This document shows positions 1 through 64,000 of a stretch of DNA of 64,000 nucleotides, in pieces. Every line of letters begins with the position of its first letter. Position 1 is the first letter of the stretch. This stretch comes from Octopus bimaculoides. Its lineage: Eukaryota. The notes under the pieces are model-generated. The model worked only from the letters and a program-made list of their open reading frames with translations. It had not been told where the DNA came from and ran no database searches. The stretch is taken from contig NC_068982.1 of the NCBI RefSeq assembly GCF_001194135.2, positions 93,719,171 through 93,783,170 of the forward strand, given 5' to 3'. The position numbers were made by a program, and so were the translations under genes.

Positions 1-499
1 AGTACAGTTAAAATTTCTGGATATTTTTATTTGATGAAAAAAAAGTTGCACATCACACTGGAAAGAATTCTAAGTGCACGCAAGGAGATATTTAAGAAAA
101 AAACCAAAAAGTCTCTGAGTTTGACCTTACCTTAATGTTACTTGCATATAAGTTTTTAACCAGAAGAATATTTTGGCATGAAGCCTAGTTTGTTCAGCAG
201 TGAAAAGATTGGTACCATGATGTCGTGTTAAAATCTTGTCATTTTGGTATGACTACACTTAATCAAATTGAGGCAGGCTGTAGTTATATAATAAAGCATA
301 TTTGGCAGGAAGAATATCCCTGCATTATATGACCGTGTTCCTAGCTGACGTCGCAGCACACTTGATGTTTTTTTTCCTTGAGTACCAGTTGCCATAAAAA
401 TAAGGTTATTGTCTTGTGTTTATTGGAGAGCAGCCTTGTCTTGTGATTGCCACAAGAAGAAAACAACTTGATGGTCCACTGCGATACATGTGGGAGAAT

Positions 500-2600
500 C
501 AGTTCTAATACTAGTTAACATCTTTATCCTGAACACCTTGTTATGTCTCTGCTATCCAAGTAGCAGTGAATAAATCCAGCTTTTAGTCCAACTTTGAAGT
601 TGTCTTTGCTTTGTCCAAATCAATATTTGAAGAGAAAATATTACATTTTCTTCCACATTTATTAAGTATTTGTTCTAACTTATGGTGTTACCTGCTCTGC
701 TTGCTACTTTTTAATAGTTTGTCCTTGTTTTGGAAGCACAATCATTTAGAAATAGATTTTTGTTTAGATCTTCTATATCTTTTTCTTGTAGTTTGATGCT
801 GTCCAACATTATCATCTATTGGGATTTCTGGTTCAAATTTCATAGTATTCTCTTTGTAAGTAGATACGCTTTAAGTATCATTACACCAGTTTTGTAGGAT
901 AAGTTCATCTTCTGAAGAACTTTCATGTGCTTCAGGATTGTATACTAAACAGGATGGATGCACTCTTATAAGTGTGTCTCCTTGTTTGATGAGCACTTAT
1001 TTATACTTCAGTCCTATGAGAATTTCTGGTCTAAACCATCTATTACTTATTTCTTTGATAGACAACCATATTTTTGTAAAGTTAGGACAAGTGCCCTGCT
1101 AATTTGGTTTTTGAAGTGTGTCTTTCTCTGTAAGATTCACACTCTATGAGTGCTTTTCTAGCAATATGCACAACATTCAAATTACTTGTTACAATAGGGA
1201 AAACTATCAAAAGTAAGAAGTTTGTTATTTAGAAAGGAAAATGGGTTGAAATTTCTAAAGGCTTGTTGATTTAGACTATAACCATGAACACTGAAGAGCA
1301 TTTTTGTTACTTATGACCTTTTAAAGTGACACCAAGTCTTCATTTGCCTCACTTTCTCCCAGAATGCCATTTGTTCATTCAGCTGCATATTACATTAAAA
1401 TGGCTCTAAAACCTTTGATGCAACTTGGGAACTCAGTCAAGCCAGACAGTCCTTTTTTGGTGCCATGTGCTTAGACCCTGATCAATAACTAATCCTTCCT
1501 CTCATCATCAATTTGACCACTTCGCACTTATTTGCAAATATTTTTGCTTTGCTATCTTTATTCAAATTATTCTCACTCTAATCAAAATTCAGCAAGTTTC
1601 CTGAGATCCTGCAATCAAGTAAATAGCCATTATTTAACAAATGATTTATCAAATAAGGGCAAATTCTCTCATATGTTCTAATATGTTTGACCAGTACTTG
1701 TTTTTCTAAACCATTAACTGCACCAGGACCTGTCTGTCTTTCAGTCATATTTCTTTTGTGTTACACATGGTCACCATTATGACATCTGGTGTTTTGAAGC
1801 TCTTCTAGTCTTTTCAAAAGACTTACTTTTGAAGTAGGTTTTCCTAGAGCATTCATCTCGTTCAAATTGTCCATGAGTCTGAGTTGTAGAGATTCTGTGC
1901 AAAGCCAGTTGCTGATTAACCAACATATATGCTAGACTTGAATTTTTTTACACACCTAACTAGTTAGATGTATGTAAAGTTCCTAATTCAAAACAGTTCC
2001 AAGAAGTTTACCATCTCTGTGACTCAGTTACTATTTATCTCCAAAGAATTCAGTGATGTTTAATCATATCATTACCTGAGGGGTTTTACACTGTATTAGT
2101 TCTGACAATCACATTTAGATCTTAGTTGTCAAACATTTTCTTATTGTCAATTAGAAAATTCTTTGATGAACCATCGTATGATGAAAACCAGTGCTTAAAA
2201 AGTTGCACTGGAGATTACATATGATGCATCCGTTGTCAAGAATCTTCACAGCCACACTGTATTTGGTTGCATGATTTATCAGATGATGGATTTTATGTCC
2301 ATGCATTTTCTTTAGGTCCATAGCTGCAGTCTCATTGGAAACAGTTGTCAATGAGAAACCCACTACTAGAATCTGCTACTGTTTCCTTCTTAATCTTAAT
2401 GTTCCTTGAATATTGTCATAGAATTATTTTCAGTCACGAATATGAGTTGCATAGTCATTACTTTGAATGTCAAACCACTTACTGTTTCTCATTCTCTGCT
2501 GTCATATTTGCTCTTTGAAAACTTCTGAATGTAAGTACATGTTTAAGAAGCAATATTTTTGAATTTTTCAGTTGTGCAATTATTTTGTCAAATTCTATCA
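500..2600 (-). mobile_element. Heavily decayed non-LTR retrotransposon (LINE) RT remnant; ends approximate
   Basis: Minus-strand frames give ordered RT-like fragments GPGAVNGLEKQVLVKH...PYLINHLLNNG, VASKVLE, IKQGDTL and IDLDKAK, with many stops and frameshifts. Confidence 0.45.
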
Positions 2601-3244
2601 AATAGTCTGCTTTTGAGATATCTGATAGTCAAATATGGTTAAAACCTGAATATTGTTTGAGCTTTAGATAACTTGCCTAATTTGTCATAGTTTTGTATGG
2701 TCATTTAAAATTTTTCTGGATTCATTTTCGAATGCCTTCTTTGGCATTGCTTGTCATGGACAGAAATAATGTAACTACTAATTTCTTCTCAACCTTGTAT
2801 GCTGCATCCCAGTACATCATCTCTTTCCCATGGTCTTTATTTTTTTTAGGCACTAAAGGCAAAGGGTTAATGTTTCTTGTCATTTTGTTAACTATGTTCT
2901 ACTATTAATGTTAAACACAGAAAATATATTCTCAATTTACTATGTAACTATATAAAATTTTCAGCAAACAGTTTTGTTATAATGTCACCGGAAACTTACC
3001 CAAAACGCATTTTGTTTGATGTATGTCTTGTAATGTTTGTTCTACACCAGAGCAACTTATCTCAACAAAATATAGCTGCCACCAAAATGTAAGCAATACT
3101 CAAAAACAGAATGATCTCTTTCTCAAATATAATGTGCAGTAATCTAAAACCATACAGAAAAATAAAACAAAATAAAAAGGAAATATATGTGTGCATGTGT
3201 GTGCTTATTAATATTAAATGCTTTTAATTTTTGTCTAATTTCAG

Positions 3245-3375
3245 GCATGTATTGATGACAAAATTGACATGGTGAAGTTTCTTGTTGAAAATGGTGCTGA
3301 TGTTGATGTCTGTGATAATGAAGGCTGGACACCTCTTCATGCTACAGCTTCTTGTGGCTTTACTGACATAGCACA
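3245..3375 (+). CDS. PPP1R12A: MYPT exon (probable exon 2), 131 nt, phase 0 to 2, ankyrin repeats
   Basis: tttcag|GCATGT...GCACA|gtaagt; ACIDDKIDMVKFLVENGADVDVCDNEGWTPLHATASCGFTDIA. Confidence 0.95.
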
Positions 3376-6300
3376 GTAAGTTACTTTATCTACATCACTT
3401 AAGTAAATTGAAGTTTACATTGAGTTTAAATTGCTGAACTGCAGTCATATTCAATAACCTTTTCCAAATGTACTACAGTCAAAAGAGCATCTGGTTATAG
3501 GATTTTATCTGATCAATGCAAGCATGAAAAATCTAACATTAAAATCATGATTGAATTCTACCACTGGTTGTGTGGATATAAAATGGGTAGAAAGAAAAAG
3601 AGAAAATCATTTTCCCCCTTCATATATGTTTCAGCAAGTTGTTAAACTTAGCTTATATTAAAGCATAACAGAGTAGATTATCTCATTGATTTTACTTATA
3701 TTTTGTCTTGATGCTTTATAGTGAACTGCAGTTTGGTTTCATTTGTGCTTTTCTTTTCATTGTTCTTTTCCATTTGTCCATTAATAACTAACCAGTTGAT
3801 CAACATGTTGGAACATGAGTTTCTTCGTGGCATTGATTTGTATAAGTTTGTCAATATTTTATGTTATTTCTTTTGGTTTTTCATATTGTTGTCTTTTTAT
3901 CAATATTTTTCCTTCAATAATGCTTTAAGCAAATTTATAAAATTGTTAACACATAAATATTCGACTGGTTTAAATCATGAGATGTATGTCTTTTTTTTGT
4001 TTTTTTTTCAAATATATCAAATCGTTGTCATTTTTCTTTTTATAAGTATCAAGGTCATGAGATTAACATCAATCTACTGCTTTGCTAATGAAAGATTAAT
4101 GTTGTCACACATACACTGCAATGTTACATAATAGAAGAGAACTGGCATAAAATGTAACCATATATAGCATTGGTTAGAGAGTTAGCACAGTTATAGTAAA
4201 TGTAAAACAATCAGAATATACTGACCACCTGCATATTTAAATTGTCTTGTTATATGGTCTTGATTACTAACTGCAATGTCTTATTTGCTGTTGTTTGTTT
4301 TTATATCTAGCAGGAATTCTTAGACATATTCTTGGAAATCTCATCATGAATAAATATGTAGTGAAAAGGGATCTTGATGCTTTTAGTTGATATTGTATAT
4401 CCTCTTATTGTTAGATTCATTGAACGTGGTATTAAATAAATGGCTTTTTATTTTGAATTTGAATCCTCTTTGAACAAAGGCAACATTTTAAAATTAAGTT
4501 AGGTTTGTTTATTGACAAGTACTGAAAAAGTTTCAAAAATGATAACTTAAAATGGACTTTTTTACTTCCAAGAGAAAATGCCAAAATTGTTTTTAATTTT
4601 AAAGCCATTTTTGAATTCAAGTAAAAAAAAAACATTTTTTTCTCTTTTTTTTTTTTTGAAAATTGCTAGATATGGCAAAGTGTTGTGCAGTGTCAGTTAA
4701 AAATGTCAGTGGTTCAAGCAGTGCTGTATTGACAAACTAGATTGAACCACCTAGCTGTGGCTTGTATTGCACTGTTTTCAGGAGTAGTTGTGCTGGTTTG
4801 TAGTGTTCAGTTCAGGTACTCTTTGGATAAGGTCATGGGAGACTACATTTGATTGACTTTTTTCATTTATTAGATCTGGTATCTAGTTTTGGTTACAAGC
4901 TGCTTGTAATGACTGGTTGATGTACAACTCTACAAAGACATCACCCATTCAGCATGAGCTGACTGTATTATTCAACTTAAAGGAAATCTGTGATGCCTTC
5001 CTGACACTTGTGCTGGTGGCACGTGAAAAGTTATTCGAGCGAGATCGTTGCCAGTGCTGCTGGACTGGCTCCTGTGCAGGTGGCACGTAAAATACACCAT
5101 TTTGAGCGTGGCCGTTGCCAGTACCGCCTGACTGGCCTTCGTGCGGGTGACATGTAAAAGCACCCACTACACCCTCGGAGTGGTTGGCGTTAGGAAGGGC
5201 ATCCAGCTGTAGAAACTCTGCCAAATCAGATTGGAGCCTGGTGTAGCCATCTGGTTCACTAGTCCTCAGTCAAATCGTCCAACCCATGCTAGCATGGAAA
5301 GTGGATGTTAAACGATGATGATGATGATGATGATGGTTTGTATTAAAAAATCAGAGGTCAGTCGAGTTTCAAAAGTGTTTATGAACAATTTATAGATATA
5401 CTTGATGGCAGCATTTATACATCTCAGTAAAACCACTGGAGGATGCATCATTAATCCTTTTTTTCATCATAATACATTCTTTATCTTGCCTCTATACAAA
5501 CTATGTCTGTAATGTTTCATTTATTCTTAAAATCAGTTGTGATAGCCAAAGAGAGGACTTAACTCATACATAAAACCAAACTACTAAACCTTTTTGAATT
5601 GTGAAAAATTGTAATTTAAACTTGGGAAATTTACAATTGACTATATTTCCTGCTTGTGATTTTGATATTCCCTACATGTCTTTCACCTGTTATAGGTTCA
5701 GTGTATATGTATTATTTTGTTTTACATAAAATCCTAAGTCCCAGGATATATAAAATCCTAAGTCCCTGTGTATTAGTAATGTGAATAAGGTTATAAGCTC
5801 TCATCTTTCTTAATCCTCAAATTTGCGATTTCTGACCATATTTAATATGAGGAGAGTTTGTTCTGGTAACTTGATTTTCTTTTAATGCATACACGAAAAT
5901 GAAATAAAACTTTCAGCAGTTAAGTGAGGAAATTGACAATTTATATTTGTTTAACTTTTTTGAAAGCCTATCTTCATTATTTCATATTTCTTGGGTGATG
6001 CTATGACATTTTTATTCTATTTTATTTTATTTTAAAGTCAGGGAAGGAAGGACTGCATTTATTACAATTTGTTGTTTTTGAGGATCTTTGAGACAAGTTG
6101 GCAGGAGAAATTTATCCTCAAACTGAAAACCAGGTTGGAATGCTTGCAATAGATTAAACTCTACTAAAGGCATCCAATGAGCAAATGGTGGTGTTAAACC
6201 AAGTGATGGATTAACACTTATTCAAGAACTCGGAACACTGTGTTGGAAAATAAAATGCTGCAAAACATCTTGTCTGATGCTAACAATTCTTCCAGTCCAC

Positions 6301-9300
6301 TGCCCTTGACTGATATTTCATTTTATTGATTTCAAAAGTACGAAAGACAAAGTTGATTCAAACTCAGAGTATAGTGAATCAGCAAAAACAACAAAGGCAT
6401 TTTGTTCCATGTTCCAATAGTAGTTAGGATAACTGTACAAATCAACCTTACATTTGTAATTTAATTAAACTGTGTTGTAATTGGTATATTCTGCTTGTCT
6501 TCAGTTATATATTTCTCTATGCTGCTCAATATTCAGTTTTCTTATCTCTACAGCCATTCATTACCATTGGAGAGGAGTTTTTATTTCGTTTCTCTTGCTC
6601 TGATAAGATGGATAATTTTAGCAAGCTTTACAGTTTGTTCTGTGTGTGTGTGTGTCTACATGCAAACTAGGATATCATACATCTTGCCTCTTTTTAACAG
6701 AACGGGTGACTACCCCTTCTGCTCACACTATTATTTGAACATCTGTCTCATCTAACTTACAACTCTTATCAATAAAATATGCTAATGACTGATGTACAAG
6801 TTAGCGTTAAGTTGCATTATAATTTTATCCATTTGTAATTGTTTAACCTGAAGAAAGTATGAAAATGTTGAAATCTTAGCTTTTATTTGTTTATCAAATT
6901 GAAAAAAACAATTATTACAAGATGTATGCAGATACATTTAATAAATTGAACTTCAAGCGAGACGAAAAGAGTTTTTCTGAATAGTATATATTTTTTCCAA
7001 GATAGCATAATTGCAATTACATGATTGTGTTATCCTGCTAATATTAGTAAGGAATAGTTAGAAGAATGTCCAACCATTGTCTTCTATGTAGAGATATAAT
7101 AATAAAGCTGTAAGAAATTTGAACTGAAGAGAATGTGCCCTTTGGTTTACAAAACATTCAGTCTATTACCTTTGAGATGCAGTAAGGCCTTAAATTGTTT
7201 CTCAGTATAGTAGTTACTTCAGTATATTCAGAAAGTGCAATTAACCTACTAGGAAATTTCTATTTATAATCTTTGTATTTTGCTGCATAATCTATACTTT
7301 AAAATACCTATTCTCAACCAGGGTTCATATTGCCTTTAGTGATCTGTATAAAATTTTGCTTTTAAAATTTAAGTGCATTAAATTGCTTATACTTCTACAA
7401 TCCACAAAATATTTCAATTGTTTTTATACAATTCTTAATAGTTTTTAATTATTAAAATACACTAGGATTTTTATTATGTGCATTGAATGGCTATAGAGGT
7501 CCAGTGAAGTAAAATAATAATCTAAGGGGTCCATAGGCAAAAAGAAAAAGAAAATGGCTGAGAACCATTGCTTTAAATGAAATAGTTTGCCATCTGATAA
7601 CTGACAAGACTATGTTAGTATTGGTATTATTGTTACTTGGTTGTCCCTGATTGAATAGATCTACCTTTGATAAATGTCTTGTCTTCCTTGAAAATGTGTG
7701 ACCCTAACGCTATATCAGAAATAAATTTTATAGGAGGCAAAGTTTTGGGTTTTCCAGATTTAACTTTAACGGGTTCACCCTCCTTTACACTATAGAAATC
7801 ATATATATCCACTCAATATTTTCTTACCTTCAACCGCAGAAAGCAGTTTTATATATCAATCAACCATTTTTGTGATATATCAAGCTTGGGATAACGTGAC
7901 TTGCAGAAAATACTTTCTAATTTTTAATAGATATTTAACATCATTATTGGAATAACGATGGAATTTAGTTTTGCAGTCAAAGAGTTAACATGTACTTTAA
8001 TCATTAGTTGGCACAGCCCTTTTTTTTGTCTTTTATGGTACCTCAAGGAAATTATTAGGAATAGTGAGGATATGGTTTTAAATTCTTGTGTATCATCATC
8101 TCAAATGTTTTTACAACTGATCATCTGAAAGTCAGATATTGTCAGTTCTAACAAGAATGTCCATGCATCTGTATTCCTGATATGTATGCTTGATTTGAAT
8201 TGAACTTTTAACAAAAAGCTGATAATTAACTTGTTAAAGCTGTAACAATGTTGTAAAACAAAATTTTAGTGGATATTTGGTTCATTTTCTTATCTTTTTC
8301 AAATGAAAATTTCCAGTTTCGTTTTTGATGTTGTTGAACATGTATTCTGACCACTGACAAGTTTAGTTTTAAACTGTCTAGATTCTGGTAATTGACTACA
8401 GTAGAGATGGGTAGTTATTTTTGGTCAGAGCATGACGGTTGGTGTTCGTCTTCATTTTTTATTGATGGGCAAACTGGCAGAGTTTGGACAAAATGTTTTG
8501 TTTCTTCTTTTTTTTTTTCTTTTTTACCTCTGAGCTCAATTCCCACTGGGATCAACTTTTCATTTCATCTTTTGAGGGTCAATAAAATAAAGTACTGGGG
8601 TTATTGAAGAGGCATATCCCAGCATGTGGTTGTTGCAGCCCTCTCTGGGTATATGGTGGAGTTTTTTCCTCTTTCATTGTCTAGGCTGAGTGAGAGAAAT
8701 AATGGTTTTAGGATGCTGTTGTGTTCAGGGCTGTTGTATATGTATCTGGATGTTTGAGGTAATTTTTTATGTTGTAGTATGGATTTTTAGGGTTGAAGTT
8801 AGATATATCAACAAATGAAGCATCTTCCATATGCAGGTGGTCTTTCCTTTTTTTTTTCTTTTCAATTTTTGTTTTTGTGTATGTAATCTATGGGCGTGAT
8901 GTTATATAGCGACTACATTGTTTTGTGTTCTCTCTAGTATAGGTTTGGCGCACAGAAATTAGTAAGGCCCTGGTAGAGCTAACATAATCTTTGATTAATA
9001 TACCGTTTGTACATAGTATTCTTGTTGTTTCCTACTGTTGGCTAAATGTGGTACCAATGAGTGTTCTCAGTATGTTTGTGCATTATTTTACTTCATTTAC
9101 TGTTTTCACATAAGCTATGGTGTTGTGTGTAACCCTTAATATTTTCTGTCTTCTGTGTCTAGGGTATGTTTGTTTTCTCATGTTGCTGGTAAGAAAAGGG
9201 ATACAGTGAATTTTAGTAGATGCTATTTTGTTGTTTGAAGCTGCAGGTTTCTAAGGTTCAAATAGTTATATAACTGTGTCTAGTGAGTAGTAAGGAGATG

Positions 9301-12300
9301 TATCATGTTATCTGCATATGAGGTGTGTATATATTTTGGGGAAGGTGTGGGAAAACCATGTAAAGAAATAAAGACTGAAAAATTTGGTGAGAAATGCAGA
9401 CTTTTGTGGAAGTGCTAGTTGAGTGTTTTTGTACAATACATAGGCTCTGTGACCTTGACAAGTTTGCTAGCCAGCATTTTGTTTCTTTAACAGTTTGGGA
9501 TTCAAGGTTTATGAATATAGTTTCCACAATATTCAATATTTTTTTTATTAAGTTTTTGTTAGATGATTGTTAGGAAATTTAGCTGCTAATTTTAGCAGAC
9601 CATGTTATTGTGGAGAGGCACTTTGTTGACTCATCTTTCTGTGTCCAAACTCTTAACAAGACGTTAATTTATCAATATCTGTTGTGAATGTCTATTAAGT
9701 AGTTATTTCATTTGCCTATTAACTTTGCTACACTTGTCCTACTCCACAAAAGATGAAAAAATCATCTGTCTAATGATAGCTGATATAAATGTTGGTTGCT
9801 TTGTTGGTTGATTCCTCTAGTCATGCTTTACATCGTATAGAAAGTAAAAAAGAAAAAAAAAGGGGGGGGGGAATACAGTGAGTTAACATCAGGGTGAGGG
9901 TAGATATAAGGTTTGGTGATATAAAAGGAGTAAAGGAATGACACACACATACACAATGGGCTGAAGAGAAGAGGTAGTAGATGAGAGTAATTAAGGGAGG
10001 AGTTATTCAAATGAGAAACTTGTTTTAATTTGAAGATAAGTATTTTTATTTGGAAAATTAGTATTCATTTAAGTACCAAGAAATTACAATTATCATGTCA
10101 GTCATAATTCCTGATACTACCCACAGTAGCAAAAACATAGTTACATGATGTTGCTAATTGATAGTTAGCTAATGAATACAGATTTATTGAAATCAGTTAT
10201 CCCCTTATTTGATAGGTATTCTTTTAGAGAAGATGCAGAGTCGGTTAGATATTCAGTTAACCTTCGTTTGTGAATTGCATGTAAAAATGTGGGGTTGCTT
10301 TCAAACTTTGATGTGGTCTATTTTAATCTTGTTTTAGTAGGTTTCAGTCATAGGATTTGCCTCACAGATTTGAATCCTATTAGAAAATGTACTAAATTGT
10401 TAAATTAGTGATTAATTTTTCTAAAACTGAGTTGTCTTTAAAGTTTTAGTGTTTTACAGTAATACTAATTGGCATTATTATTATATTACTGCACAATGCA
10501 ATTGTACCATCCTGTTATTATTAATACTAACATATAGTCAGTTTTACAGCAGTTTGTTAGTGAATAATATGAAACAATAATACATCAGCATTCATTGTTA
10601 TCAGGTTTTTGCTCTTTTGTATAGCATTATTGCACACCAAAATAAAAGCATGAGCAATTTCACCCTTAAACAGTAATTGTTTTGAAACTCATTTAGTCAA
10701 CATTGTCTTTTAAAATAAGAGATTGAAACATTTATTTAGCCATAATGTATGCTTTTGAAGCATTATCTCCTAATTGAATTAGAATCAATTCATGTATTTA
10801 AGCAGTTTGTAATTACAGCCTACAAAATGTAGCATTCTCACAGCTCACTGTTTTTACACTCATCACCTTGAAATAATCTGAACTGAGTAATTTGTCTAAA
10901 GTGAATATATTTGTCTTAGAACAATATATATTTTGCCAAATTTTCTGAGATATTTTAAGACTTTTCAGAGATGGTATAAGAATATATTTCTATGATAAAC
11001 ATAATATTTGAATAAACTATATTAATGTATTTCTGTGTTATGTGCAGAAACATACAAGTACTATTTATGCATATGAAATAGTTTCAATAGATTTTCTGAA
11101 ACAGAATTTAAGTGTCAACATTTCCCACCCAACAGTCATATAATAACATTGCTGTTAAGTACTTTTGAAAGATTAATGCTATTAAATATTTTGATAAAAT
11201 CTTTTTTTCTAGATTGCTTGCCATGCATTACATAACCAAAACTAATAGTTTGCTCTCTGTTGTAGGCTTCATGTAAAGCTATTTTCTACTTTATCTGTTG
11301 GCTGTGATACTTAATTTAATCTGTTGAGCACTTATGCATTGCCTACAACATAAAATCTCTTATCACATCTCTAATAAATTTCAGTAATTTTTTTGATATT
11401 CATTAATGTCTTTGCAATAGTACTTCTGATTGTTTCTTTCAAACCAACTAGGCTATAGATCTTGATAGTACCCTTTTCAGTAATCTCAAATTCTTCAATC
11501 TCTCCTTTCCTCTCTTCTCTAGGAACATACCCTGATCTTTGGAAACAGGGTTGAGTATGAAAGGCAACCCTTCTTAGCTTACCAGCTACTGTTCTTTGGC
11601 ATTTGACTTCCAATACTTCAAAGATGATGGAAAGAGCTGTTAAGAACAGCTTTCTCTCACACCATCAATTTCTTTGTTCCTCATACCACTAGCAAAGCTT
11701 TTAATCTACTCATATATTCACATACCAGAGGGTTACACCCTCAAGGAATTTGTTGAAAATGTTGTTGCCACCCTGATCATCAATAAAACTTTTAACTGTG
11801 TCTGGTACATGAATCTCATGTCATAACTGCTTATCTATCATTTCTTCTATCAGGTCATTAAGAATGAAATGTCCAATTTTGAACTGAAAGTTTATTTTAT
11901 GCACTTAAATTATCAACACAATTTTGCCATTTTATTGGTAGCTTGTTTATGCTGGCAGCAAAGAATTCTGGAGAGCAAGAGGTGATGAAATCACAAAAGA
12001 CTGCTTTTGCATCTTCTTCAGATTTGAAATTTTTACCTTGCAAAAAGTTGTCTAATGCCTGGAAAACATGATAGTCAGTTGGTGCAAAGTTTGGTGAATA
12101 TGGTGGACGACAGAATATTTCCGTGTTTAGTTCCTATAGCTTGAGTAGTGTTCTTTGTGCAACATGTGGTCGAGCATTGTCTTACAAGAGAATTGGCCTG
12201 TCTCTGTTGACCAATCTCAGTTGTTTAATTGCAAGTTCACTCATTATTTCATCCAGTTGGTTGATGTATACTTCTGCTGTAATTGACTTACCATGTCTCC

Positions 12301-15300
12301 TGAAGCTGTAGTGGATGACACCAGTGCTGGACCACTAAACAGATATCATTAGCTTTTTTTGGCAAATATTCTTTTTGAGATTGTATTTTGGCACTTTGTC
12401 TCTATCCAACCACCATGCAGAATACTTGCTATTGTTGAAAAGAATCCATTTTTCATCACACATAATACGATGCAAAAATGGTTTGTTTTTATGCTGTGAC
12501 ATCAAAGAATGGCAAGTTCCAAGATGACATGTCATTTGATGCTTGTTCAGTTCGTGTGGTACCCACTTGTCCAGCTTTACCATGCTGATTTGTTTCAGAT
12601 GGTCCAATACAGTTGGAATTGAAACATCAAACCTTGCTGTTAACTCACATGTAGTTTGAAATGTATCTGCTTCCACTACAATTTCCAGCTCATCATTATC
12701 CACTTTGGCCACAGGTCTACCATGGGGCTGATTTTCAGGAGTAAAGTCACCAGACTGGAACTTCTCAAACTATTGACGTACAGTGCGCTCATTCACCACA
12801 TCTTCACCAATGATATCATTTGATGTTTCGAGCTGTCTGGGGTGCGTTGGTTCCAAGATGGAACTCGTATTCATAAACAACAGAAATTTTTGATCTATCC
12901 ATGGGTTCACAAAAATTGATTTACAAGAGAAAACTCACAATATAATCAGACACCATGAATTGCATTTCAAAAAGTGATGTAACACTTCAGGGTTGGAAAA
13001 CAAAGAATTTTGAGGATAAAACAAAGTTAATGACTGTCAAACTTGGTGCATCAGAAAATCAGACATTTCATTCTTTATCACCTGATATCACTACAGATAT
13101 TTCTACCTCTTCAAGCTGGCTAATTTTCTGCCACTTTAATTAAACCACATGTGACTAACTTTCCATTCTTCATCTCATTGCCCACTCTCTTTCCAGTCTT
13201 CAAAATCAGCACATGCCCACTACATCCAGAATATTAGCTGTTTTGAGTTCCCCACTTGCACATGTTTCTCCTGCTCAGCCTATTGACTTGCACCACACAA
13301 TTGAAGTGGTAGGTTAACAGGATCAATTGCACTGATCTTAGAGGGGCTACAAAGGCCATGTGCATAGCCCTTACTTCCTTACCAAACCAATAAGTGGAAA
13401 AAAAGTGTTCGACCATTGATTTAAACATATATTCCAATGCTCTAAAAGGTATTATAATCCATTCAACATCATATAACCTCCTTGACTCTAACACTCAATA
13501 TATTTCATACAATAAATATGTATCGTTTACTTTCTCAAGTGTTCCTTGACAATATATCTATATATTCATCTGAAACACTGCAATTTATATAAATTCATAA
13601 TGCTAGTACTGATAATGTGAAGTGCAGTATAGCAGTTTTAGGATCCAACAAAATCATAATTCATGGCCTTTCATTCTACACCTTTGAAGATCTTAAATTT
13701 CATCAGTGAACAAGTCATTTCTCCAATGTCAATATCCTCCACCCGGCTCCATAATTTCATGCAGCTAAACAAGATTATTTGTTAATGAAGGGGGAAAAAG
13801 CACTATAAAAATAAGTACCCAACACCCTTTTAATCATATTGACTTTAGCAAAGTTACTGCCCAGTCATAAACAATACTTAATATCACTACTAGTTAAGCA
13901 CACCAAAGACTGGTGTGCAGTGTACCAACTCGGAAACTGTTAAAATCTTCATTGACATAACCTGTCAAATGAGATAGCATTCAACTCCTTGTCTTCTGTC
14001 CTTGTTAGGATATGCAGGGTCTTCTGTCACTTTACTCTGCATATGTAGCATCCTATGCCTTCTGACCTCACAGTTATATTTTCCTATGACTTCAGATATT
14101 TTGTCTCTTGACAGACATCAAATCTTATGCTCCCAACTTGGTGCAAACAAACTATTCAACATGTCTTTTGCACCCTCATATCCTCTGCATGCACATAAGT
14201 ACACCTGTTCATGCAAGGTGGAATTAGAATATTAAGTTTCTCTGCCTTGCACAACCTCCATGTTTAACTGTTACATACATATCTGTATATTAGGCAAATG
14301 CCAAATACTCATACATTTGAAAATAGCTATGACATCCATGTGTTCACCAAACTCTAATTTGGATATCAGCATGCTCTCACCATCATACACTTTTCAAACA
14401 ACCAGTCACTGCATGATTGAATACACACTGTATAATTTCGTGAAAACTAACATATCACTAGGTGCAATCTGGATGCGGATTGCTCTTAAGAGTTCTTTTG
14501 TCTAGCTAGATCTGTGCTGTGAATCTGCTTGCACAGAACTGACTAATGTATGCAACAACCAATGTTATTAATGTTTCAGATTGATTGAAGATTGTGTGAA
14601 TGTACTCAAAGACAACATAGATGTTCCATATATTGTGATAAGTAGAGAGAGAAAAAAAACAGATTAATAACCTAAGTCTATACAATTTATAACTAGTCAG
14701 AAAAGCCTGTCATACAATCAGCTACATTTTGTATGATACTGACCATTATATTAATGAGAACTCTCTTAACTAATCTATTTATTCTGCTGTGATCAGAATT
14801 CTTTATATTATAAATACACAAACTAGTTATTGGTTTTGAAATTATTTCTTCCTTTGTACATCATTCAGATACTTGTTTTTATTATCTATGTTTCATCTTT
14901 GTTACCAAGTGTTTTTTTTTTTTTGTTTTAGTTTTTCTAAATTCTGCTTGCCCACTCTAATGGTATTTTAGTTTTACCTAACCCTTTGGCAAATAAACAA
15001 AATTGTTTTACCAGGGAAACTTTATTTTTATTTTATATTTCATTTTTGTTGCATGAATTGATTTTTAGAATTAACAAGGAAAAATAACCTATTGTTAAAG
15101 ATTACACAATGAAAATAAGTGGTAGGTATAAAAAAAGTATATGAAAAGAAATATACCAACAGGTGCTAACATTTTTATCGTTTTGTTTTTTATATCTGCA
15201 TTCCTTGCTGTATCTAAATATAAAAATAATGTATTGGTTTTATGAGTTAGCCAGCATTATGCAATAACTGAATGATTGTATAAACTTTTTAACACACTAG

Positions 15301-15686
15301 CATCATGCAAATATGAAAATTAAATTCCTGCAATGTAATTCTGGAAATCACTTAGTTGAAAGAATTTTCCCACTGAAAATTAATTCTATCTCCACACATG
15401 GCTTTGTAATATATTTACTTCTGTGCCCATTTCATTCTATATCCAGTACTATATGTTTCATCCATTTTATGTGATTTATCTAAATTTCTTTTCTCTCTTT
15501 CTCCCCCTCCCCCCTCNNNNNNNNNNNNNNNNNNNNNNNNNNNNNNNNNNNNNNNNNNNNNNNNNNNNNNNNNNNNNNNNNNNNNNNNNNNNNNNNNNNN
15601 NNNNNNNNNNNNNNNNNNNNNNNNNNNNNNNNNNNNNNNNNNNNNNNNNNNNNNNNNNNNNNNNNNNNNNNNNNNNNNNNNNNNNN

Positions 15687-15733
<47 letters not shown>

Positions 15734-18700
15734 TCAGACTTCTTTTTTGCACATTTAATGTGTACAAAAGTAAGGTTGTTTTTTATGATCTTTGTTTATG
15801 GAAGAACAAAAGGAAACTTATGAAAGAGTAAAATTCATTCCTCCTCCCTGCCATGATAGTAATGATTTACAAATACTGTCCTAGTATTTGCTTTTCATCA
15901 GTAGCCAGAGATAAAAATTGAGATGGTTTTATTTCTTTGTAAATCTTTCATTTTAAAGAATTCCTGCATATATTGAATGTAACTCTTTATTTTTTTTATA
16001 GAAGAGAGATAAACATTTTTTTTTTTGTATCAGCTCCAACTCTACAATATTGTTGGGTGGGTGTGAAATTTATATACCTAGTAATTTATTTCTCAAGTGC
16101 TAGCTTGCCACCCAAAATGCAAACTCCCTTCCCTTGCCTTTGTAAGGAGGGGGTGTTTCACTAGCCATATGATATCCCTATTGGAAATAACTATGTTCAA
16201 TTTAGTCAGATTAGTACTTATGACTGCTGCTTTTAGTTAGCTGTCTGCTAACTAGTGATAATACTACTGCTGCCACTACCAACTTTTCTAGGTGAGCTAG
16301 TGGGAGAATAAATAAGTTTTGTATGAGTCACTTTCACATTAGTTCCCTCTAAACATCCACCATCATCCTCTTCCTTTTTCTCACTCCCTTCCTCCACCTT
16401 CTCAGATTGTGAAACAAATAACAAGTGACTTGGGTCCATTTTTCTCCCTCTTTACACAGCATATTTCTTGTGCTTACAAAGAAAAATACATTATTTGTGC
16501 TAAATCTCTGAACAGTGGTAGTAGAAGTTGTTTTGCTATCAAGCATGGCTGGAGAGATTCTACAGCCACATGATACTTAGAATATTATCAGTGATCATAG
16601 TAGCAGCAATGATAGAAAATCTAGCAGCAGTAGCATTGCAGATTTTTGGTATAAGACTATTAAGCCTTATTTTATTGGATTCTAAAAAGTTTTGTAATTG
16701 CTTTTATTTCTTTAATTATTGAAAATTCTTAGTTTTCTGTATCTTGGTCCTTCTTTTAATAATACATGATGTTACTTAGGATAAAAGATCTCATTTTTCA
16801 AAATAATTTAGTTATTTAAAAAGACTGAAAGCATGACATCTGAATACTTTTTTTATTTGAAACATCTGTTATCTTCTACTTTTTTCCTTTCTGTAGAATA
16901 GTTTTATTAGAATGTAAACAAGGTTTTCTCGATAAAAATTAAAATAGCCTAGTATATATATTATTCTATTGAAATAATTATTTTTCTATGTTTGACTCTC
17001 AAGCAAGCAATTTTAACAAACAATTATAGCCACTTTTAATCTTTATAGTCCAACATACCTTAACACAAAGTTCATAATAAATTATACTAGTTGATTTCCA
17101 GTTAGGAATGAAACATTTTGGACACTTTTTCTTATGGTACTTTTTGGTTATTTCATCCCCATTAAAAATTTGGATTATCTCCCCCAACTAAAAAAATTGT
17201 TTAACCCTCGATAAAACAAAAAGAAAAACATGAAAAGTAAAAAGATAAAACATCTCATTGAATCTAATAACATTTTTATAACAAATCATACTATGCCTAT
17301 TGAGGAGACCAAAAGTCAGTGTGTTGAAGTAGTGAATCAAATGGATCTAACCCATTTAATTCAATCTCTTGTCACTGCATAAACTCAATATTTTAGTGGG
17401 GAGATAACCCAATTTTTTAATGGGGGTGAGATAACCCAAGAGGACCATTCTTTTTTGGCAAGAAAGATGGAAACTAATACCATGGTTGCAGTGCACCTGA
17501 GCACTGTATACAATAAACTCATTACTATATTATGGTCATGGGAAGCAACCTTATTAGTGTCTATATTCTGCAGCAGTTGTATGAGCCAGTGTTTTTCTCA
17601 GACATGGGTACATAGGATAGTTGCTTGGGAAGCTCCAGTACTAAACCATGTATGATATGCTTATGTATGTTGGGACCCCATTGCATTGTTTTTCGTGGCA
17701 GGGGACTACAATGTTAAGATACCCCTGGTATTAGCTTTCATATTCTTACTTTCTAAAAAAAGAAAAAAAAAAAGAAAAAATTAAATACAATTGTCTGAGA
17801 CCTTCAATTTTTCATCCCTCATGACAAATCAACTCATTGTAATCCCCCCCCCCCCACTCCAAACTTTTAGCTATTAACATTTGAAGATTCTGGCTCAGCA
17901 GTTTCCTTGGATTCTGGATCATACATTATATTTGCATGTTGGCAAAATACCTACCAATCCGGTTTCAAGAGTATTCAATTATAATGCTGTAAATTTCTAC
18001 GAGTTGTTTGATCTTCAATTGGACCTGATTTAGCGGATAGACCTTTGATGAAAAAAAATACTAGCAATGCCCTCCCTTATATCTCATATTATGTTATACT
18101 GTGTAGTTTTAGATGTGATTTTTTTATTTGGTCAAATGTAACTCAAGTGAAGTTGGGCTGTTGTTTCTAATAGGTCAAGCCACCATGTAATGCTCCTCAC
18201 CTTTTTTGACTTGTGTAACTGTCTGTGTAATCAGTCTGTACCAATAAACATTTGATATCGTGTTTTTCCACTCATCTTTTTATATTAGCTTTTAACTTTC
18301 ATCACTCTGAGCCATTGCTAATAAAAGTTTGAAGTCATTCAGCTTGTGTGACTTTCTTACATCTTTAACATTTAAGCCGGCCATATCTGGCCCAAATATT
18401 CTATTATATAGATTGTACTGATGTATCTCAGCTTTTTTCAGTGAATATCTCTTATTTTAAACAATTATCTTATTTTCTGTTTTAAAAAGACACTAACTTC
18501 AAATATGTCAAAACATATTTTCAAATTATCAGAAGTTTTTCAGAGTTGTTTACAATTTTAATGGATGAGCTATTTACTGAGAGTTTGATAGATCCAATGT
18601 CAACAATTTTTATAATTGTTTTGTGAAAGTGTCATTCATGAAGCATAGTATATAATAATCACTGAGGTATTAAGTTTTTACAGTTTCATTCACAAAAGCA

Positions 18701-21700
18701 GCCTTGTTAAATTTTTATTCTCACTCCTTCCTCTTGCATACAATTTCATATACAATTGTTTTATGATGGATCGTAATTGACATCTGTTTTACATGAATTT
18801 TCTCATAGATTCCGCTTCACCATTTTTTTTTTTGTTTTTACTTGGTTTTTTGCTCATGATATTTCACATGGTTTTAGCTGGACCATTTTAGGATTGGTTA
18901 CATGTCTTTATTACCAGCTGCCATGTTGGTCATAGTGTGTTTATCCTGTAACCAGAATTAAGATAAGGAGTCTCTACTTCATGTCAGTCATGCTAATTAA
19001 TTATTTACATCTATTCAGTTCAAAATAATTTTGTCACTCAGAGGTTTGGTAGTGATTATAATTTGCACGTAGTTTGATATTGTTACGAGGCTTTCTATTT
19101 TAATGCAAGCAATAAACTCCCAGTGAAGTGAGCATACAACTAATTCTTTTCATTCCTAATACTCTTGAGTAAAGTAAGAACTTGCAATATGCCATCTTCC
19201 CTCTATCGTGTATAACACACACTCACATACATTGCATACCACTAATTATGGGTAGTGAAAAAAAGAGAAAAAAATATTTGGAATAAATGCACCAGCATTT
19301 CTTTAGGATATTACAATCCATGGGAAAAGTGTTTTAGTTGGATTTATAATTTTTATATGATACATTGAGAAAGTTCATGAGACCTAGACAAAACAAAAGT
19401 AAGTTCAATAGTAATTTATGACCTTTACTAGTGTAGATCATAAAAGTGCACCTACTGTTAACGTGACATTGTGGAAATCATCTTTTTTTATTCTGGGAAA
19501 TCTCATTTTGATAATGACGGTGTAGTTAAAGAGGTATTCAACTTTACTATTCAGTTTCTAGTGGTGCATAACATTATTGTGTTGTCACAAGAGAACAAAG
19601 TATATATATATATATTAAGCATACATATTTTACTTTTTTAAAAACCCATTTTTATTTTGTATCTTTTTTTTAAAAAGAAAGGAAAATCTTCAAATTTTTG
19701 GATTTTGAGCATTAAACATTCAGGTTCTAGTAATTCTTTTTAGTTTGTGTGTGTGTTTCTTTTCTTTTTTTTTTAAACAGAATTTTAAATTTTCAGCAAA
19801 TGAAAAAGTTTTTAAATCATTTCATTTAGGATTTTGTATTCTATTAATCTTTTGTTTAAGCCATTGGGCTACAGCCATGCAGGGTTTCCTTGAACAAATT
19901 GACCCCAGGACTTATTTTAAGTCTCATTTTATCGAACTGCTAAGTTAAGGTTTACACATAAACCACTTCAGGCTGTGAAGTCTTGCAGAAAGACACCTGT
20001 ACACAATAGGCTTCCACTCAGTTTCTACCTACCAAATTCACTCACAAAACATTGGTTGACCTGAAGGTGCCTTGCAGTGGGACTGAATCTGAAGCCATAT
20101 GGTTGTAAGGCGAACTTCTTAACCCTTTTCATACCAACCTGGCTGAGACTGCCTCTGGCTCTGTAGTACAAATGTCTTGTTTTCATAAGTTTTGAATTAA
20201 AATCTTCCACCAAACCTTAGTCACAATTTGTTCCTAACACCAGCTTATTGCTAAGTTATTTTACTAAATTCTTTGTTATATTTAAAGTTAATTGAAAGAA
20301 ACACAACATCTCAGAATAAATATGGTAACAAAAGGGTTAAGCACATGGCCATGCCTGTGCCTAATGGATCAAGGTAGTGAGACTGTGCCAATGGTTGCAT
20401 GAAGTTCTTACATTGATAGTTTGATGTCAAACATGAAGTAAGCTGCACATGGTTAAGCTCATACACTGTGTAATTTCATAGGGCAAACATTGTTATGAGT
20501 CTGTGCATAGATAGCATTAAATGTGTCACGGCTACCAATATTGCATTTATATTCTGATTGTTTCATATCAACAATTACAAAATTTTGTTATCTTTCGTTA
20601 GACATTTATTGATATGCTGTCTAGTTTATGTGAAATAGAAGGAACATTTGTAGGGAAAATGTAATATAGGTGATTTAAAAAAGTAATAAAACGTTTATCA
20701 ATTAAGCTTGTGCAGTAGACTTAACTGCTTTTCCTAATGTGATCCATACATGCAGGGATGGGAGTGGAGAGGGTTAACATTTACATATGTATAATGAACA
20801 CATTTAATTCTAAGTAAAAAGTGCATGTTCATCATCGTCATCTTTTAACATCCGTTTCTCATGCTGACATGGGTTGGACGGTTTGACTGAGACTGCACCA
20901 GGTTCCAATCTGTTCTGGTAAAGTTTCTACAGCTGAATGCCCTTCGTAATACCAACCATTCTAAGAGTGTAGTGGGTGCTTTTTACATGCCACCAGCAGA
21001 GGGTAATGATCACAGTCAGGCGGCCCTGGTAACGACCACACTCGAATGGTGCGTTTTATGTGCCACTGGTATGGGAACCAGCCAGGCGGCAATACATAAT
21101 AAATATGGTAACTCCTGGTGTCAAAAACCATGAATGTTGCTGACGGACTATAACATGGCAGTTTAAAGATCAGTTGTATCCAGTCTTTTTGAACTGAAAG
21201 ATTCTGGCAATACTCTATTACTTTTGGTAACTTCAGTGTTATGTTAACCCATTTTAACCCAGGTTAACCCTGTTGAAATTTTGAAGATAGGGATAACAAA
21301 CATACGGAAGCGTCCAGTTAACCTTTATTGCAGTAAAGAAACCAAATACAACTGTCCTCAAACGAGGACAGTGGGTTAATATGGGTTAAGGTTGTAAGAA
21401 CTTCAACAAACAAATCAATCATCAACTGATTCCTCATTTCTGGATGTATCCTTCTCTAGAAATAATAATTTGTGTCCATGTGAAGACACAATTATTTGTC
21501 TGTAAAAAAGTAATTACTGTTGCAGAATTTGTGGCATTGGGCTCCATAATTTGTAGTAATTAGTTATATTTATATTTTGAGTTCAAACACTCCCCAAATC
21601 TAATACAAAAATTTCATGTCAAATATTAGGGTTGATTCAATCAACTATACTTCTTCCCCAGCTCACTGGCATTGTGTTGGTGTTAAAAAAAAATGTAGAA

Positions 21701-24700
21701 GTGCTGTCAATGGTTGGCTCTCTGGTATGTTTTGTAATCTCTTAGTGAGCTGTGTTAACAATCTAGTTTTAATGCCATCATAATTTAAATGTTTTTTGTT
21801 GACCTGGATGAATTTGCTGCAAAATATATTGTTCTACCTTGTCTGTGAGGTTAAACATTATGAAATCTAATTTCTTTTCTGTCTTTTATAGTTTTCACCT
21901 ACCACAGGTACATCTACTGTTAAACACCTGACATTAGGTGTTATTTATCCCCATCTCCTTTCTATATTAGTACATTTGCCTCTTATATGCATCAATTTTC
22001 TTACATCACTTGCACTCCACTATCATACTCAGCTCCTCCACTTTCACACTTCCCTCTATTTTTCTTTTTCTGCCAACAAAATTACTTCTCTGAGTGTTTT
22101 TATCTGTTTATATTTTATTAACTTTATATTCACACTAAAACTCCCTCTTGAATTGTGCCACATAGACCAGAGAGATTCTTATTGTATAAACCACTTGTCC
22201 AAGTAGTTGATAGACTTCATGTCAAGGCCTCTGCCATTGCCAACCACTCCTGAATATCTTGGTCTTCTAAAATCCTGATTCATTTCCTGTCTGTTAGATA
22301 CCCAGCTACATTAACCAAATACTTTTCCAGGTGACACTAAAATCTTGCTGATAATAGGTGCTTCAGTTTTCGTAATATTGACTTTTGACTCTAGACCACT
22401 CTTACAAATTTGGAACAAGTAGATTTTTCAATGAAAGTCGGTTATCTGTATATGAGTTTAAGGACATAGTTTTTTTCTTTTTTCTTTTTGCCTATCATTT
22501 CTTACTATAACACGTTAAAATACGGTCTTATTAAACACTTAACTATACACTAAAACCTCATTAAGTGTAGGAGCTTGTTGGTGGTAGCTATAAACCACTG
22601 GTTATTGGTGCACACCACCTACAAATTTATGGATGAGTTCTGAGGTTTTTCATGACACTGCTTCTAGCACTGTTGTGCCTTATTCATGTATCATGTCTCA
22701 TTAGGCATTTAATTGTACAACACTGGACCTGTCATGTTAACAAGGACACCTGTATGAATTCACTTGGCATTCTAAAAATAGCGACTAAATTCTCTTGTAC
22801 ACTTGTTTTAACTCAATTACTCCAGTGTCTTTGACTGTAGCTCTACTCAATCAGGGTAAACCTGGAGTAAAATAAACAACCCCCAAAGCACTAGGTGTGT
22901 TCAAAATGTTTCTCCAGATGGACAAATGCAAAGAAGAATCGCTTGTTCTTAGCTAAGAACATTTTATTTATTTGTTTTCTTCGATTTTTGTCACAAGAAT
23001 ATGGTATTTACAGTTTCAACTTTAGATACAGACCCAAATTGGAATTTGTTCAGCCTAACTTTGTCTGCTATAAACTTTACTATGACACTTTCTATCACGT
23101 TCTTGATTTGCTCTTTCATCTTAAGGTTTCTTTAATTACCCATATCTAATGTCTTCATTTCCTTTTATTAAATGGTTTGATTTGGTCCTGGATGCATGCA
23201 CTGTGCTTATGAAAAGGATGGGAGAGTCAAAGCTGAAATGGTTGTCATTCTTCTTTTCAATCAAGACTCACCTGGTTCTAAACTACAACCTGATTAAATA
23301 ACCAAGAAAGTAACTTGGTGCTTTAGTTGGATGCTCTCAACATCTCAGCAACTTTCCACCAAGGATTTACCGTTTCCATTACTTTCATGCCCTTAATCTT
23401 TTTAATTAAACAATAGCTAAATTGTATGACTAATACAACTGGCTATACCCATTTATATTCATCCATCATCATCTAGTAGTTACACTTCCATGCCTTTTAC
23501 TTTTATGTTAATACAATTTTGAAGTATCATTCTGAAGCTAAACTTCAAATTAATTGCAAGTGGATTCGAAGGTGACAATTTCTGACTACAACAATCATAA
23601 GAATCCACTTGCAATTAATTTGAGGTTTTAGAAAATTTATAAATGAGCATCTTGCTTATTGTTTATTTATATCTCTCTTATAAACATGAGGCGTTATGCT
23701 TATTAGCTCAAACTTTATCCTTTCATTATTTAGTTTATAGGCTCACTGTATTCAGTTCAAATGGGAGTATACTTTGTTTTTCATCCCTCCAGAGTCCATA
23801 AAATACTAAACCATCATGTACATCATTGTCGAGTAAAGAGAATGTATTTTCTTTCCACCTTGTTTACTTTAACATGTTTTTTCACCCTTGAAAATTGCAT
23901 TTAACACTCAAACAAATTGCTAAAATACATTTAGACAGCCTTCATAATGTTGACCATTCAACTGTGGCTCATTACTTTTACTTGAAACATTTGCATACTT
24001 TAGGTTGGTCTGTTCTTCTGAAACCGTCACTGTATTGGCCATGCAAAAATGAGTTAACATTGTGTTACAACACCTGTGATCAAAACAGCAAATATATTAA
24101 TAAAAAAAATAGTATACAGAAAAGTTTTACATTTAAGTTGCAAGCAATTTACCCCTGCAGTTGTTCTAGCTGAGTTTAAACCAAATCAGTCTTAGAAATC
24201 TTGTTTGATTGTGAAGATCATGTGTATATTGCCTTATTCTTCATTACCCATTCTCCCCCATTCTTTGAACTCGTTAACTCATTTAGAAGTTAAAGCCATT
24301 AATAAACAGCAACTATATAATCTTAATGTGATTTTGCTTTTCTACCTTGCTTATTTACTGATAAGGGTTATCTTCAGAATTTATTTTTTTCAAAATATAA
24401 TTTGATTTCTCCATATTTGATGGCAATTTGACTTTTGAATAATGTAGTAGCAAGTATATTTGTTGCATCCACATGTATTTCCTAACAAGTAAACCATGTA
24501 GCAGGTGTTTTGGAATGCTACTTGCCAGCAAAACAGTGACAAATAAAGTCTGAACATGTGCTTGTTTAATTTTCAACAATCTAAGACTTTTCATCTTCAC
24601 AGCTAGCTACTCTTTAGAAGGGACAAAATCTTAGTGACTTTAAAAAAATTTAAAAAGTGAATTATCTTTGGGAGGCACTTGTGATATATACACACACACA

Positions 24701-27700
24701 CACACACACAAACGTTAAATGTTCTACTAATGAAAATAAAGCATTACCTTTATTGATAAAAAAATTGTTTTGAGCCTAAAAATAATGCATTAAATACTTG
24801 CAATAAATCCCATGTTACCTATGTGAAATTTACTAGTATCTACTACTACTTGAGTTGAAAGCCACTATTCTAAGCAGAAGGTTATGGAAATGCAATATAC
24901 AAATGAGTGGAAATAGAATATATAATATTTAACATAAAGATTACATAAATTCTTGTCTGTTATAACCTTTCCAAAGACAAAAAAAAACAACAAAAAAAAA
25001 CAAAACAAAACAAAAAACAAATATGTTTCTTACATAAGAGGTGGCATGAAATGAGAATGGAGAGTACAAATGAATTATTGTAGGCTACTTTGCAGATGTC
25101 CTCAATACTTGCTCATACTGTAAAAACACATGTGAAAGTACGATGCTGAAGTTGATGTTGGTTGAAATATTTAACAAAATATGCCAATTAATTTTAAATG
25201 GTGTATATGTGTGTGTTGTCTGCAACAAACTTGCCAATGTAAAAAATAAAATTATTAATTTTTATGCAGCATATAATTCTTTAATCTTTGTCAGAATTTT
25301 AGAACCTTTTAAGTGGTATTTTTTTGCATGCACTTCTAAGAGTGTGGTTCGCATTCTTTTTCTTTCTCGTTGTTGTTGGAACAATAGCAAAAAAAAAAAC
25401 AAAAAAAAAAAATCCTTCTAGGTCAGAACAATTAGCCAGGGTTTCTGACATAAGTTTAGTGTTGCCAGTTTGATGGTATTTATATTAGCATAATCTCTGA
25501 GAGGGACCAGTTGGCACAGAATTTACAACTGTCTGTATGTAATCAATGAGAACACCTCCCTAAAGTTTTTGGCACAGGCTATTAATATGGTATGAAAAGG
25601 TTGGTTTAGACGTAATTTCTATTCTGAGAAGCTGTGCGTTATTCTGATTTTCTAATCAAGAGTGCTTATTTATTTGGTATACTTTTGAAAGAAGTGTATT
25701 TATAGTTTATTAGTCATTTTAAAGGGGAGCAAGTATGCAAATATTTACATCATATTTGAGTTTATTAACGTCAGGTTTAATATATCTTTATGCAATTTTC
25801 ATGAGTTACCTTCGATTTTTATCAGTATGTTACTGTTGGTGTTTTTTTTTTAGTACTACATTATTTAAATCTTCATATCTGAAGAAAGATTTAGAATGTC
25901 TAAAAAAAACCTGGTATTAATCATAATTCATATGTTAGCTTTTTTTGTTTGTTAATTTTCATTTTTTGTATTCTCAAAAGAGTATTGACCCCAACCTTCT
26001 CTAATGGCCAGAAGTAAGCTTTACTCAGTTCATTGTCTATGAAAGAGATAAAAAGGTCAAAGAAAGAAGACCAATAGAAAAGATGTTAGCACATTTTATT
26101 GTACAAGAACACACAGTAACAGCTTCAAAATTTTGGGATTCTATTTTTTCATTTGGTATTTATTTGTTATATGATAATAGAAGGTGGCTAAGTACTGTAA
26201 TCATCAGTTTTGACTGAATAATCATACAGTGAATGTTCCATCATACTTTTTTGTTAGGTAACACCAAATGAATATTCTGTCATATGTTTTTTCCAATTAA
26301 ATAACACCAAGGTGAATAAAATATCAAGCCATGGCTTTGTATCATATAACAAAATAGTTTACTACTTTATGTTCTTCAATTAACAAGTTAACTTCTCATT
26401 TATATAGTGTCTTAATTATAAACTACTCTTCATTATTTTATTAAATCTGTAAATTTGTAATTAAGTCTGTAAATATATTTGGATTATTGCATTATAGTTA
26501 GCTTTCCTCTTCAATTAAAACACACATCCTCATTGCTTTAAGGTCCACTTTTCCATGTTCACATGGGTTGGACAGAATTTGTTAAAACTGACTATGTGGT
26601 AGTCCATAGTAGCAAGTATAGGTGCTATTATCATAGCACCTCCCTGCATTCCAAAGACATGATTTCTTTTATGTCACTGAAGTTTGCTGTCAGACTTTTA
26701 CTTTCTGATCTGTCCTGCATGGTTGCACCTACTGAGAGATTACTCTCTCTCCAGCATAACTAGGTCACGAGCAGGGTTTTTTTTTCTTGTAATAGATTTA
26801 AAAATAATATTTCCAGAATTTTCGTAATCACACCAACAGTATGTATATATGTGGACACTACTGGAGGGCTGTTGACTCTCAAGAGTTCTTCTACTCTTTG
26901 ACAGGTTTTGTATTGCATCCAGCTGGATGTTCAAATAGCAAATTAACCCTTGGTGGAGTTGCCAGTTTCGTTGCCATACACCTGACCATAGAACAGATTG
27001 TACTTGGTTACATGTTACTAGTAGCGCTGAGTGATCTACTAAGAACAATGCAAGGCAGTTCTTGGAGACAAGTGGTTAATGATGTTTGTGTGCAGACAGC
27101 ACATTGGCAGTTTGGTTTGCTAATGGAGGATGTATTTCATGATAGCTTTGGTTTTCTTGAGAATCTTTTAGAAAATTGTCGCTTGATATGAAACATTGCC
27201 ATTTGACAGCCTTCTCTTGCTTAAAATGGTTATTGTTGTTGTTTAACTTTATGTTGGCTCAAATCAAGTTCACCTATAATTAAAGGCAATTCAGCTGACT
27301 ATTCCATGTTTTTACAAAGTTTTTTTGGACTATATCATCTAATTTATCCTTCTTTTAAAAACAGTTCTGATTTGGAGTTCTATCTGTTATTTCTTACAGG
27401 CCAAATGACCACTCATGCCAAATGCAGTGCTGAATGTGTTACTTTATACATAATGAAAATGATACTATTATTGGGAGATAAGTTATTAAGACAGTATGGT
27501 CTGGAAAGAGAGCAATGGGATTGGATCTTTTTAGTCATAAAAAGTGTGTGTTATGATTAAGTTTGATAAATCAATGATAGTGAGAAATAGTCTATATAAC
27601 CTGCTGTAGAATATTATCAGATACATGAAATTTTACACACACACATGCACACACACTCTACAAAAAAAAAAAAAGGCCAGTTTTTACTTGCTTGAATCTT

Positions 27701-30700
27701 CGTTTAAAGTCCATTTTCCATGTTGGTATGGGTTGGACAGATTAACAGGATTTTATGAGCCCTAACAGCTGTGTCAAACTCCCGTCAGTTTTGGTATGGC
27801 TTCTACAGCTGGATGCCCTTCCTAACACCAATCACTTTAAAGCATGTACTGGGTGCTGTTTTCATGTTACCAGCAGTAAGTGTACCAGGTAACTTCTAAG
27901 GCAAAAAAAAAAAAAAAAAACAGGAAAGGGAAAAGGAAAAAGCTCACTTGACTAAGTGGCAGGGGCATTGGTTTATGAATAATAGTTTTATAGAGCAATT
28001 AAGTTTTACATATTTGCTAAAAGAACTACATTAACTTTGACTAATTGTGTACTCTTTTAGCTAATAAATAAGACTCAACTGTAATTTTATGTTATGATGT
28101 CAGATTTATAGATTTGTTTTTCCCTTTGAAACTATGAAAATGTTTCATGTAACATCAACTAGTTTTATTCTATTTTTTTTTTTCTAATTGTGATCTACAA
28201 TATACCCATTACATAATGCAGTGAAATTATTTTCTACATGTGGAAATTAATCATTTGTAGTGTCTGCAAAATAAACATTGGTGGCGTTTATTATTTATTG
28301 TTGTTTTGAGTAGGGCTGAATGGTAGAGTGACAGATAAAATGTTTTGCAGTTTTTTGTCACGTTTTTTTACATTCTGAGTCAAATTCTATTGGAGTCAAA
28401 TTTACTATTCAACTTTTCAAAGATGATAGAAGTACCAATTATTTGGGTCTATCAAATTGACTGGACTGCCGTAGGATTTTCGAGCGAGATCGTTGCCGGT
28501 GCCCCTGGACTGGCTCATGTGCGGGCGACACATGAAATCTTTCGAGCAGTATCGTTGCCGGTGCTCCTGGATTGGCTCATGTGCGGGCGACACATGAAAT
28601 CTTCCGAGCGGGATCGTTGCCAGTACCCCTGGGCTGGCTCTTGTGCGGGTGACACATGAGGTTTTTCGAGCGAGATCGTTGCCAGTGCTCCTGGGCTGGC
28701 TCTTGTGCAGGTGACACATGGAATTTCTTCGAGCGAGATCGTTGCCAGTACCGCCTGACTGGCCTTCGTGCGGGTGACACGTAAAAGCACCCACTACACT
28801 CTCTGAGTGGTTGGCGTTAGGAAGGGCATCCAGCTGTAGAAACTCTGCCAAATCAGATTGGAGCCTGGTGTAGCCATCTGGTTTCACCAGTCCTCAGTCA
28901 AATCGTCCAACCCATGCTAGCATGGAAAGCGGACGTTAAACGACGACGACGAAAGGGGGTTGGAGATGGTATTGTCAGTTAGAAATAATTTTTGTTATAT
29001 TCTAATGTTTGTTGTAAAATTGAAATTTGCGTGGAGAGTAGGAAGGACTGAGCTACATACGCACACATTTTCTCTCCCATAAATGTCTAGAGTTTAAATC
29101 CCCCCCCCTCCCTTTTTATGATGCTTTTGAATTTTGCTGAAACTAACAAATAATTACAAGTCATTTTCTAATCTGTTTGGATGCTTAAAACTACTTGAAA
29201 TTCCATAAGAAATCAGGAAATATTTTCTGGCCAAGCCCTGTTGTTTTTGTATGGTTATTGTTTTAAATTGTCTTTAAACTCACAGCTCTGACAATGAACT
29301 TTGAACCTTTTAAAAAGCTTATACAAGTTGACACTTGAGATCATAATGGTGAAGTTATTAGGAAAGGATTTTTTTTTTTACACTTTTGTTGGTGTTTGAA
29401 AATTTAGCCACTTATAAGCATTTGTTTATTAATCCTATTAAGTATAGTCTCTGTTCTATGATAGATTAAAAGAAATAAAAGCTCTCAACCGTTATTGTAT
29501 GTAAGAACCTTTATAGCCAAGGTACTACTCCCTCCGTGTTTTTTACTGTCAAAAGTAATTTAATATATTTTGTTAGTAAAATGCTTATAGAAAGTTAATG
29601 GACAAATAACTAGAACTATTTACACATAGGTTACTTGGCTGAACTGAACTGTTAAGATTTTGTTTATTTCCTGTTGTAATCTATTTCTAAACCTGCACCT
29701 TTCATATCCTGCTCTGTATACTTTTCAATCAGAATCGGACTTGAGCTGCTGCTGAAATTCTTCTAATGCTACTTGTTGAAATATTGTGTATTTTTTTAAT
29801 GAAGCTATGTACAGGTTGATAGTCTGTGTTCTGCTGCAGGCAGCAGCATATTGTGTCCATGAGTATTGCCTTTTTATAGAAACTGAAGATTAAAATTTTA
29901 ATTTTAATTTCAATTTTAATCTGTCTAGGGAGTCAATGTGTATATTATTAATCCATTTCAAGGTGCTAATACTTTTATAGAAGTTGACTGGTGGGCTGCT
30001 AATCTTTCTAGTGAGAGGAGAGGTTGCTAATCTCTCAGGTGTTAATAGTGGTTCTATGGCTAATTTCTCTTGGCAGTTGTTCGTTCTGTTGCTAATCCTC
30101 CTGAGAGGAGTTGGTGGGTATCTTGCTAATTCTAATGTGGCTTCATTCCAGGTTCTGTCAGCTCAGCTGGTAGATTTAACTAACTACTTCATCTAAGATT
30201 ATTTTCTTTCTGTATTCTACAACAAAGTAGCTGCCAATCTCTCAAGCTGCCAATCTCTCATAACATATTCTTAGTTGTCTTTATTATGTTGCATGTTATG
30301 TGCTATAAATTTTATAATGCCACACTGTCCAACAATAAAGAAAATATATTCATAATTGTTGCCTCTGTACTATAGATATAATTGAGTAAAGTGAACTGAA
30401 ACTTACCAACAGTTATTTATATATCATGATAGTGATGAATACAAAATTGTTTATTCAAAAGTAACTCTTGTTTATGTTTCTTATGTTTATATTTAATGTT
30501 ATAAATTTTTTCTCACCTTCTGTGCTACAGGTGAGTCCTGTGTTATTTTTCTGAAGATATATTTTCAGTTGGTAGTTTATTGAAACTTTTAAAATATTAT
30601 CTATAACATGGTATTTGTTATCACTTGAGAAAGCCCAATTATGCTTACGTTAATCTTCATTAGTGTTTTATATAGTGTTTTGTAATAAGATAGATATTTT

Positions 30701-33700
30701 TTCCTCTATGTATGTAGCCTTTCTGATGTACTGATGTAAGAGAGTGATAGAGATTTAAAAAAAAATTGTCTTAAAGTAGTTAGGATTGAGCATGAGTCTA
30801 AGAATTACTATTTCTATTTTAGATATTGCAATATGGTTCTGTTGCTTATTGGAATTATTTACTTAAAATGTTACGAGCCACTTAGAAGAGATTCCTCTCT
30901 TGTGAGAAAGATGGGTAGGGAAGCTTTCCATGAGTAATTGTAATATGGGGGCATGTACTGTAACAGCGCGTCTCTGCATGTATTGGTGATTTCCTACTAC
31001 TCCTGGTGGACAACATCTTTGTACCACTCAAGTGACAGCCTTCCAACCCAGGAGTTCTCAACCATTTTTTTATCTATGGACCTCTTTGACCTCTATTTTA
31101 TTCTGGTGGACTCCTAAAGCCATTCAATATTTAAAAACTGGTTTTATAGAAACTGCTTTCAAAATTCTTATTTTGTTTTTCACACATTAAACTGTGTAGG
31201 TTGGAATGTGTAAATCATTAGAGACAGAAACCTAGCAATTTCTTGCAGTACATACTGATACATACATCTAAAGCAAATTTTTTTCAGACTATTGTTGTTG
31301 ATCCCTAATTTACTATTTTGCTGCATGGACTCCCAAAAATCTTAAATGGACCCTCAGGGACCATATGGACCTCAGTTTAGAACCACTGCTTCAACCTATG
31401 GGTCTATTTGGGTACTCATTGCTGGTGAGGGTTGTACAAGTGCAAATCCTATCTCATCCTGTTTTAGTTGCCTCTTACAACACTATTAATGTTGTTGAAT
31501 CAATATTGTTATACAACACCGTTTCTCTTAAGTAAAAGTGCATAGAATCACATACTTTGTTGTGATGAGTTCAAGCTATTGCAGAATTGACTTAAACTTC
31601 TTCCAGTGAAATCATTATTTACATCAGCATTCTATACTGACATGGGCTGGATGAATCATGATGGTCTAAGTCAGATCTTATTTAGAGTTACTGCTCCCTG
31701 GATGTGTCAGGAACAACATTTCACTCAGTTGTTCCATTCTTAGTATAGTTTCTATAGCTGAAAGTCATTCCTAGTATCAGCCACCTGAAAGACCACTGTC
31801 TGTTTCATTTTTTTCTGGCATGTTGGGTATTTTATAATTGCCTTATTTGATCTTAATTAATCTCATAAGAATTATGTAACCCGATGAGAATCCTGTGCCC
31901 ATGAGTACTGGACTGTTGTATGACAGCTCACCACTTATAAATGGTGGCTGCATTGACTGTATTAGTTCTAATAGACCTCCTTGAAATTATGGATTACAAC
32001 AATTTCTCCACTTCAAATGTTATGTTACATGATAATTTTGCAGAAACTGTTGATAAATTTATTGTCCATTTGGAAAGATATCTTACATTCATGAAGTTAG
32101 ATGAGAAGGATAAATTAGATTTTATTTCTCTTAGTTTATTTTAAGTTGGGAAGATACACTAGCTAATTACAAGAATGAAATAAAGTGGCCTGAAATTACA
32201 AAAAGTGGTGTTTGATGATAGCATTACATACTATTCAAGAGCTAAAAATTTCATTGCATCTAAATATACTTGCAGCAAAAATATACACAGTGAATGAATA
32301 AAACTCTGTTCATTGAAACAATAGACAGGACAACCTATTAATGACTTTCCCAGGTCTCTTAAACCAATATAATATTCTAAATTTTCTTATTTATGGATGA
32401 GACGACACAAATGCTTATTGGCAAGGACTTAACATGGAAGTCAATTAAAAGGCAGCAAAACTGGGAAACCTTTATATTAGAGGATCTTGTTTCTTTAGTC
32501 TGGATGGAACAGTTCAGGTGGCCATAGAGGATGATCTGTTAATAAACAGTGCCTTAATTGAATCAGTTGTGAGCAGCTTAACTGTTGTAATTAGTTGTTT
32601 TTGATTTCTGAAAACATGGTGAAAAAGATTGGTATTGAATCACCCTCTAAATCAACTTAAATGATGGAAACAAGCTAAACCTGATTGTAAAGACAACACC
32701 TAACAATTGCTACCTTGCATCTGAAATATCTCTTGAGAATCTCTAATTTAATCACAATTCCAGTCATTTCAGATGGAATTTAAACTACACCCTTGACTTT
32801 GCTATCTATGTTGTTCTGAAATCGAAGAGCATGTTTGTGAAAGTTTCAAAACTCCAAATATTTACTAACACAAGCATAGAAATTTCTACACAAGTAATAC
32901 CCATACATTGCCCATCCCACTTCAGAATTGCTCATTTAAAGACTGACTGAATTCATTAAAGTTGAAGTTAATAAACTACTAGTTGAGGGAATAATTACAC
33001 ATCCAAAAAGTTGTCATGGCATTCTCAAGCTGTTTTAGTCAACAAAACTGGTGGCGAAAGACATTTAGTGGTTGACTATGTCTGCTATTAATAGATACAC
33101 ACAGCTAGATGCATTTCCCATTCCACTCATTAGTGATGTTTTAAGCCAAGTTCACGGAAATCATCATTTTAGTACTGTTGACTTTTGTTCAGCATATTAT
33201 CAAAAGCCTTTGCCTTCTCAGAAATATTTCAGCCTTTGAAGCAAATAATTATCTTAATTTATGCAATTGCCTTTTAGAGTAACAAATGGAATGTTGATTT
33301 TTATCAAAGTAATGAGAGAAATTGTTAAGGATTTAAAAAGGGTAGTTATTTGATGTAGGATATGTGGGGAAAATAGGATCCATGATCTATATTTGGACGA
33401 TTTTCTATGAAATAAACAAAATAAATGTTATAAAATAAGAAAAATTATTTGGTTTGGAAATATATATTGTGAGAATTCTTTGTGTGTGTGTGTAGCCAAA
33501 CAGACAAGCATGCATGCATATGTATGTGTATGTATGTATGTATTATATGAGGCAAAGAATTCTCACTTTAATGAATATTAAATCATTGCTTTCTAGAGCA
33601 TTAAATATGTAGCCATCTCATAGCATTTGGACATAATTCTACACTGGAAAATTCAAATGATTTTCTCTTTAATTCTTTGATATTTCCTGATTGTAGGCTT

Positions 33701-36700
33701 CTTTTTGAAAATTGGTCTATCTTCAAAAAGTATTTAAGGAAAAAAGATCCCTTTGTTAAAAAAGGTTTTCTTTTACCACCATAATTCAATTTGCCATATA
33801 GAGGCATAATACAGTCTGAACAAGCTGTTTATTTTGGACTTTTGAATCTAAAAGTCAGTACCGTGTTGTGTCTGGAGTCACTTTGAGCCTAGAGTCTGGT
33901 GCTTCATGTTCACTGAATTGTGTCTCTTGTCTTGTGCCTGTTTGTCTCATTCTTTTATCAAGTGGTTCTTCTAAGAAAACTTGATCTTGTAATTACTAAT
34001 TAAGAAACCTCTCTCCTTTGTGTATGAAAATGCAGAGGAAATAATTTTACTCAGATACATTTACAAAACTACTACAATTGTTGGTGTAGGTTTATCCTTC
34101 AGAGAATCAACATTCTTTGGCATTACCACTTGGGTGCCTTTGGTAGAGTCCGCTCTGTTGCAAGCATTTGAGCCAAGTCGGGGTTTGTGAATGGAATTCA
34201 TGTTAATTTTTGAGAACTAATTCATGTTAATTTTTGAGAACTAATTCTGGCTAAGCCAAACGTAGTAAATACTAATCTCTGGCAATCAAGTTATCCAGAT
34301 GGAATTTGAACCACTTAACTTTTGGCTGCCACACTCATACTGTGGAAAGTTTTTTGTTGTTTTTAGTTATCCTTGTACTGAACATTGTAAATTTGTAATT
34401 CTGATTTCATGTTCTTATGTTATTCTCTGAGAATATACTTTCACATAGTTGATAATAAATCCATTTTGGCAAAATTCAACGCTCTTTATATGAGATAAAG
34501 CTTTTCTAATTCTTCTGAAAATTGATTGCTTTTATATTTAAAATCTGTTTAGAAAAAATTTGTCTCTGAGGTTAATTTAGATCTTCCAGTGTTTATTATT
34601 AATATATAATATATATATGAGGATTATTTATTTTTAGTTTTACTTTGGAAGTTTAGAATTGGCAGTTTATAAATTTGGCACGTTATATGAATACTTTAGG
34701 TTGCTGGACCCCCTTCGGTCATGACTGACCATGGGATTGCACCTAGAAAGTTCCTCTCCCAGGCACAAGTCTGGGCAAGGTTGCTTATAGAAGACCAGCA
34801 GTCGCCCATGCATACCAGCCTCCCCTCTCCACGCCACCAGTGTTATCCAAGGGAAAGGGAAAGGCAAAGGCCGATACAGCTTGGCACCTGTGACGTCGCA
34901 ACTCATTTCTACAGCTAAGTGAACTGGAGCAACGTGAAATAAAGTGTCTTGCTCAAGAACACAACACGCAGCCCAGCCTGGGATTTGAACTCACAGCCTC
35001 ACGATTGCAAGCGACGCTCTAACCACTGAGCCATGCGCCTTCACACTTTAAGTTATATTTTAACTATCTGTAACAAAAGAAATTGATCTTTACTTTGAAA
35101 CTGGTATACATGCTTATCTTAGTCCTTGTAACAATAACTTGATTCTGTAAAAGACTATTTTTGTAACATACTAGTGTAAATTATATCAGCAGTAACTGAT
35201 AACTATCAGTGTATATAGAGATAATATTTGCTTTATAAACTGTACTAAAAGGAGGGATGAGGACAAAAAGGAAAAATGGAGTTTTACAATACAGACACTG
35301 CTAATCTTGCCCACTTTATCACAGTGAGGTTAAAGAATGCAAATGAATCCATGTCACTCAGAGTAATTATTAGTGTTAGTGATATTGTTTTATTGGCTCA
35401 TCTCTCTTAAATTCATGTTTATTTTTCTGGTTAGATTAAAAAAACAAATGTGGGGAGGGCAGATAATTTATTATCTCTTATTGTGCCTTTTGAATTGAAC
35501 TAGCTCTTAGTCACCCACTTACTCTCTAGTCAAAAGGGGTTGAGCATTTTGAATTATTGATTTTTAAACAGATGACATTAGGAAGGACATCTAGCTGTAT
35601 AAACCAGTCCAAAGCAGACACTTGAGTATGATGTGCATTGTACTCTAGTGACAAGGACTGTAGTCTTTAACTCATTGGTTCCTTGTCAAACTGCCAAATG
35701 CACCCCAGTATAGAACAGATGCTAAATGATGATTTTAAGTTGAATTTCAGAAAGCAGCTTTTTTTTAAAGTATAAATTTGTTATGCACACTTCAAGTAGT
35801 CAGTCTTTAGCTTTCTTGGTAGAAGTTACAAACCAATTTTTTCTTATCAACCATATGGCCAATCTACATGTAAAGCTTGAACACTTTTTAACCCAAGTTC
35901 TATCACCTGATCAGTAACCATTCCTTTCCCAGTCCTCCTCTCTCCTTTGTGTATGAAAATGCAGAGGAAATAATTTTACTCAGATACATTTACAAAACTA
36001 CTACAATTGTTGGTGTAGGTTTATCCTTCAGAGAATCAACATTCTTTGGCATTACCACTTGGGTGCCTTTGGTAGAGTCCGCTCTGTTGCAAGCATTTGA
36101 GCCAAGTCGGGGTTTGTGAATACTTCCCGCCTTCCTGTCTTTTGACTATAAGAGAAATGTTTTAGATAGTTTGAAAAGAACCATTTGTTTCAGTCCTCTC
36201 CAGCTATAGCTGGGTAGTTACAAAGTTTGCATTGCAGCTATTTGGTTTCATGTTCAAACCCACTGTACTGTATCTTGGGCAGGAGTCTTCTAAGCAGGAG
36301 TAACTGACCTTGATATTGTAGGGGTTGAAAAGCTTACAATACTTAAAGGTTCTAGCAAAGCATTTCTTAATTAGTTGCCTGGAAGCTCCTAATTATGTTA
36401 GTTGAAACTTTTAGATTAAATGGACAATTGACCCAAATTATCCATGCGGACCTGAAACAAAGATTAGATCTGATGTCACTTTTAAACCAATAACATATGA
36501 TCTAAGTTAACCAACAGAGGCAGGCCCTAAGTCTAGAAAGCCATCTTGAATTTGTCTCATTTCCTGTTACTTGATCTCCAAATACCTGATGAGCTAGTTT
36601 TGCTCTTTAAGTCTATGAAACTCTAAAGTGCATGGAGACTATTGTTAAATAATATCTATTCATACCTACAATTTATATGACACAATGAGGCTTTTGTGTG

Positions 36701-37236
36701 TGTGTGTGTGTGTGTGTGTACTTAATGAAATATGGTGAGAGATTGAAAATATTAGTGTTATTGCAATGATATGGTTAGTGTCCAGTAACAGAGGTCTATG
36801 AAAACATGACAAATTTTTTAATTAAGGCTATATGATGTATTATACTAAGACTTTAACTCTAATAACTTCATAAACAAGATGCCATGACGAAATTCAATAG
36901 GATCCTTGTATTGAATTTTTGTTTTTTTAAGCTGTTGTGCACACACACACACTAGATTGACCAAGGTTGTATGTTGAAGTGGATAATGTCAATCTCCCTG
37001 CTCTCAGTTATTTGGTTCAATTTCTGTACCTAAAATTCAAGTAAAAAAAAAAGAAAAAAGAAATTGCAGGCCTGGCTGTGTGGTAAGAAGTTTGCTTCCC
37101 AACTACATAGTTTGAGGTCTCCTACTGCATAGCAAGTGTCTTCTACTATAGCCTCAAGCCAAACAAAGCATTGCAAGTGGATTTGGTAGATGGAAATTGA
37201 AAGAAGCCTGTTGTGTGTTAGTGTGTGCATGTGTGT

Positions 37237-37271
<35 letters not shown>

Positions 37272-39083
37272 TGTGTGTGTCTGTTTGTTTCCCATCACCA
37301 CTTGATGGCTGGCACTGATGTGTTTATGTCCCTGTAACTTAGCTGTTCCACAAAAGAGACCAACTGAATTAATACCAGGCTTAAAAATATAAATGCTGTG
37401 GTTGAGTCATTCGACTGAAAGTTCTTCAAGGTGATACCCCACCATGACCACAGTCTAATGGCTGAAACAAGTGAAAGATAAAAGATATGGCTTCTATTTA
37501 TTTTCTTAATGGTCTCTCATGTTTATAAAGTTATGAAGGTTTTTCTTTCTTGTTCTTTTTTTTTGTTGTTGTAGTATTATAAGAAGTATTTAAGAAAACA
37601 AGCTCTTAGAATCCAAATCTTAAGCACATGCATTTTAACCTGTTCATTTTATGTTAAGAATGATTGGGTACTAAAATAATTCAATTCAAATTCAGTCAAT
37701 TTTCTTACATGCAAAATCTGATTGAAACCTCCAGACTATTTATAAATAATGCAAGAAAGTTGTTTTTGTTTTTGTTTTTTTTTGTGAGTGTGTGTGTGTA
37801 TTTGAATGAGAGGAAATAAAAATAAGAGTAAAAATAAGGAAATAAAATGTTCAAAAAGTGACTAGTGTGTCTGTTTTTGTTTCCCAACATATTTCCTTCA
37901 GTTAACACTACAATTACTATTGTTTTTAAAGATCTGGATCTCTCGTGTTTACTCTGTTAATGTGTAATAAGGATATCTTCTACTTGTTTCACACATTGGC
38001 CTGTGGCTGTGCCAGGGTACTACTTTGAAGGGGTTACTCACACAAGTTGATCCCAGTGCTTATTTTTAAGTCTGGTACTTAGGTCTGTCAGCCTCTTTTA
38101 CTGAGCTGTTAACTTATGGGGATGTAAACAAACCATTAATTGTCAAGCAGTGGTGGGACATGGACAGACATATTTTTTTTATTAAAGCTTCAAAATTATC
38201 ACAGCTGTTACTCAGTTTCACGTTCCTGTCCATCAGACAACTGTGATAAATACTCACCTGAGTGTGTGTGTATATGTATATATATTGATGTACAAACCGT
38301 TATCTACTAGAGTGTACCGACAGCATAAAAATTCAATGTTTTTAACACCTGTGCTTCATTAGAGTTTTATACCTATTTCCTAGCTGTTTGTAAAAATGGA
38401 ATTTTTTTTTTATATAATAGTATTTGTATGTTTGTGTTTTGGGTTAGGAGCAATAAAAATGTCTTTTATTACAGCAGCTATCACCGCTAGTTTTGTAATG
38501 GGATTTTGAAATTAAGCTTTGGATTATCAATGCTAATTAGTAATTTATCTTTTTTAAAGTGCTATTAATTGGTTTTATGGTAATCTGTTTTGCAATTGCT
38601 GCCAGAAACACTTATACATGCATTACATTAATTTTAACTTGTTGGGCAAGATAGGGTTTGAAAATCTAGATATTCTCTTCTGAATATTTAGAACTACTTT
38701 TTCTGTTTTTTAACATAGCACACTTTCTTCTGTTAATCACTCAATTGTGAAATGACTGTATACTGTATTCAGTTCGGCAACATTGTTTTTTCCCCTTTGG
38801 GTTAGAGCATTGACTAAAGGAAAGTTTAAAGTCAAGATCTTGCTGGTGGCTGTTCAAGATTTGTATTTCGTAGGCTCCATCTTAATAACATGTAATTTTT
38901 GTGTTCTTTTTGTATTAATGCCCATAGAGAAGAGAGAAAGCAAGCTAAACAAACCTGAAGTTTCTGTTTCTTTTCTCTGCATAAATACTAATCTGTTTGC
39001 CTTTCTGTTATCACCTGTTGTGATAGATTAGTAGAAAAGAAATAGAATGAATGTATGTCTCACCCAATACCTGTTTTATATCC

Positions 39084-39138
<55 letters not shown>

Positions 39139-40137
39139 CAGTCGTATACTGTCAACTTAATGTGACAGTCCCAATAAGGGAATCATACTGCTGCTATTTA
39201 GCCCTAGGATGCTGGATTGCTTCCTGTCGACCTTGACACATTTCCTGTGTCCTTATATTTGCGAGGGGGAAACAAGCACCCCCACCCAGCCTAGTCTGCA
39301 TTCAGGGACATGCTTAAGTCTCTCTGTGAGATTTATAATTAGATCATTTCTAATTTTTGTAATCAGTGAATGTGTTTTCACTAGAAATATATATATTTGC
39401 GAGAGGTTGACAGGCATCTTCAGCCACCTGGTTGTGCTACTCCAGGCTGATGATGAGCAATGACTCAGAAACATGTCCCTGAATGCAGACTAGGCTGGGT
39501 GGGAGTGCTTGTCTCCCCCTTGCAAATATAAGGACACAGGAAATGTGTCAAGGCTGACAGGAAGCGGTCCAGCATCCTAGGGCTAAATAGCGGCAGTATG
39601 ATTCCCTTATTGGGACTGTCACATTGAGTTGACAGTATACAACTGCTTTATCGTAACACTGCTGCTTAAGTCTCTCTGTGAGATTTATAATTAGATCATT
39701 TCTAATATATATATATATATAAATATACAGGGATTAGCAAATTGAGTTGCTTCTCCAACATACTGAAAATTTAGAAATAGCAGTCAAAGAACTACTGATT
39801 CCAAACTACAAATTTTCTCTAAAGTGGATGGCGATATTTATGGCACACATAGAACAAAAAACCGGAGGGAAAAGCGTAAACAAGCCTTTGACCAGGGCTG
39901 GTAAGCTGAGGGGCTGCACCAGACTCCAGCTTCCAAATTTGTAGTTTGGAATCAGTAGTTCTTTGACTGCTATTTCTAAATTTTCAGTATGTTGGAGAAG
40001 CAACTCAATTTGCTAATCCCTGTATATTTATAATGATAAATAGTCTTACCGATAAAGGTTTTTTTCATACTGAACTACTTGGCAGGATTGTTAATTATTA
40101 ATTCTATTATTAATTGACGATTCTCTGCCCTTATTCT

Positions 40138-40179
<42 letters not shown>

Positions 40180-40627
40180 GGTATGTAAAAAGCACCTGTT
40201 GAGCATTGGGCCTCATGAAAGCAATGTGCCCAGTGTTGCATAACTGGCATGTAAAAAGCACCTTTTGAGTGTTGGGCCTCACAAAGACATCTGGCACCTG
40301 TCAAGCGTTGGGTCTCACAGAGGCAATGACAAATGACTGAGCCCTTTGGCAATATGCCATGTTTGAGAAGGATACCCATTAAGCCAAGTGAAATTGTAGT
40401 CGTGGTAGATTCTGGAGTCATGCAAGTGGCACCCGTGCTGGTGGCCCATAAAAGCACCCATTACACTCTTGAAGTGGTTGACGTTAATAAGAATATCCAA
40501 TTGTAGAAACCATACCAAATGAAGCTGGAGTCTGGTGCAGCCCCTCAGCTTACCAGCCCTGGTCAAACTGTTCAACCCATGCCAGCATGGACAACAGATG
40601 TTAAAAGATGTTGATGATTTTATACAG

Positions 40628-40705
<78 letters not shown>

Positions 40706-43700
40706 TGGGTCATCCCATAAATATTGCAGTTTTTTTATACTACTTCTATTTTTCGAAATTAAGATAAACAAAATTCTTTTCAAATCTAAAATATACTCTC
40801 CTTCATTTTCTACAATACTCTTTCATCTTTCTGGTAGACTTGCAAGGTCCCTCTTCCAAAATTCACTTGTCCATGATGAAAAATACTACTCCAGTACTGC
40901 TCTGATCTCATCTACAGAATTCATATTTTTTCTGTCCAAATGATTTTGAAGACTATAGAATAAATGATAATCAGATGGAGCAATGTCCAGTGAATATGGT
41001 GGGTGGGGCATTGTTTTCCCATCTTAATCCAGCCTTTGGAATGTCATCCTCGCTGTATGTGGTCAAGCATTATCCTGGTGGAAGAACACCTCTCGTCTTG
41101 AAATCAAAGATGGTCGTTTTTCTTCTAGTGCTGACTTGGACTGGTTGAATGACTAAATCCAAGCTTCTCTGCTAGTTTCTCAACAGTTACAATGGGATTT
41201 GTTCCATCAGGGTTTGCAGGATGTCCCTGTTAAGCTCTCCAGATCTTTCAGGATGAGGCTCATCTACTAGGCTGTAATTTCCAGCTCTGAATTTCTGAAA
41301 CCACCATTGACATTAGTTTACACTTATCTTCTGATCCTCATATACTGCATTAATATTCCTTGCACTTTCCATTGCGTTGTTGGCTTTACTGAACTCCTAA
41401 AGCAAAATATGCCAAACATGCTCCTTTATCACTTTATAGCTTTGGAAAAATAACTATCAAAATCGAACTGCACTCTTCAAAACTTGCGCTAAGAATAAGG
41501 ACAAAGTAAAATTACTACCTTCTCTTATACCAAGTTTATGCAATTAAAAAAAATGGGATGACAATATAAAGGCTAGTGATTTTACTGGATATGTAATAGT
41601 ATAAATAGTTTAAAATTTCTGAATAAAAATACCTTTCATGATGTCCACAAATTTTCAAATATTTTCAAAGGGCACCACCAGTTATATTGGATCAGTTAGT
41701 TGTGATTTAGGCTTTTTAAATGCATTAATTACTCCCAAGATAGATTGATGTATTTTGACTGATCTGATTGTCGGTAGCTTATATTGTAAAGACTGCTTTT
41801 AGTATTACTTATCACATATATTTTCCATTTTGATAGATATCTTATCAGCACCAGTGCCAATATAGCTGCTGTTAACAATGATGGCGATCTTCCTCTTGAT
41901 ATATGTGAAGAAAACAAAATGGAAAAGTTGCTTCTAGAAGAAATGAATCGCCAAGGTAAGTTTACATTTTTGATGTATGAGTACATTCTGATTTGATACT
42001 TCGTAGCATAACCATTATTCAGTTCCACTTCAACCAATCTCTTCTTGTTGTTTTCAATCAATGACTTGCATCTTCCAACCTAAGGAACAAACTGCACACA
42101 ATTTCCAAGCATCCAACAATGATGTTCCTACACTATATGGGTTATGCAAAGACCATCAACCCTACGTAAACTTTGTCATAGGGCCCCCAACCCGACCAGT
42201 TTGCAGAGCGAATATCTCCAGCCATTATAAACTATCCTATTTCCTCTCATAGTAATGTCCCTAGATGTTTGTGTGAGCATGGAGGATCTCCTCAGTAAAA
42301 TCAGTACTTGCAACCACTCCAACGACCTCACAGGTTGTGTAGTGGGTAGTATGGATGTGATTTCACTCTACCCATCTATAGACATAGATTTTGCTGTGGA
42401 GAAATGCATTGAGATAATCTGTGAGAGTGAAGTAGAGTTCTGTGCAGTCAACATGAGGGACTAAGCTATGACTGACTATTTAGATGACAATGACCTCGGT
42501 AGATTCTGCACCACCAGGGCACAGAGGAGAAGACCACCCACCATCACCTAAGCAGTGAAGAAAAGCACTGCAGAGCACTGGAGTGGTTGGACCATACCCA
42601 CCCAAGACCCTGAGAACAACAATCAGGTGAAAGGAATGATTGCACATACAATAGGGGCTAGCATATGAGCCACCTTGAAGAACCACATAGTAAAGTTTAA
42701 CAAGAAACTATATATGCAGGTTGAAGGTGCAGCCATTGGTGTTGATGTAGCTGGAGATGTGGCCAGCCTCTTCATGACCTGGTGGGACAGAGAACTTAAG
42801 CAATCCTTATCAGAACAGTCCACAACTCTTCTACTTTTTCAGTAGGTATGTAGATGACATTAATATCCTAGTTAAGACCAACTCTAGTAACGGTAATGTA
42901 GTTTCACTCTTATTTCATGATCAACATATTTGTAGCAGGAACTCAAACCTGCAATAACAAACATCATCCAACCAATGACAGCATGGAAAAAAGGGTGTAA
43001 AATAGTAAAAGTGTTTGTCACTCAACTTGGGCCACCTGCAAATCTTTGTCAATTGAACTTTTATGGTGATATGATCTTCATGAGATCTCTACCTTTTGAA
43101 AATGCAACCCTTGTAAAATATATGTAATGGTCAACCTTATTCCAAAAGACCTGTCCTCCACAGCAGAAGTGTTAAGGCAGCGTCTCCTGTTTAAGAGGAT
43201 TGGCTTGCAAGAGTCCTGTGTCAGTGCCATGTACAAAGCACTCATACTGGTGCCACATAAAAGCAGCTGTTTCGCTGGCATGTTAAGTGCTCAGCACACT
43301 GTAAAGTGGTTGGTGTTAGGAAGGGCATCCAACCATAGAAACCAAGTCAAATCAATCTGGAACCTGGTGCAGCTTCCTAGCTCTGGTCAAACTGTCCAAT
43401 CTTTGCCAGCATGGAAAACAGATATTAAAGGAGGATGATGACGATTTTGATGCACATAGGCGTTTGAAATTTCCATGTCCCTTTGACATACTCCTCTATC
43501 AGATTCTATTATTTCATGCCAGCATTTTCTTCAGAATGAAAAATACCAAATCATTGACTTGATTTTTAAGAATTTACCTCTACAACACAATTATATACAT
43601 TTCTGTAAGTCTTTCTAAATAAATTTTGATTAATTATTTTCATTTATTTAAGGTGTGGATGCTGAAGCAGCACGACGAGAAGAGGAAGAAATGATGCTTT

Positions 43701-46700
43701 CTGATGCTAACCAATGGTTAAATTCCAATTGTGTGACAGAGCGGCCTCATGCAAAAACAGGTGCTGTTGCTCTTCATGTAGCAGCAGCAAAGGGCTATAT
43801 CAAAGTTATGCAGTAAGTTCATACTTAATGATTACCTGATAATTGGTTAGTAGTTTCGGTGTACCATCTAAGTAATTAAATCATATTTGTGAAAATTAAA
43901 TCAATATATTTGTGAAAATCTAAGCAAAAATTGATGTATTACATCTTTACTTGCCAAAGCTTTTCCATCGACCCCTTTTAATATGCTTATCCATATGTAT
44001 GTGTGTATATATTTTATATCACTGGTGGCACCCCAGCATTGCCACAGCCTCAAGGCTGAAACACATAAAAGAATATATATATATATATATGGGGGGGGGG
44101 GGGCTCTGAAAGGTGTCTCAAGGAGTAGTGTCCCTACTTCCTGAGCTAGTTTTCTACCACATTTCTTAAAAATTGTGGTAGAGGCCTTGGTCTTGGTACC
44201 ACTCCTGTCTAGAAACTGAGGTTGGGGGTAAGCAAGGGCATGCTCCCGGAGAAAATCCAGCTCTAAAAAAGCCTCATGATAGCAAGGGAGAATGGGCACC
44301 AGCTCATCCAAAGGTTGGGGTGGGCTGCACCTGTCTGCTTCAGTTGCTATGGCATTGAGGTTGATCTGGCCACCCCCGTTAACAAAGACAAAACTCAGAT
44401 TTAAAATACTGAATGATGATGTTTTGAATGTAGTTCATGGACCCTCTGTACTACCTTTGCAGACCACTAGGAGTCCGTGAACCACAGGTTGGGGACCATT
44501 GCTGTAGAGGAATGCAGTTTTGACAGTGCTTGTATCTTTTTAATGGGCTAGTCATTAAAAGTGAGGCAATGTCCATAGCCTTTGCAAGATTTCCTAGATT
44601 AATAAGATTAATGCGATTCAGAATATCTGAAGAGTGATGTCTGTAGGAAAAGTGGGAGTGAGTGGATTCCAGAAAATTATAGTTCTGAGGAAGAGGAATT
44701 GACAGAAGTGTTTAGTGCTGGACTGGGTAGGTGATAGACATACAGCAGGGTTGACAAAAGAGATGAGTAGGAATGGGTATATCAAGTATGCTGCTATTTA
44801 GTTCAAAGGAACAGATACTGTTGGTGAGTAAAAATTTCCTGTTGATCTGATGACTTCTTTTTGACATGGTCTAAGTTTGTGTGTGCAGCAGTAGTAACTT
44901 TCAAAGTGAAGTTTCACACCTGATCTTGGCTATGTTTTTTGAATCTGGACAGGACACAGCTTTTGTATTGGTATATATATGTGAAATAGAGATTGTAAAA
45001 CATGACAACTGATGGATTTTAAAGTTTAAATTTTCAGTTGTCAATGTGAGACATAATGCTTTAATGTGTCTTTGTGCAGTTGAGACTGGATTGTTATGTC
45101 TTTAGTAAAGTTTTTGTTTTAAAAGTCTCTGCTCATGGAGACATCTAAATTGAAATCTGGAAGTAGAAAACAGTGATATTGCCTGCATAGGAATGTTGTC
45201 AGAAGTGAAAGTGGGTTGTTCTTGTGCAGAATTAAGAGTGTAGGAGACACAAATTAAACTTAGGAGCACATAAAAGTTGGCAGTGTACGAGTTGGAGAGA
45301 GCTCTGTCAATATGAGCTGTAATAATACAGTCTGGCAAGAAGCTTCCAATTCAAGTTTGGATACACTCCATGTGTGCAGCTTGGTTAGAAGTTTCTCTTA
45401 TTGGATGAGCTTCAGGTACTGCTGATGTCATATTCACTGACCTTGCTTTTACTGGAATTATCAAGAGTAAGTGACATAAAAAGAGTAGGTGCCCAGTAGA
45501 TAATGTCTGTGTGGATGATGTAATGATCAATAAGCAAGAAAAGATTTTTAGAAGGATGAAAGAAGTAATTGGTAATTTCAAAGCACACTAAAGCTCTTCT
45601 CATGAGAAGGGAATTGATTTCTACGTTGAGAAATTTTGAAAAGGTTGGCAAAAATAGTGGCTACTTCTGGAGTATCTTGTTTAAATTTAAAGGTACTGGA
45701 AGAGGCATTATTAGAATCAGTTACTACACTAAGTTGCAAAGATTGGAGGTATTTTTACCCTTGGTGACTGAGTGTATCTAGTGACAAGGCTGGCAGAGGA
45801 ATACTTCGGAGGAGTTTTACTGCATGTATTGTGGAATTGGAAGTAAAATGGATTGTGTATATAGAGGCCTTTGCAGAAGGCCTCTATATAGTTGCTTACA
45901 GAACTATGTTATAAGTAGAACTATAAGTTATAAGCATTATAGTTGCTTACAAACCTATAATGATTGAGGAATGGTAGTTAAGAGAATTACTCAGTTGGTT
46001 GAGACCTTACTGAGGAACATGTCCTGACATTAATTTAGAAGGTGGGAGGGCTTAGCAGAACAATGTTGTGATGTTCTGAAGCTTTTTATTTTTTGATGCA
46101 GTTCTTTTTTTCTTTTGATAATCTACATGATTATTTTTAATTGTAGTTTATTAATCCAAGCAAAAGCTAATGTAAACATCAAAGACTCAGATGGTTGGAC
46201 TCCTCTTCATGCAGCAGCTCACTGGGGCCAGGAAAAAGCTTGCAAAATATTAGCTGACAATTTCTGTGATATGGACTCAAAAAACAATGCAGTAAGCCCT
46301 TTTTTATCTGGTTTACAGACCTTTTTATTGTTTCCTTATTCTCTTGCTTCACCTCATTCTGACATATGTTATAGCAGAGTCTTCTAGTCCCTTATCCTCT
46401 CTCTGAACCACCATTGTTTGAACCGTTTGTAAAGAATTGTTTCTTAACATATTGAACATCCTCATGCGCTTTTCTCTCTCTGATTGCAATACAATATATG
46501 ATGATAAAAAAGTCATAGAATTTCCTATTTTAACTTTTTATCAGTATTTATTTCATTGGCTTACTAATGGCTATTATTTAGTTCAAATCTTTCCACACTT
46601 GATTATGGAGTGTGTGTGATGCTTGTCAGTAATGAGTGACCTGAATTAGTGCAGCTGATTGCCAGTACATAAGTAAGGTATAGAAAGGTAGTGAGTATTG

Positions 46701-49700
46701 AACACACAGATTTCACTTGTCATTAGTACAGCAGCATAGTACAGGAAATAGGAGTGAAATGAGAATGGGGTGGCAGTATATGAAGACTTAAAAGGATCAA
46801 TGGGTAGGAGATCCAAACGTAGGTGTTTTATTTATGCTACCTTCTACCACCACCACACATATAAATGAGCATGTGTATATCACTGAAAGACTCTGAAATG
46901 GTGTGTACTTGAGGAAAAGGGATTTGATTTTCAAAATCTGACTCTCAAAGAAAACGCTTATGGTTAATAGTAATCAAAAATTTTAATTTGATACTAGAAA
47001 TAACTCACCTTTTAGATTGCCAGATCTACTTCTCTCTATCTGTTCTTTCTCTTTCTGTCTTTTATGCTCACCCCTCTCTCTATATATATTTACTACACTC
47101 TCTCACTCTCTCTCTCTATATATATATATATCGTACCTGCAGCCCCCTCTTCCTCTCTTGATATGACATGTGATTGCTTTCATTTTGTTTAAAACTTTAT
47201 TATAATGTTTTGCTTTCATTTTCTGATAACTATCAAGCAGTTCAGATTGGGTAAAAATGATCAAACTTTAAACATCTATAACATTTTTCTGGAGCAAATG
47301 AATCACCAAATCAGATTTAGTATGTAAAATTACATGTATATACCAAATTTGAAGTACTGAAGAACGACCTCAGGACGTTGAACCTTTCAAACTAGATGAC
47401 ATAGGACCAAGATGCCTGGCACCTTGCTGAATTCAGAAAGGCTTGTACTTTGCAGCAGAAATGTTAAGGCAGATCCTTCTGGTGGTGTAAGCACTTGTAG
47501 GGTTGCCACATAAAAGCACCTGTGCAGTGCCATGTAAAAGCACCCAGCACACTCTGTAAAGTGGTTGGTGTTAGGAAGGGTATCCAGCCATAGAAACCAT
47601 GTTGAATCAGACTGGAGCCTGGTGCAGCTCCCCAGCTTGTCAGCTCTGGTGAAACCATCCAACCCATGCCAGCATGGACAACGAACATTAAATGATGAGC
47701 CTAGATGAAGAACTTGCTATTTCAGAAGAGGGAAGGTTGTAGAAAAGGCAGAGACAGAGAGAAGATCCGAAATGTCTTAGATAATTTTAGCTGGTGTGTG
47801 TGTTTATGTTTTACATTATTTGTATATAAATTGTTTGATTATTTAAGATCTGTTTTACTTTCTCTCTCATAAAATTTGATATTTGTTTTCATTATTTCAG
47901 GGGCAAACTGCCTTTGATGTTGCTGATACTGAACTTCTTTCTTTACTTGAAGAACTCAAAAAGAAACAAGCTATGGTAATACAATATCTCTTACTATCAC
48001 TAGGAATTCCCTTATTCTCTATAACCATCTGGAAATCTATTTGCTGAACAGTGTGCATGTTCTTTTGCTCTCTAAAATTGTGTGCGTGTGTGTGTGTGTA
48101 CTCATGTATGTCTTGTCTTCGTATAACTCCATTGTCTGTATATGCATATCTTGTTGTTGTAGGCATTGTGGTTTATTGCTTGCAGCCAGGATAGTTTCCA
48201 TACATATTGTACTTCTTTTTAGATAACATTTGCAATGTTTTCTTGTGATTGAGTCACCCAAAATGTCTCTATTCAATCTACTCACATTTATACTGCCTGA
48301 GTTCAACATTATTTTATTAAACAAATGGAAGATATTTAATGAATATAATTATTCTGTGTGTGAGTGAGTGAGTGTATGCGTGTGTGTGTGTGTGGGGATG
48401 ACTAAGACAGTTAAACCTGAGATTTTAAGTAAAAAAAAAAAATGTTAGAAATGCTTTAACAAAGAATAAGGATAAATGGAAACATTAGTTATTTTGGCAA
48501 AAGATCTGAAGAAATGAGATTTTGGGAAGTAAATTCTTCCATATTGTAACTTATTGATGACTGTTTTTGATCATTAAGCTGTTAAGATGTGATTGTAATA
48601 TTTTCAGCTTGTTATTATAACCACTGAAATGTTAGGTATAGGTGAGGGCAGCATATTGGGGTGAATAAACATCTAATTGATGAAGGGTAGAAAGTCTTGT
48701 TTGTTATATATAGTTTTGCAAGTGTTTATATTGCCACATTAATCAATGCCACCTGGTCTTGTTAGAATGGTTCTCAAGAGTTATGGCATTCAGCAGTAAG
48801 GCAATTCTTATTATGGGAAATCCAAATCCTGTAATGCCTCTTCATTATTTCTTGTCATATTTGCTCATGATCAAAACCACATGATCCAGTGATAGCCTTA
48901 ACCTATAGTAGCATTGCTCTTATGATAGCTTTTGCATTTTAATACTGCCAAGAGCAATTTCACAGGGCACAATGAGTTTTGGTTAGGTTCTGTATTTCTC
49001 CATCATAAGAATTTGTTGGAACAACACCTTAGTTTAAAAAACTACCCATTGACAACAGATAGACAGAAAAGCTGACACTGGATGCCCTAGAAACTGAAAA
49101 AGAAGCAAAGACTGATAACAAACAAGATAAAAGGATGAATTAGTGATTGACACCAAAAGTTGAAATCTATAGAGAGAGATAGTGGGGATGACAGTTACAC
49201 AGCAGTGAGAGAACAATGGCTGATTTGATTGGTTGATTGAAACTACTTATCAATATACATAATTATATTGATTTCTCTATACTGTACTGAGCCAGTTTTA
49301 TAAAGTGTTAGTGTCTAAATTGTCCCTGGTACACTCTTAGCATAGGAATGTACTAGGGGCAATTGGCATGAATCATAAGCAAAAAGAAAATAACTTGTTC
49401 CTGTGATATATGAATATGGAACATGAAGGAAACACCAAATATTGTAAACATCTAACCTTGACTCTAGTTTTTTTTTTTTTTTCCCACTTCTCACACACAA
49501 CAAATGATAACAAGAATATCCTTCACTTTACCACACAATTTTTTTCTGGGTAGGATGGTATGATTAAATAAATTTATCCATTGTATTACTGAAATCCGAT
49601 AATAAAAACATGTTGGTTCTTTTGGTGTTAGTATTTAGGATTGTGTACCACTGAATTAAATACTATAAAATGTATAATTGCTATTTTATCAACTTATGAA

Positions 49701-51233
49701 ATGTTGGATTTTAAGATAGAAATTAAGATATCAAAATAAGTATAGTAAAAAGTTGGTCTTACTTTTATACACCTGTTATATTATTTCCCATTACATACTG
49801 CATTATATGTATATTTTGAGATCTTTTGTTACATTAATTATGGCATTAACTTCATCTTTACCAATATATGATTACCTTTCTGCTTCTAAATGATCATTTT
49901 TTTTTTTATCTTTCTAGCTTCGAGATAAAACACCTGTACACAAAGATATTATTGTTGCTAAAGGAATTCATCCGAAACGAAGGTTAGTTAATTATTGGTT
50001 CTTATACAATATGAACATTTTTACTATATTTTTTTAATATAATTTAAACATTGTTAAAAAAAAATCTCTAAAAATGGTTTACTTATGTGATTTGTAGATT
50101 TTTTTCAAGTATTATACATTCTTTTTGGCAAATCATATCAGTGAACTCTTGCTGTCACCCTTCAGGAGTTAATAAACAAAGTAGCTGTTGAATACTGAAA
50201 TTGATCCCATTCCCCCAACATTTGTAGCCTTGTGTCAATGTCAGTATTCAGTATATCTACAACTTGTTTGCCCTTCTGGGCAAAACTTAGTTTATAAAAT
50301 TTGGTAGAAACAAAGTCTTGTTAAATTTTCTTCAATAATGATTTAAAAATTGGACAGATACAAGCATTCTTGTGCTCGATCTGTAGAAAAGGCGTTGGTA
50401 GAAACTCCATAAGTTGTACCCAGTGTAAGCTATGGACACATAAGAGGTGCAACAATATCAAAGGAAGGCTAACTAGCAAGATAGTTTTTGTATGTGGCAG
50501 ATGCTCAGGAGCAATAAACACTGAAAATGTGCTGTAAACAACCTTTGCCACACTCTAGAGAAAAAAAACTTGAAGTAGTTGATAGCTTCCGCTATTTAGG
50601 TGACCAAGTTTGTAGCGGGGGAGGGTGCGCTGAAAGTGTAGCTGCTAGAGTAAGGATAGCCTGGGCAAAGTTCAGAGAGCTCTTACCTCTGCTGGTGACA
50701 AAGGGCCTCTCACTCAGAGTAAAAGGCAGACTGTATGACGCATGTGTATGAACAGCCATGTTACATGGCAGTGAAACATGGGCCGTGACTGCTGAGGACA
50801 TGCGTAAGCTCACAAGGAATGAAGCCAATATGCTCCGATGGATGTGTAATGTCAGTGTGCATACACGACAGAGTGTAAGTACCTTGAGAGAAAAGTTAGA
50901 CCTAAGAAGCATNNNNNNNNNNNNNNNNNNNNNNNNNNNNNNNNNNNNNNNNNNNNNNNNNNNNNNNNNNNNNNNNNNNNNNNNNNNNNNNNNNNNNNNN
51001 NNNNNNNNNNNNNNNNNNNNNNNNNNNNNNNNNNNNNNNNNNNNNNNNNNNNNNNNNNNNNNNNNNNNNNNNNNNNNNNNNNNNNNNNNNNNNNNNNNNN
51101 NNNNNNNNNNNNNNNNNNNNNNNNNNNNNNNNNNNNNNNNNNNNNNNNNNNNNNNNNNNNNNNNNNNNNNNNNNNNNNNNNNNNNNNNNNNNNNNNNNNN
51201 NNNNNNNNNNNNNNNNNNNNNNNNNNNNNNNNN

Positions 51234-51314
<81 letters not shown>

Positions 51315-53712
51315 ATATATTAGTATATACATATACATAAAAGATCACATATATAAATATATGGAAATATGCATATAAATACATATCCACACAAATATAA
51401 GTGTATACATGCATACATATACATCCATGTACATATGTGTACAAGAATAAACATACATGCTTACTTAAATATATACACATACATACCTACAATACAGGCA
51501 TCCACATAAAAACATATCTAGGTCCTAGCGTGTATATATATATATATATTTAAATATATACATATATACTTATATTTATGTATATGGATGTTCTTCTGTT
51601 CATGGAATTAACTGTGTGACTTGCTTATGTATAGCTAATATTGGACTAATTTTGTATTACTAGAAATTCTAGTGGGTACCTTTGGGCAACCTGTGTGACC
51701 TCTGTGTTCCTCTTTGTTTGCAGGGATCCATGAAACAGAAGTATTTTCAAAATCAAAAGCATGTTAGTGGAAAATTGTTTCCATGTGTGACTTTTCTATG
51801 TTGAAAAAATGTGTAGAAAATTGTTTTCATCAGGTGGTGCTTGTGGATCCCATATTTTATTAGTGCGTGTGATATCATATTATGTTTGAGAAAATGGAGA
51901 TTTCATTTTTTTGTATGTTTGCTACTAGAATTTAAGGTGGCCGTTAGCGATATTGCACTATTTCACAAGCAAGAAACAACTATTTCAAATATAGAAATTG
52001 TCCCCCCTTGAATGTTGGGAAATTTTTCTCTTTTTATTGTTCGCGAATAAGCATTAAAAAAATTTTTTTATTTACAAAACAGGACATCTGTTACACGAAT
52101 GAGTGTAGATCAAAAGCACAATGTTGTCCTACAAACATTAGAACAAGAAAAAGCACAACGTGAGAACTACAGAAAAGATGAGGAAGCCAAAAAGAGTAGT
52201 TCAAGTTCAACAAATGATGACTCCAGTTCCGAGTCAGAGACAGGTATGTTTGCAACTTATTTTCATTTTTTCGAATCTAATTAACAGAGCCTTCTAGTTT
52301 CAAATATTTTATTGAGTAAGAAATAAATTCAAGATTTTGTAGGTATCAGCAAGTTTAGTAACAGTGAAGAACATAAAACCATGGCATTTTGAACTAAGGT
52401 CCTTTGACAGTGATTAAATATATGTAGTGGGTGAGGAGTGAAAAATTAAACTTGATCGACTGAATACCAGGGAAAGGAAAGGAGATGACGAGGGCCCAGA
52501 GTGCTGGTGGGAGCAGAGGAAAGCCAAGCAGCCAATATTGTACAGTGTGGTTTAATCAGCTAGGAAAGTACAGATACTCAGTGACAGAACGAAAGAAACA
52601 AGTGTTTGACGCTAAGAAAATAATGGAGTGTCTCTGAAATGGCGGCAAATACAGTGGGTAGAGTGGGAATAGTTGAAGATGTGTGTTCATACATTAGAAA
52701 TCGTTGTTTACTTGTAGAAAATGACCTCTTGTAGTGGGTTGGTGACTTTACACTTATGGCTGTGTGATCCAGAAGGTTGCAAGTGTTTTCTACTATAGTC
52801 CTGGACTGACCACAGTACCTTGTGAGTGAGTGAATTTGGTGGAAAGGAAACTGAAAGCCCATCATGCATGTGTGTGTGTATGTGGTTCCCCTTCCTGACA
52901 GCTGGTGTTTGTTTGTTTACATTCCCATAACTTTGGCAGAAACAGACCAATAGAATAATTAGCAGAATTGAAAATAAGTACTAGGCACAATTTGTTGGAC
53001 TGAACCCTTTGAAGTAGTGCTCTAGCATGGGCGCAGTCCAATGACTAAACGAAAGATGATTATTATATAGTCAGGTAAGAAAAGTCAGTACTTGTGACTT
53101 TTGTAGACTCTCCCAGACTGGTGAAATTGATGTGGTAGGTTTTCGTCTTCGACAACTTCATGTTGGTGATTGTTGGGAAAATATGAGTTAAGGGAATACT
53201 TTACATTTTTGCAGTTCTGAGGAGAAATGATGAAGGTATGTATACAGTACAGGGTAATGGAAATGTGAGTGGAATGAGAAGGGCAGAGGCTACTTAGTAC
53301 AGTAATAATAAAAATAAAAAATGGCTGAAGCCTTTTAGTGATTGAATGTTTCCCAATCAATCAAATCCTCTTTATTGCTCATTCAGTCTTGGATGGTTTG
53401 CAAGTGTTGTTGAAAAAAAATCTTTGTTAGCATATTGAAAGCAATATTAAAAATAGATAAAAGGTACATTGTCATTGTAAACTTTGATTATAAAATTTCA
53501 CATATCTCACTTGAATGGCATTGTTAATTTAAAAAAAAAAAGAAAAATTTTTATTGGAAAGTTAGGTATAATACTTCTGTCTGCAGTGCTCTCATGAACT
53601 GGATTGAAACTTTGTTTCATGCCTGAAATTGTTTTAAAAAATTTTTTCTTTTTAGAACGTCAGAATGAAATTAACAAGAACACATCCATCCCCCACACGG
53701 TAAGTTTCCACA

Positions 53713-53750
<38 letters not shown>

Positions 53751-56700
53751 CTTATTTTTGCTGCACAATAATGGAATGAATTTTAGAATTGATAGCAAAA
53801 AAATATTATTAGTAGAAGTCTTAGAATACTGGACAAAATGCAGTATAATATTTACAGAGTTCAACTTTGGTAGAAGTTGATATACTTTTCATATTTCCAC
53901 AGTTGCTAAGATATTTTACCAGTCCAGTACTGGGGTGTATTGACTGTGGCCTTGTGCTAATGTTCGAACTTGTTACTCAGAATACAATTAAGTGCAGTTA
54001 TTGGTATATACCTTCTCTGATTAGTATGCAGCTTCTTTATTGTGTATTGAATCTTTATTCCTGTTTTACTAATCGGACATTGTTTCTCTGAAATATTTTG
54101 TCCGAAATCACTTTTTCATTGAATGTCTATAGTACATACATCCAGGTATCAAATTAGGATAAGTGAGTTTGTTAGAAGGATATTAAATTAGTCACATTTC
54201 TTAAGCCATCTCTCAAACTGTTACTCAAGTTTCTCTTTTATTTTTTAAAGTTCTTTGATATTTTAACAGTCTTTGAGATACATCTTCATATTTTGGAAGA
54301 AAATCTGATTTACCATTTCAGCATGCAGCATACTGGGTTTAATACAAAAAAACAAAACCAAAAAAATATCCCTTTAATTTATATTTATTTCCTTAGATAT
54401 TGTGCCTTCTTTTGTTTTCATTTCATGGAATGGTTCCCTGAAATTTCTTACTAAACAAAACAGTATACTTTATATAGTAATAGCTGATGTAGTTGTCTTG
54501 CTTTTTAAGTATCAGTCAGATTTATAGTCAATATTCTGTCAGTTCAGCAACCAAGTTTTTGTTCTGAAAATATTTTAACATTCATTTCATATTTTCCTTG
54601 GGATTTTAGTTATGTTTCCTGATCTTTCTTTATTTTCACTTAATGTAGTATATTCTTCAACTGAAATTGAAATCAAATGAACATAAACTAAATATAGAGT
54701 TAGATGATTTTGTATTATGGATGGTCAACTTCTCAGCAGTGCCTTTTTTCTTTTTTTTTTAAAGTTTAGGATTTTTTTAGTTTTTAATTGCTACAAAACT
54801 GGTTTTAAATTTAACTTGTTCTGTAATTTAGAAATTTTCTGTGTGTTATTCATTATACTGAGGATATTTTTCTGTAAAAAAAAAAAAAATCTTTAAGTTT
54901 TCTACTGTCTAATTAAAAAGTAAGTTTTTCAACCTGCATATCATACATAAATCTAAATTTATTTTCAAGTAACTACCATTTTCATCCATTTTCTCAAAAT
55001 TATAATGGTTAATTATTTTACTTGCTTGTCTGCAAGTTTTATTGAGTAGCTTTATACTTTTTGCCATAGCTAGTTTTATTTCTGTGGGTACCATTCTGTT
55101 TTTCTGTGTGGATTCTTCAATATTTTTCTTTCTTTCTAAAAAATAAAATAAAATTAAAAAAAAAAAATGAAGAAAGTCTTTGATTGATATTCCCTCTTCT
55201 TTGGCTTTTTGCTTGGCTTGGGAAGGAGGAAGATAATGCAGCTCTAGCTTCTGACACAACAAATTCTCAGACTGAATTCTTATATGATGATGTATTTGAA
55301 GAAAATGTCTCTGAGACAAATCCTGACTCTGAGTATATTAATGATAATGTCACATTCACTCTACCTACCGATGAAACAGAGGTTCATTTTGATGAAATGG
55401 ATGTGAGTATTTCACTCAAACCCAAGCAGCTGAAACAAGTTTTATGTCTGCTGTTGCTGTGCCTTTATACTAAACTGGTGATGGTTGGAACATGAACATT
55501 TTGCTTCCGTGTACATTTTGAGCTTGCATGGATTTTAGCTGTGGTAACAATTCGGGAAAAGAATTATGCTTAAAGTTGTATTAAGTTTTCTTTATGAAAT
55601 CTGCTTTACTAATTGTTTTGATTTATCTCCAAATGATAGCCAAAATCTAACAATTTACAAAATTATATTTGATATTGAAATATGTTTTGTAATATGGAGA
55701 AAATATTTTTTTTCTCCATTATTTTCTTTACGTTAATCATATATAGTCCTAATAAAATTCTTCTTTTTAAAACTGTTTAAACCCCTAGAGTAAACTATAG
55801 ACGTTAGATGAAAATAATGATCCTCTTCATAGTTTATCTGTTTCCTATTATGTCTTTAATTTTTGTCTTAATAGATAGTAAAATAATATCCATTGATTAT
55901 GTCACAACCTAACTTCATTTTCTCTGATTATTATTGTTTGTCTTGCCCCTTATCCGATTAATTATCTAAAATATCTACTAATGATAATAACTCAAATTCA
56001 TGATCACCAGTAAAATTGATGTTAATTAAAATTGCACCTTCTTGAATCAGATGTTAAAAATTTTTCCACAATTGCATGCATTTTTTTTGTTTTTTGTCAT
56101 TGGTATTTTCTCTTCTTAAAATGGTCTTCAGAATAATGTAATCATTCTTCAAACATTCTGTATATATTTTTACTTTGCACCAATTCTGCAGCTATAAATG
56201 TTAAATGGAAAATAAAAATGTATTTTGATTACATTAAAGTCTGGGAATATTAAATGTCTTTGTTTCTAAAAAAAAATATTTTACATTGATAATTTGGCTA
56301 ACACTCTTCCAAAATGAATTTTTAAGTCTGCAAGATTTATTGCAAAACCTATAAAATAGTATAACTAGATTTTAATCCATCTATAGATATGAACTTTAAT
56401 GAATTTTAGCTCAATATTGAAGAAAGGATGTAAAAATAACATGAGCAATATCTAGAAAATTCGAGAGGTTTGTCCATGTAGTGAATAGAGAGCCACTGTT
56501 TCCCTACTAGATGGTGCCTTGATTATCTCTCTGCCTTATTTCCATCCCAATTTCAGTATGTTTCAAGAAAGTTTCTTATTACTGGTTTGTGTGTATCTTT
56601 GCACATGTTTAGTCATGTGTTTGTCATTAATATCTCATGATAAATTCACACTCTTATGCTCTTCCAAGATGCTTGCACACAAATGTACATCTACACATTG

Positions 56701-57997
56701 ATTTCAGTTTTCTTTAACATATAAAATATTGGCTTCTCACAGTTTCCTATTGGCAAAACATCTTTGTATTTATTTGTTGTTCTCTTGACTCCATAAAATA
56801 GAAGGATAAACGTTTGTATCATACTATTAAAGTCAGTTGTTTGATAAAGTTTTCGCATTCTGCACCACATCCATAAAAATTGTCTTTTGCTTGAGCTTGA
56901 AACCATATAGCTGAAATTTGCTTCATTATAATTTCTATGTACAATATTTTCTCAAGCTTAAACTTTATTAGCTGTGTAAATCGTGTGTTGCAAATGTGAC
57001 TAATCACACTTACATTTTGCTTAAATACCTCCAGCTCCTTTCATGTCTGTATATCCATGCATTTCTAGTCCTGTAAATTATTCATAAAACATCAAGTTGT
57101 ATTTATTTTGTCTCTGAATGTATAAGTTATTGGATTTTATCTCCAATTTATAACAATGGGATTTATTTATTTATTTATTTGTGTTTAATTAGCTTTAAAG
57201 TAACACTTCAATATTTCATTTATACTGTGTATTAAAAAGAAAAGTCAATACATAGTTATTTCCTCTGCTTCATACAGCAAAACTTCTCTTTTGATGCTTT
57301 TTTTAAAAATGTATTTTTACTTCAATCACAGTGGTTAAGATTATCGTTAAATTTTTGACTGAACAGGACAAATTTGATTATGAAAACTTATCTGAAAATA
57401 CACTTTTTCACTTAAGAAATGTATGATTGTCATAAGGTCACATAGGCACATACAAAACATGCAACCACAATTCATGTATAATATTGATTCCACAGGAAAC
57501 ATAATGTTGACCATTAAAGTAAATTGTGAAGATTATTGGCTAGCTTTTCCTTGTCCAACACATGGAATGTTTAATATCAAAAACTGAGCAATTATTTTGA
57601 AGAATTAAGTGCACCAAATCTATAAGCAATCTTATAGTAGAAGAAACAGCAAGATTAAACTACTTCCAGATGTATTTTAGAAGAGTTTAAAGATGGACTT
57701 TGTGCAGTGAAATAATGCATTAGAGAAACCATCTAAATCTAATACATAACTTCATGTTCACTAGAAACATGGTTTGGAACTAGCAAAGAAAGTTGATAAA
57801 AAGAGAATTGAGGATTCCTATTATAGCTTCTATTTATATTGATCCCAAATATATTTTGGAATCATGAAGCTTGGTTATTTTGAGTGGGTAGTACAAATAA
57901 GTTTAGGATATATTTAAACGGCAGTGCATCAGCATTGCCGAAGCTCTGAGCTGAAACTACAGCAAAAAATATATATATATATATATATATATGTGTA

Positions 57998-58067
<70 letters not shown>

Positions 58068-60036
58068 CACACACACACACACACTGTAAATCTTGAACCA
58101 TGAAAATATTTTACTAGCAAATGGTGGCTTTTTAACTATTTAAACCCAGTATATAATCTTAGAGCCTAAATGGCTCAGCTATTGGATTACCCACTCTTAG
58201 ATTTGGACTTAAATTCTTTTTTATATTATATCCATTAATTGCCCCAGTTGACTTTTTTATGTGTAAACTGAAATAACTTAAACCAAATTAAAATAATCTG
58301 AAGGTAAATTAAAATAAATTTGAAAATAAATTAGGAAGGGCATCCAGCTGTAGAAACTCTGCCAAATCAGATTGGAGCCTGGTGTAGCCATCTGGTTCAC
58401 CAGTCCTTAGTCAAATTGTCCAACCTATGCTAGCATGGAAAGCGGACGTTAAACGATGATGATGAAACAAAAAAAAATGTCTTAAAGTAAATCAAAATAC
58501 TTGCAAAGGAAACTGTTTCCTTCAATTAGATAATGCCACCCTATATATTATCCAGCATACAGAATATACATTGTGTATCCTGGACTAAAGTACACCATAT
58601 AGCCTGTTTTAGAATGGTATTATTTTATGGGAATTTGGCTGTGCTATTTGAAGCAGGTTGAACAACCACATATGGGTTTTTTCTTTATTGTCTCACTTTG
58701 GCTACATCATTCAATGGTATATTATAAAAATGTTAAGCCTATAATTCTCTGAAATTTTTTTAGCCAGTTGCAACAGAAAAGTCATTGGAGAGTTCTGTAT
58801 TTCTAAAATTTTGTATTGACAGTTGATATATAACTTGGTATTTATCAATTGACACATTCAGACATACACAATGATTGAATTAGCTGATGAGATCTTTTGG
58901 GAAACGAAATGAAGTGTTACCAAATAGCTTACTCATTTCCCATGCAGCTTAAATATATTTAATGTTTACTGAATGGAAGCATCTTTATGATGAGTTTTAA
59001 TTTTTTTTTTTTCTGGAATATTGTTTTTTGGATTGTAAATTTATTTGTATTTTGCTGGATATATTATCAACTATTTTTAGTTTCTCAAATAACATTGAAT
59101 ATTTGTGAAAGCATCTATGCCATATTGCAGCATGCCTTTTAGTTTTACACACTGCCCATTGCTTTTCCACCACTCCTTCCTGTCTTAAAGTTGCATCTCC
59201 CTTATCTATAATCCATTGAATGATTTTTAGGTGCCTTCTTCACCAAGTGGTACACAACCTTCCCTGGCAAGCACTCCCTCTGTCATTGGATCCCAAAGCA
59301 AGACCTCCACAGTCCAATCCACGAAACCAGAATTACGTAAATTTGGCAGTACTAGTATGGTTCCTAATGAGACTAGTGAACATGATGCTGATGTTTTTCC
59401 TCGCTCAGTTTCTACTCCTCGACTTGCATGTGATGATTCTATTGTGAGTGTGCATCAGTTTATTGCTTATTGGGAAGCAGTTAGCCCATTTATTTTCCAA
59501 CTATAACTTATTTAAAAAAATGTTAAGCTTGTCCATTTAACGAAAAGATGGAAAGCAAGCATTCTGCTCCATAGATATTGAAGAATAGTTTTTAAGTTAA
59601 TGAACCGTTTTGAAACTTCTTCCCTGTGAGTGTCCCAGACTAAATTTTTGAGATTTTCCTTTCCAATTGCACAGTTATTAGATTCTTTTGTAGTTAGACA
59701 TTTTTGTCTGATACTACTAACTGATTTATCTTTGCTTATAAATGGAATTTAACCACTTGTTTGGTTGTGAACTCTTTTTGATCCTACCATTTTTATAATT
59801 ACTGTCTGTATAACTTTATTTCATTTGAAGTGTAGGGGGAGAAAGGCATTTTCCTCATTTAGTTTCAACCTTTTGGTTGTGATTAAACTGGGTTTCCATA
59901 AATTTTCTTGAAATATTTGTTTATATTTTATTTAGAATAAGCCAGACTCCCAGCAAACTCCAAGCAGTGTCTCATCAGGAAATGTCTCTGCTGAGTTTAC
60001 AGTGACTGCACTTCCAGAACCGCCAACAGATGACAG
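3245..60036 (+). CDS. PPP1R12A: Partial multi-exon gene: protein phosphatase 1 regulatory subunit 12 (MYPT1/Mbs-like); 5' and 3' ends lie outside the window
   Basis: Twelve GT-AG exons join in frame. The translation ACIDDKIDMVKFLVENGADVDVCDNEGWTPLHATASCGFTDIAQYLIST...EEMNRQGVDAEAARREEEEMMLSDANQWLNS...GQTAFDVAD closely matches the vertebrate MYPT1 ankyrin region as I recall it (ACIDDNVDMVKFLVENGA...NRQGVDIEAARKEEE...GQTAFDVAD) and fits PPP1R16 less well. The symbol is a family-level call, since invertebrates have one PPP1R12A/B/C co-orthologue. Confidence 0.95.
5003..5335 (+). mobile_element. (GAT)n-tailed short retroposon with about 2.5 internal tandem units
   Basis: Core taggaagggcatccagctgtagaaactctgccaaatcagattggagcctgg...catgctagcatggaaa...aaacgatgatgat is shared with the copies at 28481-28951 and 58332-58465. 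Confidence 0.85.
8560..9540 (-). mobile_element. Decayed LINE RT 3' half (I/Jockey-like); ends approximate
   Basis: Minus-strand fragments LPQKSAF...FSLY, SYADNM (YADD-like), KILRVTHNT and ILRTLIGTTF appear in the expected order. Confidence 0.5.
11430..11847 (+). mobile_element. Decayed CR1/Jockey-like LINE RT, interrupted by the mariner; probable continuation at about 13090-14500
   Basis: IP*SLETG..KGNPS*LTSYCSLA, TSKMMERAV, FLSHHQF and VVATLIINKTFNCVWYMNLMS resemble RT domains 1-3 (KGDPS..NYRPIA / SKVME / LDISKAFDRVWH). Confidence 0.55.
11850..13085 (-). mobile_element. Full-length decayed mariner transposon (1236 bp); transposase pseudogene at about 11900-12902
   Basis: 31-bp TIRs (tcaggtcattaagaatgaaatgtccaatttt versus reverse complement tcaggtgataaagaatgaaatgtctgatttt, 4 mismatches) and TA on both sides. 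Transposase motifs MDRSKI, KWVPHEL, CDEKWIL, DNARPHVA and INKLPIKWQNCVD, with stops and frameshifts. Confidence 0.95.
15517..15686. other. Assembly gap (170 N) followed by (CT)n microsatellite
   Basis: N run; CT repeat at 15687-15729. Confidence 0.99.
19873..20361 (-). mobile_element. tRNA-type SINE interrupted by a TTAA MITE
   Basis: Reverse-complement head ggcacaggcatggccatgtgc[ttaa]gaagttcgcc...cagtcccactgcaaggcacc matches the head of the SINE at 37066. Confidence 0.6.
20123..20336. mobile_element. piggyBac-like MITE (214 bp)
   Basis: TTAA duplication on both sides; TIR cccttttcatacc versus reverse complement cccttttgttacc. Confidence 0.75.
20828..21092 (-). mobile_element. Diverged antisense copy of the (GAT)n-tailed retroposon
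   Basis: catcatcgtcatc...catgggttggacggtttgactgag...tttctacagctgaatgccc. Confidence 0.8.
21248..21385. mobile_element. Small TTAA-flanked MITE (138 bp) with internal 9-bp hairpin
   Basis: ttaa|cccattttaaccca ... tgggttaatatggg|ttaa (14-bp TIR, 1 mismatch); actgtcctc-aaac-gaggacagt at 21351-21372. Confidence 0.6.
23545..23623. repeat. Perfect 23-bp inverted repeat with 33-nt loop
   Basis: tcaaattaattgcaagtggattc (23545-23567) and gaatccacttgcaattaatttga (23601-23623). Confidence 0.95.
27703..27885 (-). mobile_element. Diverged antisense copy of the (GAT)n-tailed retroposon family
   Basis: ttccatgttggtatgggttggacag...ttctacagctggatgcccttcctaacaccaatcact. Confidence 0.7.
28481..28951 (+). mobile_element. 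Retroposon copy carrying five tandem GC-rich 62-63 bp units
   Basis: Units start at 28481, 28543, 28605, 28667 and 28730 (cgagcgagatcgttgcc...). They are followed by the shared core and an aaacgacgacgac tail. Confidence 0.9.
30496..30536 (+). promoter_or_regulatory. Candidate recursive splice site (zero-nucleotide exon), AG|GT at 30530/30531
   Basis: tttttctcaccttctgtgctacag|gtgagt: a CTCAC branch-point-like motif, a pyrimidine tract and CAG are immediately followed by the consensus donor GTGAGT. Confidence 0.6.
31049..31388. mobile_element. hAT-like MITE (340 bp)
   Basis: Ends caggagttctcaacc and tttagaaccactg; flanking 8-mers ttccaacc and cttcaacc (6/8) are consistent with an 8-bp TSD. 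Confidence 0.6.
31860..33420 (+). mobile_element. Decayed Ty3/Gypsy LTR-retrotransposon internal region (gag-like then RT); no LTRs identified
   Basis: RT N-terminal motifs at about 32970-33330: KLLVEGII, AVLVNK...LVVDY, INRYTQLDAFPIPLISD, FSTVDFCSAYYQ, RVTNG. Confidence 0.75.
34008..34192. repeat. 185-bp direct repeat, copy 1 (identical to 35937-36121)
   Basis: Base-by-base identity from cctctctcctttg to gggtttgtgaat; followed by a 24-bp tandem duplication at 34195-34242. Confidence 0.95.
34706..35044 (-). mobile_element. Well-preserved tRNA-derived SINE
   Basis: Reverse complement starts gtgaaggcgcaTGGCTCAGTGG (A box)...GAGTTCAAATCC (B box), then a CORE-like gtgttcttgagcaagacacttt; retains many CpGs. 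Confidence 0.9.
35937..36121. repeat. 185-bp direct repeat, copy 2
   Basis: Identical to 34008-34192, offset 1929 bp. Confidence 0.95.
37066..37486 (+). mobile_element. SINE family with internal microsatellite (related pieces at 37981-38170 minus, 52807-53060 plus, 62502-62690 plus)
   Basis: Shared gcaggc..ggctgtgtggtaagaag head, gtggatttggtagatggaaa.tgaaagaagc block, (TA)/(TG) middle and gaaagataaaagat tail. Confidence 0.75.
39086..39137. repeat. (TA)n microsatellite, about 26 units
   Basis: Direct reading. Confidence 0.95.
39138..39646. repeat. 175-bp inverted repeat (39138-39312 and 39472-39646), about 94% identical
   Basis: Manual alignment shows 10 mismatches, all transitions; 159-bp spacer. 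Confidence 0.95.
39718..40032. repeat. Perfect 98-bp inverted repeat (39718-39815 and 39935-40032)
   Basis: No mismatches; the ORF track shows the same peptide MLLQHTENLEIAVKELLIPNYKF on both strands. Confidence 0.97.
40180..40618 (+). mobile_element. Diverged (GAT)n-tailed retroposon copy (further copies at about 35575-35734, 43160-43444, 47453-47698)
   Basis: aaaagcaccc...gtggttg...gtagaaacc...ggtgcagcc...aacccatgccagcatgga...gatgttgatg. Confidence 0.75.
40639..40702. repeat. (CA)n microsatellite, about 32 units
   Basis: Direct reading. Confidence 0.95.
40705..41564 (-). mobile_element. Internally deleted mariner (second family, about 860 bp)
   Basis: Minus-strand WFQKFRAGNYSL, FHQDNA*PHTAR, MPHPPYSLDIAPSDYHLF and SLPER*KSIVENEGEYI; central catalytic segment missing; partial TIRs ttgggtcatcccat and atgggatgacaa, each flanked by TA. 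Confidence 0.85.
41837..41955 (+). CDS. PPP1R12A: MYPT exon (probable exon 3), 119 nt, phase 2 to 1
   Basis: ttttgatag|ATATCTT...CGCCAAG|gtaagt; (Q)YLISTSANIAAVNNDGDLPLDICEENKMEKLLLEEMNRQ. Confidence 0.95.
42061..42880 (+). mobile_element. Penelope-like element reverse transcriptase fragment (pseudogene)
   Basis: VPTLYGLCKDH, GPPTRPVC, GSMDVISLYPSID, LYMQVEGAAIGVDVAGDVASLFM and RYVDDINIL in the correct order, with stops and frameshifts. Confidence 0.88.
43653..43812 (+). CDS. PPP1R12A: MYPT exon (probable exon 4), 160 nt, phase 1 to 2
   Basis: tttaag|GTGTGGAT...ATGCA|gtaagt; GVDAEAARREEEEMMLSDANQWLNSNCVTERPHAKTGAVALHVAAAKGYIKVM. Confidence 0.95.
44560..45860 (-). mobile_element. Decayed CR1-like LINE remnant; ends approximate
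   Basis: Minus-strand fragments GKNTSNLCN, APTLF and PRTIIFWNPL.PTFPTDITLQIF resemble CR1 RT and its C-terminus. Confidence 0.45.
46147..46291 (+). CDS. PPP1R12A: MYPT exon (probable exon 5), 145 nt, phase 2 to 0
   Basis: ttgtag|TTTATTA...AATGCA|gtaagc; (H)LLIQAKANVNIKDSDGWTPLHAAAHWGQEKACKILADNFCDMDSKNNA. Confidence 0.95.
47901..47975 (+). CDS. PPP1R12A: MYPT exon (probable exon 6), 75 nt, phase 0 to 0
   Basis: atttcag|GGGCAA...GCTATG|gtaata; GQTAFDVADTELLSLLEELKKKQAM. Confidence 0.93.
49918..49982 (+). CDS. PPP1R12A: MYPT exon, 65 nt, phase 0 to 2
   Basis: Long T tract then tttctag|CTTCGA...CGAAG|gttagt; LRDKTPVHKDIIVAKGIHPKR; phases fit both neighbours. Confidence 0.85.
50340..50912 (+). 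mobile_element. RTE-clade LINE RT fragment containing a PHD-type zinc finger; truncated by the assembly gap
   Basis: CSICRKGVGRNSISCTQCKLWTHKRC...CGRC, then LEVVDSFRYLGD, AWAKFRELLPLL, KGRLYDACV*TAMLHGSETW and MLRWMC. Confidence 0.92.
50913..51233. other. Assembly gap (321 N) followed by (TA)n/(CA)n
   Basis: N run. Confidence 0.99.
52083..52243 (+). CDS. PPP1R12A: MYPT exon, 161 nt, phase 2 to 1, acidic/Ser-rich segment
   Basis: aaaacag|GACATCT...GAGACAG|gtatgt; (R)TSVTRMSVDQKHNVVLQTLEQEKAQRENYRKDEEAKKSSSSSTNDDSSSESET, resembling the MYPT1 LEQEK...SSCSSEE...SESEAET region. Confidence 0.9.
53215..53235 (+). CDS. PPP1R12A: Candidate 21-nt symmetric (phase 1-1) microexon of MYPT
   Basis: ttacatttttgcag|TTCTGAGGAGAAATGATGAAG|gtatgt. 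Only the phase-1 frame is stop-free (VLRRNDE), and this is the phase required between 52243 and 53656. Confidence 0.55.
53656..53699 (+). CDS. PPP1R12A: MYPT exon, 44 nt, phase 1 to 0
   Basis: ttttttctttttag|AACGTC...CACACG|gtaagt; (E)RQNEINKNTSIPHT; needed to convert phase 1 to phase 0. Confidence 0.85.
55226..55402 (+). CDS. PPP1R12A: Probable MYPT exon, 177 nt, phase 0-0, highly acidic (possible cassette exon)
   Basis: ggctttttgcttggcttgggaag|GAGGAA...ATGGAT|gtgagt; 59 open codons EEDNAALASD...EVHFDEMD; strong donor, weak acceptor. Confidence 0.65.
58332..58465 (+). mobile_element. 5'-truncated young copy of the (GAT)n-tailed retroposon
   Basis: Near-identical to the 3' ends of the 5003 and 28481 copies; starts abruptly at taggaagggc and ends gatgatgatga. 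Confidence 0.88.
59231..59443 (+). CDS. PPP1R12A: MYPT exon, 213 nt, phase 0-0, Ser/Thr/Pro-rich with LRKFGS and RSVSTPRL motifs
   Basis: tttttag|GTGCCT...TCTATT|gtgagt; motifs parallel vertebrate MYPT1 LRKTGS and RSASSPRL. Confidence 0.9.
59936..60036 (+). CDS. PPP1R12A: MYPT exon, 101 nt, phase 0 to 2 (last exon found in window)
   Basis: ttttatttag|AATAAG...GACAG|gtttgt; NKPDSQQTPSSVSSGNVSAEFTVTALPEPPTDD. Confidence 0.8.
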
Positions 60037-63000
60037 GTTTGTGAGATTATATAAGCAATTAAATGCTAAGTGGTTATATATTTCTACATACTACTTAATT
60101 TAAATTGTTCTAATTCTCTAATGTGCTTTTGTTTTCTTTTTTTGTTAACATTTTTACTGAAACTGTTTATATTCCTTTTAATATATACTTATAACAGTAT
60201 TATTTGTGATTAATTTGTTTCAAACAATAATTCACAATTTAATTAGAATTTTATCTTAATTCATTTAGCTTTTGATACACGGTTTTTTTGTTGTTTTCGA
60301 ATTTATTATTTCATACACTCAATTGTGTGTGTATGCATACACACACACATGATGCTGCAAAGCCTTCAGCTTATTTATGCTTAAAACAATAATAATAATA
60401 GTAGCATATATCATTTATTGACTGTTTACTTGAACACAAATATATTAAATATTTGAGCCAATGTGTGTTACACTAATTACTTCAACGGAACTAAATGGAA
60501 AGTGCTTACCAATTCCCACTTAATTTTAGTGGTTAGTGCCAAGAAAAGTTGTTCTACTGTCAGAACATCTGTTATTTAAATTTACATGTGGGTACCTATT
60601 ATGGATGAATGTTCTATTTCTTACATTCAGTTTCATGCACAGAGCCATTATGAAGTATTTAAAAAAAATGCAAGCTCTTTTTCATTTCATTAATAATATA
60701 TTTCAATAAGCTGTTGTTCTGTTGAATATTGTTTGAACATTCTTGTGAATAATTTTAACTTAACATAAATTGCTTGGCTATATCAATACTGTTACTGGAG
60801 TTCTTATTTTTTAGTATTATTATTATCAAGTATAAATTAAGTAAATGTGAAAGTACAAAGAGAAAGTTGATCAATTTTGTTTGCAAACAATATTCCGGGA
60901 AATGAAGGCAAGTCTTTTATGATGAAAGTACAGCTGATTTATATATTGCATATGTTTATCAGTTTATTATCTTTGAATAAATTACGTCTGCATACTTTGT
61001 ATATTTAAATAACTTGATGCCCCCTTTTTTGGCATGGTTCTGTAAGGATAGCATGTTCAGTGTTGTCTTTCGTTTTATATTTATTCTTCCATTTTGTCTG
61101 TGTGAATTATCTCTTCTGCTTATATATAACCTTAATGTGTTTATATTCCTACAATTTCCTTTGTGGCCTGCATGTAAAATGAAACCATATTTTCTCTTCT
61201 CTTATTCTCTTTCTCCTCTAATCTGAGCACTCCATAACATTTTGGCATAACAATTAAGCAAATTTAAAATAACTCATTGAATGTGATTAATATGCTTTTT
61301 ATTGTTGATATAATATCTCAGAAGAGAATGTTTGCTCATCTTTAATCTGGACTCTATAGTTCTGAAGCATTTTTCTCTTTAACTTTTGCAAATTTTTCAA
61401 CTTTATATCAAAAAAGAACAAATTATCTATTAGTCAACTGATATTTATGTCAGTTGAGTTAGCCAGTAGTCCTGTCCCAAACCTTTCTTCTCTTCACCTG
61501 TTTGGTCTTGAATTGACCTGTTACCTAACCATGTCAGCTTGCTTAACATTTAACATACGCTTACACCTAATAGCTAAAAAGTACTTGCAAGTAATAAAAA
61601 AAATATTTCTCACAAAAAAAAAAAAAGAAAAAAATGGGTTTAAGGGTACTATCATGATGCATAAGCAGTATGGCCATAAGTTCACGTTCATTGGGGAAAA
61701 TATTCTAAAACCAATTAAAAGTAGTACTCACCAAGGATTTCCTAAAAATACTTGATTCAGAGCCTATGTAAGTATATCATTATAAGTAATTGAAACACTG
61801 GCAGTACTTCCTCTCATTGTTTTCCTGAAATAAGTTATATCTCTTGCTGCTGCTTGCACCAACCACTTCAATGAAATTGTGAGATCGATGTAATTCATAT
61901 ATCATGCTACCTGAATAAAATTGGTATGTATGTACGGGAAGTGAAAGAGTTGTTTTCTTACAAACAAGAGTATCTCTTGCTTTGCTTTCCATGTCATTGC
62001 TTAACAGCATTGTCCCACTTGTAAAGTGATATCACTGTATGTCAGCTGGTTTTGGTATTCAACAAAAGAGCTTCTAGAGGATCAATCCATTTGCTAGAAA
62101 TATCATCCAAATTACACCCACTCCCGTAATGGGTATCTGGAAAATGTCATGATCAAGACTAGAATGCTTTTCATCATACATTTGTCTGATCAGCGCTGAT
62201 CGAGATAACAACCAAGTTCAATTTGATCCATTGAAGTATGGCCACAATATGGTCCCTGAACTTGTTAGAAATATTAGCCAAATGTCCTTCAGATCCTACA
62301 CTCTTCAATTAGAAAAGAACATTAAACAGCAGTCCTATATAAACAAAAAAGGCAAGTTAATATATATTACATAAACTAGGAGAGAACCAATGAGAAGGCA
62401 ATGTTTTGCCTAGTATAAAGAATGCATTTAAAAAAACTTAAAACATGAAATGAATGTTAGCTTTATTGATTGAAACAAAATTATATGCTACATGTTTATG
62501 TGCAGGCATGCTTGTGTGATTAAGAAGCTTGCTTCTCAACCATGTGGTTTCAAGTTAATTCCCATTGTGTGGCACTTTTGTCTCCTATAACCCTGGGCTG
62601 GCCAAAGTCTTGGGAGTGGATTTGGTTGATGGAAACTGAAAGAAGCTTGCCATGTATATATGTATTTGTATGTTTGTGTACCTTTCCTTGGCAACATGTG
62701 ATGTTAATTTCTACTCTTAATGGAAAACATGTCTGGCCATGGAAAATATTATCTTGCTTAGAAACAGATGAGGGCTGGTGACAGGATGGGCGTCTGGCCA
62801 CGGAAAATCTGCTTCAGCAAATTCATCATTATCTCTGGTAATTGATGTTGAGTACCATTATATGCAAAAACAAATTAATGAAATACTTGGAGAGTACTGT
62901 TTAATAATGGTTTTACAATGTTAATTTTGACTATAGTATTGACCAAATTAATCGCAGTACTTTTGTATCATGATTACTATGTAAACAGAAAATAGTTTAT

Positions 63001-64000
63001 GTTTATTATTGATAAACAAGTAGCACTAATCATTAATAGTTAATATTTGAAGTCAACACTATATTTAGCTATATTTTGGTGTTAGTATTCTCACATTTTC
63101 TTATGTACAAATACTCGATAAATTAATGCCTCTTTACACAGTTATTACACATCCCAAAGTTTGATTCCATTTAGAGCTAAAAACTGAAGCTGGTTCATTA
63201 GTTTTGGCACTTAGTTTTGCTTATTGTTTTGCCTGAGACTTTCACTCTTTATTTTGCACTTAGTATATTTGTCTGTTCATCTAATAGAATTTGCTTTGCT
63301 TTTAAAGTAGAATTTTATTTTCCTAATTGAATATTAAATGATTTTTTTAACAGTTGTTTGTTATTGTAATTTAGAAGATATTTTCTTCTGCAGTAAAGAA
63401 AAAAAAACCCATCAAATGCTTAAGGGATTGCCCTGTTGACTTCCCTATTCTTATAGAAAGAAATAACATAAAGCCAAAGCTCTTTCTCTCTTGCCCTTCC
63501 CTCTCCAATTTTACTTTTCCTTTTGCACAAGGTTCTTCTTTCTCGTGAATACCTCACTGTCACCACTGTCTATATCTGTAGCACTACTATATATTACCAA
63601 TATAATTATTAAACGTCTGAAATTTCTTATTTAGTGAATTGGAATTTACATTTAGAATATACGTAAAATTTAACAATATTTACATTATGTAGGTGTAATT
63701 TTGAATGTTCACAGTACCTTGAAGCAACAAGTTGGACATCTTCAATTAAATCAAAGGTACTTGTTAATCCTGTAGTTGGAGAGTGAGTAAAGTAGTCATT
63801 TTGAAAACCTGTAGATCTATTGTAGACCTAAAATCTTATGTTCCTCAGGCTTTTAGAATGAGGAAATTACAAATTTTAAAAAAACATGAAGTAATATTGA
63901 TCTAATTCAGTTTTGCTACTATTCAAAAGCAAAACTTTTAATTTACTTTATATAGATTAAACTCAATGTAGTACATTTATATATTAACATTCTGATAGAA

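Follow-up and report, generated by a model that had tools for sequence, protein, structure and literature searches.

Documented cases of recursive splicing come from flies, whose few very long introns commonly use it, and from vertebrates, in which it is rare. The zero-nucleotide-exon ratchet points of Drosophila genes such as Ubx, kuz, Bx and luna were reportedly described by Hatton in 1998, Burnette in 2005, Duff in 2015, Joseph in 2018/2021 and Pai in 2018, and vertebrate RS sites with RS-exons are said to have been described by Sibley in 2015. More than 500 recursive sites are known in flies (PMC8605326), high-confidence recursive sites are present in 63% of fly introns longer than 40 kb (PMC6110457), and 99.5% of fly ratchet points, whose pyrimidine tract is exceptionally prominent, carry TT at positions -5/-6 (10.1101/006163). 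A survey of mouse brain counted 19-20 sites, corresponding to <0.06% of transcribed introns >5 kb, and these reside in first or second introns >51 kb of genes >294 kb, with Lsamp and Ank3 as examples (PMC8797253). The recursive sites of both flies and mouse favour AGGTAAGT (PMC8797253), and under current fly and vertebrate models (PMC8605326) a cryptic RS-exon is needed whose closing donor, downstream, is the weaker one and in flies stands at a distance of ~50 nt. Low-level use is seen at many human intronic AGGTs, and many of the human sites classed as dual-specific show it with no annotated product (PMC10809524).

How does a candidate from an octopus compare with these systems? The preliminary description of the locus was not aware of recursive splicing having been described in cephalopods, and our literature search agrees in that it returned no recursive-splicing paper on cephalopods. 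No report that combines recursive splicing with cephalopods, octopus, molluscs or other lophotrochozoans was found in the papers searched, two of the co-occurrences with molluscs having been judged by title only and octopus giving none. The co-occurrences of recursive splicing with cephalopod or mollusc terms that were opened proved to be mere reference-list items.

The window, meaning the whole 64,000-nt stretch of Octopus bimaculoides DNA that was analysed, contains part of an octopod PPP1R12/MYPT homologue, assigned by protein homology, and the candidate site lies on the sense strand of this gene. The features that define the host intron are the following:

3245..3375, + strand: upstream coding exon (exon 1) of the MYPT ankyrin region, which ends in GCACA; translation ACIDDKIDMVKFLVENGADVDVCDNEGWTPLHATASCGFTDIA
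3376-3381, + strand: native donor of the upstream exon, ACA|GTAAGT, read from the sequence
3376..41836, + strand: intron of 38,461 nt, phase 2, delimited by tblastn exon boundaries and the retrocopy junction
41837..41955, + strand: downstream coding exon, (Q)YLISTSANIAAVNNDGDLPLDICEENKMEKLLLEEMNRQ, with acceptor ttttgatag| and donor AAG|GTAAGT

A tblastn comparison with human MYPT1, which counts as a lead only, matched exon 3245-3375 with an E value of 6e-18 and placed this exon and four more, starting at ~41837, 43653, 46147 and 47901, in colinear order along the human protein. The intron is internal, and the two exons that flank it align to human MYPT1 residues 78-123 and 124-163 in the ankyrin-repeat region. 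Since the upstream exon ends at 3375 and the next exon begins at 41837, the intron spans 3376-41836, and its length of 38.5 kb falls within the range of tens of kilobases that characterizes the long introns of fly-type ratchet points. An assembly gap of 170 N is located inside it at 15517-15686. The donors of the octopus MYPT gene are of the GTAAG type and favour GTAAGT, which the GTGAGT of the candidate site does not match, and three of them share the unusual form CA|GTAAG.

Independent support for this gene model comes from a second octopus locus. The best protein match to the spliced window exons is "LOW QUALITY PROTEIN: PPP1R12A-like [Octopus bimaculoides]" (P0047) at 87% amino-acid identity, the next-best named mollusc being Lottia at 72%, and the PPP1R12A-like match is encoded in an intronless 589-bp stretch of chromosome CM046618.1. 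This DNA is colinear with nine window exons from 3242 to 60039 at identities of 91-100%, is 94.6% identical over exons 1-5 and reaches 96% nucleotide identity over exon 3245-3375 alone. It reads ...ACACA|ATATCTT... at the junction, such that exon 1 is set directly on exon 2. The CM046618.1 locus is a processed retrocopy that amounts to a fossil cDNA, and it confirms the 38,461-nt intron. The source mRNA of the retrocopy carried no insert from the 3376-41836 intron. Repeat families are common to the window and the retrocopy-bearing octopus DNA, and together with the retrocopy they assign the window to an octopod, in support of the cephalopod origin assumed in the preliminary description. As a route to an orthologous intron the retrocopy P0047 was rejected, being intronless and usable for the gene model only. 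The upstream exon end GCACA|gtaagt at 3375 and an intron of 38 kb, as originally proposed, are thus upheld by homology and by the retrocopy junction, at a length of 38,461 nt.

The candidate site is built from the following parts, and the + strand reads ...aaattttttctcaccttctgtgctacag|GTGAGTcctgtg... across it:

30493..30516, + strand: candidate branch points: TTAAT, whose A at 30496 precedes the AG by 34 nt, and CTCAC, whose A at 30515 precedes it by 15 nt, inferred as yUnAy matches
30512-30516, + strand: CTCAC branch-like motif, read from the sequence
30506..30530, + strand: pyrimidine tract and acceptor ttttttctcaccttctgtgctaCAG, acceptor score 8.8 bits
30531..30536, + strand: donor GTGAGT immediately 3' of the AG, 9.65 bits in its local context
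30531..30735, + strand: putative cryptic RS-exon of 205 nt, the sole plausible one, frame-shifting, with donor GAT|GTAAGAG at 30736, 1.54 bits

TACAG at 30526-30530 abuts GTGAGT at 30531-30536, and both of these elements, together with CTCAC at 30512-30516, stand exactly where the preliminary description had put them. The juxtaposed acceptor and donor ctacag|GTGAGT (30530/30531) has the form by which fly-type ratchet points are recognized, and a U1-complementary donor, AGGTGAGT in its variant with G at +3, combined with a high-scoring acceptor, is the pattern of vertebrate RS sites. Positions -20..-5 of the acceptor comprise 13 pyrimidines out of 16; -6 is C, -7 and -9 are both G, -4 is A, and no other AG occurs from 30497 to 30528. 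Joining exon 1 to 30531 does regenerate ACA|GTGAGT as had been claimed, and this ligated donor scores 2.95 bits versus 2.08 for the native ACA|GTAAGT. The proposed division of the intron into pieces of ~27.2 and 11.3 kb likewise holds at 27,155 + 11,306 nt, the first length being approximate because the 170-N gap falls inside that piece, and the site is positioned at 71% of the intron length rather than near the midpoint. Downstream of the site, the donors at +41 and +80 score below -2, and the first donor above 0 bits is found at +205 (30736) and is comparable to the real donors of the gene. When the putative RS-exon is read after exon 1, the sequence CA|G TGA places a stop at the second codon, which rules out a coding cassette exon. 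An in-frame TAA lies 8 codons before 30530, and no frame opens from upstream of 30530 into exon 2.

Is a composite of this quality to be expected by chance? The bare octamer AGGTRAGT occurs twice on the + strand of the window, one instance being the true exon-2 donor, and three times on the - strand, and it is unremarkable by itself, since Markov models trained on the intron predict 0.6-1.2 occurrences per intron strand. AGGT sites were therefore compared by their full context using an acceptor matrix (-20..+1) and a donor matrix (-3..+6), which are approximate PWMs based on published metazoan consensus frequencies, with thresholds that were fixed after the site had been seen. On this scale the composite of 8.8 + 9.7 = 18.5 bits ranks at the top of the 360 AGGT sites on both strands of the window, the runner-up scoring 11.5, and antisense copies of AGGTGAGT lack the tract (e.g., -4.3 bits at 38257). 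Acceptors this strong make up 0.1-0.25% of AGs in the window, and the real acceptors of the gene, at -4.6 to 4.9 bits, all score below the candidate's 8.8. Markov simulation gives 0.003-0.01 composites of at least this score per intron, and a weight-independent criterion of >=13/16 pyrimidines plus YAG, satisfied by 2% of intronic AGs, gives about 0.01-0.035, such that the overall expectation amounts to 0.003-0.04 per intron (p about 0.003-0.04). A scan of 0.5 Mb of strand-sequence from other animal genomes contained no site at 18.5 bits, the maximum being 17.1. The composite is a real local outlier, and the observation is confirmed. Extrapolation of ~0.005 per 38 kb to a multi-Gb genome rich in long introns would nevertheless yield hundreds of chance sites.

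One further feature bears on this estimate:

30512..30535, + strand: perfect 7-bp inverted repeat, CTCACCT (30512-30518) and AGGTGAG (30529-30535), with a 10-nt loop

The hairpin is part of the minimum-free-energy fold (-8.9 kcal/mol, z -2.1), and in RNA its stem pairs the tract and the branch-like motif with the AG|GUGAG junction, such that AG and GUGAG would be sequestered alike. The upstream arm, which on the minus strand reads AAG|GTGAGA, accounts for 6 of the 13 tract pyrimidines, and the base rate of comparable hairpins is 0.2-0.6% per 7-mer or 2% per 12-nt block. Because the hairpin pairs the tract with the donor-like motif, the two are not fully independent, and for this reason the chance estimate has to be tempered. 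A speculative gating idea is that, were the site used, the first splicing step would strip off the upstream arm and thereby free the donor.

The surrounding sequence is unique. No second copy of the site region was present in the window or in the octopus DNA examined, no repeat family or tandem array was found over the site, and neither Pfam domains in the ORFs near the site nor a transposable-element protein or terminal repeat around it could be detected. The nearest element common to other octopus DNA, at 31048-31264, begins at least 517 nt downstream of the site. An origin from a repeat or transposable element is rejected as far as testable on the grounds of unique sequence without repeat or Pfam domain, and a structured RNA was set aside upon finding no Rfam match in the window. 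Searches for related sequence elsewhere gave little: a 25-mer spanning the site is not in metagenome_contigs, exact look-up of four ORFs located no more than 3.7 kb from the site returned no record, a protein search with the concatenated flanking ORFs had no match, and metagenome loci related to exons 2 and 3 came from distant animals only, at no more than 79% amino-acid identity. Locus L001, ranked second among several equally close protein matches to exon 1 (84% amino-acid identity), has the exon alone in common with the window, and the introns do not align. The first 10 kb of the L001 intron contain just one moderate AG|GT site.

We give a probability of about one half to the reading that a good acceptor and a consensus donor have come to adjoin here by chance and without selection, and that the composite has at most sporadic, self-correcting use. 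The intron 3376-41836 would be removed essentially in one step. On occasion exon 1 may instead be ligated to 30531, regenerating ACA|GTGAGT, which is predicted to be as good as the native ACA|GTAAGT, and splicing of this donor to 41837 would yield the normal mRNA after all. Use of a strong cryptic acceptor of the AG|GTRAGT kind would be harmless, the donor being regenerated, and an acceptor of this kind can therefore persist without being selected against. We infer that such a composite is the one kind of strong intronic acceptor that selection need not purge, and that the site has no dedicated function, its occasional use correcting itself.

Several lines of evidence argue for this reading of a fortuitous and tolerated motif. 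The AGGTRAGT octamer is present at chance level and composites are expected to be numerous genome-wide by chance; recursion is rare where long introns are the norm, as in the mouse (PMC8797253); hallmarks of fly sites, i.e., the TT, GTAAGT and a close downstream donor, are missing and a hairpin covers the junction; and the retrocopy mRNA carries no sequence of the 3376-41836 intron. Against it stand the 7-bit lead over the 360 AGGT sites of the window, a score that beats the gene's own acceptors and has no equal in 0.5 Mb of other animal DNA, and the placement of the site on the sense strand, in unique non-repeat sequence and within a long intron. The spliceosome, moreover, would probably see a site of such strength.

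An alternative that we consider possible, yet tentative, is a genuine recursive splice site, by which exon 1 would first be spliced to the AG at 30530 with release of a 27.2-kb lariat, followed by splicing of ACA|GTGAGT to 41837 to remove the remaining 11.3 kb. Recognition may use exon definition of a cryptic, always skipped RS-exon at 30531-30735, and loss of the first lariat would remove the upstream hairpin arm and free GUGAG for U1. In its favour is a strong acceptor joined to a perfect intronic donor on the sense strand, expected by chance 0.003-0.04 times per intron. The regenerated donor, scored at 2.95 bits, does not fall behind the native one (2.08) and surpasses the only downstream cryptic donor (1.54), which fits the donor-competition rule (PMC8605326). 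The putative RS-exon would be out of frame and run into a stop at once, a usual trait of such exons, the intron length lies within the range of fly recursion, and the absence of an insert from the mature mRNA represented by the retrocopy is consistent with two-step removal. These points are offset by the absence of TT at -5/-6 and the purines at -4, -7 and -9, by a GTGAGT rather than GTAAGT donor, by an RS-exon of 205 nt versus about 50 nt and a position at 71% of the intron, off the midpoint, and by a hairpin that occludes the junction. In addition, recursion in large genomes like that of the mouse is very rare and limited to much longer first or second introns.

The weight given to these opposing points depends on the regime to which the octopus belongs. 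The octopus genome is vertebrate-like in its size and in the commonness of long introns, and because of this likeness the vertebrate regime was weighted more heavily. By analogy, if octopus followed a fly-like regime, a site of this strength would be real almost for certain, and about one in ten such sites would be real under a mouse-like regime. It is improbable that the fly-like regime applies to octopus, and the missing fly hallmarks weigh slightly against it. The motif could permit two-step intron removal and is a candidate for it; recursive use of the site is a reasonable hypothesis, not a finding. That the site is a ratchet point of the octopus gene both genuine and conserved is marginally more doubtful than genuineness alone, and less likely is a gating role in which the 7-bp hairpin would keep the internal donor hidden for as long as the upstream arm has not been lost in the first splicing step.

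Less probable again, and in our view unlikely, is that the site borders a cryptic or poison exon that has escaped annotation, or that it serves as donor to an alternative, non-coding first exon with its end at 30530. In the poison version, a 205-nt exon at 30531-30735 with donor GAT|GTAAGA would be included in a minority of transcripts, whose stop at CA|G TGA would direct them to nonsense-mediated decay. Such exons have a precedent in that 46 of the 84 mouse AGGT sites with junction reads were unannotated exons and 19 were recursive (PMC8797253), and the acceptor at the octopus site is strong and the 30736 donor matches real donors of the gene. However, the exon is missing from the mRNA that gave rise to the retrocopy and the adjoining GTGAGT should beat the weaker 30736 donor, and the alternative first exon is left with no reading frame into exon 2 and a TAA in frame 8 codons upstream of 30530.

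Very unlikely is the suggestion that the palindrome CTCACCT...AGGTGAG is a hairpin-element remnant or a DNA motif (E-box-like CAGGTG) whose splice-site look is a by-product, the tract being pyrimidine-rich because it is the complement of the GGTGAG arm. In favour of this, the perfect 7-bp repeat with its 10-nt loop is uncommon (0.2-0.6% per 7-mer) and its upstream arm supplies 6 of the 13 tract pyrimidines. Against it, no other copy exists in the window or the octopus DNA examined, neither an Rfam family nor a transposable-element protein or terminal repeat accompanies the site, and the fold z-score is only -2.1.

What would a functional site mean? If true, it would give the lophotrochozoans their first documented case of such a site, it would indicate that recursive intron removal predates the protostome-deuterostome split, and it would place a known mechanism in a new lineage at the level of a phylum, which is interesting and would not surprise splicing specialists. 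Cephalopods are protostomes whose genomes approach those of vertebrates in size and in intron length. The presence or absence of ratchet points in them would reveal which of two factors, ancestral bilaterian capacity or genome architecture, is the driver of recursive splicing. A single motif cannot settle that question; it does provide a concrete site, through the junction 3375-30531, and a recipe for genome-wide scoring.

Among described systems, the fly ratchet points resemble the octopus site in having an acceptor and a donor that meet at AG|GT, in sense orientation, within a long intron, in a regenerated donor as good as the native one, in an inclusion product that is out of frame and in an mRNA that bears no trace of the event. 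They differ in sequence, since the octopus site has TC instead of TT at -5/-6 and purines at -4/-7/-9, and the TT rule is maybe specific to fly U2AF. They differ also in the donor, which is GTGAGT in octopus versus GTAAGT, in the distance to an acceptable downstream donor (+205 versus about +50) and in the host, a large-genomed lophotrochozoan for which an intron of 38 kb is not exceptional. Fly-type ratchet points are further marked by an acceptor|donor core that is ultra-conserved among related species.

The RS sites of vertebrates share with the octopus site an AGGT core, a strong tract, a U1-complementary donor, the possibility of an RS-exon with a premature stop and a large genome with many long introns. 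The mouse and human sites are, however, deeply conserved and are found in first or second introns >51 kb of brain-expressed genes >294 kb, whereas the octopus intron is internal and measures 38.5 kb. Finally, the dual-specific splice sites of Duan et al. 2024 (PMC10809524) are, like the octopus site, intronic AGGTs that could act as acceptor or donor, and they differ from it in their tendency toward a weaker fit to both consensus motifs than that of single-use sites, the octopus site being strong in both.

A processed, intronless retrocopy of the PPP1R12/MYPT gene lies on chromosome CM046618.1 (~18.83 Mb), at 10001-11075 of the fetched O. bimaculoides DNA designated L002, as seen by comparison with window exons 3242-60039. 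The retrocopy, whose annotation is 'LOW QUALITY PROTEIN PPP1R12A-like', matches the spliced window exons 1-5 at 94.6% identity and has small indels. It serves as a fossil cDNA of the window gene, and matches to it place additional MYPT exons at the following positions:
~49919-49983, additional MYPT exon
~52081-52243, additional MYPT exon
~53654-53699, additional MYPT exon
~59935-60039, additional MYPT exon

Two runs of N interrupt the window:
15517-15686, assembly gap inside the 38-kb intron (3376-41836)
50913-51233, assembly gap
The first is followed directly by a (CT)n microsatellite (15687-15729), and because it falls within the intron the true length of the latter is uncertain; the second is flanked on both sides by TG/TA-type dinucleotide runs. 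A 125-aa minus-strand ORF at 12335-12712 has a weak Transposase_1 (mariner-type) match (E 4.8e-4, below Pfam's cutoff) and is probably a decayed DNA transposon within the same intron. Interspersed repeats at four places belong to families that also occur, at 66-74% identity, in unrelated O. bimaculoides DNA (L002 1000-1372 and 15231-15423):
31048-31264, interspersed repeat
37073-37487, interspersed repeat
52779-53049, interspersed repeat
62513-62682, interspersed repeat

The candidate recursive splice site joins TACAG (30526-30530) to GTGAGT (30531-30536). A tandem array 1.7 kb upstream (28472-28780; ~5 copies of a GC-rich 62-nt unit, 80-87% identity) gives long spurious ORFs on both strands. 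At 30511-30520 the minus strand carries AAG/GTGAGA, complementary to the branch-like CTCACCTT and a good donor-like motif in antisense, such that two GGTGAG motifs face one another within a span of at most 25 nt. At 27866-27883, ccag/CA/GTAAGTGT forms a near-miss composite, preceded by a 12/16 pyrimidine tract, in which 2 nt separate an acceptor-like CAG from a perfect GTAAGT donor and whose use would insert CA. A long T-rich tract (14/16 pyrimidines) at 37759-37791 abuts GTGAGT without an AG, which shows that tract-plus-donor pairs are easily produced in this T-rich intron.

Three of the five MYPT donors examined (3376, 43813 and 46292) carry A rather than G at position -1 and take the form CA/GTAAG(T/C); these donors depend entirely on intronic U1 complementarity. 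The donor regenerated at the candidate site, ACA/GTGAGT, would match this type.
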